From an uncultured virus (IMG/VR IMGVR_UViG_3300005549_000008) (Duplodnaviria > Heunggongvirae > Uroviricota > Caudoviricetes), in the IMG/VR virus record IMGVR_UViG_3300005549_000008: 64,000 bases of DNA, one strand, 5' to 3'. Of this stretch, positions 1 to 64,000 are shown one piece after another. The stretch's first letter is position 1. Every line of letters begins with the position of its first letter. A model generated the notes under the pieces. That model was not told the origin of the DNA. It searched no databases and saw nothing but the letters and a program-made list of their open reading frames with translations. A program made the position numbers and the translations under genes.

Positions 1-150
1 ACCGGCGCGACAGGGGCCACGGGAGCCACTGGGGCAACCGGCGCGACAGGGGCCACGGGAGCCACTGGGGCAACCGGCGCGACAGGGGCCACGGGAGCCA
101 CTGGGGCAACCGGCGCGACAGGGGCCACGGGAGCCACTGGGGCAACCGGC
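1..150 (+). repeat. Tandem 36-bp repeat, 4 perfect copies plus a partial copy
   Basis: ACCGGCGCGACAGGGGCCACGGGAGCCACTGGGGCA at 1, 37, 73 and 109; encodes (TGA)4 per unit. Confidence 0.95.
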
Positions 151-624
151 GGTAGTGGTTCGCCGGCCATGTACGAGGCGACCGCAGCGACAGCGATCTT
201 TGATACCTCTGGCACAGACAATTTCGTACAAATCACCGGCTCTGCGTTTGCCGAACGATTCGCGCATCCCGAGTTCACCTTTACTGCAGCGAGTTGTGTT
301 GCAACCTACACAGGAGCGACCGCCGGTAAGCGTTTCAAAGTCACGGTCTACTTTTCGATTGAGCCAGCGGCGAATCCAGCCGCAGATTCGGTCTTCAATA
401 TTGCGATTTCAAAAAACAGCGACATCATAGGCTCAGCATTCAACACGGTCTTCACGGGTGGAGCGATGAGCGGGCAAATCACAGACCGAGGAACCGCCCT
501 AATAGTTTCTTGCAGCCGAGTCGTGGAGCTGACCAGCACCGATACCGTGCGTCCCATTGGCGCGTACGACGACACGCAAGACATCACAATTCTGCGTCTC
601 ACGATGACGATCGAAGAGGGCTAA
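1..624 (+). CDS. Collagen-like (Gly-Ala-Thr)n protein with C-terminal beta-rich domain; 5' end lies outside the window
   Basis: Frame 1 is open from base 1 (TGATGATGA...) and runs in frame into ORF 169..624. Gly-X-Y triplets are followed by a ~150-aa globular region, the layout of a fibre or spike protein. Confidence 0.8.
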
Positions 625-651
625 AAATAGGCTCTTCGTCGGTTGAGACCT

Positions 652-686
652 AAAAGTTGCAGGTGAGTTAGGAGTCCAGGTACCAT
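652..686 (+). promoter_or_regulatory. Class A promoter-like motif (AAAAGTTGC-N19-GTACCAT)
   Basis: Exact motif and spacing; ATG 694 lies 7 nt after TACCAT. Confidence 0.8.
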
Positions 687-693
687 CCTAGCT

Positions 694-1314
694 ATGACCG
701 AGCCCAGCCCGAGCAAGAAGAAGCCGTACCCGATTGGCGCGATCTTTTGGGGCGGCATCGGTCTAGCCGCAGCATTCCGCGCACTCTATCGCCCGAACCG
801 CACTGTCGTGAAGGATGGCTTCCCGACGCGCTGCGCGGGCGCCGGCTGCGATCCGGGCATGGTGATCGACAGCTACTCCGGTCAGAACGCGGTCTTCTCG
901 CCGCTGCGCGGCAACGTTGCAGCGAGCACGGCGAGCTCGATCTGGATTGTGCTCGCCGACGAAGCCACCGTGCTCGAGTTCACGGGCGCACCGAACGAGT
1001 TTCTGGTGCAGCTGCAGGGTGGCGCGGTGAGCGCGGGTCAACAGATCGGTCTGGCCAGTCGCGTGCGGTTCGCGGTCTACACGCTAGGGCGTACTCCCCA
1101 GGGTGGCGCGGTGCTCGGCGCTCCCATCGAGCCAGCGTCCTGGTTGGCGGCACACGGCGCGCACATCTCGGCCAAGTACCACAAGACGACAGCGGAGCAG
1201 TGGTGCGCGGGAGGTCGCAAGCTGGTCGTGCCGCAGGCCGTGGCGAACTGCAAGATCAAGTTGCCGGCACCTTCGGGCTTCGCGCTGCTGCCCGTCAGCG
1301 CGACGATGGAGTGA
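694..1314 (+). CDS. N-terminally membrane-anchored protein with a degenerate M23/LytM-like fold
   Basis: TM segment IGAIFWGGIGLAAAF. Segments AVFSPLRGNV, VSAGQQIG and IEPASWL resemble M23 proteins, but the HxH zinc motif is absent. Confidence 0.45.
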   Translation: MTEPSPSKKKPYPIGAIFWGGIGLAAAFRALYRPNRTVVKDGFPTRCAGAGCDPGMVIDSYSGQNAVFSPLRGNVAASTASSIWIVLADEATVLEFTGAPNEFLVQLQGGAVSAGQQIGLASRVRFAVYTLGRTPQGGAVLGAPIEPASWLAAHGAHISAKYHKTTAEQWCAGGRKLVVPQAVANCKIKLPAPSGFALLPVSATME

Positions 1315-1322
1315 GCGGGACG

Positions 1323-1619
1323 ATGAACAAAGACATCCCGCTGCTGATCGGCGCGGGGATCCTGCTGACCAGTAGCGTGCTGGTAGGCAAGGTAGTGGTT
1401 GAGCAGATCGGCGAGTCGGAGAAGCGCCGCAAGAAGGCGGACTACGACGAAGAGGGCTTCGAGGCAGCTCACGCTTATGCGTACGGTTTGCAGGACGCGC
1501 GCGATCGCCCCGTGCCGCTGCACGACATCGTCCGGTTCTTAGGGACGCTGTTCGGGCTCTATGCCCTCTACAAACAAGCGCCTGCTCTCTTGCAAGAGTG
1601 GCAGAAGTTGAGCGAGTAG
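1323..1619 (+). CDS. Small membrane protein
   Basis: MNKDIPLLIGAGILL..., with two hydrophobic segments; sits in operon position between 1314 and 1621. Confidence 0.6.
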   Translation: MNKDIPLLIGAGILLTSSVLVGKVVVEQIGESEKRRKKADYDEEGFEAAHAYAYGLQDARDRPVPLHDIVRFLGTLFGLYALYKQAPALLQEWQKLSE

Positions 1620-1620
1620 G

Positions 1621-2376
1621 ATGGACCACGCCCAAGCCCGAGAGCACGTACTCACTGCCTTCCAGGCGGTATTCGGACGTCCAGCACCGGTCTCGGCGGC
1701 GCAGTGCGTGCAAGCGGTGGGCTTCATCGAGACTTCCTACGGTGCCGGCTGGAAGGGAGCGGGTGCGGGCTCGCTCAACCTGGGGGCGATCCAGCGCGGT
1801 AAGCCGCCGTGCAATCTCCAGACTTCCTTTCTCTATACCGACACGCACCCCAACGATGACGGCACCTCGTCGACTTACCAGGCGTGTTTTGCAAAGTACG
1901 CCTCAGCGGACAAGGCGTTCGAGGATCTGATTCGTGTCGTGTATATCAACAACGTCGACCTGAGCAGTCGCCGCAATCGCGCTCGTGTGCTCGCTGCGGC
2001 CGAGCGCGGTGATGTATATGGCGTGAGCGAAGAGCTCTACCGCAGTGGTTACTACGAAGGCTTCGGTCCTCGTGTGGCCGACCGCATCCAGAACCATTTC
2101 GTGGCGATGACCAGTGCGCTCGCGAAGATTGCGGCCGCGCTGAACGAGCCCATGCCGAACGGCGAGGCCGCTCCGCCGCCTACGATCCGGTTCGGGTCAG
2201 CGGGAACCATCCTGGGTCCTTACGTGCAGGCATGGCAGCGCATTCTAGGCGTCGTCGCTGACGGGATCTTCGGAAAGATGACGCTCGCCGCGACGCGGAT
2301 CTGGCAACGCGATCATGGTCTGGTGGATGACGGGGTCGTGGGTCCGCTCACATGGGCCCGAGCGAACGAGGTATAG
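1621..2376 (+). CDS. Putative endolysin: lysozyme/glucosaminidase-like domain plus C-terminal peptidoglycan-binding domain
   Basis: IETSYG...NLGAIQ...FAKY...GYY pattern. The C-terminal VADGIFGKMT...WQRDHGLVDDGVVGPLTW is a typical PG_binding_1 motif. Confidence 0.8.
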   Translation: MDHAQAREHVLTAFQAVFGRPAPVSAAQCVQAVGFIETSYGAGWKGAGAGSLNLGAIQRGKPPCNLQTSFLYTDTHPNDDGTSSTYQACFAKYASADKAFEDLIRVVYINNVDLSSRRNRARVLAAAERGDVYGVSEELYRSGYYEGFGPRVADRIQNHFVAMTSALAKIAAALNEPMPNGEAAPPPTIRFGSAGTILGPYVQAWQRILGVVADGIFGKMTLAATRIWQRDHGLVDDGVVGPLTWARANEV

Positions 2377-2967
2377 GTGATCGCGAATGGGCGTCGCTGG
2401 AAACCGGTTCTGGGTCACGCATATGTGACGCTGGGTGTGCTTGCGGGTGCGTACCGTGGTCGCGATCTGGATTACCGATCGACGCTGACGCACCTGGTAG
2501 AAGTCAGCGACGGGTGGCGAAGTCCGCCATGGCGCTGGGTCGGAGACAAGACAGTGTGTCGCCGCGTGCCGCTCGACAGTGTGGTGGATGAAGGTTCTGC
2601 GGGCAGCGGAGAGGGCCTGGCGTTTGCGCCAACCTGCCCCATTTGCTTGGAGCGTTACAATACCGTGCTCGAGACAATCGGGTACGAAGAGCATGTGCGA
2701 CGCCTGAACGAGTACTACGAATCGATTTTTGGGCGCCATCACGAGTCGAACGGTGCCGCCTACTATGTCTGGGTGCTGCGTGGTGACACGCCGCTCGACG
2801 AAGGTCCGTACGGCCCCTATGACCTGGAGCAGGCCAAGTCTTATGCCCGGATCAGCGCGACGGAAGGGCAGCATGATCGTGCGGTGAGCAGAGGGCAGGA
2901 CGCTGGCGCGTCCAGCTTCGAATTCGTCCGCCGCTACCGCGCGCGGACGGGAGAACGGATCCTGTGA
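2377..2967 (+). CDS. Hypothetical two-domain protein with a HHESN linker
   Basis: ORF abuts the previous stop codon. A CxxC-containing N-terminal half and a distinct C-terminal half are joined at RHHESNG. Confidence 0.6.
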   Translation: MIANGRRWKPVLGHAYVTLGVLAGAYRGRDLDYRSTLTHLVEVSDGWRSPPWRWVGDKTVCRRVPLDSVVDEGSAGSGEGLAFAPTCPICLERYNTVLETIGYEEHVRRLNEYYESIFGRHHESNGAAYYVWVLRGDTPLDEGPYGPYDLEQAKSYARISATEGQHDRAVSRGQDAGASSFEFVRRYRARTGERIL

Positions 2968-3476
2968 CAGCTGTATTCGATGTACAAACTCCGCTGCACT
3001 TCGGAGTGGGATTGTCGGCTGGCGCGCTGGGTGTTGACCCGCATGTCGCGACGTTAGCCTTCATCACAGCCCGCGTGATCGGCGTGGCGCTGAATGCGGG
3101 ACTCAACAAGGCGTTATTCGTGTCCGAGCATGGCCAAACAGCCGCCAAGGAAATCGCCGATCTGGCCGTGGAGGTCGCCGGGATCTACGTGGGGAAGCTG
3201 ATTCGAGATCGTTACCGGCAGCAGCCGGCCGCCAGTCCCCCTCCCGCGCTCACCGGTCTCGGACAGCTGGCGCCGGGTAGTTGTGCCGACGGTTCAGGAA
3301 ACTGGCTGCCGATGCCAGCAGTAGGATCGCCGTCCTGGGTTCCGGTGTGCCCGTCCAGTCCCTGGTATGCTGTGGCCGTCCGAGCGCACGAGCTAGCACG
3401 CGCCCGGCGGGTGCACTGGACGGACCACGAGATCTGGGATCAGGTGGTCTGGGATCAAGCGAACGGTCAACGATGA
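2964..3476 (+). CDS. Putative membrane protein
   Basis: GTGA start/stop overlap; hydrophobic N-terminal half, Pro-rich linker and LTGLGQ motif. Confidence 0.6.
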   Translation: MTAVFDVQTPLHFGVGLSAGALGVDPHVATLAFITARVIGVALNAGLNKALFVSEHGQTAAKEIADLAVEVAGIYVGKLIRDRYRQQPAASPPPALTGLGQLAPGSCADGSGNWLPMPAVGSPSWVPVCPSSPWYAVAVRAHELARARRVHWTDHEIWDQVVWDQANGQR

Positions 3477-3525
3477 AACATCACGTGGTTGACGCCAATC
3501 TCGGTACCGCATAGCCCTGGGCAGC

Positions 3526-4227
3526 ATGCAGGATATCGCGTCGTTCGTTCTGTCTGCGCCGGGTCGCTCCGAGGTCACGAGTCGTTGCCTGGCGTCGCTA
3601 GCTGATAGTGATCTGGGGCCCGTCACGGTGTGCACGAACCCGCCCGGGATGCCGCCACTCGACCACTGGAACCAGACCTTCGACGCCATGAAGCGCGCCG
3701 CGGCGCCGATGGTGATCTTGTTCGAGGACGACTGCCTGGTAAACCCGCACATCCTGGCCAACCTGCGCACGTGGCCCTGGATGCACGAGCCGGAGTTCGG
3801 TGCCGGCTGGCTCTACAACCCCGGCGGCTACAAGGGTGGTCATGATGTCTGGTACGACGGCACCCCGCCCGACTGGTACGGCACGGTCGCGGTACTCTAC
3901 TGGCGAGAGGATCTGGAGATCATTCAGACGGTGGCCAATCGCTGGATGGCCACGATGGGCAACATCGCATGGGACTGCGCGGTCGCCTGGGCGATCCATG
4001 CGCTCGGGATGCAAATCCGCGTCCATGGTCCGCCGCTGGTCGAGCACATGCACGAGGCGCCGAGCCTGCTCGGTCATACGCACAGCGAGTCGTTCAGCTC
4101 GACCCGGGGATCATTCGTAGCGGACTGGCAGCGCGACCCGCTGGCGCCGGGCCCAGTCAAACCGATCGTGCGTCGCGCGCCGCGACCACACTGGGTGCAG
4201 CAGCGCATGGCCCAGATGGGCGTCTAG
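3526..4227 (+). CDS. Putative GT-A-fold glycosyltransferase
   Basis: ILFEDD (DxD-like) motif and the late PPLVEH motif typical of GT2/GT25-like enzymes. Confidence 0.55.
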   Translation: MQDIASFVLSAPGRSEVTSRCLASLADSDLGPVTVCTNPPGMPPLDHWNQTFDAMKRAAAPMVILFEDDCLVNPHILANLRTWPWMHEPEFGAGWLYNPGGYKGGHDVWYDGTPPDWYGTVAVLYWREDLEIIQTVANRWMATMGNIAWDCAVAWAIHALGMQIRVHGPPLVEHMHEAPSLLGHTHSESFSSTRGSFVADWQRDPLAPGPVKPIVRRAPRPHWVQQRMAQMGV

Positions 4228-4646
4228 TCCTCTTCGTCCTCTTCTTCATCCTCAGCGAACGTATCATCGTCATCGATGTCGCTCTCCATGTGCTCGAGGA
4301 TGTCGGCGCGGAAGGCGAAGTACATCAGCTTCGAATATTCGATTCCATCTTTGGTGCATACGCCTTCCGAATCACCGAACTCTTCGAAGTAGGCATCTTC
4401 ATTCCTCGAACACAGAAGACCAACTCGCGCCTGGAACGTGTAGATGACACGCGCGGCACTATCGACATCCTGTTCGAGAGCCTCAATGAACTCTTCACGG
4501 TCCGACCATTCACCTTTGGCGATACGCTTGTCGTAGTCCTCGGCCCATTCCCGTACTTCGTTGTAATAGGACTGGCGGATGATATCCATTGCCCGATCGA
4601 CGGACACTTCATCATCGTCACGGTTACGAGCTAGTTTTCTGGTCAT
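4224..4646 (-). CDS. Highly acidic Ocr-like (T7 gp0.3-like) putative DNA-mimic anti-restriction protein
   Basis: About 30% Asp/Glu with an EDEEEDEED tail. YYNEV...SDREEFIEALEQDVDS..VIY aligns by eye with Ocr YNNV...RDTDDLHDAIHMAADN..PHY. Confidence 0.55.
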   Translation of the reverse strand: MTRKLARNRDDDEVSVDRAMDIIRQSYYNEVREWAEDYDKRIAKGEWSDREEFIEALEQDVDSAARVIYTFQARVGLLCSRNEDAYFEEFGDSEGVCTKDGIEYSKLMYFAFRADILEHMESDIDDDDTFAEDEEEDEED

Positions 4647-4664
4647 GATGGTCTCCGGAAAATA

Positions 4665-5855
4665 CTACAGGATGTGGTCGAAGTTGCCGAGCTTGGCCTC
4701 GGTCTCGAAGTCTTTGGCGAAATAGGCCGCGGCGAGCTCGCGCGTCGGCTTAGCGAACACCGTGGACCAGTCCTTCACACTGGAGCAGAACTCCTTGCAG
4801 TAAGCCTTGGCACCCGTTTCCATGAGGTACATCCAGGCCTGATCCGCGCGCTGGGAATCGTAGACACCCTTCTTCATCTTGCGCAGGAGGTTCTTGCGGA
4901 TGGCTTGGGCTTGGCTGTTCGAGTCGAAGAGCTTGGCGTCGTTCTCGATGTAGAGCACGAGCTCCTGCGCTGCGTGCTCGTCCGCGCCTTCACGCATCGA
5001 CATGCCGCTGAACGAGTCGTAGTGCCGGGCTTGTGGGTTCGAACGGTGGCGTTCAGGAGTCAGCAAGTTGCCGCCCGCATCCGTTTCCTTCACGACGAAG
5101 AAGCCCCGGACATGCTGGCGACCCCAATTGTGAGCAGCTTCCCAGGTTGGGAATTCTCCGGCCACGAACCGATCATCCTGTCGGATGCGAAAATGGCGCC
5201 CAGCGCTGGATTCGTGGTGGCGCTGTTGAGCCTCGGTCAACTGAGCGGCGAGCCACCAGCGCGCCTCTTGAAGCAGGATGTCGTAAGATCCTGCGGTCAG
5301 ATTCTCCTCCCAGGAACGAAAGCGCACCGTTGCCATCCATGAACCGTGAGCAGGACCCGATACCCAGACGGTGGCAATTTCCCTACCGTCCATGCGAGCC
5401 ACGTGCGATCCGGCGCGACCACCCATGGCATCCACGTTGATGATTGTGATCGAGCTCGAAATGGTTTCCTGGTCGGAAAGGCGAGTGTTGTGTTTGTAGT
5501 CAGGATTATCGTCGTCCGACACAGACAGGTCTTCGGCCGTCATCTCCCAGGCGCGTTCGAGGTCGCCCGGCTTGTCGTAGTACTTGAAGGTGTTGAAGCC
5601 CTGTGAGTCAGTGAACATGATCACGCCCGCCCGCCCGAGCGTGACGAGGTACCGTAGCTCATCCCGGCTGACCTGACCGAAGGTCTCAGGATCGCCCTCG
5701 ATTGCCTTGGCGAGCTCGACACCGTCTCGAACGAGACCTGCCCATGTGCCGGGCGGCTCCGTGATGGAACCGACCTCGTCATCCCCAAAACCGTGGTTGA
5801 AGACCTCCAGCACGGCATTGTCCAGCGCGGTATCGCTCATACTGTTTCGACGCAT
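4665..5855 (-). CDS. Multi-domain hypothetical (putative polyprotein)
   Basis: The likely start MRRN at 5855 lies downstream of two promoter motifs. Internal DYKHN and RHRSN linkers separate distinct segments; the last segment (ELVLYIEND...KGVYD) resembles small phage proteins. Confidence 0.7.
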   Translation of the reverse strand: MRRNSMSDTALDNAVLEVFNHGFGDDEVGSITEPPGTWAGLVRDGVELAKAIEGDPETFGQVSRDELRYLVTLGRAGVIMFTDSQGFNTFKYYDKPGDLERAWEMTAEDLSVSDDDNPDYKHNTRLSDQETISSSITIINVDAMGGRAGSHVARMDGREIATVWVSGPAHGSWMATVRFRSWEENLTAGSYDILLQEARWWLAAQLTEAQQRHHESSAGRHFRIRQDDRFVAGEFPTWEAAHNWGRQHVRGFFVVKETDAGGNLLTPERHRSNPQARHYDSFSGMSMREGADEHAAQELVLYIENDAKLFDSNSQAQAIRKNLLRKMKKGVYDSQRADQAWMYLMETGAKAYCKEFCSSVKDWSTVFAKPTRELAAAYFAKDFETEAKLGNFDHIL

Positions 5856-5857
5856 GG

Positions 5858-5883
5858 TACGGCTCCTACTAGGGGTTTCTTCC
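5858..5883 (-). promoter_or_regulatory. Class B (ECF-like) promoter motif GGAAG-N17-CGTA
   Basis: The reverse strand reads GGAAG AAACCCCTAGTAGGAGC CGTACC ATG. Confidence 0.7.
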
Positions 5884-5902
5884 CTAGCTGTCGGTAGGTC
5901 CC

Positions 5903-5938
5903 AAAAGTACCAGACCACCGTAGCCCCATGCTACTTTT
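5903..5938. promoter_or_regulatory. Symmetric, bidirectional class A-like promoter
   Basis: Plus strand AAAAGTACC-N19-CTACTTT and minus strand AAAAGTAGC-N19-GTACTTT overlap between divergent genes. Confidence 0.65.
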
Positions 5939-5956
5939 GAGGCCGATCGGACCACG

Positions 5957-6526
5957 GTGGTGATTTTCGACCCAGAACGCTTGCTCGCGCCCTTGCAGTG
6001 GGAGACCCGGGATCGGCTCGAAGAGCTCGGTAAGAAATTCACGCGCGCCACGGGGCTGGTGCTGAAGCTGCGCTCGGGCCTGCGCTCGTGTGCCGAGCAG
6101 GATGCGCTCTATGCCCAGGGACGCAGCACCGGCGGCAACGTCGTGACTTACGCACCCGGCTGCGTCTCCTGGCACGTGCACGGCCGGGCAGCAGACATGG
6201 ATCCGGTCGACCCTCAGACAGGCACAATCGTCGCGCGCGAAGCGGACTATCAAGCGGCAGGCTTGATTTGGGAACGCATGGGAGGCGTATGGGGTGGGCG
6301 TTTCGAAGGCTTCGGTGGCGGTGACATCGGACACTTTGAATGGCACCCCGGTCTCACCCTGAACGACGTGTGCCCGAATCCAGCGCGTTGCACCGAGGTC
6401 AAGATCGACACGACCGCACCGGTGCTACCATGGATGGTGGCCGGCGGCGCGGTGCTCGGGCTCAGTGCGTGGCTGTTCTGGGACGATGCGCGTGAGCTCC
6501 TCGGGAGGGCCCGGTCATGGATCTAG
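5957..6526 (+). CDS. M15-family (L-Ala-D-Glu-type) peptidoglycan peptidase with C-terminal TM anchor
   Basis: Motifs SGLRSCAEQDALYAQGR, SWHVHGRAAD, WGG and DIGHFE; hydrophobic tail WMVAGGAVLGLSAWLFW. Confidence 0.88.
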   Translation: MVIFDPERLLAPLQWETRDRLEELGKKFTRATGLVLKLRSGLRSCAEQDALYAQGRSTGGNVVTYAPGCVSWHVHGRAADMDPVDPQTGTIVAREADYQAAGLIWERMGGVWGGRFEGFGGGDIGHFEWHPGLTLNDVCPNPARCTEVKIDTTAPVLPWMVAGGAVLGLSAWLFWDDARELLGRARSWI

Positions 6527-7287
6527 TTTTCTTTGCAGGACCGGTGATCGTCGGCAGCGCCTTCCAACAGATCGACTGGTTCGGGCGACAAGTGCAGATC
6601 GTGCCCATTCCGGGTGCGGGTAGCGCCTACTTCAGTGATTTGGCCGAGCAGCTACGCGACCCGAACGGCCGCATTCTACCGCGCCTGATGGCTACCTACG
6701 CGCCGCACGCGCGCGGGGTCGACCATGTGGCGCTGGCTGCCTACAGTGCCGGCCACGGACTCCTGAACAAGATCACCGACGTGGAAGCCGACCGCAAAGC
6801 GGTGAGCGCCGTGCTGCTCCACGACGCGACGTTCAGTGGAGCCGGGGATCCGCCGAAGCGCGGCTACGTGAAGTTCGGGGTGGACGCGGCACGTGGCTCC
6901 AAGCTGATGGTGTCCACGACCACGCACATCACACCGGGCGGCTATCTGTCCGGACGGGACAGTTGGGTGCCGATTTGGAATGCAGTGCAGCAGGAGACGG
7001 GGCGAGCGGCGAAATTGGTGAGCCCGGAACCTCCCACACCGCCTGCCAGCGGCGGCTGGTGGTCGATCGGCGCCAGGCTCTACTGGGGCGACTACGTCCA
7101 GCCCGGGTCTGCCGTCAACACTGGAAACGATCTGACCCATGTCCAGCATCACGATCTCGCGCCGGCCATCTGGCAGGCGTACCTGGCGCCGTGGTTCCGG
7201 GGGCCCTCGCTGAGCCTGTACATCGCGGGCGGAGCGCTGGCGGCCCTAGCGGTCAGTCTGGTGATCCCGCGCTCCGTATTCGGATAG
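6517..7287 (+). CDS. Alpha/beta-hydrolase-like protein with C-terminal TM anchor
   Basis: Nucleophile-elbow-like LAAYSAG, then VLLHD and a late His; tail LYIAGGALAALAVSLVI. Confidence 0.55.
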   Translation: MDLVFFAGPVIVGSAFQQIDWFGRQVQIVPIPGAGSAYFSDLAEQLRDPNGRILPRLMATYAPHARGVDHVALAAYSAGHGLLNKITDVEADRKAVSAVLLHDATFSGAGDPPKRGYVKFGVDAARGSKLMVSTTTHITPGGYLSGRDSWVPIWNAVQQETGRAAKLVSPEPPTPPASGGWWSIGARLYWGDYVQPGSAVNTGNDLTHVQHHDLAPAIWQAYLAPWFRGPSLSLYIAGGALAALAVSLVIPRSVFG

Positions 7288-8407
7288 AGCCGCGCGGCGC
7301 TCGGCGAGCCCGAGGGCGCCGAGAATGGCGGTGTCGGCGTCGGTGCTGCGCATGAAGCCGGCAGCCACGCCCTGCTTCTGCATCACGATAGCGAGGTACT
7401 CGCCGCGGCGGAGCTTCAGATTCAAGCGAGCGTTGAGTTGAACGAGTCGAGTCAGCACGTCGGCATCCTGGAAGGTCAGCATGCAGCGAACGTACGTGAC
7501 AGAATCCATAGGGGCCAAGTTTCAGTAGTCGCTTGCAATGATGCGGCCAACGTAGAAACCGAAGAAATTCACGCTATCGATTTCTTCGCTCAGAACCTTC
7601 AGAGCCGGGATCAAATAGGACATATGCTGGCGTTTTGCGTCGAGAGGATCTCCGGTGTGACGACCATCTGTAGTGAAAAACGCGAACGTTCCATTTCCTG
7701 AATAGAACTCCAGCTTGTGGCGCCGACACAACGGAATCAAAACTTCTCGCCGGTACTCGTCGGCGATGCGACTGATTGCCTCATCGAAATCCACTCTGGC
7801 TTGGATGATGCCGTTGGTGAATGTGCGGCTTTTAAAGGCGCTCATTGCTGGGTTCTACGCTGGATGTTGTCACACTCTTCCCCGTCTACTTATTAAGAGA
7901 GAAAAGCCTTTAGTCTCGAGCTCGAGGACCCATTTGCCGCCGCAGAAACGCTCCGTGCGGTACTCGATCCCGCGAATCTCCGTATGACGCGACAGGCCAA
8001 GCGAGTTTTCATGAGTTCCATCCCCTGGCATGAATTCGGATCGACACATGGAACACGTTCGGCGCTGCTCCCGGTTCGAATAGAATAATGGGCAACTTTT
8101 AGGCAGTTGACACTCAAAGCACCTGCCGGAACCGGCCAGATGACTGTTGGGGCCATGTTTGCAGCGCACGCACGTCTCTTCGGGTTCGATATCGGACTTG
8201 TTGGTAATCAAGCTAGATTCTACGTTCTCGATCCCCACTTTCCTTCCCTTCTTGCAACGCCTTACGCTGCTCGCGTTCAGTAAGTCGTCCTAGCTGTTCT
8301 TGGCGCGTCTGGTCGCAGAGCTTACCCTTCGCTCCGTTGGCCTTGTGGCCCTTGCACAGCAAGCAGCCTGCGCGTCGGTTCTTCGGTCGACCTCGTTTGT
8401 GATGCAT
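7246..8407 (-). other. Four short hypothetical genes (7246-7518, 7522-7845, 7870-8238, 8213-8407)
   Basis: Consecutive co-oriented ORFs. The 7845 start has a class B motif at 7856-7881; two of the ORFs are Cys-rich. Confidence 0.55.
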
Positions 8408-8444
8408 GGATCCTCCATCGCCGCCGCCAGCGGCATGTACAGGA

Positions 8445-9080
8445 TCATCGCAGCAGGATCGCGCTCGCCGCGCCGGCTATGGCCATGCCACCTACCACCC
8501 AAGGCCAGACCGATTCGTTGGTGCGGAGGTAAGTGATCGCGGCGTTATTGAACTCGATGAGCTGGCGCGAGTAGTCGTGGTCCTCGAACAGGTGCAGGGC
8601 ATTGCGCTCCGGCGCGCAGCGCACCGAACCCGCATTGTAGCCCGCGCCGAGCAGAGGGAGCTCGCACGGTATGCGTCCGCAGAGCCTCTTCACGAACTCC
8701 GCGCCGAGCGCGATGTTGCGACTCGGATCAAAGAGCTGATCGGTCGGCACGTTGGGGTACGGCCCGCGCGCGCCGGGCAGGATCTGCATCACGCCGATGG
8801 CGTTGGCGGGTGACACCGCCGCGGCTTGCGCAGCGGGATTCTGGGCAAGGTGTCCGGTCTCGACTGTGGCAAAGCTCAGGAGCCAAGCCGCCGGCAAGCC
8901 TGTGCTGCGCGCCGCCGCACGCAGCGGAGCTCCCCAATTCTTCCAGGTACGCTCGAGATTGCCGAAGCGTGGGTCGCCGGGATGCACAGCAATGCGCCCA
9001 AGCTCCTCGAGCTCGATGGTTCCGTCAGGGTAAGTGCGCCAGCGCAAACCGGCACAGGGATTTGCTGCCCAGGTGAGCAT
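8445..9080 (-). CDS. Lytic transglycosylase (SLT/GH23) with C-terminal TM anchor
   Basis: Motifs VETG, AVSPANAIGVMQI, LFDPSRNIALGA and GYNAG; tail WPWVVGGMAIAGAASAILLR. The start is probably ATG 9080. Confidence 0.9.
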   Translation of the reverse strand: MLTWAANPCAGLRWRTYPDGTIELEELGRIAVHPGDPRFGNLERTWKNWGAPLRAAARSTGLPAAWLLSFATVETGHLAQNPAAQAAAVSPANAIGVMQILPGARGPYPNVPTDQLFDPSRNIALGAEFVKRLCGRIPCELPLLGAGYNAGSVRCAPERNALHLFEDHDYSRQLIEFNNAAITYLRTNESVWPWVVGGMAIAGAASAILLR

Positions 9081-9131
9081 TGCGATAGAGTCTACGGGAA
9101 ATGATCGGTACGGGTCCAGCAACCAAGCAGG

Positions 9132-9764
9132 TTGGCGATGGCACGCGCTGACCGGCTCTGGCTTTATGCCGGGCTCGCCGGGCTCGCCGGCATCGGCCTG
9201 GTACGGCTCTTCGGGGCGCCGCGGGTGCGCAAGGGCGACCGAGTGCTCCTCGTCGGTGACTCCCTCGCTGTCGGCCTGACTCCACCGCTCACGGCATTGG
9301 CGAAGGATAGTGGGGTGCAGCTCCAGGCGCTCGCTAAGGAGGGTACCCGTATTGATCAGTGGTCGCAGAGCGCGGCACTGAAGGAGGCCCTGGACAAGTT
9401 CCAGCCTACGCTCGTGCTGATCTCACTCGGCACCAACGACGAGTACATGCAGGGCAAGGATATCGGTGCGCGCCAGCGACCCGAGCTACAGCGCCTGATC
9501 GATCTCATCGACCACTTTCCACGCAAGACGGACTATGGCCTGGGCCCTGATCAAGGCATCGTCTGGATTGGTCCGCCTACTCTACCCAAGGCGCAGACCA
9601 ATGGAGTCGTGCCGATGATCCTAGGCGAAGCGGCGGCTCTTCGGTCGCGGTTCCGCTACTTCCCTTCGCAGCGCCTGACGATACCGCGTGGTGCTGATCA
9701 GCTCCATCCTACCGCCCGCGGTTACGCAGCGTGGGCGGGCGCTATTTGGCAGTGGCTCAGCTGA
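9132..9764 (+). CDS. SGNH/GDSL hydrolase with N-terminal TM anchor
   Basis: Blocks VGDSL, LGTND and DQLHP; hydrophobic N-terminus. Confidence 0.9.
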   Translation: MAMARADRLWLYAGLAGLAGIGLVRLFGAPRVRKGDRVLLVGDSLAVGLTPPLTALAKDSGVQLQALAKEGTRIDQWSQSAALKEALDKFQPTLVLISLGTNDEYMQGKDIGARQRPELQRLIDLIDHFPRKTDYGLGPDQGIVWIGPPTLPKAQTNGVVPMILGEAAALRSRFRYFPSQRLTIPRGADQLHPTARGYAAWAGAIWQWLS

Positions 9765-9773
9765 GAAAGCAGC

Positions 9774-9803
9774 TTGACAGCTATCCAGCTGTACAGCTAG
9801 GCT
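9774..9803 (+). promoter_or_regulatory. Sigma70-type promoter with a palindromic operator candidate
   Basis: TTGACA-N18-TAGGCT; the perfect palindrome AGCTGTACAGCT (9787-9798) lies in the spacer and touches the -10. Confidence 0.7.
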
Positions 9804-9816
9804 CGCAGCGTCCTGG

Positions 9817-10188
9817 ATGAAGAAACGCCGAAAAGAGCTGGACCGTAGTTATCGCCATGCGCTCACAGTGCGTCTGGGGCCATCAATTATGGCCAGGCTT
9901 TATGCCTATCAGGAGCTGTGCATCAAGCAAGAGGATCGCCGGAGCATTCCGCTTCTTGAGCTGATCGAGCGGCTCGTGAATTCCGGGAAGCTGGCCAGCG
10001 CCAAAGCAGTCGAAGATCTGAACGGTCAGAGCGACGAGGGATACAGCCATCAGCTGTGTTTGCGGCTCGATCAGTCGACGATGGAACGGCTACGCCGCGC
10101 TCAGGAGCGCATCTCTAAGGACCGAGAGAAGAAGGCAACTCTCGTCTACAGTTTGCAGCGCATCATCGCTGCAGCACCCACACAATGA
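9817..10188 (+). CDS. Putative DNA-binding regulator with tandem ribbon-helix-helix-like repeats
   Basis: Internal duplication YRHALTVRLGPSIMARL / YSHQLCLRLDQSTMERL. Confidence 0.55.
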   Translation: MKKRRKELDRSYRHALTVRLGPSIMARLYAYQELCIKQEDRRSIPLLELIERLVNSGKLASAKAVEDLNGQSDEGYSHQLCLRLDQSTMERLRRAQERISKDREKKATLVYSLQRIIAAAPTQ

Positions 10189-10740
10189 CCACTGTGCGAT
10201 CTCCGTCAATTAAACCGAACGTAAGCGACTTTGCTGATCGAATTCAGCGGCGCCATCGGATGGTGATCGAGGAAGTTTCGATCGACCAGCGCCTTAAGTG
10301 GGAGCGCGAGTTCGCCGCGGAGCCCGTGCGAAAGCACAGCGAGCTCATTTATCAAGGGTACTGGTTGATTGCGAGCCAACTGAAGATCGATCACGCGATG
10401 GGGCGACTCGATGGGCAGTCCTGATGAGGTTGTCGCTCAAAAGAAGGTGATACACGCTCGACCGTGTGACGGTTGTATACGAAAGTTGGGCACACTGGAT
10501 CCGGTGGCAGCGGTTCGGCTCGATCACGAACATTGTCAATCGGTGCTAACGCAGGGGCTGCGGATCATCGCAACCCATGCTGATCACATGTTTGCGATTG
10601 GTGGGCCGAACGTGGTTGGTGTGGCCAAAGCAGGACGATCTCCGAGCTCGCTCAGCGGCGGTTCCAATGGAAAGTGCCTAGGACACCCGAAGGACTGCGA
10701 CTGCAGCGACTGTACACGCAGTCCGTTCTACAACGGATAG
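10185..10740 (+). other. Two short hypothetical genes (10185-10424, 10411-10740)
   Basis: Overlapping start/stop coupling; the second ORF is Cys-rich. Confidence 0.5.
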
Positions 10741-10762
10741 TACAGCACGAAACAAGTGCGCC

Positions 10763-11056
10763 TTACCGTCGCCAGAAGCGCGGCATCAGGTTGTTGAGTG
10801 CCATGCGGCGCTGCTCGCAGGGTGTGCAGCTTTGGATGCCGAGCGCCTTGGTGGCACCGGCGACGAGGTCCCCGGCCCCGTAGTGCGTGGGTGCTGCGCT
10901 CGTGTGATTGGCGTGCTGGTGCGCGAACTGGTCGGCTTCGGGTGGCGAGACCAAGCCGGACACGGCACCGCAGGCGGCGCACCGACAGATCATTCGGACA
11001 CCGTCGGATCCGCAAGTAATCCAGGGTAGTTGCGGGTGCTGAAGAGTACTGGTCAT
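10763..11056 (-). CDS. Small Cys-rich hypothetical phage protein
   Basis: CxxC motifs and GAGDLVA..TK.LGI..CxxC..RR..LN. A class A-like motif lies at 11066-11100, 9 nt before ATG 11056. Confidence 0.65.
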   Translation of the reverse strand: MTSTLQHPQLPWITCGSDGVRMICRCAACGAVSGLVSPPEADQFAHQHANHTSAAPTHYGAGDLVAGATKALGIQSCTPCEQRRMALNNLMPRFWRR

Positions 11057-11148
11057 GCGACCGAGAGTCTCGCATGCTCGATATGGAGACGGCAACTTTT
11101 AGAGCACCGGTTGACATCAGATAGCTACCGCTGATAGGGAGGGAGTGC

Positions 11149-11451
11149 ATGCCGAAGCCTCAATCCATTTTTTACTGGCTCGTTGCAGTCGCTATTATGG
11201 CTGCGTTTTGTGCCGGGCTCTGGATGGCGGTGCGCTCGACAGCTCCGAGCGATCTGCAGGTAATCGAGGAGGCAGCATTCGAGCGGCAGCTGCGGCGCCA
11301 GGTTGAACTGAGGCGACAGTGCTACAGGCGCGGTCACGTGCCGGTGATGGGTTTTGGTATGTCGGTGGTGTGTGTAAATGGGGTACTAGCGACTGAATAT
11401 TCGACGACAGAGGAGCTTCAACAGGGAGCGAAAAATGACAATGGAATTTGA
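11149..11451 (+). CDS. Small membrane-anchored hypothetical protein
   Basis: GGGAG RBS, N-terminal TM segment, and TTGACA at 11111. Confidence 0.6.
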   Translation: MPKPQSIFYWLVAVAIMAAFCAGLWMAVRSTAPSDLQVIEEAAFERQLRRQVELRRQCYRRGHVPVMGFGMSVVCVNGVLATEYSTTEELQQGAKNDNGI

Positions 11452-12313
11452 AGCGAAGTTCGTGACCGAGCCGATCGTGTACTGCATCGCTGGGATGGAG
11501 CTCTACGAGCCCCAGGTCCTGAAGATGATGGAGTGGGTGAAGAGTCGCGCTCCGGACTGTGTACCGGAGGAGATCTCCAGTCAGGGGATGCGCGCGCTGT
11601 TTCCGCACGACATGTGCCGCGAGGATGGCGCCAAACTGTCGGATAACGAGCTCCTTGTCGAGATCGCGGGGCGCAAGTGTTACAATAGCTTCGGGGCGAA
11701 AGCGGGACGCAAATCCAACAAGGAATACGTCGCCAATACGCAGGCGGGCGACGTTCCTCATGCCTCGATCGTGTACCACGCCAAGCAATCGTTCTTCATT
11801 GCCGGCGTCTCCCGGCGGGTCAGTCACGAGCTCATCCGCAACTACGTGGGTGCGGATCGAGATGAAGAGGGTTCACCGAGTCAGGAGAGTACTCGGTTCG
11901 TGGAGAATGCCGGCTACTACATCATCCCGCCGAAGCTTCTGCTCGATGCTGCGGATGGCGAATTCAAGTCGCTGGAGCACTTCAAGCAGGCCATGCACCA
12001 GAATTACAACGACTACATGACCTTCGTGCGCGGTGAGCAGGCGAATTACCGGCGCAAGCACGATAAGGACCCGAAGGGCATCGAGTACAAGCGTATTCTG
12101 GAAGCGGCCAGTGCGCTCCTGTCGCACACAGTCGAGACGTCCTGGATCTGGACTACCAATCCGATGGCGGTAGCCAAGCTCATGCGCGAGCGTAATCACA
12201 GCGCGGCCGATCTGGAGTTCTGGCGGTTCGCGCGCACCTGGTTGCCGGAAGCGCGGCAGCTGAACCCCAACCTCTATCCGCAGACCTGGATGCAGCCCGA
12301 GGCGCAGAGGTGA
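11435..12313 (+). CDS. thyX: Flavin-dependent thymidylate synthase-like protein (divergent)
   Basis: Motifs AGRKCYNSF, HASI, GVSRRVSHELIR, SQESTRFV, RERNHSAADLE. Confidence 0.85.
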   Translation: MTMEFEAKFVTEPIVYCIAGMELYEPQVLKMMEWVKSRAPDCVPEEISSQGMRALFPHDMCREDGAKLSDNELLVEIAGRKCYNSFGAKAGRKSNKEYVANTQAGDVPHASIVYHAKQSFFIAGVSRRVSHELIRNYVGADRDEEGSPSQESTRFVENAGYYIIPPKLLLDAADGEFKSLEHFKQAMHQNYNDYMTFVRGEQANYRRKHDKDPKGIEYKRILEAASALLSHTVETSWIWTTNPMAVAKLMRERNHSAADLEFWRFARTWLPEARQLNPNLYPQTWMQPEAQR

Positions 12314-12660
12314 CACTCGACGAGTTCACCAACGCGATCGTGGACTTGGCCAAAGCGGCTGCGGCACAGAGTTATGCCAATCAACCGCTCAAGCTCAAGG
12401 GCGCCTTGGCAGGCCTGGAGGCGTGCCGCGGGCAAACTCCGGAACAACTCCTGGATCTACTGAAGAAAGCGGGAGGCGTTCGTCATCAGGCCTACAACAC
12501 CGCCAACTATTGGCAGCACCGTTGCTACGAAGCCGAAGTGGAGTGGGTATGCAACTGCGTGAGCGCGGCCATGGTCTCGAACGGATACACGCCGATCGTG
12601 ACGCCTACCGCGCACGGCATGGAGATGGCTGCCAAGATTCTGGGTGTGCGAGAACAGTGA
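12310..12660 (+). CDS. Hypothetical protein
   Basis: GTGA translational coupling at both ends. Confidence 0.65.
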   Translation: MTLDEFTNAIVDLAKAAAAQSYANQPLKLKGALAGLEACRGQTPEQLLDLLKKAGGVRHQAYNTANYWQHRCYEAEVEWVCNCVSAAMVSNGYTPIVTPTAHGMEMAAKILGVREQ

Positions 12661-13508
12661 ACAAGAGCCGTTGTCAGCAGTGCTGGCGCAAGCGCAAGGC
12701 GACTCAGTTCGTCGGTAAGCATGGACAACCCGTCAAGCGTTGCAAGAAGTGCCGCCGCGAGGCAACCGAGCGTGGCACTGCTGAGCGTATGAGTGTGCCG
12801 CGGCGCGCGCTGCGTGTGTTGCCGGCGGAGCCCCAGTTCATTTGGTCGGATAAAAGCAATAACCGCAAGCTCGGCGATATCGCGGCCTGTTTGGTGAGCT
12901 CGGAGACGTGTCCGCCGGCTTGTGGTCTGTACGGCCGTGGCTGTTACGCCGAGTTCGGGATCATGGGCTACCACTGGCGCCGTACGCAGAACGAAGGGAT
13001 CGGATGGGGCGATCTGCTCGGTAAGGTGGCAGCGCTGCCCCCCGGCGCGCTCTGGCGGTACGCGACGGCCGGTGATCTGCCCGGCACCGGCAATGCGCTG
13101 GATATCTGGCGCCTGGAGGAGCTCGCGCTGGCCAATGCGGGCCGCCGCGGCTTTACGTTCACGCACAAGCCGCTCACGGCTCCTGGCGAGCTCGCTGCCA
13201 TTCGGCGTGCAAATCGGTCCGGCTTTACTATCAATCTGTCGGCAGACAATCTGGCCCATGCCGATCGGTTGCTGGATCTCGGTGTTGCGCCGGTGGCGGT
13301 GGTGCTGCCCGAGCTCGAGACGGGCGCGCGGCTGCCTGATCGTACTCCCGGTGGCCGGCGGTTGGTAGTGTGCCCGGCGCAGACCGCGGCCGAGCTCGAC
13401 TGTGGCAGGTGCGGCCTCTGTGCGCGCGCCGAGCGCCGCGGCGTCGTCGGTTTCCATGCTCACGGACAGATGCGGCACACCGTCAGCAAGATTGCGAGGG
13501 CATCATGA
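12657..13508 (+). CDS. Cys-rich conserved phage protein, possibly an Fe-S / radical-SAM-like (Gp88-related) fold
   Basis: Motifs TCPPAC...GCYA, RYATAGD, FTFTH, INLSAD, CPAQ..CxxCxxC and GFHAHG. The GTG start overlaps the previous stop. Confidence 0.55.
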   Translation: MNKSRCQQCWRKRKATQFVGKHGQPVKRCKKCRREATERGTAERMSVPRRALRVLPAEPQFIWSDKSNNRKLGDIAACLVSSETCPPACGLYGRGCYAEFGIMGYHWRRTQNEGIGWGDLLGKVAALPPGALWRYATAGDLPGTGNALDIWRLEELALANAGRRGFTFTHKPLTAPGELAAIRRANRSGFTINLSADNLAHADRLLDLGVAPVAVVLPELETGARLPDRTPGGRRLVVCPAQTAAELDCGRCGLCARAERRGVVGFHAHGQMRHTVSKIARAS

Positions 13509-13819
13509 GTAAGTTGGTGCAACTGACTCCACGCCAGGAGAGCTATCTCCTCCAGTCGGTGAGGATGGTAGCGGGCGTGGGGCTTGGGGCGCCAGTGTTT
13601 CGTACCTACCGCCCCGAGGGTAGCGCGGCGCGCGTATTGGATGAGCTGGTGCGCCGCCACTTCATGCAGGACGATCGGACAACCCTGGAAAAGGGTGTGC
13701 AACATTCCTTCGTTGCCACCGAACAGGGCATTCGGTATTTGCTGCGCCGGGGTCTGATCGACGACGAGCTAGCACGTAGCTGGCGTTTGAAGCGCGCAGC
13801 TGCAGTAGTGAACCGGTGA
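13505..13819 (+). CDS. Hypothetical protein, possibly winged helix
   Basis: ATGA coupling; VLDELVRR...FVATEQG pattern. Confidence 0.5.
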   Translation: MSKLVQLTPRQESYLLQSVRMVAGVGLGAPVFRTYRPEGSAARVLDELVRRHFMQDDRTTLEKGVQHSFVATEQGIRYLLRRGLIDDELARSWRLKRAAAVVNR

Positions 13820-14370
13820 TGCAGTACCAACCCTTATTTCCAGAGTTGGGATTGCTTACCCAGGGCGACGAGCGCGCGTTTGCGGTTACGTCCACGGATG
13901 ATCAGTACCGGTACTTGCTGGGCCGGTCGTGGTCGCCGCTACCGTGGTGGGTGTTCGGGATGCTGAATCCCTCCCGGGCTCGCCACAACACGCCCGACCC
14001 CACGATCAAAAAATGCATTGGCTTTGCCGAGCGAGGCGGTGCCGGTGGGATCTTAGTGGTGAATCTCCTTCCGTATTCGACGCCATTTCCCGCGGAGCTG
14101 GTCCAGCACTATCTAGCAGGTATGAACGTCACCGGTACCTGCAATGGCGAGGTACTGGAGTGGGCCTTGAACCATCCGCGTTGCGGCCGCATCCTGGCAG
14201 CTTGGGGTTCGATCCCGGCGCGCGTGCTGGACGTGGTCCAGGTTTCTATGTCGCGGTTTCTGATGAGTAGTCCCGACTGTCTCGGTATCAACCGCGACGG
14301 CTCACCGAAGCACCCGAGTCGAATCGGCTACGGCTCGCCCATTGTGGAGTACAGAAGATCCAGGACGTGA
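13816..14370 (+). CDS. DUF1643-family protein
   Basis: Motifs YRYLL.RSW, GMLNPSRA, DPTIKKC, VVNL, AAWG and CLG...GSPKHP. Confidence 0.85.
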   Translation: MMQYQPLFPELGLLTQGDERAFAVTSTDDQYRYLLGRSWSPLPWWVFGMLNPSRARHNTPDPTIKKCIGFAERGGAGGILVVNLLPYSTPFPAELVQHYLAGMNVTGTCNGEVLEWALNHPRCGRILAAWGSIPARVLDVVQVSMSRFLMSSPDCLGINRDGSPKHPSRIGYGSPIVEYRRSRT

Positions 14371-15049
14371 CGATGGAGTACTATATCATCAGTCTTCCGA
14401 AGAAGAATTCATCCGGGGAGCAGTGCGACGCCTGTGGTCACGAGCACGGGATAGTGGGCCCGCTTTCTGACCTCGTTCTGTTTTGGCGCCCGAACAATTC
14501 CGGCTACACCGTGTTCCTGGAATCGGCGGGTCGCTACTCTGCGGAGTTGGTCGAAACGAAAGCCAGCTACTACAACAACGGCGAGACTACGGTCGCGGTC
14601 GCATGCGAGATCGTAGATAGGTTCGCCAAGCGCGCGGTTTACATCGACCATCTTTACGCGCTGCGGAAGTTGGTCCCACCGATGACCGCAGCGGGGCAAG
14701 CTCGGGGATGAATCCCGGAACTAAATCAGGTGATTGGTTGACGCTGCTGGCGAGCATAGGGCTGGTAGCGATTGTGGTTGCAGCAACCTGTTCGATGGTG
14801 ACCACCCGAGAACTGCCAGTACCGCCCCCTCCTGTACCGGCGAGGGAGTGCCCGGTGGATCTGCGGGTCGTCCACTTCGAGGAAATGGTGTTCGAGCGCA
14901 AGATGGGAATCGACGGCGTTTGGGCGCGCTGCTCTACAAATACTCAAACCAAGCGCATCGACTGTCTGGGTAAAACCGTCGATCGAGAAGTGGCTTACTT
15001 CTGCACCGAGCAGGGCTGCGAGTGGGCAAAACAAGGAGAGAAACCGTGA
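14367..15049 (+). other. Two hypothetical genes (14367-14711, 14708-15049; the second has an N-terminal TM segment)
   Basis: Translationally coupled ORFs. Confidence 0.6.
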
Positions 15050-15576
15050 ATCTCTATCGTGTGAAACGCAGCGAAGTCGAGGCGGAGGAGTTCATGCCGG
15101 GCGTGCCGGTGCCCTATCCTCCGGGAGTGAGGAAGGACCCTTGTTCACCCTCGGGCTATTCGGTGGGAGGCAGGGGAATCTATCCCGGCGACTTCGTGGT
15201 GATGGAGGACGGATACACGGATGCGGTCGTGATGTCTGAGGAACTATTCCATCAGAACTACGAGCTCGTGACGAAGCGCGAGTGGACCATTGGAAGTCTA
15301 CTCACGGTCGGCCGAAACATTTGGGGTCCCGAGCGGCTCACACTGAAGGATGTAGTGATCCGGCTCGGTGTCGGATTCGGGGACCTCTGCAGAATCGCGC
15401 GCGGCGCCGACAAGGATCGCACGACAGAAGTCGCGCAGGAGCTCAAGAAGGAGCTCGGTAACATCATTGCATCGACGCTGCGTTGGTGCGACGACTTGGG
15501 GTTCGATCCCGAGGAATGCATTGAGCTGGGTCTGGAAAGTCAGCGTCGGTTTGCAGAACAGAATACACGCCGATGA
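15046..15576 (+). CDS. Protein with a C-terminal MazG-like pyrophosphatase fold
   Basis: GDLCR...ELKKELGNII...LGFDPEECI; AGGAG RBS before the GTG start. Confidence 0.55.
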   Translation: MNLYRVKRSEVEAEEFMPGVPVPYPPGVRKDPCSPSGYSVGGRGIYPGDFVVMEDGYTDAVVMSEELFHQNYELVTKREWTIGSLLTVGRNIWGPERLTLKDVVIRLGVGFGDLCRIARGADKDRTTEVAQELKKELGNIIASTLRWCDDLGFDPEECIELGLESQRRFAEQNTRR

Positions 15577-16264
15577 ATCGCCAGCGCAGGCGGCGAGCCA
15601 AGGAACAAAACGAGGCGTATCAGTTGCGTCAGCTGGGCGTCGAGCTGCACGCCGCGGCGCGCGCGCAGGATCTGGAGGCGAGACCTCCAGGTGTGCACCG
15701 CGTCTATGCAGGGTGGACCATTGGTCTTCTGCGCAAGGTGTGTGCGCACGTCGAGTGGTGGCACCTGCGAGCAATGGTGAGATCTCCAGGGAGCGTCGTG
15801 GGTGAATCTGACTGCAGGGTCCTGACAAAGATCGTGCACACCGTCATCTTTGCGACCGGTTATCCGCCGGATGGGCCACCGCTCGACCCAGTGGTGCTGA
15901 GCGAACTCGCGAAGATGGACAACTGCCAACAGTGGTTCTGGAAGAACGAACAAGGCGAGATTTGCGAGTGCTTTGAAACCTACATAGTGGAGCAATCAAC
16001 ATGACCACATCGATCTTCCGTGATGAGATCCAGGCTGTCATCAACCGCAACAGCATGGAGTGCGGATCCCATACACCGGACTTCATCTTGGCCAAGTACC
16101 TGACGAGCTGTCTGGAGGCGTTCGACGTGGCGGTGCGAGAACGGGAGACTTGGTACAGCCGTGATCCTGAGCGGGGCCCGGGTCAGGCTGTTACAGCCGA
16201 TCCTGTTCCACTCTCGGATAATCCGCTGCACAACATCGGTCAGGGGCGCGGCGACGCCGACTAG
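15573..16264 (+). other. Two hypothetical genes (15573-16004, 16001-16264)
   Basis: ATGA-coupled ORFs; the second contains the SMECGSHTPDFILAKYL motif seen in small phage proteins. Confidence 0.6.
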
Positions 16265-16590
16265 GCAGCCTTGGCGGGGCGACCGGCAAGCGGGAGCGAG
16301 GATACCAGGCGCCGCGCTCCTGCGGCGAGCGCGATAGCGGTGAGTGAGTTGCCTAGGTCGGGCTCGTAGAAGCCGGCGGTCGACACGTGAGCCATGCGCG
16401 CGCGCTGGAGCAGGCTCGTGAGCTCGGGTTCATCGGGCACCGCGAGCACCACGATGTTCTTGGCGCCGTCGCGCCACCGCTGAAAGAGTTCGGGATGCTG
16501 AGCACTAAATTCGCTCACCGCGTGACCGGTCTGGGCGAGCTGCGCGCCGGGCTCGAGATCGCTACGCAGGACGATGAACAGTTTTTCCAT
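16261..16590 (-). CDS. Pth2-like peptidyl-tRNA hydrolase
   Basis: Motifs KLFIVLRSDL..GAQLAQTGHA, KNIVVLAV and EPDLGNSLTAIA; AAGGA RBS. Confidence 0.8.
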   Translation of the reverse strand: MEKLFIVLRSDLEPGAQLAQTGHAVSEFSAQHPELFQRWRDGAKNIVVLAVPDEPELTSLLQRARMAHVSTAGFYEPDLGNSLTAIALAAGARRLVSSLPLAGRPAKAA

Positions 16591-16611
16591 GGTGGTTTCC
16601 TTTGGTTAGGG

Positions 16612-16689
16612 TGGCGGGACTGCCTGGATTTGAACCAGGGACTTCCGAGGGGGTTAAGCTCGGTGCTCTACCTGCTGAGCTACAATCCC
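16612..16689 (-). tRNA. tRNA-like RNA 1 with an aberrant 9-nt anticodon loop (CUUAACCCC)
   Basis: GGGATTG TA GCTC AGCAGGTA GAGC A CCGAG [CTTAACCCC] CTCGG AAGTC CCTGG TTCAAAT CCAGG CAGTCCC G CCA: all stems pair and CCA is encoded. Confidence 0.85.
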
Positions 16690-16694
16690 AGGGG

Positions 16695-16780
16695 CGCGCG
16701 GGGAAGGATTTGAACCAACGACCTCCCGGAGAACGCACTACGACGCACTCCGGTCGCTCTGACCGCTGAGCTACCCGCGC
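16695..16780 (-). tRNA. tRNA-like RNA 2 with an enlarged anticodon arm and no assignable anticodon
   Basis: GCGCGGG/CCCGCGC acceptor stem, GCTC/GAGC D stem, CCGGAG[16 nt]CTCCGG, and a TTCAAAT T-loop with two T-T mismatches in the stem. CCA is not encoded. Confidence 0.75.
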
Positions 16781-16808
16781 ACATGCTCACCACGCTGACC
16801 ACCAGACG

Positions 16809-16849
16809 CAACAAAGCCCGCCACACGCCTAAAGCATGTCGAGCGGGCT
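16809..16849 (-). terminator. Terminator-like hairpin in the leader of the tRNA-like/Pth2 unit
   Basis: AGCCCGC..ACATGC/GCGTGT..GCGGGCT followed by TTGTT on the minus strand. Confidence 0.6.
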
Positions 16850-16872
16850 GGATGCGGCCAAAGGCCTGACTG

Positions 16873-16926
16873 TCAACCGCAGTTGAGCATGGCCGAATAG
16901 TTCGTCACGACCTGGTCAGCTGTCAA
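16873..16926 (-). promoter_or_regulatory. TTGACA promoter followed by the 5-codon uORF MLNCG*
   Basis: TTGACA (16926-16921)-N18-AACTAT, then 6 nt, then ATG CTC AAC TGC GGT TGA (16890-16873). Confidence 0.5.
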
Positions 16927-16943
16927 CCAGAAAAAACCTAGGC

Positions 16944-17465
16944 CTAGGTTCCCGGCGTGGCGAAGAGCACGAACATGATGTCCAGGTTCCCGCCGCCGTA
17001 AGGCGCCAAGCCGGTATTTTGAAACGCCAACGCGATTTGGTTCCCATCCACGAATACGCTCGCGATGGCTACCCCGGTTCCTGGAGTGCTCCGAAATTGA
17101 GCCAAAATGATCGACGAGGCGCTGATCGTCTGACTGAACGGATTGTTGACTCGCGTGCCGTCGTCTTGAGTATCAGGGGCTAAGGCTGGGACCGCTACGG
17201 AGACCGCCACGCTCGGCGCAGGAGTACCGTTGACGGGCTTCCAAGCACCCGCGGTGCTGCGCCCGGTGGGACGGATAACGCTCGGCGAGCTCGCGGCCGT
17301 CGCGGATCCCGGGATCCACTGATAGTGGGTGGCATTTTCGACGACGTAGCACAGGGCACCGGCATCGAGCTCGTCAGGAATGACGCCTGCGAGCGAGTCG
17401 ATTGCGCCAGACAGGAAGGTGCGGGAGCCAATGTGACGAAATGCAACAGCAGATTGGTCGGACAT
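16944..17465 (-). CDS. Putative virion spike/decoration protein; shares an N-terminal domain with 47267 and 49884
   Basis: IGSR...G..DSL....ELD.GA...V.N...Y...G.W pattern. A class A motif at 17474-17508 places the start at ATG 17465. Confidence 0.65.
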   Translation of the reverse strand: MSDQSAVAFRHIGSRTFLSGAIDSLAGVIPDELDAGALCYVVENATHYQWIPGSATAASSPSVIRPTGRSTAGAWKPVNGTPAPSVAVSVAVPALAPDTQDDGTRVNNPFSQTISASSIILAQFRSTPGTGVAIASVFVDGNQIALAFQNTGLAPYGGGNLDIMFVLFATPGT

Positions 17466-17520
17466 CGAGCTCGATAGTACGAGCACCTCCCGAGCGGACG
17501 CAACTTTTAGGTCATGAACG

Positions 17521-17560
17521 AAAAACGACCCCCTGGCGCAGCACCATACGCCAGGGGGTC
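17521..17560 (-). terminator. Intrinsic terminator downstream of the tmRNA
   Basis: 12-bp stem GACCCCCTGGCG/CGCCAGGGGGTC followed by GTTTTT on the minus strand. Confidence 0.9.
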
Positions 17561-17572
17561 TTATTGGGTGTG

Positions 17573-17926
17573 TGGAGCCGCCGGGAATCGAACCCGGGTC
17601 CGCAGAGGGTTCTTCTAGAGCTCGCTCACGCGCGTAGTCACGATTGGAGCCCGTGACAGCTCATTGGGGGCAATGTGCCCTCCACCACTCGGCCTCAGCT
17701 TCGGTGGGCAGCGCCAGCCGAGGATGCGCGCCACCTATCTCTTGTGGTTTACGCCGCGGCTCTACTAGAGATCCTGAAGCAGCGACGGCTCTTACGCAGC
17801 CTTGAGGGCCGGAAGGGCGTTGCAATTGTCGTTTGCAGTTGACGAGCCCGTTTGATTCTCGGCAGACCAGGCGCTGCCGGCGCGGTCACTCTAGTCGTTA
17901 CCTCCACGTCGAGACCTGTCAGCCCC
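17573..17926 (-). ncRNA. ssrA: tmRNA; tag peptide ANDNCNALPALKAA*
   Basis: 5' end GGGGCTGACAGGTCTCGAC and 3' end CCGGGTTCGATTCCCGGCGGCTCCA give a G3-U70 alanine acceptor. The tag ORF runs 17836-17792; a TTGACC-N17-TAAGGT promoter lies upstream. Confidence 0.95.
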
Positions 17927-17954
17927 GAGGGGTTCTACCTTAACGGCTGGCCCG

Positions 17955-18930
17955 CTAGCGGTCAAGTGCGGTCGTCGCTTGAGTCGACCACGGTCCGGTG
18001 TCGGGTACCGGTGGATCTTGAGAGGAGGCATCGACGCAAAGATCGTGCGCGCCCATGAGGATGGCACGACCTTGAACAAACCCGTCCGGGTTCCTGTCAT
18101 TCTCGTACGCGGCACGCGCATCGCCGATGGCGATCTGCAGGCGCTGGATGACCACGAGGAGATCGCGCCGCGTCGGCTTGCGGGGCAAGATCAATTCGGT
18201 CTCGGCTCCACGATCAGCTTCAGCGCGGCCTCGTCGGGCAGTCGATGTACCGTTCGCAGGATAGTGAGTGCCAAGGCTGCAATCTCCTCGAAGCGAGGCT
18301 CCGGCCATTGTTGGCGCCACGCAAAGCCATTGGGAATGCTGTCCAGGTAAAACGAACGACCATCAGGCGCGCGCAGTTTAGGAACGTGCGAGAAGTCACT
18401 GCCGTGCTGTGGGTCGGGTAGGTCAATCATCAGAGCCGTTTCGTTGTCGCCGCAGAACTGCACGAAGCGCCCTGTCACGGTGTCCTCGACTCTCACCCAG
18501 GGTCGCAGGCGCTTGGGTTGCGTCAGCATATGCTCCAACGCCGCCTGCAGCGGGACGCTCAGCTCGTCCAGTCTCACGGAACCCATACCATCCAGCGTTG
18601 GGAGCTGGCGCACACGCGGCGGCGCCAGCATCGGCTCTGCCGCGGCAGCTGGATGATGCGGATCGGGCGCTGCAGCTGGAGACGGCGGAGTTCATCCGCG
18701 GCGAGCTTCGACCACAGCAGGATCTTGGCGAGGTGAGCCCGAGTTTTGGTGATGAAGTCACTGACGATGATGCTGGTGAGAGACCACGCAGATTGTGTTT
18801 CAACCGAGATGGTGATGAGCCCCATGGTCTGGGTCATCGTGGCGTTCGTGGTGACGTTCCGGTCGTAGCGATAACGATACGGCTCGCGCTGCAAGAAGAA
18901 CTCGGGCTCTGGATCCAAGAAGGCGATCAC
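17955..18930 (-). other. Three hypothetical genes downstream of the recombinase (stops at 18574, 18191, 17955)
   Basis: Co-oriented ORFs; exact starts of two are uncertain. Confidence 0.5.
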
Positions 18931-19955
18931 AGCAGTCCCTTGCCGGGGTTGTCTTGGAACGGATTGGCGAGACGGATGTACTCCCGAAACGACTCGTAGC
19001 TGTCATGCCGACTGTGCTGCATGATGCGCCACTCGGGATGACCTGCTCGGGCGGCTTCGGTGATGAAACCGGCACGCAGAGAGTGAGCACTGAACTTCAA
19101 GCTCGGGTTCTCGGGGACGAGCTGGGCCCGGCGCGTCCACTTCTGCACGATAGCATTCACCTCGCGTTCGACGATGCGCTCGGGAGCGAGCTCCCCATAC
19201 CAGGTGCGTCCGAACAGCGCCTCGTCCGCCGGCTGCACGTCGGGCACCTCGAGCCAGGCCCGTAGCGCGCGCAGCGGACAGAGATCGGTGTTCTCCGCGG
19301 GCTCGACCGGGATGGCCTCGCCGGCACCTTCTTGATCGGTCTTGCTGGTCCAGATGCTGAGGACAGCGCCATGTTCGAGCAGGGCCACGTCGCGACGATT
19401 GAGGGCAGCGATTTCACTGCGTCGGAGCGCCGCCGCCCAGCCCAGGAGCAAGACTGCCTTGTCGCGGATAGCCACGGGCTCGGTAGCGGGCATGCGCGCG
19501 ACGATGGCCCGCAGATGAGCCACGAGCAGCGGCGCCGCCTGTTGCACAGCTAGCTTCAGCGCGTTCTTGACCTTGCGCACGTGGTTACGGACATGAACCG
19601 ACTCCCGCGGCGACACGAAACCATTCAGTCGATGGAAGTAGGAAATCGCCGACACTGCGCGATCGATGGTCGCTGGTTTGCACATGCCGGCGCGGCTGTG
19701 GCAGTCGGCAGTGCGCGTGGGATCAGCCAGATGCGTCACGTATAGAATGACCGTCTGTGGGCTGGCCGGCAGCAGCCGCTGGCCGAGCCGCATGCACCAG
19801 TCTTGGAAGCGCCGCCAGTCACCCTCGTACGCGCGCCGTGTATTCGCGGGCGTACCGTCGCGCTGGAGCTCCAATGCTCGACCGTAGAGGCGCGTGGCCT
19901 CCTGGCGCTGGGCAGTGGAGAGCTCGGTCGGATGTGGGAGCTGGATGGAGCTCAT
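18927..19955 (-). CDS. Tyrosine recombinase (Cre-like, with an N-terminal core-binding domain)
   Basis: Motifs NTRRAY..DW..F, RDKAVLLLG...LRRSE, SKTDQEG, HSLRAG, SRH and EYIR; catalytic R-K-H-R-H-Y are all present. Confidence 0.95.
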   Translation of the reverse strand: MSSIQLPHPTELSTAQRQEATRLYGRALELQRDGTPANTRRAYEGDWRRFQDWCMRLGQRLLPASPQTVILYVTHLADPTRTADCHSRAGMCKPATIDRAVSAISYFHRLNGFVSPRESVHVRNHVRKVKNALKLAVQQAAPLLVAHLRAIVARMPATEPVAIRDKAVLLLGWAAALRRSEIAALNRRDVALLEHGAVLSIWTSKTDQEGAGEAIPVEPAENTDLCPLRALRAWLEVPDVQPADEALFGRTWYGELAPERIVEREVNAIVQKWTRRAQLVPENPSLKFSAHSLRAGFITEAARAGHPEWRIMQHSRHDSYESFREYIRLANPFQDNPGKGLL

Positions 19956-20031
19956 TGGCAAAACCAGTACAGGGCATCCAGAGCGAACCAGATCGCAAAG
20001 GCTAGGATGCTGCGCGCTTTGCTCTTCAGCA

Positions 20032-20878
20032 TCAGCAGGTCACCCAGTTCGGCGGCGGCCGATCTTTGAAGCCCCGAGCCTTGACCGGCCAATAATTGGC
20101 GAGCTCTTTGCCGCAGACCGTGCAGATGAGAATGCGCCAGTAGCGGCTCGTCGAGTTCGAGAGAACACTCAGGTTGTTACGCTTGACGTCGTTGTACTTG
20201 ACGCACGACGTCTGATGCTCGCGCCCCGCCTTGCCTCCACACCATAGGCGTGTGTTCTTGGAACTTCCCGAGGTGCGCCGCTCTTTGAGCTTGCGTCGGT
20301 TTAAGGCAGCAGGTCGCATGGCTAGTCCCGGAGCAGCTCCCGGTAGCGCAGTTTACCATCTTCCCCGCGGTGCGGATCAACCACAACCCGCATGCTGCCT
20401 GGCACCTGTTTCAGGAATGACTCCTGGTTGGCGATCTGGCCGATGCGAGCAAACGCGACGTTCATGCTGCGCATGCCATCATGGAGCTTGATCAGGCTAG
20501 AAAATACTGCCACGCAGGCCACGTTCGGGTGGTCCGCGAGGTTGATCAGGGACACGGTTCCGTCCGGATTCTTTGGGACAAAGTAAGACTCGATCACGAC
20601 TCTGGAGATGGTCCCAGGCTTCATTTTGCTACCTTGAGGCGCTCCAAGTAGCACCCGTGGTGGCCACAGATTAGCGGATACTCCACGTTGTCACTGATCA
20701 CGTCGCACCGCCAAGCGAAGTCGTGCGGCGCGCAGGAAATCGTCCCCGTTTTACCGTGAGCGGCGAGCCAGGTCTGAGCCGGGCGAAGCATTTCCTGCTG
20801 AGTGAACGGCGGCTCGCGCGCGCAGCTGCACCCGAACAGCAGCACCGCGAGTGCCATCGCAACGCGCGCCCTAGTCAC
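20032..20878 (-). other. Three short hypothetical genes (the one at 20621-20878 is lipoprotein-like)
   Basis: Consecutive ORFs; lipobox-like LLFGC in 20621-20878. Confidence 0.55.
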
Positions 20879-22316
20879 GAAACAACTCCGGAAGGTCGAG
20901 TGCGATGTTCACCAAGCACGCGCCGAGCCGCGTCGCTTCTTCGTGCATCGCGTGGGACAGATGGTCATCGACGGTGTGGTGCACGTACTCATGGAGCAGG
21001 AGGTCCAGCACTTTGACGTCGCGCACCGGGCGCCGGAACCACTCCTCGCCGAGCAGTCCGTAATTCAGGACCATCTCGCTACCGACCGCATCAAAGCAGG
21101 CCTCCCATTTCGCCTTGGGTTCGTTCACGATGTAGATTCGCACTTGCGACTGCGTGAGCTTTGAAAAAATCGCCTGAGCGAACGTGACGATGCGCTGCAT
21201 GTCGGTTGACCACTGCTCCACAGGGATGACCTGTTCCGGGCGCCCATCCTGACCATAGGGCTTCGGGCTGGGTGTGACCTGTCCGGCGGGTAGGAGCGCG
21301 CCCGCCGCGCGCACATTGTTCCATTGCTCCTTGGAGAAGGCCCCGCCCGGCACCACGGTGTAGCCCTGGCTCATCGCGATCTTTGTGCCCTCGGGATCGG
21401 ACGGATCGACGATCACCGCCTTGTCACCGAAGCGGGCTCGTACCACTGTCTCGACTGCAGGGAGCTCACAGCGGGGGTCGCTCAGCGCATCGTCGACCCA
21501 GGGCGCTTTCGCTTCGGGTAGGCGGTCATGCATCTCGCTCAGTACGGCGACTCGGAGCGAGCGCAGGTAGGCCGGAGGAACATTATTGCGCTCCCAGTTG
21601 ACGGGCACACGCTGCTGGACGTCGTAGTGCCACGCATCGCCCGTTTCCACGACCGGGATACCCATCTCGAAAATGTGGGCCGTCTCGCCCGGGCGCACCG
21701 GGTAGACATGCACGTCGGTGCGGCGCTGAGTGGGTCGCAGAACCCCTTCTTCGTCGGCACGAACCGTGGCGAGCGAACACGAGAACGTGTACAGGATGGG
21801 TCGCTGGTCGAGTAGCTCGCCATTGAACGTCGTTTCGATATGCGCAGGCGGCGCCACCATTCTCACGCCGGCCACCATCTCCTCGAACTCCTCGCGGGTT
21901 ATCTTGAAGGTGCCGGAGAACTCGGTACCCGATGCGGTGCATTGGCTGCTGTGGTACCGTTTGTCACCCTCGATTTTCACCGAGCCCTTGGTGGTCACGA
22001 TGTGTGCGGACTGGGCGAGCGCGATGACAAGCTTCTCACCGAGCTCGAAGCGGCCGCGCTTGGTCGGGTCGGCAGCCTTCTTCGAGTCACGGAACATGGT
22101 GTAGATGCTCTTCAGATCCGCGAACCCTTCCGGGTTGTCGTCGGTCACCACGATGGAGCACGCGGGGCGTCCGGGGAGCACCTTGGCCTGCACGTGCACG
22201 TGCGTGCAGGGCTCATCCCAGGCATTCTGCAGGAGCTCGTAAATGATGAAGGCCTTGGGACGGTGCGCGAGCTTGCGAGCCAGTCCGGCGCGGTCGACAA
22301 CGAGGCTGTGCATCAT
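20871..22316 (-). CDS. GHKL (HATPase_c/MutL-Hsp90-like) ATPase with a C-terminal HExxH motif
   Basis: ELLQNAWD (N box), VTDDNPEG (G1), RGRFELG (G2) and GT (G3); LLLHEYVH near the C-terminus. Confidence 0.8.
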   Translation of the reverse strand: MMHSLVVDRAGLARKLAHRPKAFIIYELLQNAWDEPCTHVHVQAKVLPGRPACSIVVTDDNPEGFADLKSIYTMFRDSKKAADPTKRGRFELGEKLVIALAQSAHIVTTKGSVKIEGDKRYHSSQCTASGTEFSGTFKITREEFEEMVAGVRMVAPPAHIETTFNGELLDQRPILYTFSCSLATVRADEEGVLRPTQRRTDVHVYPVRPGETAHIFEMGIPVVETGDAWHYDVQQRVPVNWERNNVPPAYLRSLRVAVLSEMHDRLPEAKAPWVDDALSDPRCELPAVETVVRARFGDKAVIVDPSDPEGTKIAMSQGYTVVPGGAFSKEQWNNVRAAGALLPAGQVTPSPKPYGQDGRPEQVIPVEQWSTDMQRIVTFAQAIFSKLTQSQVRIYIVNEPKAKWEACFDAVGSEMVLNYGLLGEEWFRRPVRDVKVLDLLLHEYVHHTVDDHLSHAMHEEATRLGACLVNIALDLPELFRD

Positions 22317-24245
22317 TTACCACCATTCTTTCCCCATGGTTCCCGGGCAATCTTGTACGCATTCGCAAAGAACGGGTTGGTTGGCGCCGTTCCTGCTCTC
22401 GGCGGCGGGTTGCTCGGCGTCTCCGTAACGATCGGCCGGGCTCTGAGCTGGATGTACTCGGCGAGGGCATCTCGAGCCGCAACGAGATCGTGCGGCCCCT
22501 CGCCGTCGCAAGCGGTCAGGATGGCTCGGGCGCAGCGCAGCAGGCGCTCGGCGTGGCGGTCGAGAATCGCTTGGGCGCGCGTGGCGTCGAGGTCGGTCAT
22601 GGGAAGGCCTCGGCGATAAGCTGGTCGTGGCGCCCGAGCTCTTTCTTCAGGTCAGCCAGTGCCGTCTCGAGCGCAGACTGCGCGTTGATGGCGACGTCGC
22701 TCGATCCTTCGAGCTCACCGACACCGATGCACGCGCCCCAGGTGCCGTCCTCTTCCTTGGTGATGCCGATGTAGATGTGATCGTCGTAGACCCAGTGGTC
22801 GAACTCGCCACGCGGGTCGGGCGGTATAATAAATCCGCGCCAATGGATGGAGTCACTCATGGGTGTGGAAGCGTCCTTTGTGGAACAACCAGGCATGTGC
22901 CTGAATTCTCAATAGTACGCGGCCTAACCCAAAATCCTCCCCTGGCTCCCGCGGGGTGGCCTGGGAAACCTGCGCCAGTACGGCGCGATCTCGTCTGGCA
23001 GGGTGCCTCCGTCGGTATGGTAGGTGAACGTCTCTACCGAACCCTCGACTACGACCAGGACACGCTCGCCATCCCTGGGTTTGTGGCGGCTCGTGCGGTA
23101 CCAGCGGTTCTCGATCAGCATCGACACGCACAGGATCGACAGGATGAGCAGGACACCGATGAGGATCACCGCTGGAGTCAAGTACCAGACCGGGACGACG
23201 TAGACCTGCTCGCCCTGCAGCGGGCTCACCACGAACGTCGGGGTCAGCCTGGTCATTGAACGAGTTCCCAGCGCGGACGGCCGGCGATCTGGGCAATGCG
23301 GATCTTGTTCGCTTTGCGGAGGCGTTGCAGGCCGCGGTCGATCGCACGCAGAGCATGGCGCATCTGCCCGTCGGGGTCCGCGTGAGTCATGGGAAGATCG
23401 TAGGCGAGCTCTGAAGCCCAGAGAGGCCCTCTCGAGCCAATCTCGGCGACGATCCAGGAGTCGATGTCTTCATTGGGGACCAGTTGTCCCGTCGGTAGGT
23501 TGGCCATGGTGGGTCAGCGAGGTTCGAACCAATCGCTGCAGTACTCCTGCGCATCGAGGACGCGCTCGCCGGTGTCAGGGTCGATCAGGGCGTCAGTGCC
23601 CATGAACCGTTGGTAGTAGACGTTCTGGCAAATTGGTCCGCTCCGGTCGTGACCCACGTAGCGGCAGTTCTTGCAGGAGGATCCTGGAAACGGAACCCTC
23701 ATCGCTGGCTGGTGACTGGCTGGCAGGTGAAAGCGCCGCATGGCGCTGATGCTACCGCAGGCAAGCGCCGGACGTCACCCCGATCACACCTCCTCTTCGA
23801 AACCATGATCATGCGCGAGCTGGCGCACCCAGCGGTCGATCGTACCGGCATCCAGCCGGCCGTGTTCTCCGTTGAGCAGCCCGAGTAGGCCACGCGCGAT
23901 GGACAGCCACTCGTTACCGAGCACCCCGTCGTCTCCGACTGGCATCGTGTAGGCGCTACCGTACTGATGGGCGTACGCCTCGAGCGCATCCATCAACATC
24001 AGGATGGGCTTCTCGAACCGGATGGGCTCGTCCAGGGCGCGACGGTGAGCGTCCCACCAGTGCGGGGGCGGCTCCAGCCGCTTCGCGGCGGCGTCCAATC
24101 CGAACACCCGATCCTCGCCGCGTACGGCCGGCAGACCCTGGTCCCATTCCTCGCGCGTGTAACAGTGGCCGTCCAGTGTCATGACCGGAAGATCATTGAG
24201 CGCATGGGTGGCCTGAAACGGAAGACGGCGTAATTTGGATGCCAT
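22313..24245 (-). other. Six short hypothetical genes (22313-22600, 22597-22896, 22924-23256, 23253-23507, 23514-23741, 23784-24245)
   Basis: Coupled co-oriented ORFs; class B motifs at 22916-22940 and 24255-24280. Confidence 0.55.
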
Positions 24246-24254
24246 GGTGGGTTC

Positions 24255-24296
24255 TACGATGCGGGTGGCAGGAAGCTTCCTTCCGAATTCCCCGTA
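24255..24296. promoter_or_regulatory. Back-to-back class B promoters sharing a GGAAGCTTCC palindrome
   Basis: Minus strand GGAAG(24280-24276)-N17-CGTA precedes ATG 24245; plus strand GGAAG(24271)-N17-CGTA precedes ATG 24307. Confidence 0.75.
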
Positions 24297-24306
24297 GGTG
24301 AGGTTT

Positions 24307-25191
24307 ATGGGTCCACAGCTCAGACAGGCCGTAAATCTGGCATTTAGCTGGCTACTGGTGAGCCTGCTCGGTTTCGCGCTTCTAGGTTGCGCCTCTGCCG
24401 CCTCTACCGATCGGGGCGGTAGCGGCAACGCGGGCGCCGACCCGGCGGTTCGACATGTGCTCCTGCAGCTCAGCCAATCCAACGGCGAGACGCCCGGAGC
24501 GAACGACCCTCCGCCTGGCCTACCGGAACCAGCCATCCCGTACTGGCGCCGAGTCTTCGGTGGCGGCGTCCCGAACGATGACATTGCGGACTCGGAGCTG
24601 ACCACGCTGCGAGTCACCAACAACGGAACCAATATTTACCACGGTCCGGAATTGGCGATGGCATTGGGGGTGCGCGCCGAAGGGTTCGAGACTGCGGTTA
24701 TCAAGATCTGTGCGCGCGGCCAAGACGTGGACACCTGGATGCCGGGAGGTGTCCATCACGAGCTGATGCTGGGGGTGATCACCGACGCCCACCATGCGCT
24801 CGAGGCTCGATTCCCCTCCGAGATCCTGGTCTGGCACCTATCCTTCATCGCCGGGGAAAACTCTGCGAACGACACCAGCGAGGACCGGGCTAGGGCGTGG
24901 GCCGCCAACTTCCGAAGTCTACTCGCATCGATCGAGAGTCACGTCGGGCAAACCATCCATCCGCACATCACACGCATTCATAGCGGGTTGCCGTCAGACT
25001 ACACTTGGAAAGGTACCGTTCGAAGTCAACAGGCGGTCGCGGCGCAGGCCACGAACGGGTTTCTGATCGATGCGGACGGTTACGAAGTGCAGGCGGACAC
25101 CGTCCATCGTACAGGCGCAGGGGCGAACGCCAATGGGTCCGATGTGGCGGCATCGGTACTCGTTGAAATCCGGACCATTCCGTTGTGGTAG
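24307..25191 (+). CDS. Lipoprotein with a sialate O-acetylesterase (SASA/SGNH)-like domain
   Basis: LLGC lipobox; motifs SQSN, GPE, AGEN and DTVH, which match the C-terminal domain of 48007-49827. Confidence 0.65.
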   Translation: MGPQLRQAVNLAFSWLLVSLLGFALLGCASAASTDRGGSGNAGADPAVRHVLLQLSQSNGETPGANDPPPGLPEPAIPYWRRVFGGGVPNDDIADSELTTLRVTNNGTNIYHGPELAMALGVRAEGFETAVIKICARGQDVDTWMPGGVHHELMLGVITDAHHALEARFPSEILVWHLSFIAGENSANDTSEDRARAWAANFRSLLASIESHVGQTIHPHITRIHSGLPSDYTWKGTVRSQQAVAAQATNGFLIDADGYEVQADTVHRTGAGANANGSDVAASVLVEIRTIPLW

Positions 25192-25599
25192 ACTGGGATC
25201 TAATGGCGACGCGCCACACAATATTCTCGGGGCAAGCGAACTTCTTCGACCCAACGCGATCTCCGGGTTGGACAGCAGAATGCAAGCGACGTCTCCGTGC
25301 GCTCCGTAATGCGGGCAAAGCCAAGCGGCAGGAGCGTAAGATGCTGAGGTACTGGCTGGGGCGGCATGATCGATGGCGCGGAATAGGGTCAGGCGAACTG
25401 GGCTGTGACCGCGACAACTGGCAAGAACTCACGGAGCGGTTGCTAAGCGTGCTGCTTAGACCAATCGTGTTCCGTACGGTACGCCAGGCTCCGCGTGCTC
25501 CCGAACAGTGCTGGATAGATGTCGTCCGAGAGGCCCAGGCGGCGGCAACGCATGGATTGGAGATGGCGATCACGCCTGACCCTGGTGTAGGCTTCCCAG

Positions 25600-26376
25600 G
25601 TGACCCAGTGGACCGTTCTGCTGACTGATCTGCGCCACAGCGGCTGTTTAGTCGAGCTAGCTGAGTGTCTTCTGTACGGCCTGCGCGGCCTGGGGCTCAA
25701 CGCCGATCTGTCGAGGCGACCGCTGCCCGGCACGCGCCACATTGTGCTCGACGCTCACCGTCTGACGGAGATCCCGTCGGATAGCATCATCTACCAAACG
25801 GAGGTGCCGGGTTCGGGTTGGTGGAATGCGGCTTACCTCGACAAGTTGCGCCGGCACGAAGTCTGGGAGTACTCCGAAGAAAATGCGCCACGCTATGCCG
25901 ATTACGGGCTCACTCCCCCCAAGGTGGTCTCGCCGGGTTGGGTTCTGGAACTCGAGCGTATCCCGATCGATCAGCCCAAGGAGATCGATGTGCTGTTCTA
26001 CGGCTCACCCTGCGAGCGCCGCACGCAGGTGATGCACGATCTGACGGTGCAGGGACTGAAAACCATGTGGCTCCTCAGCTTCTACGGTCAGGAGCGTGAT
26101 GTGTACATTGCACGCTCGAAGGTCGTGCTCTCGATGCACTTCTATCCCAATGCGCCACGCGACCACGCGCGCACCTTCTACCTCTACACCAATCACGTCG
26201 CCGTCGTAGCAGAGAGCAGCGCGGGCTTCACCGGCACCGCATTCAATCAGCTCGCACCAGAATGTCGTCGCCTGATCGATACACAGCAGTATAAAAAGCT
26301 CGGCGGCGAGGGGTATGACCAGATTCGCGCGCGACCCATGGCGGAGACGATAGGCGCCGCGCTGCAGGCTCCCTGA
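25600..26376 (+). CDS. Putative glycosyltransferase (GT-B-like C-terminal domain)
   Basis: IDVLFYGS...RR...YGQERD..IARSKVVLSMH...VVAE pattern. Confidence 0.65.
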   Translation: MTQWTVLLTDLRHSGCLVELAECLLYGLRGLGLNADLSRRPLPGTRHIVLDAHRLTEIPSDSIIYQTEVPGSGWWNAAYLDKLRRHEVWEYSEENAPRYADYGLTPPKVVSPGWVLELERIPIDQPKEIDVLFYGSPCERRTQVMHDLTVQGLKTMWLLSFYGQERDVYIARSKVVLSMHFYPNAPRDHARTFYLYTNHVAVVAESSAGFTGTAFNQLAPECRRLIDTQQYKKLGGEGYDQIRARPMAETIGAALQAP

Positions 26377-26594
26377 GATGCTCCCTGACGGTCCGCTGTG
26401 CGTGAATTGTGGGCATCAACCTTGCCCGTTCTGCCTCGACTGGTGCGATCACATCACCGAAGACGATGAGCTCTGCTGTGACGCCGAGTGCGTGTACGCA
26501 CCCGGAGAGCACGAAGCATGGATCGAACAACTGGACGCGATCCGGCGGGGGCAGGCGCCCGGAGAGCACGACGCACACTGAAAAGGACATAGTG

Positions 26595-27137
26595 ATGCAC
26601 GGTTCCGTACTGCAATTTGTCGCTCGCTGCCTCCGTCCAATTGAGGTGCGGGGTCAGAATGTGATCGAGCTCGGGGCGTACGACGTGAACGGCTCGGTGC
26701 GGCCGCTCGTGCTGCGCTACGAACCTGCTTCTTACGTCGGTGTCGATCAATTTCCCGGTCCTGGTGTGGATGTAGTGCTCGACGCCACCGCGCTCGATGA
26801 ATTCATGCAGCACAATTTACAGCCGCACTCGTTCGGTGTGGTGATTTCGACGGAGATGCTGGAGCACGCCCAAAATTGGCAGGCGGCGGTCGAGGTCATG
26901 GGGGCGCTCCTGCAGCCAGGTGGCACCCTGATTCTGACCGCGCGTGGCCCAGGCTTCGTGCACCACAATCCGCCGGACTACTGGCGCTTCACGGCGGACG
27001 ATGCGCTGCTGATTGCGAGGCACCTGGGTTTGATCGTCATGGAGATCGAGGATGACCCGCAGGTGCCGGGCTTCTTTCTGAAGGCAAAGAAGCCGAACGG
27101 TCTCGCATTTGCCGTCGAGCGCGCACCTGCGGGCTAA
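26595..27137 (+). CDS. Class I SAM-dependent methyltransferase
   Basis: Motifs VIELGAYDVNG, YVGVD, STEMLEH, LQPGG and DYWRF; AAGGA RBS. Confidence 0.88.
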   Translation: MHGSVLQFVARCLRPIEVRGQNVIELGAYDVNGSVRPLVLRYEPASYVGVDQFPGPGVDVVLDATALDEFMQHNLQPHSFGVVISTEMLEHAQNWQAAVEVMGALLQPGGTLILTARGPGFVHHNPPDYWRFTADDALLIARHLGLIVMEIEDDPQVPGFFLKAKKPNGLAFAVERAPAG

Positions 27138-27141
27138 GCGC

Positions 27142-29490
27142 CTACAATCCCGCGCCCATCACTTGCGTGAACTGCGCGGCCGTCAGGGCAGCGTTGTAGA
27201 TGCGTACGTCGTCGATGCTTCCGAGGTACCATTCGCCGCCCCAGAAGTTGTGGCCGCCGATGGCTAGGATGCCGGTGCTGGCTTCGACGTTGCCCGAATA
27301 GGTTGCGCTGGCTACCTGGACGCCGTTTACCCAGACCCGCACCGTGGTGCCGGACTTGGTGAGCGCCATGTGCGTCCACACGGTGGTGGACAGATTGCCG
27401 CCGGTGCCGACCCAGTGGTCCTGTCCATTGGTGCGGATCCAGGCTTCACGGGGCGCGGCGTAGAGCAGGTAGGCGAGTCCGGTGGGAGCTTCCTTGATCA
27501 GGATGGTCTTGTACGCACTGACGTTGCTCGGCTTCACCCAGGCGGCGATCGTGAAGTTGAGGTTCAGGTCGAGCTGATTGTCATCGGGCACCGTCACGCG
27601 GTTGCTGCCGCTGAAACTCAGACACTGGCCGTACTTGCAATTGCCGGCAGGTTGCCAGGTGGGACTGCTGACGAGCGTACCCGTGTGTCCGTTGCCGGAG
27701 GCATCGGCGGCGACGCTGCCTGACCCTTCATTGAACGACCAGCCCGCGATCAGCGTGGGTAGTCCGGATCCGCCTGAGCCGCCCGACCCGCCCGAGCCAG
27801 CACTGCCGGCACTGCCGGCGGCGCCTCCCGTGCCCGCTGCACCTGCGTTACCCGCCGCGCCACCCATACCGGCGCCGCCTGCGACGCCACCGGCGCCACT
27901 AGAACCACCCGTACCGGCCGCGCCCGCTTGTCCGCCGGCTCCGCCAGTCCCTCCCGCGCCGCCGCTGCCTTCGATGGAAGCGTTGGTGAGCGTGAACACG
28001 CTCATGCTGGGCAGGGAAAAGGACCCGTTGCCGTTCGACAGAGCCACAGGTGTGCCTGCTTGATGGTAGGATCCCGTCGTCGAAATCACCGGAGTGAGCG
28101 AGCTCGGCGCGGGCGCTGCTACGTTGAGGGACAGCGTGCCGCTCGACCAACAAATGCCGACGATCGCGGTCGAGCCGTCTGGATTACGAAACCCGACCAG
28201 TTCGACGTCGTTGTCGCTCTCCGTAACCGTGATGCGGCTCGCGCCGGGCCGGATGTACTTGAAGGCGTGCTTCGCGGCGTAGTAGGTCGGCTTCGCGGCG
28301 TAGGTAAACTGATCGAGCTCGCTCTGCGTGGGTACGTCCGATCCGCCGGTGAACACGTTGCACAGATTCGAGGATCCCTGGAAGGTCGTGGCGAGTAGCC
28401 CAAAGGTTTCCCAGGCGTCAGCGCTGTGCGCATGCGGCGCATCGTATTCCGTCCACACGAGCCCGGCCGTGACTCCGCCCTGCAGTGCGCCCACGAGATT
28501 GCCAGCCAAGTCGACTGCCTGATTCCACCCTGTGGTGTAGCAGTTCTGTCCCGGCGGCACTGTATTGAACTCGGTGAGCCAGTAGGGTGGCGTATTGAAG
28601 GAGCGGTCGGTGCCGAGCGGCGCACTGCCGGAGTAGCGGTGGAAGGCGTAAGCCCAGAGCCGGGAGCGAATCACCGGGTCGGCTTGGATGGATTGTTCCC
28701 AGGCATTCGCGTTGGACTCCTGGACGCCTTCGGGAGCCTGAATGCCGATGCCGGCAAGCTCGGGGATCGCATCCATCCGCTGAACCAGGGCCTGTAGAAC
28801 ACGCTTGCCCTGTGTGACATCGAGCGAGAACCCTTCGGGTGGTAGCGTGGTTTCGTTCCAGGGACTGATCAGGGTGAATGCGGGCTTGGGATCCGGCGCG
28901 CGCGTTTTGGCGTAGACCATGACCGCGAGCACGGTCTCGACGAACTCTGCTTCGTCGGCTTGCGCCAGGCTGTTCGGGCCGAGCCAACTCGGAAGCAGGC
29001 CGTGCGCCGACAGCGTGATGTTCTGCACGCCCAGGGTGTTGAGCTCGCGGATGTAGTTCCAGAGATCAGTGAAGCGCTTCGACTGAAAGATGGCATCGTA
29101 GTACGTCCAGTTGAACGTGTTCGGGTCGGCGTTATCGTTGGTGCTCTCCCAATCGGAAGTCCCGTGGTTGATCTCGATTCGCCAGAAGTTCGCACCGAGA
29201 TCGTGCACGAGCAGATCCAGCGTGGGCTTGACTGCCGCGCCGTCGGTGCCCCAGTTACGTGGCTGACCATTGACTCCGAACCCGTAGATGATACCCGGCT
29301 CGGGAGCGCTGGAAGCGGATCCCGCTGTTCCACCGGTGCCAGCACTGGCGCCGCCGGCACCGGCAACCCCAGCCGTACCACCCGAGCACTCGGTGGCCGC
29401 CGCTTGGAAGGCGCGCGTGGTGGATGAGTCCGGGGAACAACAGAGCAGCAAGGTTGCGAGCAGGACCACGTAATGGAGTAGAGTTTTCAT
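27142..29490 (-). CDS. Secreted GH30-like (clan GH-A) glycoside hydrolase with Gly-rich linkers and a C-terminal LamG/concanavalin-like domain
   Basis: Signal/lipobox, GFG, WNE (acid/base), WLTE (nucleophile), KYIRPGA and FRNPDG. The C-terminal WSFNEGSG..DASGNG...G.IDDVRIYN.AL is a LamG signature. Confidence 0.85.
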   Translation of the reverse strand: MKTLLHYVVLLATLLLCCSPDSSTTRAFQAAATECSGGTAGVAGAGGASAGTGGTAGSASSAPEPGIIYGFGVNGQPRNWGTDGAAVKPTLDLLVHDLGANFWRIEINHGTSDWESTNDNADPNTFNWTYYDAIFQSKRFTDLWNYIRELNTLGVQNITLSAHGLLPSWLGPNSLAQADEAEFVETVLAVMVYAKTRAPDPKPAFTLISPWNETTLPPEGFSLDVTQGKRVLQALVQRMDAIPELAGIGIQAPEGVQESNANAWEQSIQADPVIRSRLWAYAFHRYSGSAPLGTDRSFNTPPYWLTEFNTVPPGQNCYTTGWNQAVDLAGNLVGALQGGVTAGLVWTEYDAPHAHSADAWETFGLLATTFQGSSNLCNVFTGGSDVPTQSELDQFTYAAKPTYYAAKHAFKYIRPGASRITVTESDNDVELVGFRNPDGSTAIVGICWSSGTLSLNVAAPAPSSLTPVISTTGSYHQAGTPVALSNGNGSFSLPSMSVFTLTNASIEGSGGAGGTGGAGGQAGAAGTGGSSGAGGVAGGAGMGGAAGNAGAAGTGGAAGSAGSAGSGGSGGSGGSGLPTLIAGWSFNEGSGSVAADASGNGHTGTLVSSPTWQPAGNCKYGQCLSFSGSNRVTVPDDNQLDLNLNFTIAAWVKPSNVSAYKTILIKEAPTGLAYLLYAAPREAWIRTNGQDHWVGTGGNLSTTVWTHMALTKSGTTVRVWVNGVQVASATYSGNVEASTGILAIGGHNFWGGEWYLGSIDDVRIYNAALTAAQFTQVMGAGL

Positions 29491-29584
29491 GAATGTTGCT
29501 TTCTCAGAATGGCACGACGCCCAACCTAGAGGATGTACCTCAAGGTGAGACAGTAATCAAAGACTAGATCTAGGTGTGGGTCAG

Positions 29585-32500
29585 TTAGGACGCGCGATGG
29601 AAGGTAGCTCCAATGGCTCGCTCGCTCACGTTGCGTCGGTCGGTGGCGTTTTGGGTGTTACGCATCCAGAAGCCTTCGCGAGGGTCATAGCCGTCACAGA
29701 GATAGTGCTCCGGCCAGAAGCTAAAGATGTCACCAATGATCTCCAGAACCCACTCGGAGGGCTCGTACACGTTGGGCCCGGCGTAGGGTCGCGGCCCGTT
29801 CGCACCACCGTGATCGGCGCACGGACATCCGGTGTAGTGGCACACGCGGCACCAGCTCGGGTCAGCGGGGATCTTGTGCATCAGTTTTTATGTCCAGCGC
29901 CGAGCGCCTTGCGCGACTTGTCGTAGACGGTTTCTGCCATCTTGACGAACGTCTCGCGTGAGCAGCCGCCGGGCGAGTTGCGGTCAGCTATTCCTAAAGC
30001 GGTGAGCAGCAGAGCGAAGGCTTGCTCCTGTGCGGATAAGCCTGAGGCCGTTGCCAGGTTACCAAACCCGATCAAGCTACCCGTGAATTCCTCTTTGGTC
30101 AGGGGCGCCTCCAAGCGTCGGCCCAAGCTGGATCTTGAGCATCGACATGTTCCCAGTTGGGCCACGTCACGAGCCCATAGCCGCCGCTTGAATGGAAGCA
30201 GGCCTTCAGAACCTCACCATCAACCGAGACTTCCAAAACCTCCAGGTCGCCAACGGAGCCGACTGGAATGTACTTGTTTGCGTGGTGCCGATAACCGGTG
30301 ATCCGCACGTTACGAATCCACAAATGCACGATACCGATCAGTTTCGGCAGCGGCCGTAGATCGGGTCCCTTCGCGAGCTCCATGCGCGCCATTTTAGAGA
30401 ATCGCTTTGATCAGCTCGTGCTCATGCTCGGGAGCGATGAATAGGTTGTAGCCCTCCATATGGCAGCCCAGCAGACGGCATTGGCCGCTTTCGATCCGAA
30501 CTGCGTGCTGCGCCGCGCGCAGGGTAGAGACGGCCTTCTGGAGTTCAGGCAGCCGGCGGGTCGGGACGAAGCACGCGAGCTCGGTGCCCAGCATGCGAAT
30601 CACCATGTCGGTCTTCATTGTCAGAATCCTACGTCAGTGGGGTATGGATCTTCCCTCAGTCGGGAGCGTTACGAAGCGCCATAACCGATCCCGGTCGGAC
30701 CAGTCGAGTGACATTGCAATCAGCTCCCGGGCAAAACAGCGACACTGTGGCTGCAGGGCCGGTAGCAGCGCGCCGACCGCCACCAGGGCCGCAATTTGAC
30801 CAGCTTCGTCGGAGCAGGCGTAGAGCTCCCAGCAGCGACTGATGGCACCGAGCGCGCGGGAGTCCTGACCCGTGAGCGCACCCATGATTTCGGCTCCTGG
30901 AAGTGTGCCACCGTTCGCCTGGAGCACGGGGCTCCGTGGATCTTTGAGGTTGGCGCGCAGCCAGCGATCCCAGGTCAAGGGTTTGTTCATGGGGTCTCGA
31001 CTGCCGCGCTGCTTACAGCTCCTTCGATCATTGATTCTTCAGGAACTTCCACGTCAGCCTCGATCCAATGCCTAGCCTCTTCATCTGCATCGAGGCCATC
31101 AATCGCCGCCGACATCCTGTCCACGTCGGAACCGCTGTCCCAGCCAACAGCGTTCCAGTGACCCTCTTTCGTAATAGCAACTGCAATCCGAACGCGAACC
31201 GTTCTTTTCTTATTAGCCATCGTCTGTTTCTCCACGAGTCTCAATCAAGGCTTCATGGTTCCGTATCTCGGCGGTACCAGACGAAGCCACAAGGCTTGCA
31301 TTCAGCAACGCCGTAGCCGTCCTCGAGCTGCAGGTGCAAGCGCCCAGCCACGTGACACTTCGGGCACTCAGCGGTATGGCGCCCGGTGACGCGCAGTTGT
31401 CTGCTACCGAGCTCCGGTGGCAAGCGTACCCAGTCGCTGGTAGCGATGGAGCCGATGAGCATCATTCGCTCGTCGTCTTCACTCTCGGAGGCTAGTTCAC
31501 CAGCGCGACGTTGAAACCACTCGGTGCTCATGTGCGTTCCCATCCGTGTTTGAGGCGATAGTTCACGATGTCGTTGCCGACGCGCTCCGACGACACACCA
31601 AAGATATCGGCGACGAGCGCCGCGGTGATCAGATGGCAGACCACTTCCGGCCGCAGAGCATCAGATTCGCCGCCGGAGTCGTTTTCAGCTACCCAGGCAA
31701 CCGCCTCGCGGTAACTTGCTCGTTTCATCGGCGAGGCCCGGGCGAGTTTTCTCGAGCTTGTTCTGCAGCCAACTTCACAACCCTGCGGTTGTGGCTCATC
31801 ACCAGCCATTGGTACAGTTTTCGGAGAAGGGTCTTCATGTGGACCGATCTCCAGAATTTTGGGACTGACGACACTCGTCAGCTTCATAGCGTTCATGGAA
31901 AACACCGATCACACGCCAGGTATAGGAAAGCCAGCGCGCCTCTGTCGGGCCCAGATCGTTCACGCCACGTAGGATCAGTGCGACTCTGCGCTTACCGTAC
32001 TGGTGCGCAGCTATGCTACTGTCTTTCTCGGTCATGGGAAACGCGGAGTCGTAGCGCAGCATATCCAGAGGGAACTCTCCAGAGCCTTCAACGACCACGA
32101 ACTTTTCGAATACCTTGATGGTCTTGGCTCTCATGGTTACCTGCTCTACGGCTTCGACCGGACGTAGCTTCCTTTCAGGAGTTGAAAAACTGCTCTCGAT
32201 TCATTCCGTGAGCGGCGCCGTAGTGACGAGCCCAGGACTCTTCCTCGGCTCGGGTCATAATGAACTGCCCCCGGCACCCGAACCACGCTCGGGCTGGGCA
32301 GCTCTCAAACGTATGCTGGTGACAACAGCAGCGGCACGGCGCGAGCCGATCGAGGGTATCGACGTCGCCAGCCCACAGGGCCTGTTCCAGAGCTTGGCTC
32401 ATTCAAGGAGCCCATTCCACTACGCCGCTGGCACGTCGAACACCCAGACGGTAAATCACCGATTCTCCGTTGGGCTGCTGGCGCCATAGGGTAACGATCA

Positions 32501-34906
32501 TCACCGTTTCACCGGTGCGCTTGAGCTCAGCGGCGCGTAGCACAGCCCAATCGTCGTCATCCATCAGGCGAGCACTCAGCGCTTCGCGTTCTGCGTCGGT
32601 GAGCCGGCAACAGCGCTGGCACCAGCGACTTCGTAGTTTGTGAGAGCATCCGCAGCAGCGGCAGATCATGGTTTAGCTCTTGAGCTTGCGCGTGGGCCAT
32701 TGGTGGAAAAACTTTCCCAGGACGCTGACGTTGATGATCTGCTGCGTCTTCCATTTCTCTACCAAGCCGTCAGCCTTGGTGATGGTCAGTATCGAGTGGC
32801 CCCAGACATGATCGCCGGTGAGTGTCGCAGCAATATGAATACCGACCTTGCTCTCCAGTTTCTGGATGAAGATGGTGTACTGCTGGCTGGCGCGCTCGGC
32901 GGCATCGTCGATGAAGTTGACCACCTTCTTGTCGTCACGCTCACCATTGGTGGTCAGCGCCCGGAAGCGATGGTATCGCGCCTTCTGAACGGCGTACTCA
33001 CGGCTCCAGCTGTTACGCGGATAAGCATGGTACGTCGGATCCTCGGCGTGTTTGGCGAAGACGCGCTCCGCGTAGTCCGAGGCCTCCTTGCGAGCGCGCT
33101 CGATCGCGGAGGTTCGCAAGGGCTCGACTGCGGAGGCGATGGCGGTCATGTGTTTCATCCTACGTTTCAGTCGACAATTGCTTCCCGGCTTTCGACCAGT
33201 CTCTGGGAAGCAAACTACCTGTCAGTAGGTGCCCATCCAGGATCCGGAACAGCTCGCGCACCCTGGAGCGTGTGCGTTGACTGTCGTCACCATCCAAGGC
33301 GCGGATCAGATTGCGTAGGTCGTCGAGAGCCCGGTTCAGGTCCACAATGTTCGGCAGTTCGATCTCACGATGTGTTTGTGCTGCATTGTGGTCGAAGCGG
33401 ATTCCGGCGTTCCACTTGGCAAAAGCGCCCTCGAACGACTCTCCGAAACAGAACTCTTTCCAGCAACCATCGGACAGGATCCCAATCGCGAAGCGCTGAT
33501 GGGGCTTCGGAGATCGCGGGCGCGCTACTGCGAAACCCGCATCGCCGACCATGCTACGCATGCGCAGCTCAGCCTGCGGTTGCGTGAGTGCGCCTGCTAC
33601 GTCAGCCATATCCACCCATTGCGCGCCGGTTAGCCATCTCACCGCGTTGTGCGCCCTGGCAGGTACGGTGCTCGCTCGCGGCCAAGATCGTGTCGACGTA
33701 TGGCAACTGGTGACCAGCGGAAGCTACCAGAAAGCAGCCACTGGGGCTGCTCGAGTCGCGTCGGTAGACGTGATAGGTGTTGGGGCTCACGCTGTGCCCA
33801 CTGGTCACGTGGCTGAAATCGTCGCGCGCGAGCGCATCACGGAATTTAATGAGCGTGATCGCGTCCTCGTGCGCGCGCGTGACCGTACGCAGGCCCCACT
33901 TCAGCCAGATCGCAGTGCTCGTCGCGCGACCATCGAACGCGGCACGCATGGTCTCCAGTTCGTCGCGCAGTTTCAGGCGTAGACCTAACTCCAACTCGGC
34001 GAGCTCAGCGCCGCCGAGGGCCCGCCGTAGGGGGTAGTTACATTGGTCCTGGACGCTGCGCACTACGTAGTCGGGGCAGTCAGCGGGAGGAACGATCGGG
34101 TAGACGGCTTCGACGGTGTTCATGATTAGGTAGTACGAGTCCGGAGTTTTATTCTTCCCCTTCGAATTCATGCGTACCGTCGTGACCATCCTCCAGGACG
34201 CAGCCGAGGAGCCCACCCATACAAGGTTCGGGAGTGCAGATGACCCGGATGGCCACTGCGAGCGGGCTCCGATCAATCTGCGGACACGGTTGCGACCCAT
34301 GGTGAGCTTGGCAAATGTGGCAGAAGGGCGCACTCACGTCGGAGGCTCCTCTCCCAGCGAGCCGGCCGGGTACCATGGGCGGTGTGCTTCTCCGGGTGGC
34401 AAACAAGCCAGGGTCGAGCGGTCACATTCGGAGGAGATGCGTCCGCACGCGCAAAAGTACTGCGCTTTGCTTTTGCTTGCCAATTCCCGGACCTGCTCCC
34501 AGGTGAGGTTCGTGGACCGCGCCCACTCCAGAGACTCTAGAGCCCACTCGTAGCCTGGCATCAGCTCCACGAGCTTCGCGTCGACCATGTCCTGGAGTTG
34601 GTACCGGTAACACTGAATATAGTAGGGCACGGCCTCGCCGGAAGGTAGAGCGCGTTTGGCGAAGTTGACGCCTCCGAACCCGGAGTAGAGAGCACCATCG
34701 ATGCGCACAGCGTCGATCTTGCAGAGTAGCCAGTACGGCATAGGGTGAACGTAACCGCCCTCGAAGCTCAAGCGCAGCGCGTAACGACCGGGCGTCAGCG
34801 CGAGGCGCTCGTGATCCGCCGCATAGTAGCTGGGGCAGTGCGATACCTCGACGCCGGGAGCGACAAGGTAGGAGCCGATGATCACGACCACGGTGTTAGA
34901 ATTCAT
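29585..34906 (-). other. Block of ~14 short early-type hypothetical genes
   Basis: Tightly packed minus-strand ORFs (e.g. 30394-30618, 30634-30990, 31835-32134, 32673-33149, 34334-34906). Class B motifs at 30630, 32147, 33161 and 34916. Confidence 0.6.
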
Positions 34907-34940
34907 GATCTAGACTACGTCGCGCGGCACCAAATGTTCC

Positions 34941-35132
34941 TTATTTTCCATGTAGAACCTTGCGTAACCGCGCGAACAGAAATGGGTGAGCGTCCTTATA
35001 TTTCGGTCCACCCACAGCCACCGGCATCGATCGGCCATTCGGGAACTCGTAGATATGGTGGTCACCGCGCTTGCGTACTAGGCGCCCACCGTTGGCCAGG
35101 ATGTAGTCGCGAATGAAGTCAACCGTCTTCAT
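34941..35132 (-). CDS. hicA: HicA-family (dsRBD-like) mRNA interferase-like protein
   Basis: 63-aa basic protein with LVRKRGDHHIYEFPNGRSMPV, matching the HicA R.KGSH pattern. Confidence 0.65.
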   Translation of the reverse strand: MKTVDFIRDYILANGGRLVRKRGDHHIYEFPNGRSMPVAVGGPKYKDAHPFLFARLRKVLHGK

Positions 35133-35342
35133 TCTCGAAGCAGTCCAGAGCCATGTGCAAGGACCCTACTGATGGTCCGCCAACGGAATCGGTAACGACG
35201 CGCACGGTGGGCCCGGAGAGCACGGTGGCGTAGGCCCAGCCCTCGCGCGCAGCCGTCTCACGAACTAACCGAGCCCTGGCACGCGGGCTTTGGGATTGAA
35301 CCACTCGCGTGGACTTCGCACCGTGGATGCACACCTTCTTGG

Positions 35343-35911
35343 TCACATGCCCTCGTATTCGTTCCAGCCATCGTACCCGAACTCCATCGCGGCCTGCATC
35401 TGCGCCTCGCGGCGCCATTCGCCACCGTCGTCGAGGTCGCGCTCCGCGCGCGGCTTGTAGTATGGGTTCGGAACCACCTCGTAGACTTCGGGGCCCTCGA
35501 GATGGAGGTACGCGACCGACGTATCCGCGGAGCCGGCACCGAGCGCGGCGCGCGCCTCGTCGATCGTCGCGTAGTCGCGCCCCTGGTAACAGTCGTCGTT
35601 GCCCTCCTCGGGATGCGATCCCCACTCGTTCACGCTGAATGGCAGCAGGACAGCGCAGATGGATTGCGTCATCAGTATCGTCATAATTAAAGTACCTCAA
35701 GACTTCCGTTGCGATCAGTCAGGCGCACTTGCTCAAATCCACGCGCCAACCCCATGCCGCTAGTCAAGAACATAATGTTCGGCTCTAAAGCCTTGCGCAT
35801 GGTGACGTACCGAGCGCCACGCATTCCGAGGAGGATGTATTTGATGCGGTCACGCGAGTCCTTGTCGAGCTCGACAGTGAACCGCCGTCCAAGAACCGTC
35901 AGCGTCGTCAT
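35343..35911 (-). other. Two hypothetical genes (35343-35684, acidic; 35687-35911)
   Basis: First genes of the leftward block; class B motif at 35921-35945. Confidence 0.6.
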
Positions 35912-35950
35912 GACCTGTTCTACGGCGGCCGCCGCCGCCCCTTCCCACCA

Positions 35951-35978
35951 ATCGGCGATAATATTGGTTATCGCGAGT
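35951..35978. other. dif/lox-like tyrosine recombinase site candidate
   Basis: ATCGGCGATAA-TATTGG-TTATCGCGAGT: 11-6-11 geometry with a perfect inner 7-bp inverted repeat and an ATAA-N6-TTAT core. Confidence 0.55.
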
Positions 35979-36136
35979 AGGCCGCGTGGCCGCTACCGGT
36001 TGCGTTGACACTGGAGTGTGGTGTAGATTACCGCCCAGGCTGAACGGGGCGGCGCCAACTGGGGAACAGGGGACGCTCGAGTTCCCCAGTTCCCACCGGG
36101 GGAAGATTCCTGTGATCGCTGGGGTAGTACCTGGGC

Positions 36137-39100
36137 ATGTCGAAAAAGATCACGGGAACCGAGGAAGTGATGGATTTCGAACAGAAGGCACGGGAGTGGT
36201 GCGGGCGGCACTTCTCTGGCGAATGGAACGAGCGAACTGAGGAGGAGCGCGACGACATGATCGCGGCGTACCGCTCCGCCTTCGAAGCCGGCGCCGAACA
36301 GATGAAGGAAGAAGCGGCGAAGGTGTGCGACCGTGACGCGCTCGAACTGATGGACAGCGAGGACCAGGAGCTTGCCGCCGACTGCGCCGCTGCTATCCGC
36401 GCCCTACCCCTATCCGGAATGGCGATGATGACCAAGCTCGAACCGGCGCAACAGTTGGTCCAGCGCATCTCGGGGCATTGTCGAATCGCGACTGGTGAAC
36501 GCGGCCCGTTCGATGACCCGGGTAAAGTTGCCGCCCTCATCGAATCCGACCGCGCCGCCACTGTCGAAAAGGCGATGGTGGATTTGAGGGAGTGGCTGGT
36601 CACAGCCGAACTCGAAGCAGCTGAAGCTGCCAGCGATTCGCTCGACAGTGATGATAAGCTGATCTGGTTGACGCGACGGGCGCAGTTGGGGGCGGTGATT
36701 CGCAAGCTCGATGCGCTGGCAAAAGTCAGGAAGTAAAAATGGACCTCGAGAAGCGCGCGCGGGGAAGGTTCCGTCGCCGGCCGCGGTACCACGAGCCATG
36801 AAAGCAAAAGGGCCGCCGATTGTGCGCGACCAAGACCGCGCGCTGGTCGCCCGGGTGAAAGCCCAGGGTCCGGAGTTCGTGAACGGCTATGTGACCGCGC
36901 TGCGCGACGCGCTACGCCCCCGGAACGACGGCCTGGGCTTCCGCACCGGGCGCCAGCTCAATACTGAGGACTTCAAGGTCATCCTGCGGCTCCTGATGGG
37001 TGGGTCGTGAAGCCGCAGTTTTTGATAGCCATCCGCCACTATGATGATCGCGGCGACCCGGACCCTCCGAACAACGCGCGCGTAGAAATCTACCTCGGCG
37101 GCCACACCTTCCTCTACGATTTCCGCAACGAACCCTACTGTAGTGGTTGCGTGCCTTCTGAACGCGCTGAAGCTATCCGGCGCGATGCGTGGGCCGCCTT
37201 GGGGTTCACCGAAGATGCAGTGCTCGCGCGCTCCAGGATCGGCGAAGTCGACCTAGCCAAGAAACTCGTCGCCATCCGGCCTGGCACCGAGCGCCCACAT
37301 GCCGATCACGGTTTTCTCCTGGGGATCTGGGACGACGAATGGGAGCGCACCGTGATTCTACCAGGTGGCCACTGGGCTCGAGACGGCGGTTCCAGCGGCG
37401 TTCCACCGCGCTTCTGGTGCGAGATGCCGCGACTTTAGGCGCTGCCTGGGCAGCCGCCATCCGTTTACCGATTACGTTTGTCATTGACAACCATCCGGTA
37501 TTAGTAGCAAACGAGATACCACTATCCTGTTCGATAGACATCAGATATCAATCAGTATTGTACGCATGGAAGTTGCCCGACTGATCGAAGAGTTCCCGGA
37601 GCTCGTGGTGTATCAGGGTATCATCAAGATCAACCATGGGACACTGGTGCGGCGTGATGCCGGCTGCATCGTGCTGAGGTTCGATGTGCAACAGAAGCAT
37701 GCTGAGCTGTCCGGTTATGGCGCCGATGACAACTTAGCGCAGAGCGTATACCTCGGCGCGAACCGATGCACGTCGCACGTGGAAGAACGTGATGCACCCG
37801 ACACCGAGATCCGGCTCCCGCTCCCGGGGTCCGACTGGATTGTGGTGGCCGATATTGGTCGCTACCTGTTGACCATTGTTGCCGTGAAGCCGTGGGTTCC
37901 GTGATGAGCACGCAATCGACCACCGTCGCCAGGGTGAACAATCTGATCGCGTTGAGCGCGTCGGATAGCCCCCAGGAGGCGCGCACGGCAGCACTGAAGG
38001 CGTGTCAGTTGATTCGGGAACATGGATTGGAGGTGCAACCAAAGGGATCGCATCACCAGGCCTTACAGGACGAGTTGCTACGGCAGTATCTGAGGACCGT
38101 CACACCGGTCCCGAAGCCAAAGGCCCGCAACGGGCGGTACTGGTGGGTGACGGGTCTCGGTATCGGCTTCGGTCTCACTCTCGTCACGTGTAACTTCATT
38201 CTATCCGCCGCCGCCGAGGATCAGAAGGAGGAGGCGGCCGCGCTCACCAAGTCCCGCGAGAACTGGCGGCGCTGGAGCTCAGCATTTCTCGATGGGCAGA
38301 AGTCGGTGTGCAACGACACGACGGCCTGCCTGGACCGCTGGCCATTCTGCTCGGAGCGCGAGCCAGCGTACCAGTGCAATGTCGGCATCGGAGGCAACAT
38401 TCGAACGATCGTGTGCCGCTCAAGCGGATGTAAACGGGATGACTATGAAGATAAAAAGGAACCAGCACCGTGACAGAATCACCTGAACAACCCGAGCTCG
38501 TGATCAATGAGCCACTGGAATTCGAAGAAGAGCTCTGGATCGTGTTCACGAAAACCGAGCACGGTACGTGGCTACCGGACTTCCCGGCGATCAGTGAGGA
38601 GGAGGCGGTCCAGCATCAGCGCGCCCTGCTCGGTGCGGACTGTGCCACCCATACCGATGACATCCTGATCATTCCCTACGTGCATGAGTCGCTAACGACG
38701 CCCGAGGTTGCGGCGCAGCTACCATGGAACGAGCTCGAGAGGCGCATCACGAGCTTGGTGGACCGGCATCGGGAAGACGGAGCGTTCGCGCAAAAGCATG
38801 GTCACGACCAGGAGGCGCTGAAGCTCTACTATGCTCAGGCACAGTGCGAACGCATCCTGGCGTGGGTACTGGAGCTCAAGCCTCGCATCAAAGCGGAGCC
38901 GGCAGCGCCACCAGAATCGGAACCTCCGGATCGGCCTTCTGAGGAAGTTTCACCGGAGACGCGGTGACCATTCCCTTCTATCAATTAGCCAAGGAGCTTC
39001 GCAAGAAGCTTGAAGAGTACCCTGCGATGCTCGGTCCGGGCTACCAGGACGAGATTATCAGCGAGGCGCTGCGGTCGATTGCTGCCCAGGTGATCCTAGA

Positions 39101-41053
39101 ACGCGGAGTGAGGGTGCCGTGTGAAAAATGCACGGGGCTGGGGTCCTACCACTACTGCAACACCGCAACCTGGGATGACCGACCCGGCATCTTGTCGGGT
39201 CAGGCGTTCACGTACGATGTATGCGACGAGTGTTGGGGAACAGGTGATAAAAACTGGAAGGGCGCTAACTTACGCACAATTCGGTCGGCGCTTCGTGCAG
39301 CAAGTCCGGATGACCTGCGCGCGCGCGGCTGGACGGTCGCTGTCCACAATGACTATCGCAACCACGGAAACCCGTACACGTTTTGGCTCCTGACAAAAGG
39401 CAATCGTTGCGTCAAAGGTGAGGGGGTGACCGACGCGGAAGCGCTGAACGAGATTCGCGACTTCTTACAAAAGAACCCCTTCCCGGAATTCTGATCTCGC
39501 TACGTAGCACTGGAGCAACAAAGTGCACATTGACGACTGGCTCAACGATCCGAATCAGGACATCTACGCACGGTTCGTGCTGACCTACTTACGCTTCCCG
39601 GCATTTCGACAGTGCGAGTGCCCGGAGGTGCGTACGAAGTACCGACTGTTCTGCACGTACGAAGGGAAACGCTACCGCGTCACCATGGCGAGCCGGTTCG
39701 GTGACATTGGGTTGATCGCCAATCCGAATGAAGAATGGTCGTACCTGGAGCGCGTAGAAGTTACTGAGTGCTCCCAGTGGTCCGATGAGCTCGACTACAG
39801 GGAGCCCCCAAAGCCGTGACTGAGCGGAAGGAGGAATATTTGCTTTCGAAGCGCGCTGAGCTGGAGGAGTTCGCTAAGCAGTTCCGAAAGGATGCCAAGG
39901 AGGCGCAAGCGATCGTCGCCAAGAACATCATGTTTTTGCCGTTCGTCGACGACGGGTTGCACGGTATCACGGCGCTCGGTTTAGAGGCTCTGACGGTCGT
40001 ACTGATTACGCGGCTTGCTGAGATCGAGAAGCGGCTGCAACGGCTTGAATCGGCGCTCGACGATCGCGATTGGTGCTGCGACGAACATCTGGACATCCTC
40101 ATTGCTCGAAACGAAGCCACCCAGGAGAGCGAATGAAACCCGACTGCGCGGAGCCGGAATACCCATGTCTGATTCCTGACTGGTGTGCCGAATACGGGTG
40201 CGCACGCATGGTGCCGAAGCGAATGATCACCGACACTCAAATTGACGGCGCTATCAGTGTGCTGCGTGAGTGGTTCAACACCGGTGCCGATGGCGAGAGC
40301 GCTCACTTACTGTGCGATGCTGTGCTGCAGCTCCGTGCTACCGTTCAGGCTCACCAGAAAGCGGCGGTGTGTCCTGAATGCGGCTCCGCGAACATCAGTG
40401 AAGCGCCGACCACCGAGACCTACCCGTTTCTCGACACCGAGCTAGTTTACCTGTTCCCAGCTTGCCGGTGCGCGGCGTGCGGATTCGGGTGGACGGATTG
40501 GCGTAAGGAAGACGCGGAGATCCTAGCTCGGTATAAGTTTCTCATTGGCAAGTACCAGGGGCAACTCGCTGAGCTGGAGCAGCTGCGCAAGCGCCCCGAG
40601 GATAACCCTGAGAATGACGCCACGGACGCTGCCCACCCCGCCTGGTGGCGTGGGCACGACTCTGGTGGCACCGGCGTCGCGCTCGCGCTGATCAAGGTCG
40701 CTGTGGCCGGCAAGACGGAGGGTACGTTCGCGAGTTCGGAGGTCGAGCTCGCGGCTGGCGCCATTCAGGATCTCCGCGCGCGGCTCCACATCGCCGAAAC
40801 CACCCGGGATGAGCTATCCGACGCTCTGGACCGGGAGCGGCTGCAGCACGATGAAACGCACAGCTACCGCCACCAGGCCGAGCTCGATCTGGAATTATGT
40901 CGTCAAGGCTACCGCGCGCTCGACGCCAACTGGGAGAAGCACCACGAGACTTGCATGGTACCGATCCGCGCGGCGCTCGGTAGGCCCGACGCGACCATTT
41001 CCGAGATCATTATCCGCATTCAGCATCTGCGCCGTGCAGCAGGAGAGACGTGA
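36137..41053 (+). other. Block of ~10 hypothetical genes, several with CxxC zinc-ribbon motifs
   Basis: RTGA-coupled ORFs; class B variants (GGTA) at 36101-36126 and 36763-36788. Confidence 0.6.
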
Positions 41054-41568
41054 TGCGTTGGTTTTTTGACACTGAATTCAATGAAGACGGGCGCACCATC
41101 GAGCTGATCAGCATCGGCATGGTGAACGAGCTCGGTACCGAACAGTACTATGCTGTCTCTAGCGAGTTCGACCCGGAAGCATGCAACGACTGGGTGAAAA
41201 CCAACGTCTTGTCCAAGCTTCCCGACAAGGCGAACTGGAAACCGCGCCGGGTGATCGCGAACGAGATCGAAGGCATGGTGCTGGGTTTAGGTGGAAGACC
41301 CAAGCCTGAATTCTGGGCCTACTTCGCCGACTACGACTGGGTGGTGCTCTGTCAGCTCTACGGAAAAATGATCGATCTTCCGAAGGGATTCCCCATGTAC
41401 TGCATGGACCTGAAGCAGCTCATGAAGATGATGGGGTTCGATAAGTCTGATCTGCCCCAGCAGGAATCGACCGGAGTGCACAACGCCCTGGAGGACGCCA
41501 AATGGGCTCGTACCGCGTGGCTGTGGATCGATCAGCGTCTGCGTGTAGCTAGGGAGACGGTGCCGTGA
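41050..41568 (+). CDS. DEDDh 3'-5' exoribonuclease (Rv2179c/RNase AS-like)
   Basis: Motifs FDTEF, ELISIG, WVKTNVL, ADYDWV..CQLYG.M..LP and HNALEDAKW. Confidence 0.92.
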   Translation: MMRWFFDTEFNEDGRTIELISIGMVNELGTEQYYAVSSEFDPEACNDWVKTNVLSKLPDKANWKPRRVIANEIEGMVLGLGGRPKPEFWAYFADYDWVVLCQLYGKMIDLPKGFPMYCMDLKQLMKMMGFDKSDLPQQESTGVHNALEDAKWARTAWLWIDQRLRVARETVP

Positions 41569-44500
41569 GCGAGCTGCAACCGTTCACCCCCGTCGAGCTC
41601 GGTGATCTGGAGCGTTTACTGCACGCCCACCGAAGCGCGATCGAAACTTATACCGAGCGCGGCTTCCAGCCGCCCCTCACTGACACCGGCATCCCGTTGG
41701 TGAACGAGCTCGAGAAGCATGGCGGAGAACATGCCGTGCTCTTGCGTTTGATCGCTATCGCGCAGCGCCACGCCCTGTCCGATCGGCAAGAAGCCCACGT
41801 GTGCGAACAGCTAGCCACCCAGGACAACGCTTGCACTGCCGATCCGATCTTCACCGTGGAGCAAATGGTCAGAGATATCGGCATGGACCCGGACTACTCG
41901 GATCTGATCTGCTGGTACAATTCGGAGAGTGAGCGCGAGGTGCTATCAGGCAATAAGAGCGATCGGCGTATGTTCGAGGCGCTCGAGAGAGGTTACGAAG
42001 CAGGTACAGTCGGTGACGGCTGGACACGCACCGGCTACCGCGAGCGCTGGGAATTCGTCCAGCCATTTTTGACCCTAGAAGCAGCGGAGCGGTTCCGGGA
42101 GTACATGGCGCACCGTCTAGGTGAGACGCGCATCTACGTCGAGTCAGGGTACCGTAATCACGAATGGCAGTGGCTGCGGTCGCTGTTCACACGGGTGGCG
42201 CCATGACGACTCTGTACGAACACGGAATCGATTTGCATCCGCTCTGTCGTGGCTGGGCCATCTACACCGGGAGCGAAGGAGAGAGTCCGGATTTCCGAGG
42301 CTTCTTTTTGAACCGCCTCGACGCGGAGAATGTGGTGCGTGTTTCTTCCAGCCTAGACATCCCTCTCTTCTGGGAGCCCTGCATCGTACCGGCGATCCTG
42401 ACCGAGCACGGCATCATCACCGCGAACGATTGTGAGCTCGATACTCCGGAAAAGCTCTCTGAGCACATTCACGACATCGACCTCTCGGAGTTTTCGGAAT
42501 GAATCGATACTTCTACAGCGACGGAGAGGAATATGACCCCAACTGAGAACAGTACCGGGAAGGCGGAACCGATCGACTGGGACAAGCGCGAGCCGTTCGG
42601 CGCCGACGAAGCATTCGAGCTACTGCAAGCCGCCATCGCTTCTTACCAAAGCGCCGGCATGGGGCCAATGGCGGCCGTGTACGCCGCCTGGGATCTGTAC
42701 GAGTTCGGGTTGCGGCGCGGCTCCCAATCGAACGCTGATGGCGAGCACCCTGACTGCCCGTCCTGCATCTGCGGCAAGCGTGCCCCCGTTCAGGCGAGTC
42801 GCTACGAGGTTGGCGCCAACGGGTACGAAGACAAGGGCCGGCCGCGAATGGGACCTGGCGCCGGGCCCGGAACCATTTCCTGGGCAGAGCACCTGATCGC
42901 GTGGGGCGGCTACGATGCCAAATGGGGAAGCGGTCAGACCGCCGAGAGGCTCGCTGAACGTGGCGGCTTTAGCTACGCGGAGCTGCTCGATTTTATCGGC
43001 CACGAACCGAAGACCTGGATGCCGCGCCGATGAGCACCGAAGATCCGATCTGCCGTATCTGCGGCGAACCCAAATCCAAGCACGTGCCCACTGCCAAGGG
43101 ACCGTTCACGCACCCACGCGAGGCGGCGGGCGAGGGTATCTATCGGCGCGTCAGTGGCGGTCATTATGAAGTGGGATGGTCCGGAGAAATGCAGCACTGG
43201 GAGCGCTGGGAGTTCGTTCCAGCAACACCGCCGGATACATCCTCATGACCTCACTGTGCACTGGCCTGTCGGCGTTCTGGTGCCCCAATTGCGGGACGTG
43301 CACGTGTACGCGCGGGCGCGATGGGGATTGCTTTTTTGATGCCGAACAATGCCCCCTGCACAGCGCTCAGTCACAGCATGCGCAGACCATCGAGCTCGCT
43401 CAATGCGAGCAAGCCATCAACGCACTGATCGCTGAGTTCGATGTAGAAGTGTCCGAGCACGATCAGGCACAGCTCGTTCGATTTGCACAGTTACTTTACG
43501 ACCGCAGCCGACGAAAGAAGCCTTCCAATGCCTAAGTACTCCGAGCACGAAAAATTACGCGCCGTGAAGGACCAGAGCCAAGCGATCGGGGCCTACCTAG
43601 AGTGGCTGGCGGAGCAAGGCTGGGAATTACAGCGGGCCGATGAAGACGGCAAGACCGAGTACGAGTGTCGCACCATCGAACGGCGGCTAGCCGAGTACTT
43701 CGAGATCGATCTCCGTAAAATCGCCGACGAAAAAGACTGGATGCTAGAGGAACAGCGTAGGCTCAACGGATGCTGACGCCGAATTGTCCGGGGTGCGGAT
43801 GGGTGGCGCCCCAGTGCGAGATGATCGAAAGCCCTGGCCATGACGGCAGTGCCGACATCCAGTGCCCGCGAACCGCCACGATGCTCATCAACGGGCTACC
43901 GACGTGCGACGAATGCACCGCCATACTCGAGAAGGCTGGACTGATCGAGGGCGCCCATGCGCTGCACGTGGGGTGCCCAATTCGGACGTATCCCGGTTTC
44001 CCTGACGGAGTCACAGATAGCTTCCTGAAGCACGCCGCGAAGACGTCGTCGCAGTATGATATCACGTGTCGAGCTCTCGCTGCTGAAGTACTGGCCGAGC
44101 GCGCAACCGTCACCCGGTTCGCCGTCGAGATCGCTAGAGCACAGGCAATAATTGATCTACTGCGCGTTCGTGCATCGAAGGGCTATCACTGCAAGCACGA
44201 GAACGTCAGTGAGGGCCCAAGGTGCCCGCTGCGTTACGGTTCGGCGCCGACGCAGGTGTGCGATCTGTGCGGTTGGTGGCGGACCAATCTGCACGCGCCA
44301 AGCCAATGGCAACAGCCGCCTATTCCAACTGCCGCCGACGACGCGCCTGGGGAGAAGCGGACGTGATTGATCCGAAGCTTTTCACGGTCGAGCGCCTACT
44401 CAGTGTGCTAACAGACCACGGCCACGGAAACCGCAACGTATGGGTGAAGCTCGCGGAGATCATCCCTGATTACATGCCGCCGTTCCCTGATGCCAAAACG

Positions 44501-47032
44501 AAGCCGCGCTGCGTGGTCAAGTGCGGGCAGTCGTTCTTGCGCCACTCGCGCGGGCCGCTCCAGGGTCACTTTTGGGACATTTACGGTGAGGACTACCAGA
44601 GTCCAGAGCTCGCCCTGGTCGCGCTGCTTCAGGCTCCGCCGCCGCCGAGCTTCATCAAACGAGAAATCTGGGAGCAGGTCACGGCGCTGGACACCCCTGC
44701 CCCCGCCGAGAGTGAGGAGAAATGAGCGGCATCTGTTCTAAGCATCGCGGCCACGATCCAAATTGCGAGCTATGTACCGCCATGACACAACCGTCCACCG
44801 AGACGCATCCGACGATGCCTAGAACAAAAGCGCTCACATTGACCGAGCTTGCGAAAATCAATCACGTCTCGGCCCGACGTGCACAGAGCCTATCTGACTA
44901 TTTTGCCAAGGTCGCGATAGTCGCGAGTGACGCTCATGCCGAGAAGCGCTTAGCAGCACGTCTCTGCCTGTACTGTTTCTATTTAGAGCGCTCGCTAGCT
45001 GGTCAGGCTTTTACGAAGTGGAGTTGCGTGTTGTGCGGCGAGCCGCAACCAATGCACCACAACACCAACGTCCCGCGAGTCTGTCAGTCGTGTGCCGATG
45101 CATTTGACCTGTGTGTGCAGTGCTCCGGAACCCGCGACTGCCGACAAAGGAGCCGATTCGATCGTCGGGCACGACGCAGGAAGAAGGGGCAATGCCCGTG
45201 ATCCCCTCGACGCATCCCACGCCGTGGCGCCAAGCCTTAAGCGCCCCCGAGCTGATCATCGCTGCCGATAACGTTCCGGCGGGGCAGATGGATAGCCCCG
45301 AGCTCGCCGCCCGCGTTGTCGAGGCGGTGAACGCGCAGCAGTGGTCATGCGTCGTGTGCGGCTTCCTTGGTGATGTGGCCGCCTATCATGCGCACAGCTG
45401 TCTAGAGCACGACCGGCTGAAGAAGGCCGCCACCGAGACTGAGGGGCTGGACCTCGAAAAGCTGACGCGCGGTCTTCGCATGTTTGCCGTCGAGGCTGGA
45501 GAAAACGAGTCGTACGCTGCGGCCCAAACGATGGCGGAATCTGCCGATCTGCTCATGGAGCTCCAGTACCGCCTCACCTCCGCCGAAGCGAAACGGGAGC
45601 GACTGGAGGGGGAGCTCGCGACAGTACGCTGGGACCGCGAGTGCCTACAGAAGCGCCGAGATGAACTGGAATCCGAGGTTGAAGCCGTCCGGGCAGATCT
45701 GCACAGGCAACTGGAACCGCTCGCAGCGTTCCACGAAGTCTGGCGTTCGTGTATTGCGCTCGCTGACAAGCCAGAAGCGCTGGCGCTACTTAAGCATGGG
45801 CTGTGGCTTGAGAAGCGCCTCGCTGTGTTGGAGCCAGCAGCAAAGAAATGGCGGGCAACGATTCCCGACATGCACCCCGAATACCTAAGGCCAGAAGCGC
45901 GTGAGCTAGCCGATGCGCTCGACTCACTGGCGGCGGAGAAGGAAAGTAATGGCTAACCCGCGCGCTGCAATCGAGCGAATGGTTGAGGATATCGCGACCG
46001 CGGATCCGCTGCTGGTCAATCGCATCCACTCACCGTCTGATCGAGATCTGCTACGGTTGTCGCTGATCGAGGACTACTTCTACCAACGTCGGGTGCTCGA
46101 TGCGAACGACTGTAAACGCCTGGTCTTGGGTTCAAAGGAGCTCGGCGCGGCATTTCCAACCGTGCGAGCGCTACTCGATAGCTTCAGGAGGCGGCGAGAG
46201 CCATGAAACCCTACGACAACCCATTTCGTAACAGCTCGATGCCATGCCGAGCTTGTAAACTTGAGGCCGAGCTCGGCACCGAGGAGGTGCCACACCCAAT
46301 TGACGCCAGGGTGCACTCATGCGTCGACACTAGCCAATTGCGCGATCTACCTCGTGGCGCCCAGGTCTTACTGAGGCCACCCATCGACATGATTTTGTTT
46401 TGTCCGAAGTGCCATAAACAGCATCTCGACGCGCCGAACACTGACAAGAACTGGACGAATCCTCCGCACCGTTCGCACGAGTGTCAGTTCTGCGGCTACA
46501 TCTGGCGCCCTGCCGACGTAGCTACCAATGGAGTTACAGCAATCGCAACGCGCGGCGAACGGGATGACTCATGAGACGGGTGTTCGTACTCGAGATGCAG
46601 GGAAAGCCTCAGCAGTGTGCGCTCGATCCTCATCGCCTGAACGCCAAGGACGGTTCTAATCGCATCGTGCCCTACATGTCGATCGATGACCTAGAAAACC
46701 TCGCCTTCCAATGGAAGGCTGGTGGCGGCGTGGACTATGTGGCCTGCGCCGAGCAGCTCGAGTTGATCATCGATAAGATCCGCCATCGCGACCAGCCTCC
46801 CAAACTACCCAAGTGGCTTCCTGCTGGTGTGTACGTCCACCATTGCGGGTCCACCTTTCAGTCGGTTGGTGAGCTGCGTCTGATGAGCGACGACAAGGTA
46901 CCGTGCTACACGGGGCTCTTCAAAGAAGTCCAGCCTGAGCGTGCACGAGAAGATCTATTTGTTGTGTGCGCTGCCGAAATCGACTGGACCCAGTACTATC
47001 GCCTGATTGAGACCAATCCTACGCTAAAATAG
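41565..47032 (+). other. Block of ~13 translationally coupled hypothetical genes, many Cys-rich
   Basis: Continuous ATGA/GTGA overlaps; no recognisable family motifs. Confidence 0.6.
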
Positions 47033-47222
47033 CCTCTGCCGGGAGAAGCTCATCGTCAGCACGAGGAGCCCGCAGAAGAACATGTATTTGCCGACTTCTG
47101 CGACCTTGGAGTGCGGGACCAAGAACCAGAGCAGCAAGCCCAAAAGCATGATGAGCAGCGGGACAGTGAACATACAAGGCCTCCTTGGTGGGACGACCCA
47201 AGTCTAGCAGACAACCTGCACC

Positions 47223-47257
47223 AAAAGTTGCTTCCTCAATAAGGGTACCGGTACCTT
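47223..47257 (+). promoter_or_regulatory. Class A promoter-like motif
   Basis: AAAAGTTGC-N19-GTACCTT, 9 nt before ATG 47267. Confidence 0.8.
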
Positions 47258-47266
47258 CGTCGGTAT

Positions 47267-48004
47267 ATGACTGCAGATTCCGGCTACGGCGCCCGAATTC
47301 TCGGTTCCCGCGCGACGGTGACCGGCACTTCGGATTCCCTTGAGTCCATCAACACGTTCGAGCTCGACAACGGCGCCATCGTCGTCATCATCTCGAACCT
47401 CGCGCAGTACGTGCTGGACAAGCTCAGCACCGATGCGCCGTCTGGCGACGACATTGTGGCGCCAGCCCAGGGCGGACCGGGACGGTGGTTCAAGTACCCG
47501 ACGATCGTCGGCACCGACGACATCATCAACGAAAGCAATGTTCCCGGCGTAACCCTTACCGACGCCCTGAACGATCTCCTGCTGGGTGGCGGCTTACCGA
47601 TACCTTCCAACAGCGGCGCCGAGCTGATATTTTTCGACGGCTCATGGTATGCCATCGGGAAAGTGACCAGCGCGATCGCGTTGGGCGATGCGGACGCCAC
47701 ACTTGATGTCAACGCTGCCTCCGCCCAACTGATGCCCACCTCCGCGGTGTTGACTGGCGACCGCGACTACACGCTGCCGGCCCCTGCAGCGAATCGCAAA
47801 GCACTGTTTTCTTTCTCGGTCTACATGTTCGGTACGCCCGGGGCGTTCTCGGTCTCATTCATCAATGGGCCCTCAGCGACGACCATTTACCCCGTCGGTT
47901 CGGAGACCGAACCCGCTTATCCCTACCGCATCGACTTCTCCTGGGATGGAGGTAACTGGTCTCCTGCTGCGTACTGCGACTTGACCGTGGAGCTAGTGGT
48001 CTAA
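47267..48004 (+). CDS. Putative virion spike/fibre protein with the shared N-terminal domain
   Basis: The first ~80 aa closely match those of 49884 (DSGYG.R..GSRATVTG...SLESINTFELD...APSGDDIVAPAQGGPGRWFKYPT). Confidence 0.7.
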   Translation: MTADSGYGARILGSRATVTGTSDSLESINTFELDNGAIVVIISNLAQYVLDKLSTDAPSGDDIVAPAQGGPGRWFKYPTIVGTDDIINESNVPGVTLTDALNDLLLGGGLPIPSNSGAELIFFDGSWYAIGKVTSAIALGDADATLDVNAASAQLMPTSAVLTGDRDYTLPAPAANRKALFSFSVYMFGTPGAFSVSFINGPSATTIYPVGSETEPAYPYRIDFSWDGGNWSPAAYCDLTVELVV

Positions 48005-48006
48005 GC

Positions 48007-49827
48007 ATGCTTGCTGCGATGCCATGCCTGAGTCCGCGTGGGCTATTGAGCCCTCAGCGGCTACCTGGGATCTCCTCTCTCGTTGCACTGTTCAATGCAG
48101 GCCAGGCAGTCCAGCTACGGGGAACTCTAGGCGGTTCAGGGACTGGCGTTTTGACCCTGACGATCACAGGTCAGCCGGCACAATGGGGGACGCACGTAGA
48201 TCCGGTCGATGTGCAGTGCATGCTCCCGGGCACGCTCGGTAACTCCAAAATCCGGTGGTCGCGCAACGGCGGAAAGAACTGGTCGGCTAGCACACTGACC
48301 GCCGCCAGTATGCCGATCGGAGCTGACGGCGTCACGCTCAATATCCCAGCGGGCACGATGACGGTCCTGATGCGATGGACCAGCGCCTACGTTTCGCTGG
48401 GAAGCCTGGTCGGATCGCAGAGCGCGACGCTTGCTCCAGCCGGCACGATCCTGTTCCAACCGTGGAGCTTCAACGGTACCGCGCGCGCGTTCTTTTCAAT
48501 CGGTACCGAGCTCGAGGAGGACAGTGGCATTTTGGCGGCCGTGCTCAACGGCACCGACAAGCCGTTTACTCTCGTCTTGGTCGGCCAAAATATTTCTATC
48601 GATCAAGCACTGGCGACAGCGCAACCGATGATCGGTTGGGCTCGTCAGTCGGTAAGCGGCAATCCGTTCTGGCAGTTCGGCGTGAGAGGGCCGGCGGCGG
48701 CCCCAGCTAACAACTGGACCAGTGTCCGCGAAGACAACGTTCCGGTAGCGGTCACACTGAACTCGGCGGTAGGAGCGCCCGTTCCCGATGAGCGACCGAC
48801 CGTATATGTCATCCGCTCCATTGGCGGCACCGCGCTCAACGTGAAGCGTTACCCGCAAAATGAAACGTTGATCAATGGCGCGCAGGATGTCGGCGCAATG
48901 ACAATTGATCGGTTTTCCTGGGGAGCAATCCATCGGTCCGGCAATGCAATCCAGGGATCGAACCATGGCGGGTCTCGCTGTATCCTTTACAACGCTGACA
49001 TCGGAGCGCTCGCCGCGGAAACGGTGGGGCGTGCGATGGCGATCCGCTACGCGCTCGCAGCGCGCTTTCAGGTCCACACAGTCCATGCGATCATTTTCGT
49101 AGGCCAATCGAACCAGCCTGGCGCGAACGTGGATGCGCTGGGAGCGATGGCGCCACCTCCTGGAAGCCGCTTCACGCAGATCAAAATGCTGCGTCGTAAC
49201 CTCGTAGGCAACGAGGCGATCTCCGACACTGTTCTACAGGATTTGAACTTCTCCACGACGGTGGCAGCCGGCACCTACCATGGGTGCCAAATTCAGTGCT
49301 GCTTCGATCTTTGGGCTCAAGGCAAGACGGTTGCCCCGTTGATCATCGCCGCGAACGGCTCGGCCATGGTCGACTGGATCGCTGGCGGCTCGCGCAACGC
49401 TGCGCTTCAGACTGCGATCGCAAACTTTGCCACGCTGCTCGCGGCCGAGTATCCCAACGCGCAGATCGTCTGGCATCTCCATATCAATCAGGGCGAGAAC
49501 GAAGCCAAACAAGGCACCAATACCGCAGCTCTCGCCTGGCCCACTGATTGCGCCACGCTGGTCACCAACGTGAGCACGTACACCGGTCAGGCGATCACGG
49601 CGCCAGTGATCATTCAAATCCAGCACAACCTGCCCGCCGCACCCCAACTGACCGATCTCCGCGCTTCGCAAGCCACGGCAGCCACTAACCTGGGTGGCAC
49701 CCTGATCCTGACGGATGACGCCTCCGATATCCCGGAGTGGCTGCAAAGCGACTTGACCCACTGGAGTGGGCGCGGTCAGAACTGGCTGGGCGAGCAATCC
49801 GTCGCACCGCTTGCCGCGCAGATGTAG
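48007..49827 (+). CDS. Putative receptor-binding protein: lectin/LamG-like region plus C-terminal sialate O-acetylesterase-like (SASA) domain
   Basis: Motifs IFVGQSN, INQGENE and DLTHWS; beta-rich N-terminal region. Confidence 0.7.
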   Translation: MLAAMPCLSPRGLLSPQRLPGISSLVALFNAGQAVQLRGTLGGSGTGVLTLTITGQPAQWGTHVDPVDVQCMLPGTLGNSKIRWSRNGGKNWSASTLTAASMPIGADGVTLNIPAGTMTVLMRWTSAYVSLGSLVGSQSATLAPAGTILFQPWSFNGTARAFFSIGTELEEDSGILAAVLNGTDKPFTLVLVGQNISIDQALATAQPMIGWARQSVSGNPFWQFGVRGPAAAPANNWTSVREDNVPVAVTLNSAVGAPVPDERPTVYVIRSIGGTALNVKRYPQNETLINGAQDVGAMTIDRFSWGAIHRSGNAIQGSNHGGSRCILYNADIGALAAETVGRAMAIRYALAARFQVHTVHAIIFVGQSNQPGANVDALGAMAPPPGSRFTQIKMLRRNLVGNEAISDTVLQDLNFSTTVAAGTYHGCQIQCCFDLWAQGKTVAPLIIAANGSAMVDWIAGGSRNAALQTAIANFATLLAAEYPNAQIVWHLHINQGENEAKQGTNTAALAWPTDCATLVTNVSTYTGQAITAPVIIQIQHNLPAAPQLTDLRASQATAATNLGGTLILTDDASDIPEWLQSDLTHWSGRGQNWLGEQSVAPLAAQM

Positions 49828-49838
49828 CACCCGGCCCG

Positions 49839-49873
49839 AAAAGTTGCGGCCGCCGTGGGGGTCACAGTACTCT
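49839..49873 (+). promoter_or_regulatory. Class A promoter-like motif
   Basis: AAAAGTTGC-N19-GTACTCT, 10 nt before ATG 49884. Confidence 0.8.
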
Positions 49874-49883
49874 CACCCGTACA

Positions 49884-51548
49884 ATGAGTGCAGATTCAGG
49901 CTACGGTGTTCGGCTGCAAGGTTCGCGTGCGACGGTGACCGGCGCGCAGAACTCGCTCGAGTCCATCAACACGTTCGAGCTCGATGACGGCTGCATTGTC
50001 ATCATCAAGTCGAATCTGTCCGAGTACATCCTCGACAAGCTCAGCGTCGCGGCACCATCGGGTGACGACATCGTGGCGCCGGCTCAGGGTGGACCGGGAC
50101 GGTGGTTCAAGTACCCGACGAGCGGCGCCGGTGACTTTGAACGCCTGTCGCACGAGTGGTTCGTCGATGGAGACACCGCGGTACCGCTCGCGGATCAGAC
50201 CGGATCGATTGCGAGGCCCTTTGCTACGATTCAGCAAGGAGTCGACGATGCTGCAACGTTGGCTGAACCCGTCCGCTTGATCGTCCAATCTGGGACGTAT
50301 GCCGAGGACGTGGTTATCACGGGTGGCAACATCGAAATCTGTGGCCAGGGTCGTGCCGAAGATCTGCTGATCGAGAGCATCACCTGGACCACTTCCAACG
50401 GTGGCTCCTTGAGACTCGAGCGTCTGACGACGACCGACCCGTTTACTGTGCTCGAAGGGGCGGGCGGCCAGTGTGCTCTGGCGCTGCACGAATGCGATCT
50501 GGTGATCGATGCGTCCAACGTAGACGAACAGGTGTTCAATATCGCCATCAGTGGCGAAGCGCCGCCTAGCCGCGCTACCGGCGACGGGTCATTCACGTCC
50601 CGCATTCAAGGCACGATCGGGTCGAACTTTGCGCGCGTCTGCAACACCTTCTTCGGAGCCGCTGGCTTCACAGCCAGCCAAATGATCTGCGAAGACTGCG
50701 ACGCTGACCCCACTGCAATCTTTACGCTCAATCAGAACGGCGTGGCACTGTTCGACTGGACAGGTGCTGCGTCGACCACATTTGCGACGCTGGCCATGAC
50801 CGGTTTGTCCGAGTGTCGCGTCGAGAACTGCACCATCACCTCGGATGTTACCGTAGTAGCCACCGACAGCACCCTGAACTTTCTCGACTGTGTAATCAAC
50901 CTGCTAGATGTTGATCCAGGGGATGGCGGTGAAGGCACCGTGCGCGTGAGCGGCACCGATGCACCGGGAGCGGGCGGACCGTATCGCGCATCGGTCAACA
51001 CGGTCGACTTTCATTCTGGCGGCGAAACCCCCAACGAGCTCGAGTTCATCACCACGCTGATTCGCTTGCCCGCGGTGATCTCCGTGTGGGGCTTCGTGAG
51101 CGAAGGGTGCAGCATTCCAGAAAACTTCGACCTGGAGGTCATCGATCCCGCGGGCTGCTTTATCCATGATGTGGTTGAGCTCGGTGCGACGCCGATCGGC
51201 ATCGACACCTCAACCCTCGAGATGGATGCAGCAAGCGCCATGCTGTGGCTCGAACAGGCGGGTACGGTCACTGGGGAACTACGCATCCTAGGTAGCGTGA
51301 GCTTCACATCGAGTGCTACCCTCAATGTCGCCGCGGACTCGGCGGCAACGGTAACGTTTGCGGTAGTGGGAATTCAGGGCACCCACAGCGTGGCGGTCAA
51401 TCTCGACAACGCGAACAACTTCATCGTGGTCATGTCCAACACGGTGCCCGCAGATGATCAGCTCAACGTCGTGTTCCGCAACTTCGATCCCGCGAACCCC
51501 CACGACGCTTCCGTGACCATCCAGGGTCAGTTTGGTACGCCCTTCTAG
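49884..51548 (+). CDS. Putative tailspike-like protein: shared N-terminal domain plus beta-helix
   Basis: GSIARPFATIQQGVD...VQSGTYAEDV is a typical beta-helix entry motif. The start is ATG 49884, not 49737. Confidence 0.75.
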   Translation: MSADSGYGVRLQGSRATVTGAQNSLESINTFELDDGCIVIIKSNLSEYILDKLSVAAPSGDDIVAPAQGGPGRWFKYPTSGAGDFERLSHEWFVDGDTAVPLADQTGSIARPFATIQQGVDDAATLAEPVRLIVQSGTYAEDVVITGGNIEICGQGRAEDLLIESITWTTSNGGSLRLERLTTTDPFTVLEGAGGQCALALHECDLVIDASNVDEQVFNIAISGEAPPSRATGDGSFTSRIQGTIGSNFARVCNTFFGAAGFTASQMICEDCDADPTAIFTLNQNGVALFDWTGAASTTFATLAMTGLSECRVENCTITSDVTVVATDSTLNFLDCVINLLDVDPGDGGEGTVRVSGTDAPGAGGPYRASVNTVDFHSGGETPNELEFITTLIRLPAVISVWGFVSEGCSIPENFDLEVIDPAGCFIHDVVELGATPIGIDTSTLEMDAASAMLWLEQAGTVTGELRILGSVSFTSSATLNVAADSAATVTFAVVGIQGTHSVAVNLDNANNFIVVMSNTVPADDQLNVVFRNFDPANPHDASVTIQGQFGTPF

Positions 51549-51567
51549 AAAGAAAAAGGTCTCTCCT

Positions 51568-52323
51568 ATGCCACTCAAGAATAAGGAACGAACCGAAGAA
51601 CAGCGGGCGGCGGTGCGTGCCACGATTGTTGCGCGTCGCGCGGCGGCGGCGCTCAAGGACAAGCCTGGATCCGAGCAGCCGCAAGGCCAGCCTACGACCA
51701 CGGCTGCCGAGCGCATCGCCGCGCAGATCGAGCTGCGGCGGCGCCTGCACGGAGCCCGCCTGGAGCTGGCTCGCCAGCGCAGTATCCAGACCCAGACCGA
51801 GGCCGAAGTGATTACCGAGCTCGAGATCGCTGCGCCGGTGACACTCGATCAATCCGGCGAGCAGCTCTCCCTACCCGAGCCCCAGCCGCCCCACGACCCG
51901 GGAGCGTTCGAAACCGCCGAGGAGGCTGCCCTGGCGCGGGCTCATAACCACGCTGACCATACGACCGGGTGGCCTGGGGAAATGGAGGCACCGCGCCCCT
52001 GGGAGCCTCCGGCGCCGACCGCGCCGCCGCCCGTCGTCGATCCGCCTGTTCAGGCGGCGCCCACCGAGCCCGCACCGGCCGAACCCCATGGGTACGAAAC
52101 CGCCGAGGAGGCTGCTTTGGCGGCCCTATACTCCTCGGCACGGCCCTATAGCGACACTGATCAGCCCCTGGCTACCCCCGCGGCCGATGCCGCCCCGGAA
52201 CCCGTTCTGGAGCCGGCTCCCTCCGAGGACCCAGGCCCCGACCTGCTCGCTGACCATGTCGGCGAAGAGGACCCTCCGGTCACTGAACGTGGCGCCGCGG
52301 AAACCAAGGAAGAGGCGCCATAG
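51568..52323 (+). CDS. Pro/Ala/Glu-rich protein with a duplicated G[FY]ETAEEAALA-like motif
   Basis: Basic N-terminus and a low-complexity acidic C-terminus with GAFETAEEAALA and GYETAEEAALA. Confidence 0.65.
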   Translation: MPLKNKERTEEQRAAVRATIVARRAAAALKDKPGSEQPQGQPTTTAAERIAAQIELRRRLHGARLELARQRSIQTQTEAEVITELEIAAPVTLDQSGEQLSLPEPQPPHDPGAFETAEEAALARAHNHADHTTGWPGEMEAPRPWEPPAPTAPPPVVDPPVQAAPTEPAPAEPHGYETAEEAALAALYSSARPYSDTDQPLATPAADAAPEPVLEPAPSEDPGPDLLADHVGEEDPPVTERGAAETKEEAP

Positions 52324-52343
52324 GCCTAGCGTAAGCTGGGACT

Positions 52344-53421
52344 ATGAGAGTCCCCCAGAGCACGCTCGATCTGATTTTGGCCCAAGGGGGCCTTCCTGAC
52401 TCCCAGCCGCATGAATTGCAGGAGATGCTGGTGATGCTCGTCTCGGATTTACGCGATGAGCGTAATCCGCCCATGGCGCAGCACACCGTGTACAGCGTGA
52501 TGCGTAAGTCGTTGTACGACGCGCTCGCTGGCCAGCTGCGTCAAAATGTGGCGTTGGTGATCAAGGATCTGTCGATCGATGGCGACCACGGAGGCGAAGT
52601 ACAGATCCGAGTGGGTGTCGAATCCCCCAATGGTCTCTGGGGATCGATCAGGGCGTTCCACGGCAATCGTCTGATCATTTCGATCGCCGAAGAGTTCGTG
52701 AGCGATTACGCAAGCGCGCGCCTCAAGGCGAAGCACCTGCTCGACGAGCCGTTTGGTGTAAAGCCGTGAGCCATCATCAGGCCACAGCGCGATCGATCGT
52801 CTACGATGCCCAGCTCGCCGAAGGGCGCAGCGACGACGAGGGAACCGAGCGCGTTATTCAGGCCGCAGCAGACGCCCTTGCAGCGGCCGCGATTCAAGAG
52901 CTGAGCATTCTCTTGGATTGGGTTCAGAACAACCGCGCTATCGCACTGCATGACGTGGGTTACTATGAGAGCGTGAAGAAGCAGCGGGAACGCGATGTTG
53001 CTCAGGGCGAGGCCAATGCGCTGTACAAGGTGCGTGAACAAATACTCAAGCTCGCCCCGGCACTGAAGGAATGATGGCTACCAGAACCCTGGTACGGAGG
53101 CGCCTCCGCGCTGCGCTCTCCCCGAACGGAAAATTGGTCCATCTCGCCGACCCGGAAGGTCGCACCGTGTGCTGTTCGGATGTCGTGGCGTCGTGCTTCG
53201 TGCACGCGCGCATCACCTGTAAGATCTGCCGCGCGCGGCGACCGCAGAAGGCGGCGCGGCTCGAGGGGCGCCCGCACGTCGTCGGCGTAGACTGGTCCCC
53301 GCTCTATGCCGCCATCCGACGCGCGCTCGAAGCCGGCGTCACGCGCGAGCCTCGGGTGAAGGTGAAGTTTTGGCCGGTACTTGCCGACGGGAAGGAAGTC
53401 ACGGAAGATTCCGTACGATGA
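52344..53421 (+). other. Three hypothetical genes (52344-52769, 52766-53074, 53071-53421)
   Basis: Coupled ORFs behind a class B motif at 52308-52333. Confidence 0.6.
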
Positions 53422-54662
53422 GCATGCTGGTTGCGCTGCTTTCGACCACACCGGAAATTCTGATTCCCAAGCTCGAGAAACTGGCCAAGCGCGCCAAGAA
53501 GATGCAGCTCGAGTGGAACTGGCATCAGGTCGACGGGGTCACGTACCAACAGCGCTACGTGCCCTACCGCTGGGCTGAAGACGAATTCGGCAGCATCGAA
53601 CCCACCCACTGGCGCATGGAACTGGTCGGCGCGGCGCGCATCGAAGTGGAGGCGCTGCCGCGCATCGCTGGCTGTGAGTTTCTGGCTCGCATCGAGCACA
53701 CGCCCGCCGGCAACCTGGTGAGCAAGATCGGCAACGTCAGCGTACCGGAGAAGTACTGGACGGCGCAGCCGATCTGCGAGCACTGCAAGCAGAGCCGCAA
53801 CCGCCGTGACACCTTCCTCCTGAACAAGCTCGACAATGGTGTGGATGCCGGCAACCTGATCCAGGTCGGTCGCACCTGCCTCGCCGACTACCTCCGCTCC
53901 GCCGACCCCACCAAGCTGCTTCAGGAATATATCGCGATCGTGAGCGATGCCGAGCCGGGCTCCGGTGGCGGCGCCTGGATGATCTCCACGATCGACTACG
54001 TGGCGGCCGCACTCTCGAGCGTCGAGCGCCGCGGGTACCGCAAGAGCAGCGAACCCGAATCCACGCGCAGCGATGCTTCCTGGATCTGCGGTACCGAGCC
54101 GAGTGACCGCGAGGTCAAGAAGGCGTGGCGCGAGGCGCAGCCGACGCCCGAGCAGCGCGAGCGCGCTGAGGCGCTGATCGCGTGGGCGCAGGCGCTGACC
54201 AAGGGTTTCGATTACGAGGAGAACCTGCGCATTGCCGCCGCGCTACCGATGGCCACCAGTCGCACCCAGGGCCTGCTTGCGAGCCTGCCCGTCGCCTACG
54301 CCAAGGCCAATCAGGAGCTCGTGAAGAAGCAGAACCCCGACCATGAAGTCGACCCAGGCTACTTCGCTCCGGTCAAGGCGCGCGTGGATGCGACCGTGAC
54401 CATCCTGCGCACCATCTCCGTGCCCGGCGACTGGGGCGACAAGCTGCTCTACGTGTTCCGGACGGCAGAAGGCCACGACCTGGTGTGGTTCTGCAGCGGG
54501 AGCATCCTGCGCACCGCCGACGGGGACGCGCTCACCACGGGTGATACTGTGCAGCTGCGCGGCACGGTCAAGCGTCACGAGCTCCGCAAGGGTCGCCACC
54601 AAACCGTGATGATCCGCTGCAAGGTACTGAGCGTGCCGCAGGCGACGCAGGGGGCAGCGTGA
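53418..54662 (+). CDS. Conserved phage protein with a zinc ribbon and a C-terminal OB-fold-like domain
   Basis: CEHC...RNRRDTF...QVGRTCL.DY and a C-terminal LRGTVKRH...QT...RCK; class B motif at 53390-53415. Confidence 0.65.
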   Translation: MSMLVALLSTTPEILIPKLEKLAKRAKKMQLEWNWHQVDGVTYQQRYVPYRWAEDEFGSIEPTHWRMELVGAARIEVEALPRIAGCEFLARIEHTPAGNLVSKIGNVSVPEKYWTAQPICEHCKQSRNRRDTFLLNKLDNGVDAGNLIQVGRTCLADYLRSADPTKLLQEYIAIVSDAEPGSGGGAWMISTIDYVAAALSSVERRGYRKSSEPESTRSDASWICGTEPSDREVKKAWREAQPTPEQRERAEALIAWAQALTKGFDYEENLRIAAALPMATSRTQGLLASLPVAYAKANQELVKKQNPDHEVDPGYFAPVKARVDATVTILRTISVPGDWGDKLLYVFRTAEGHDLVWFCSGSILRTADGDALTTGDTVQLRGTVKRHELRKGRHQTVMIRCKVLSVPQATQGAA

Positions 54663-55469
54663 TCAGTCCGCTAGCGCGTCTCCACCCAGTCAAATGTGGC
54701 TGCCTGAGCTGCCTGAATGCGTTCTTGGTGGCACTGCATGAGCAGCAAACCGACCAAATATTCCTGACCGTGCTGCGCACCGCCATGGCCGCGCGCCCGA
54801 AGCGACAAGAGTTTTTGCGTGCAGAACCCGCGTGGGTCCACTATGAACGGGAGCAGATGCTGGCAGCCGTCAACATCGCGCGCAGTCGCCTCAACAAGAC
54901 TCCACTCGAGCTCGATCGCGTCATCGCCGCAGAAGAAACGTCGTATGGTCCGCGCTACGCGGAGCGGTTCAGTCGCGCCTGCGCGGAGCTCGTGCTCGAG
55001 TGAAGTTCCCGTTCGATCCCCACAAATGCATGGCACTGAAGGACCCGGGGCTACTCGCGCGAGTGGGGATCTTGAAGTATACGACCATGGCTCTCAACGA
55101 TGAGGTGGAGCGTTGCGGTAAGGACCCCGACACGCTTATCAGTGGAACACCTTACTGTACTGAGCACGCAGTCGAGGTGCGCCGCGTCACCCGTGAAGGC
55201 CGCAACCTGGTTGGTGTGTTGGCAGGCTATCCCGCTCGGGCGAAGAAGGAGCAGTAGTGACCGATCGTCACGTCAAGATCACAGTGATCGTCAGGGTCGA
55301 CGCCGAGCGCGCCGAACGTTGTGGTCAGAACTGCGAGTTTCTAGTCCGGGAAGCGCCCGCCAAGTACCGTTGCACCTTCTTTGGCCAAGGGCTCACCGTG
55401 CGCAGCGGTCGTGCGCGCCGGTGCCGAGACTGCATTCAGAGTGAGCAAGTGGCACAGGAAACCCCATGA
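54659..55469 (+). other. Three short hypothetical genes (54659-55003, 55000-55257, 55257-55469)
   Basis: Translationally coupled ORFs. Confidence 0.55.
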
Positions 55470-56008
55470 AGATACGAGTAGCATTATGCGGCGCGAGCGG
55501 TACGGGCAAAACTACAGTTGTCAGGCGCGTGGCTGAAATGCTGCACCTACCGATTAATCCGGTAGGCAGTCGCTCGGTAGCTAAGGAGATGGGGTTCAAC
55601 AGTCCGTACGATGTAGATCGCGCTGGACAACGCTCTGAGTTTCAGCGCCTGCTGACTCGACAGAAGGCAGCCTGGGAAGTCGACAACGACACGTTCATCA
55701 CTGATCGCACATCGTTCGACAATCTAGTCTACCACATGCTGCATGACATCCAGAACGTAACTCCGGATGACATCCAACTCGCTAGCTTTGCATTCGAGCG
55801 CTACACCCATGTCTTTTTCTGCCCCATGCGGGCCTTCCTGAAACTAGGGGATGATCCACATCGATTGAGCAGTTTGCCCTACCATGAGGCCTTCGAGCGC
55901 CTGCTGCTCTCATTTGTCGACGATCGGGCAATTACTCTGAACGAAGGTCGCACTGAGTTGCGTATCGGGATCGTCGAAGCGACGTGCCGTAGCGCTCTAC
56001 TTACGTGA
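55466..56008 (+). CDS. P-loop nucleotide-kinase-like ATPase (AAA_28/NadR-like)
   Basis: Walker A GASGTGKTT and FITDRTSFDNLVY. Confidence 0.8.
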   Translation: MKIRVALCGASGTGKTTVVRRVAEMLHLPINPVGSRSVAKEMGFNSPYDVDRAGQRSEFQRLLTRQKAAWEVDNDTFITDRTSFDNLVYHMLHDIQNVTPDDIQLASFAFERYTHVFFCPMRAFLKLGDDPHRLSSLPYHEAFERLLLSFVDDRAITLNEGRTELRIGIVEATCRSALLT

Positions 56009-56320
56009 AAGCAGCACGCCGACTGCGAAACCCGCGAGCAGTAGACCGCCGCCAGCGACCATCAACGTCTGCCGCGGCAACCCGGCGGCGCAAAACGGCA
56101 AAGCGTCGACCGCCTTCTCCATAGCCTCGTCGTTGGCTTTGCTCGCGTTGTAGGCGGCATTGATCGCTGCACACCCGGGCACCTTTGATGGTCGCCCGTG
56201 CACGCACTCGTCGAGCTCGCGGTCGTAGCAAGCCGGCAGAGCCTGCAGACCGGAGGCGAGCAGCATGGCAGCTTGCTCCGGAGTTGGGGAAGCGGCAGCA
56301 CCGAGCGACAACGAGTACAT
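55997..56320 (-). CDS. Small Cys-containing protein with a C-terminal TM anchor
   Basis: Tail LMVAGGGLLLAGFAVGVLLSRK. A perfect class A motif at 56328-56362 places the start at ATG 56320. Confidence 0.7.
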   Translation of the reverse strand: MYSLSLGAAASPTPEQAAMLLASGLQALPACYDRELDECVHGRPSKVPGCAAINAAYNASKANDEAMEKAVDALPFCAAGLPRQTLMVAGGGLLLAGFAVGVLLSRK

Positions 56321-56346
56321 GGTCGCCATGGTACCCAGCGAACACG

Positions 56347-56622
56347 CTACCCAGCAACTTTTTGGTCACTGGCAGGGATCGGCGCATTGCGTATGTGCAC
56401 GTGACGCCGGGCGACCTGAATAATCCGCGCGCGAAACTTCTGACCTTCCCCGTTGGTGAGCACCGTCCATGCCTTTTTGTCGGCAGGGCAGAGCCACCAC
56501 CATAGGCGACTGGCCAGATCCCACCAGGGTAGCGACACCACCACCCAGACTGCGCCGTTCGAATCGATCATGCCGTAGCGATGGAATTCTCTGGTGTCGA
56601 TTTTGATGATCAGCGTACCCAT
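56347..56622 (-). CDS. Hypothetical Trp-rich protein
   Basis: 91-aa ORF with an ATG start, divergent from the TTGACA promoter at 56652. Confidence 0.5.
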   Translation of the reverse strand: MGTLIIKIDTREFHRYGMIDSNGAVWVVVSLPWWDLASRLWWWLCPADKKAWTVLTNGEGQKFRARIIQVARRHVHIRNAPIPASDQKVAG

Positions 56623-56645
56623 AGTCCCGTCTTACCACGTCGCGC

Positions 56646-56681
56646 GGTAGCTTGACATCAGCTAGCTACCACGTTTACCCT
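56646..56681 (+). promoter_or_regulatory. Sigma70-type promoter with an overlapping inverted repeat
   Basis: TTGACA-N18-TACCCT; GGTAGCT...AGCTACC inverted repeat; 19-mer nearly identical to 11111-11129. Confidence 0.7.
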
Positions 56682-56691
56682 TCACGAAGCG

Positions 56692-56850
56692 ATGCAGTAT
56701 CCGCGTGTTGCTTGGTTTCTGATTGGTAGCGCGACTGGGGTCATGACTATGAGTCTGACCCAGTACGATCCGGTGCCGTTACTGATCGCGGGTGGGCTCG
56801 CGATCGCGGCGGCGTGCGCAATCATCGGCTGGCCGTTTTGGTTACCATGA
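56692..56850 (+). CDS. 52-aa two-TM membrane protein (not in the ORF track)
   Basis: MQYPRVAWFLIG...LLIAGGLAIAAACAIIGWPFWLP*; it follows the promoter and is ATGA-coupled to the next gene. Confidence 0.6.
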   Translation: MQYPRVAWFLIGSATGVMTMSLTQYDPVPLLIAGGLAIAAACAIIGWPFWLP

Positions 56851-57206
56851 CCCCGCTCGATCTCGCGCGCCGCATTCGTGATCGCCTCGCAGCCCCGGAA
56901 CGGTGCGCGAAGGGCGCCAGCGCGCGCCGTGCCGACGGACGCCCGTGTACTCCCGATCATCCCGATGCTGCACAGTGGTGTCTCATCGGCGCCGCCTGGG
57001 CAGAAACCTTAAATCTGGGCCGGCACGATAACTGTACGGAGCTCCGGTTCGCGGTCTATGGCGCTTGCTTTCCTGACATCGAACCCCTCCTGCTCGGTGT
57101 AACGGTCACGCGGTTTAGTGACGACGCCAGCCACGCTGAGCTGCTCGCTAAGATCGACGAAGGCATCGCGCGGCTCGAGGGAAGGGCGCTGGGAACGCCA
57201 GCGTAG
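56847..57206 (+). CDS. Hypothetical phage protein (WCLIGA motif family)
   Basis: A.QWCLIGA...FSDD..H.E.L..ID..IA pattern, common in small phage proteins. Confidence 0.6.
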   Translation: MTPLDLARRIRDRLAAPERCAKGASARRADGRPCTPDHPDAAQWCLIGAAWAETLNLGRHDNCTELRFAVYGACFPDIEPLLLGVTVTRFSDDASHAELLAKIDEGIARLEGRALGTPA

Positions 57207-57215
57207 AACCTCCTC

Positions 57216-57974
57216 ATGGACGTTACAATCAGCGTGGAAAAGGGTCGCGGCTGCGGTTACCGAAAGCCAGGTAAAAATGGCGTAGGGATCTATTTGGTCG
57301 GGCCATCCCCAGGATCACCCTGCGGACGCCTTCCGTTCGTGCTGGACGTCTGTCCCTGCTGTTCGCAAGGCATCAAGCAGTCGCGCGGCTGGACCTGGAT
57401 TGAGCCGCGCCTGCTGTTCGGTGAGCCGCCAGTGGACGACATCGTGCCAGCACGCCCCGAGTGTGCCGAGCGCCTAGGATCCTCGCTGATGCGGCGCAAT
57501 GGCCTGGATTTAGTCCAGCTCACCTGCAGCACCTGCCCCGTCGGGGGCGGCACGCCAACCGGCAAGCATGGCCTGATTTGGGTGGGCGAGAAGTTCTACG
57601 ATAGCCCACAGTCCTTTCTTGGTGAAGCCGCCCAGATGGGCATCTCGCGCAAGCTCGCGGCGCTCCCGCGCGGTTTCAAGCTCGGCGAGACCTGGGTCTA
57701 CCTGGCGCATCGCAAGGCCGTCCAGAAGAGCAACCCGCCGCAACCAGGCATCTTCTCGGTGTTCAAGCCGACCGGCGTCGACCTCGTGATCGACGACGAG
57801 AATGAGGTGCCTGAGCGTGCCACCAAGCTCGCAGAGAGCCTCGGCGATGGAGTTCGCATCGTGAAGGTCGTGCGCGATACCGCGACCCAAACCAGCCTCC
57901 TGGATCATCTCGATGCACCGCAGGGGACTCGGATGCCAAAAAGTGGTGGTTCTGAGTATGGAGAACCAGAATGA
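57216..57974 (+). CDS. Conserved hypothetical phage protein
   Basis: Motifs RGCGYRK, LIWVGEKFY and EAAQMGISRK; class B motif at 57180-57205. Confidence 0.7.
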   Translation: MDVTISVEKGRGCGYRKPGKNGVGIYLVGPSPGSPCGRLPFVLDVCPCCSQGIKQSRGWTWIEPRLLFGEPPVDDIVPARPECAERLGSSLMRRNGLDLVQLTCSTCPVGGGTPTGKHGLIWVGEKFYDSPQSFLGEAAQMGISRKLAALPRGFKLGETWVYLAHRKAVQKSNPPQPGIFSVFKPTGVDLVIDDENEVPERATKLAESLGDGVRIVKVVRDTATQTSLLDHLDAPQGTRMPKSGGSEYGEPE

Positions 57975-58170
57975 TGAAGCCGGTGCGCTGGGACGACATT
58001 ACTGAGGACATGATGCCCTTCCCTGTTCGGGAGCCCCGCGGCACGCGGGAGCGCCGGGTACCGGCACCTGCACCGGTAGCCGGCACCGAGGTCACAGTGC
58101 GCCTGAATGCTAGTCAGCACACGATGTTGGTCGGCCTGGTCACAGGTATCGCGCAAGGCATGGGCGCGGA

Positions 58171-58728
58171 GTGTCGCTCGCAATGGGATGCCCTGCTGCT
58201 TCGTCTGAAAGGCTCTCGATAGTGCTCCAGGAAATGCTGCAGGTGCGGCGTGCCTTCTACAGCATCGTGGACAGCGTTCTGCAGTGGAATACGCTGGAGG
58301 TATTGTATGAGGCGCCGCGGGTCGAGCGACTCTGGACGCAGCTGGGACCCAATCGACTGAGCCTGCATCGCATTCATCCGTGCGACAAGCCGTTCTACCA
58401 TCCGCATCCGTGGCCGAGTTGCATCTTCATCGTGAGCGGCCGCTACCGCATGGAGGTCGGTTACGGGGACCCACTCGGATCAGCTCCGCTACCTGCAGCC
58501 CTGATCGATCTAGGCTCCGGTGATAGCTACGAAATGCTCGACTCGCTCGGTTGGCATAGTGTCGCCCCATACGGCGGTCCGTGCCTGAGCCTCATGCTCT
58601 CGGGACCGCCGTACCCGGGCACGCCCAAGCACCAGCATCCGCATAAAAATTCACCTCTTACTCCCGAGGTACACCGCGAGCTGCTGGCATCGTTCATGGT
58701 CGCGATGCAGGGTCACGCCCATGTCTAG
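58171..58728 (+). CDS. Cupin-fold protein (start uncertain)
   Basis: Motifs YHPHPW...IVSG.Y and WHSV. Confidence 0.6.
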   Translation: MSLAMGCPAASSERLSIVLQEMLQVRRAFYSIVDSVLQWNTLEVLYEAPRVERLWTQLGPNRLSLHRIHPCDKPFYHPHPWPSCIFIVSGRYRMEVGYGDPLGSAPLPAALIDLGSGDSYEMLDSLGWHSVAPYGGPCLSLMLSGPPYPGTPKHQHPHKNSPLTPEVHRELLASFMVAMQGHAHV

Positions 58729-59801
58729 CAAGATCGAGAGACGGCGGACATCGCTGCAGACCAAGGGTATGAAACTCCTGAATTGCACGCTGTGCGATGA
58801 CGTGATCCGCGTGACCACGATCCTGCGCCACTGTGAGTGTCAGGCCAGTAGCGCGATCGAGGGTCCCGACGGAATCAAAAAAGATGGGCCGTGTCGCTTG
58901 CTCGGTATTCCTTGGGAGGAGTACGACGGCGCGTATCCGGGTGCCGTACGCAAGTTCCATGTGTTACCGAAGTGAGATCCACCAATGTCGCCTTCTACCG
59001 CTGCGCAACCTGCACGCGCACTTGGTCCCAAGCTCCCTCTCACGAGCTCGAGTGCAGTTGCGGATCGCTCTACGTCGTCTGGCTGAACTACCCTACTTTC
59101 CGTGATTCATCCTCGCGATCGGCCGAGTTCCGTGACCACTACCCCCTCTCCCGTCCACGCTGAACCGTTACCGCAGAGATGCCTGGAGTGCTCCGCGCGC
59201 TGTCGCTATTGCCACCGGCCGCGCGCGGTCTCGGTCAATGAATTTTCCAACAATTCCATCGAGCTCTGTGGGCGCAATCTGTCCCTGGATGCCATGCTGA
59301 AAGTGGGGCTCGAGGGCGTGTTCCTGAACTGTCAAAGCCACGAGATCTCCTACTTGCACGGTCAGGTGAAGCGGCTCCAGGACCTGCTCGATCTCACCAC
59401 ACCCAAAATTCCATGAAAGAGCTGGCGGTGCGGAGCAGCGCGACGACGGGAAACGCCGAGGTATTTTACCAGGGTGAGTGGCATGACCTGGGCCACAGTT
59501 ACGCGCAGCACCGCCACTCTACCTGTCTGACCTTCCTCAGTACTCTCGCTTCACCCGAGCAGTACGCTCGCTGCATCGCGGCCGGCGCAATGCGCTGCAT
59601 CTACTGTACCCAATGGATCCTGATCGACTCGCCGCCGGTCGCCACGTGTGCAGAGCATGCTCCTTACGAGGTTCGCTCCCCGCACGCGCGCACCGAATGA
59701 GCCTGGTCTTGCGCACTACCGCGACTCATGAGACTCTGGGAACGGCGACCCTTCGCGTTTAGGCACGCAATCTGACTTGGAGGGTCGCCATTCCCATCAC
59801 C

Positions 59802-60272
59802 ATGGCTCTCGACACTACGCGCATCATCCCTCACCTTCATCAAGGCAGCGAGCCCCCGCAGGGTCATGCGGTCGCTGTTTCCGGATTCACTGTCCTGGTG
59901 CTCTGCGCCCAGGAGATTCAGCCTCCCGACAGTTCCTATCCTGGAGTCGTCGTCCTGCGCTGTCCGCTCGATGACACTTCCCAGGCGCTCACGGCGGCGC
60001 AGTGGAGTATGATCATGCGCACAGCTCAGCTCGTCGCCCACCATGTACGGCGCAACCATCGCGTCCTAGTAACCTGTCAGATGGGCATCAATCGTAGCGG
60101 TCTGGTTACTGCTGCAGCGCTGCACATCCTGACGGGTCGCTCGGGCTGCGCGACCGCGCGCTTTGTCAGCCAGCGCCGCAAGGTCAGGCGTGCCGGCGAA
60201 GTCTGGCACGCTCTCAGCAATGAACGCTTCCAGCAGGAGCTCTGCGAGCGCCTACCGGGCATGGCTCGATGA
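59802..60272 (+). CDS. Dual-specificity protein phosphatase
   Basis: CX5R motif VTCQMGINRS and the PLDD acid loop. Confidence 0.9.
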   Translation: MALDTTRIIPHLHQGSEPPQGHAVAVSGFTVLVLCAQEIQPPDSSYPGVVVLRCPLDDTSQALTAAQWSMIMRTAQLVAHHVRRNHRVLVTCQMGINRSGLVTAAALHILTGRSGCATARFVSQRRKVRRAGEVWHALSNERFQQELCERLPGMAR

Positions 60273-61334
60273 CTAGCTATTCTTGATGCCGGGGATCCGC
60301 TGCTGACCACGGCGTTCGCGGTAGCGCGCCATATACTCGGCGTCTCGTTCCATCCCGAGTGCTAGCGCAATTTCGATGAGCTGATCCGCTGTAGCGACGC
60401 TCACCCAACTCGGTACCGCAGTTTCACCAGCCAGTAGGCCTACGGCCGTCTCCGCGATGGGTTTGAGATCGATGTACTGGCCAGATCCTTGCTGATCTTC
60501 CCAGTATTCGTTCGCCACTTCGCGCGCCGCTTCGAACAAGGTTCGACTATCAAATCCTTCTGGCCAGTCCTCGACCTCTTCGTCATCGGGCCAGTTTTCG
60601 TTCCAGGCCTTCAGGAACTCTTTTTCGAATTCCGATCGAGCCCAATTTGACCAAGCCTCATCCTGCTGCTCCATCTCGAGTGCGCTGTGAGCCTCCTCGC
60701 TGATCAGCGGATACTCATCGAGCGCGCTTAGCGTCTCCTGAATCGACTCATCGAGCTCAGCATACACCACGAGGATGGCATAGGTGCCGTGACCGCCGTA
60801 TGCGGTTGCCCAAACTGCAGGCTTCGATCCTTCTGGGTGAGCTTCCTCGAGCAGGTTCTCGAGCTCCTTGTAATTCGACTCGTGCACTGAGCCGCCCGAG
60901 TAATCTGACCCGCTCGCGTATTTCACCTCGTACCACTGGCGCGGCTCCTCATCGATCCCGCTGCCCTGCTTACCTGGCTCCCACCTGCCGTAACGGATGC
61001 TTTCGCCGTTTTCATCCGGCGGGTCGTTGTAGCGAAAGTCGATCGGGTTGAGCTCGTTCGGAACGAAGTCACCGGGCGCAGCATTGCGTGTATAACGCGC
61101 TCGTTCTCCGTTCAATCTGGCCGCCATGGTCTCGTTGATGACGATCCAACCGATACACTGCCCACCTTGCATTACTGCCCAGGTGTGACCGTAGCCGCGA
61201 AGCGGCTCGACTGTTGCACCAAAAGGCAGGTTGTGCTGATCAAACTGCACCTCGGGCACCCAGATCCGCTCAGACCCCATGAAAGCCCAGGTACCATCGC
61301 CCGTAGCTGCATTTCTGGTGTGACGCCGTTTCAT
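60273..61334 (-). CDS. Acidic multi-domain hypothetical (putative polyprotein)
   Basis: Begins MKRRHTRNAA; internal RYTRNAA and DFVPN; very acidic C-terminal domain (SGSDYSGGSV...LDEYPLISEE). Confidence 0.75.
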   Translation of the reverse strand: MKRRHTRNAATGDGTWAFMGSERIWVPEVQFDQHNLPFGATVEPLRGYGHTWAVMQGGQCIGWIVINETMAARLNGERARYTRNAAPGDFVPNELNPIDFRYNDPPDENGESIRYGRWEPGKQGSGIDEEPRQWYEVKYASGSDYSGGSVHESNYKELENLLEEAHPEGSKPAVWATAYGGHGTYAILVVYAELDESIQETLSALDEYPLISEEAHSALEMEQQDEAWSNWARSEFEKEFLKAWNENWPDDEEVEDWPEGFDSRTLFEAAREVANEYWEDQQGSGQYIDLKPIAETAVGLLAGETAVPSWVSVATADQLIEIALALGMERDAEYMARYRERRGQQRIPGIKNS

Positions 61335-61343
61335 ATTTGCCTT

Positions 61344-62750
61344 TCACATGAAGTGAAGCTGTCCATCGTCGCCCACAACAATCCAGACTTCCCCGAACGC
61401 TTTACTGGCATCAGTTAGCCGTGTTGCTTCCGGCTCGCTCCAGTCGCCGTCCCAGAAACCTGCCCCATGTCCATTGCGCGTCAGCCAAAAATCATGACCG
61501 GCGAGCTCGGAGTCAGTATATTCGCCGCGGACAGTAACTCTCTCGACGGACGCGAGTGCGTTAGCCTGCTCCGCTTGAAAGCGTTCACAGTCGGAAACAG
61601 CACGGCTGATAGCATCGGCTGAGAAGTCCTCGATGCCGTAATTCTTGTCCAGCGGCTCACCTCCCGCGTCATCACTCTCGTCATTGCTGGACCATAGCGC
61701 TGTCTCTAGGTAAGCCCTCGTGAAACTGTCTAACTGCGCGACACCCTTATTGTTGGCCTCGTAGCGAGGTGACTTGAGTCCACGTCGAACCGGGTCACCT
61801 TCTGCATCGAAGCGCGCGTCAGGATCGACATCGACGAACACGTAGTAGTCGCAAGGATTGTGACCGTCTTCGGTGATGCATTCCATGCCCCACCACATCA
61901 GCTCTTCGGCTTCTGTTTGAGCAAAATCCATCTGATCCGGCGTGTAGCTATCGAAGTAATCCGAGTCGGTATCGCCGGGCTTCAATGTCAGAAACGACAT
62001 GGTGCCGCGCAGGGCACCGTCGGAGTCGATGGGATCCGACGGCGCTACGCCCATGTCATCACCAACGAACAGCGGCGTATCCTGGCCTGGTTCGTAGAAG
62101 GCGTATCCGATCTTCGATTGACCCGTTTCGTAGCGCCGATTGGTGTCCCAGGTCAGCAGTCGATAGCCGTTGCTCTCGTAGTCGAAGGTATCGGGGTTTT
62201 CTTTGCCGACCCCAGGATCGGTTGCTAGCCACACGTTGCGCAGGACACGATGGTCATCCAAGTCCGGCACCTTGATCCCGGAATTGCGATGGAGCTCGTG
62301 GCGCGGATCAGACTGTCCTACTTGCCGCAGATCACCGTCGACCGTGGCCCAGAAAATAACGGAGCCGAGAATCCCGCGCCGGTGCGCTTCGCGTTGCGCT
62401 TCCTGTTTGGCTTCACCCCTCGTGGCGTAGCCGCGCGAATGCCCGACGCCGAGGTGCGTCCCGCCGCGCTGCACCAGATCCACGTACCAGCGCCCCGAGC
62501 TCGAGTGCTGATGCAGAATAAAGTCATCCTGTGCGGCCTGCGTGCCGCTATAGATGCCTGGGTTCACGACGAGATCGCGCGCCGAGCCGCGCCAGCTGCC
62601 GCGGCGCTCAGGCTCAAACGGCCGCTCCTGACTCTGGTGCTCGCGGCTGAGGGCACGCAGGCGGACCTTCGTACCCATGCGCGGCGCCGCCAGCGGTCCT
62701 TCCTGGCGCTGAGGCGGCTTCGGGAAACGGTTGGGACGGTGCCGAGGCAT
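61344..62750 (-). CDS. Multi-domain hypothetical (putative polyprotein)
   Basis: Linkers RHRPN, DLVVN, ELHRN and RYEAN; last domain AGHDFWLTRNGHGAGFWD. A class A variant at 62758-62792 lies 7 nt before the ATG. Confidence 0.75.
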   Translation of the reverse strand: MPRHRPNRFPKPPQRQEGPLAAPRMGTKVRLRALSREHQSQERPFEPERRGSWRGSARDLVVNPGIYSGTQAAQDDFILHQHSSSGRWYVDLVQRGGTHLGVGHSRGYATRGEAKQEAQREAHRRGILGSVIFWATVDGDLRQVGQSDPRHELHRNSGIKVPDLDDHRVLRNVWLATDPGVGKENPDTFDYESNGYRLLTWDTNRRYETGQSKIGYAFYEPGQDTPLFVGDDMGVAPSDPIDSDGALRGTMSFLTLKPGDTDSDYFDSYTPDQMDFAQTEAEELMWWGMECITEDGHNPCDYYVFVDVDPDARFDAEGDPVRRGLKSPRYEANNKGVAQLDSFTRAYLETALWSSNDESDDAGGEPLDKNYGIEDFSADAISRAVSDCERFQAEQANALASVERVTVRGEYTDSELAGHDFWLTRNGHGAGFWDGDWSEPEATRLTDASKAFGEVWIVVGDDGQLHFM

Positions 62751-62802
62751 GCCTCCGAGGCTACCGAACCTCCTCCTCTCCCCGCAAGTTTTCGGGCCGA
62801 AT

Positions 62803-63534
62803 TCACGGACATTCCCAAGTCTGGGCTGCCAGCGCTGCCTTGAACTCCATGAAAATATCGTCCTGCGCGAGCGTAGTGTTCATTTCGGGGCCGCTGCAGA
62901 CCTCGGTACCCGTGGAATTGAACGGACTACGATCAGGATCCGAAGCGCGACTGACGACCGTGGCTACCTTCCACCCGGTCGCGGTGGGCTCGAGTTCGAA
63001 GCGAAAGTAGCCCTGCGCGCTGAGCTTGAAGTTGCAGGTGTCGGTGAGCTCGGTGCCGCACTCTCCAATGTCAGCGATGATGTAGGGCGCTGCAGGAATC
63101 GTGACGTCCGCTTCGATCGTAGTGCCCTCGAGCTGAAACGGATAGGTCCAGTAGACCTCGGGGAACGTCGCGCACGGCGTGGTGTGGCACACTTCGCAGT
63201 AGCCCAGCGACTCACTGGTGTAGTCCTGCCATGTAAACGTTTCGAGGAAACGCAGATCGAGCTCGGCAATCGAGCAGGCTGGCTCCGGGGGAGCTCCGCC
63301 GCTCGCGCTGCCGCCGCCACTGATCGCTCCACCTTGCCCCGCGACAGCGCCGCCCGTCCCGGGGGAGCCAGCGCTGCCGGCACTGCCACCCGAGCCTGCA
63401 GCCGGTCCGCTGCCGGCGCCCGCGGCGCCCGCCGTCGGTCCCGACCCACCTGTGAGCTCGGCAGCCGCTTGAAAGTCCGCGCCGCAACCGCACACCAGCA
63501 GCGCCACACCCATCAGAGCACGCAAATCAGCCAT
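62803..63534 (-). CDS. Lipoprotein with a Gly/Ser/Ala-rich linker
   Basis: LVCGC lipobox, a GGSAG-type linker and a Cys-containing C-terminal domain; class B motif at 63544-63569. Confidence 0.7.
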   Translation of the reverse strand: MADLRALMGVALLVCGCGADFQAAAELTGGSGPTAGAAGAGSGPAAGSGGSAGSAGSPGTGGAVAGQGGAISGGGSASGGAPPEPACSIAELDLRFLETFTWQDYTSESLGYCEVCHTTPCATFPEVYWTYPFQLEGTTIEADVTIPAAPYIIADIGECGTELTDTCNFKLSAQGYFRFELEPTATGWKVATVVSRASDPDRSPFNSTGTEVCSGPEMNTTLAQDDIFMEFKAALAAQTWECP

Positions 63535-63569
63535 GCCCTAGTATACGGCCGGACCGCCTGGTCGCTTCC

Positions 63570-64000
63570 CTAGACGATGGTCGGGGGAAATGGCAGGCGT
63601 TTCATGGTCTGTAGGTGCGTGTAGGATATCCACATGCTCCCCTCGCGCTGACTGTCCACGGCAGCGTATTCTTCGGGCAAGTAGCGACGCCTCTCGCGCT
63701 CGGCGCCGTAGATGATCAGGGTGTTTTCACGGTGCGGCACGTGGGCGATCACCTGGCGGCGCGTCACAATATCCCAGAATTTCTCGCTACCACAGGCGTT
63801 CCCGTCCGAATTGGATCCCAGGTAAATGACCACCGGTGCGCGCGCGATCAACTGCTCGATGCCTGACCAGCGGTTCAGCGGCCAGGACGCGAATGCAATG
63901 TCGATGGGCTCGTAGTAGTCGCTGAAGTCCGAGCGCACCTTCCGAATCGTGGGCGGCAACGGGCGGTTGTTGCCGTCGAAGTACAGGTCTACTGCCACCA
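63570..64000 (-). CDS. Hypothetical protein; 5' end probably outside the window
   Basis: The ORF runs to the window edge. Confidence 0.5.
   Translation of the reverse strand, partial: VAVDLYFDGNNRPLPPTIRKVRSDFSDYYEPIDIAFASWPLNRWSGIEQLIARAPVVIYLGSNSDGNACGSEKFWDIVTRRQVIAHVPHRENTLIIYGAERERRRYLPEEYAAVDSQREGSMWISYTHLQTMKRLPFPPTIV

Follow-up and report, generated by a model that had tools for sequence, protein, structure and literature searches.

Delivery of pre-made proteins that are released by a protease is known from tailed phages, and maturation of core polyproteins is known from eukaryotic jelly-roll viruses, where the adenovirus protease acts on pVII, pVI and pX, and the ASFV core polyproteins pp220 and pp62 are matured likewise. 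The sites of such proteases usually have a fixed last residue, a hydrophobic residue three before it and a small residue following. According to PMC7411985, the internal proteins and Alt of T4 carry a capsid targeting sequence that is cut by gp21, and the ejection proteins of SPN3US are cut by gp245 at A-x-E. For the polyvalent proteins of Iyer et al. 2017, the portions of PMC5512222 used here place the phage cases mostly in portal-terminase phages. SPV1 (Portogloboviridae) has single-jelly-roll capsid proteins, an inner membrane and a nucleoprotein core; viruses of this type are 20-kb archaeal viruses with a Sulfolobales host, and neither a protease nor polyproteins are mentioned in PMC8459092.

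The DNA studied here is a stretch of 64,000 nucleotides (the window) from an uncultured, apparently tailless soil virus whose host is probably bacterial, with a gene content that includes peptidoglycan enzymes. Five of its genes encode proteins with a short motif, [HYFLM]-x-x-N. Sequence comparison shows module seams, shuffling of modules, the motif recurring in the core-protein arm of relatives, and a promoter motif and gene neighbourhood that cargo genes share with virion-type genes. Taken together, this suggests that the motif marks cutting points in proteins carried into the next cell. In the literature searched, with subscription journals mostly outside reach, we found no description of this Asn-motif system.

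The motif and its carriers in the window

The first-pass annotation had proposed that five genes carry the motif, in 13 quoted copies, at protein starts and domain boundaries. All five open reading frames and all 13 copies could be confirmed in place, MIAN of 2377 requiring a GTG start. The features are as follows.

61344..62750, minus strand: 62750 polyprotein, 468 aa, in four parts (basic leader and modules I, J and A)
62562..62750, minus strand: basic leader, 63 aa, RHRPN at residues 3-7, ending in DLVVN (62562-62576)
62283..62561, minus strand: module I, residues 64-156, ending at the seam ELHRN (62283-62297); no family
61752..62282, minus strand: module J and linker, residues 157-333, ending at the seam RYEAN (61752-61766); acidic, no family
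61347..61751, minus strand: module A, residues 334-468, phrog_1915 (function unknown), a widespread stand-alone phage gene
60273..61334, minus strand: 61334 polyprotein, 353 aa (RHTRN, module K, RYTRN, module E)
61311-61325, minus strand: RHTRN of 61334
61083-61097, minus strand: seam RYTRN of 61334, after module K (residues 9-84)
Residues 85-353 of 61334, minus strand: module E, acidic, with a weak ArdA match
4665..5855, minus strand: 5855 polyprotein, 396 aa (MRRN, module M, DYKHN, unmatched middle, RHRSN, module H)
5487-5501, minus strand: DYKHN of 5855, a weakly supported seam
5037-5051, minus strand: RHRSN seam of 5855
4224..4646, minus strand: 4646, a very acidic 140-aa Ocr-like protein, KLARN at 4623-4637
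2377..2967, plus strand: 2377, a 196-aa two-part protein, seam HHESN at 2737-2751
62756..62792, minus strand: promoter-like motif before 62750
5902..5938, minus strand: promoter-like motif before 5855-4646
652..688, plus strand: promoter-like motif heading the 694-4227 gene run that contains 2377

The anticipated enrichment over a shuffled background holds for the five proteins (19 matches to [HYFLM]xxN versus 9.7 expected from composition) but not window-wide, where the bare pattern stays at chance level with 122 matches versus 109 +/- 9 in shuffles; the other 116 called genes have 103, with 101.8 expected. A narrower pattern, defined post hoc, is about twofold enriched in all five genomes. 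As had been noticed at first reading, the intervening segments are acidic, module interiors having a net charge of -0.13 per residue, while leaders (+0.15) and seams (+0.13) are basic.

Module seams and their reshuffling

That the motif lies at domain boundaries is borne out for six of the eight internal copies, DLVVN, ELHRN, RYEAN, RYTRN, RHRSN and HHESN, which are supported as seams by homologues. DYKHN has the weak support of a single homologue, and DFVPN in 61334 had to be given up as a seam, as it lies 5-9 residues within a module and its Asn is missing there in a homologue. Two more matches in 62750, DYESN (190-194) and WLTRN (422-426), are located inside modules, and among 13 homologues of 4646 just three, near-identical to each other, have the Asn motif of KLARN.

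Homologue borders match the motif positions, as the earlier annotation would have it: the motif Asn of 62750 are found at 156 and 333, and the stand-alone homologues project to median starts of 156 for module J (20 shorter homologues, median end 311) and 335 for module A (44 homologues), the latter matching phrog_1915 with E=4.6e-25 over residues 338-460. The leader occurs in 44 proteins examined, followed by nine different modules, and in most leader-bearing homologues the BLAST matches stop at residue 63; a leader search of genome contigs returned no match. Within the window this conserved 63-aa leader is present on one gene only, the other cargo genes having a short and basic start. Module I recurs, differently arranged, in P0009, P0027 and one G002 protein, the module after HHESN stands behind LQPN and LAPN in two relatives with unrelated upstream parts, and 4646-type Ocr-like genes are the usual downstream neighbour of the polyproteins.

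An automated test found [HYFLM]-x-x-N at 26 of 42 homology junctions versus 5.6 expected (maximum 16 in 100,000 simulations), counts that are drawn from related sequences and are thus not independent events. By adjacency type, in a partly circular test with four artefact types removed, 17 of 20 non-leader types carry the motif, at a chance rate of 6.7% per window searched. The B-to-C junction is without the motif in nine of nine cases, and G-to-Q in its only case. As a gauge of whether matches inside modules are avoided, the internal LTRN match of module A keeps its Asn in 12 of 28 leader-bearing and 27 of 44 stand-alone proteins (p=0.15); a comparison with the protein-search set gives a low p value, but the way in which that set was collected confounds it. 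On these comparisons the motif is real and positional in these genes, and relatives reshuffle the same modules at motif seams, in agreement with the view of the first-pass annotation that the polyproteins consist of unrelated modules joined at the motif. In a public contig of a related strain, 61334 has lost a whole module (residues 5-80), in frame, between two motif copies. In the model set out below, cargo would be gained and lost by recombination at motif-coding seams.

Could the seam instead be a recombination signal at the DNA level, with the peptide a by-product? The natural 61334 variant is a loss between two repeats, and the seam Asn is encoded by AAC in 27 of 28 cases versus 177 of 237 elsewhere. 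However, other seam codons vary synonymously, the window has AAT at ELHRN, RHTRN and RYTRN, and the codons of the first motif residue are unrelated although its chemical class is kept. The sites of swapping could be put down to microhomology, but a motif that fills the core arm could not, and we regard this origin as very improbable. Alternatively, the seams may be relics of gene fusion, each module having once begun with Met-x-x-Asn and perhaps still being internally started. Although 5855 does begin with MRRN and Met opens 11 of the 28 seam motifs found at the loci, it is missing from the other 17 and from every internal window seam, most stand-alone homologues in other phages begin without the motif, and the core-arm repeats are left unexplained, making such an origin decidedly unlikely.

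The core protein, the promoter and a proposed reader of the motif

The core, capsid and candidate protease genes discussed below are known from relatives and are absent from the window; these relatives, the complete ones with genomes of 135-136 kb, have 23, 19, 12 and 4 of the 121 window genes in common with it. The T4-like head context implied by the first-pass annotation does not fit these relatives. Terminase (PF03237) is detected in none of five relatives, four of them complete (control positive in 5 of 14), nor are terminase, portal or HK97 families found by a Pfam scan of the 139 G001 proteins of at least 100 aa; an A32 ATPase is likewise found in none of the five. A Walker A scan yielded only kinase-, helicase- or AAA-like candidates, so the relatives may have a divergent packaging motor. 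The capsid candidate is modelled as a single jelly roll (pLDDT 81) with SPV1 as best VIA structural match, of middling strength (Z 7.1, rmsd 3.4, 134 aligned), and without a Foldseek match at E<=0.001. Judged by these genes of the relatives, the group looks tailless, with a jelly-roll capsid candidate. The first 91 viral loci examined contained no member of the Asn lineage.

The core protein of five relatives has an Arg/Lys-rich arm, and there H, Y, F, L or M stands three residues upstream of 57 of 74 Asn, versus 6.4 in shuffles; the core protein was not used in defining the consensus. Two genomes of a second lineage carry the same cargo modules in the same gene order, with motifs ending in Glu in both core arm and cargo; the Asn motif is absent from their core arm, and their capsid and core genes have no detectable homology to those of the Asn lineage. 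The statistical signal for Glu is modest (p 0.007-0.32) and was defined post hoc. A change from Asn to Glu in core arm and cargo alike is what would be expected if a genome-encoded reader had switched specificity.

The cargo genes also resemble virion genes in their control. As claimed earlier, AAAA[GC]T[TA][GC]C-N17-21-[GC]?TA[GCT] precedes both minus-strand cargo loci; the pattern was read off the window itself and is therefore post hoc, its sites being consensus matches, and all eight window copies are intergenic (0.15 in shuffles). It also precedes the first capsid-operon gene in two relatives, and as a sequence motif it is common to cargo genes and capsid operon. A leader gene was called in 25 loci: in nine of them it is a same-strand neighbour of Ocr-like and 188-aa genes, in five it is found with the core gene and in four with the capsid candidate.

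We consider it probable, from sequence comparison, that packaged proteins are cut at the motif by a maturation protease of the virus; the site would be [HYFLM]-x-x-N with a small or basic residue behind it, and the reader virus-encoded. The phage protease that the first-pass annotation had expected did not come to light as any known maturation family: the prohead protease PF04586 is found in none of the five relatives, and the 139 G001 proteins gave no Pfam match to S77/S78, to the adenain-family cysteine proteases or to other known maturation families. Three candidate readers may be named. A Cys-His-Asp protein with a transglutaminase fold, which heads the capsid operon, occurs in six of six genomes; in both lineages the membrane proteins adjoining its gene carry a second, Gly-Leu-Gly-type motif, so this enzyme may read the other motif. 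A conserved 188-aa protein often begins with the motif itself; it has no match in Pfam, PDB or Atlas (best PHROGs E 0.2) and was absent from G005 and G006 in our search. A zincin, a separate HEFGH protein, occurs in G001, G002 and G003, not adjacent to the polyproteins, and has no BLAST match in G005 or G006. A C1-like protease of G001, common only to G002, was dropped as general reader.

The lack of a recognisable protease would also suit a tag for docking or sorting: a capsid, membrane or chaperone protein would bind it, nothing would be cut, and each module would bear its own copy. Five of the 13 window copies are at protein starts, 10-13 copies run along each core arm of the relatives, and matches within modules are tolerated, all in keeping with a tag. 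Conversely, one tag per chain would be enough for loading, yet nearly all seams keep one; copies also lie upstream of short basic C-terminal tails, and the motif is built as protease sites commonly are. A tag is, on balance, rather unlikely. Self-cutting of Asn by succinimide chemistry, as in inteins and some capsid proteins, would dispense with a protease altogether, and Asn before Gly, Ala, Ser or Pro is a labile context; this chemistry needs a folded environment, however, whereas the sites sit in varied linkers, and the second lineage apparently uses Glu at equivalent places, leaving it a very slight probability. Cutting by a host protease after entry would suit the lack of a recognisable viral reader, but core and cargo seem to change their motif jointly from one virus lineage to the other, and the promoter match indicates co-regulation of cargo with virion genes, so that we give this hardly any credence.

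With a viral maturation protease as the preferred reading, the virus would have a genome of about 130 kb, apparently no tail, a capsid of jelly-roll type and probably an inner membrane. The genome would be condensed late in infection by the Arg/Lys-rich arm of a core protein that is anchored in the membrane, and accessory proteins with basic leaders and linkers would be drawn into the same core. Cleavage after Asn would then free the DNA-binding pieces from their membrane anchor and release the acidic modules, which would enter the next host along with the DNA. We infer the membrane, packaging, cutting after Asn, delivery and an anti-restriction role from sequence. A wider proposal, which we offer tentatively and would not yet favour, is that the group needs no packaging motor and assembles around a protamine-like core polyprotein anchored in the membrane, that an Asn-specific viral protease (unrecognised or transglutaminase-like) matures this core and frees plug-in cargo of pre-made anti-defence modules, and that sister lineages recoded core and cargo jointly from Asn to Glu.

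For the cargo as anti-defence effectors, the matches lend weak support. The Ocr-like character ascribed to 4646 stands as a weak family resemblance (Ocr is the top PDB profile match, with E=0.044 across 91 aa, and one homologue matches Pfam ocr with E=0.011) and not for the window protein alone, which has no Ocr match; a model of the Ocr-like protein (pLDDT 65) has no informative structural match, and none to Ocr. The module E family matches ArdA below the cut-off (E=0.007 in one of 11 members, and E=0.012) and module E has no match in PDB. No anti-defence family was found in the other modules.

Comparison with known systems

As in T4 and SPN3US (PMC7411985), a short motif here ends the leaders of proteins that would be packaged and enter the host along with DNA, with one proposed reader for core and cargo; here, however, the motif ends in Asn instead of Glu and joins several modules per chain. 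The relatives further differ from T4- and phiKZ-type phages in that neither a terminase nor an S78 protease was detected in them and their capsid candidate is of jelly-roll type. Polyvalent proteins likewise bring together unrelated domains that also occur apart in phage proteins, and packaging and processing have been proposed for them; the portions of PMC5512222 used contain no recurring seam motif. The window polyproteins hold at least two unrelated domains per chain that are also found apart or recombined, but have no Pfam match to an LPD or an in-chain metallopeptidase.

Adenovirus and ASFV are tailless jelly-roll viruses with a basic core protein and polyproteins in which a single type of site recurs many times, its hydrophobic residue lying three positions ahead of the cut. 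The basic core and its repeated sites in the relatives, outside the window, correspond to this. They differ in that the host here is probably bacterial and the site Asn rather than Gly-based, the Gly motif being on other proteins; in that the modules are variable accessory phage genes; and in that the one complete relative scanned has no adenain-family Pfam match. The Portogloboviridae resemble the relatives by the middling capsid match to SPV1 and by an inner membrane and nucleoprotein core, which are here proposed features, and differ in that the relatives have far larger genomes and the window carries peptidoglycan enzymes.

The motif can be used as a map for locating module borders in proteins that lack annotation, and it singles out small acidic modules, phrog_1915 among them, as candidates whose counter-defence role could be tested. 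A viral protease specific for Asn would, if true, be a new enzyme specificity. Moreover, delivery of protease-released cargo and core-polyprotein maturation, if both occur with an Asn site in this large tailless virus of bacteria, would be extended to an undescribed group.

Module borders in the motif genes

The motif observation is confirmed: all five open reading frames (62750, 61334, 5855, 4646 and 2377, named by start coordinate) and all 13 quoted copies of [HYFLM]-x-x-N are present in the sequence, with one copy wrongly assigned, DFVPN of 61334, which the first-pass annotation read as a domain boundary and which falls within the last module of that protein. The pattern occurs 19 times in the five proteins against 9.7 expected, and 103 times in the other 116 called window genes against 101.8 expected, the latter without enrichment; over the whole window, the count lies within the range of shuffles. 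The claim therefore rests on position and not on frequency, as the annotation itself had cautioned.

The 468-residue product of 62750 comprises a 63-residue basic leader and modules I, J and A, and a search with it listed 120 proteins, nearly all alike in one part only. As the first-pass annotation had proposed to check, homologue boundaries match motif positions: for the third part, 20 shorter homologues start at a median residue of 156 (range 106-185), the motif Asn being 156, and for the last part, 44 stand-alone homologues start at a median of 335 (range 313-350), the motif Asn being 333. The leader is present in 44 proteins (40 once those at least 90% identical were removed), and its alignments end mostly at the Asn of DLVVN. 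An automated test of these 40 placed the motif at 26 of the 42 homology junctions lying downstream; 5.6 were expected, and 100,000 simulated runs never gave more than 16. Arg-Asn was the dipeptide most enriched in the junction windows. The 16 misses include six of one motif-less junction type, near misses at window edges, and breaks within modules. Counted by adjacency type, the motif is usual in 28 of 33 (19 of 24 with the leader excluded). Removing four artefact types, in which one seed matched a related module, leaves it in 17 of 20, chance being 6.7% per window; this count is partly circular, since the seeds were trimmed with the seams already known, and its related sequences are not independent events. 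Three types still miss: B-to-C, with the motif in 0 of 9; G-to-Q, with it in 0 of 1; and A-to-I, whose near-motif begins with Gln.

Contigs from public runs span the 62750 seams in the same arrangement as the window. The last module of 61334 is preceded by a motif in homologues too, that of 5855 by HQRN, LEQN or HTPN in relatives, and that of 2377 by LQPN and LAPN elsewhere, with unrelated parts upstream. We regard the seams as real. Contigs from four public runs were compared with 59800-63600. One of 278 bases, in run X4 and from a related strain, omits 61095-61326, with four letters between, so that the frame is kept and residues 5-80 of 61334 are absent, amounting to one motif repeat and the entire module between two R-[HY]-T-R-N-A-A copies. 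It differs at 22 other letters, and 14 of 18 listed differences are at third codon positions; it is a single contig (depth 5.2, 85% likeness), compatible with either loss or gain.

Several observations touch on these genes. A dual-specificity phosphatase is encoded at 59802-60272 (+), its stop abutting that of 61334. Module A also lies downstream of Lys-Thr-Ala-like stretches in other proteins, and within 1450-2150-residue proteins of other phages (homologous proteins P0044, P0050, P0056, P0060 and P0063; loci L012-L018, L020, L063 and L091). In the relative G003, a leader-like basic segment stands mid-polyprotein between YSRN and FAVN (77955-79439), which raises the possibility that the leader, too, is a module. 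Proteins of 1249 residues in G003 (13588-17337) and 1353 residues in the relative G004 (2457-6512) have two Asn-motif copies at their end; judged by a recombinase motif, both look tyrosine-recombinase-like.

Relatives, virion genes and the core arm

The longest sequence encoding 62750 has 130,572 bases, and a leader-pattern search yielded 36 loci from metagenomes and a single viral one. The relative G001, a complete viral record of 135,429 bases with terminal repeats, has 23 of the 121 window genes, parts of all five motif genes among them; G002, G003 and G004 have 19, 12 and 4. Pfam searches of 139 G001 proteins gave no terminase, portal, HK97 capsid, tail or packaging ATPase, and six-frame searches for terminase, A32 ATPase and S78 protease each found none in five records, with controls working. 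Only one 523-residue protein gives any tail-like signal, matching a tape-measure family weakly (E=2e-5).

A conserved cluster runs from a transglutaminase-fold protein through small proteins that end in hydrophobic segments to a 630-860-residue core protein (an Arg/Lys-rich arm, then hydrophobic segments) and three beta-rich proteins. The first of these, the capsid candidate, is predicted to be a single jelly roll (pLDDT 81), and its model best matches SPV1 (Z 7.1, rmsd 3.4, 134 aligned) and also HHIV-2, P23-77 and HCIV-1 (Z 5.0-5.2), matches that we regard as middling evidence. SPV1 has a jelly-roll shell, an inner membrane and a nucleoprotein core (PMC8459092), and among small genomes there are known jelly-roll viruses in which no packaging ATPase can be detected (PMC5894146). 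The window encodes peptidoglycan enzymes, which suggests that the host is a bacterium; the runs that best represent the window are rhizosphere and soil metagenomes.

Other features of the window are as follows.
1-155 (+): Gly-Ala-Thr collagen-like repeat, end of a fibre-like gene running off the window
16261-16590 (-): Pth2 peptidyl-tRNA hydrolase, near tRNA-Val and tmRNA
16612-16689 (-): tRNA-Val, AAC anticodon; a second, uncalled tRNA-like stretch directly adjoins
17572-17926 (-): tmRNA, grouped with tRNA-Val and Pth2 (16261-17926)
20871-22316 (-): 481-residue protein, no Pfam match, HExxH motif near the C-terminus, N-terminus presumably GHKL-like

TnpB/Cas12f-like proteins are encoded in G001 (488 residues, 27479-28945, weak Pfam match) and at L111:7649-9211 (520 residues).

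Five core proteins have 74 Asn in their basic arms, and 57 of these are preceded, at a distance of three residues, by an H, Y, F, L or M (10/12, 11/14, 11/13, 12/19 and 13/16 per arm), shuffle means totalling 6.4; the final copy immediately precedes a hydrophobic segment. This count is an independent test, because the consensus was defined without the core protein.

The cargo genes, encoding the motif-bearing polyproteins, are tied to the core/capsid gene module by a promoter-like motif and by gene neighbourhood. The promoter motif has eight window copies, all intergenic (652, 5903, 5938, 17508, 47223, 49839, 56362 and 62792), and six each in G001 and G002; none was found in G003, G004 or G006. 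The annotation's claim that motif genes and structural-type genes have a promoter in common holds: it precedes 62750, 5855 and the gene run of 2377, and the capsid operon in G001 and G002. G001 also encodes a sigma-70-like protein. A leader gene was called at 25 loci; at nine of them it adjoins Ocr-like and 188-residue-protein genes on the same strand, with a core gene in five of these and a capsid candidate in four; many of the remaining loci are short.

A second lineage and candidate readers

The complete genomes G005 and G006 have cargo modules in common with the window (G006 also an Ocr-like gene) and the same order of transglutaminase-fold protein, basic membrane-anchored core and capsid candidates; the latter gave no match to the Asn-lineage profile. 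Their core arms hold no Asn motif; Glu-ending motifs occur in both arm (3 against 0.6 and 3 against 0.4; p 0.019, 0.007) and cargo (9 against 3.9 and 5 against 3.5; p 0.018, 0.27), with a cruder pattern giving p 0.32, 0.04, 0.01 and 0.05. These statistics, modest and post hoc, are suggestive of a second lineage marked by Glu.

Judging from sequence, cutting at the seams is fairly likely, and three candidates for the reader, the presumed protease recognising the motif, may be named. The transglutaminase-fold protein keeps Cys-His-Asp in all six genomes, with only about 20% identity between lineages; a zincin is present in G001-G003; and a 188-residue protein that belongs to no known family, and in which a Ser, a His and an Asp are invariant, opens with a motif-like sequence in 11 of 13 homologues. 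Gly-Leu-Gly-type matches (raw counts) are frequent in the structural clusters of both lineages and near absent from window cargo.
L134:1418-1981 (G001 117418-117984): 188-residue protein, between cargo and core genes
G001 109000-129000, G005 98500-108100 and G006 25400-35100: Gly-Leu-Gly-type matches on most cluster proteins

A second transglutaminase-fold gene, L163:1583-2254 (G005 81583-82257), stands closer to the Asn-lineage enzyme (30-35%) and has Gly for the catalytic Cys.

Module function and known systems

Apart from a phrog_1915 match over residues 338-460 of 62750, the five proteins are almost without annotation; 61334 has a sub-threshold ArdA match, found in 1 of 11 members of its module E, and 5855, 4646 and 2377 have no convincing annotation match. 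T7 Ocr ranks first when the 4646 family is compared with PDB profiles (E=0.044), and one homologue matches Pfam ocr (E=0.011); a low-confidence model gave no match. The acidic module interiors are compatible with DNA mimics and prove nothing, and an anti-defence function is our hypothesis for the modules.

A literature search found no description of an Asn-marked seam system. Core maturation in adenovirus and ASFV offers a parallel to the core and cargo system here. The window polyproteins resemble the polyvalent proteins of PMC5512222, and the domain alignments that supplement that paper might include some of the modules. The cargo here would work in the manner of the head cargo of T4 or SPN3US (PMC7411985), in a system that falls outside the T4 type by its head type, protease family and motif residue.
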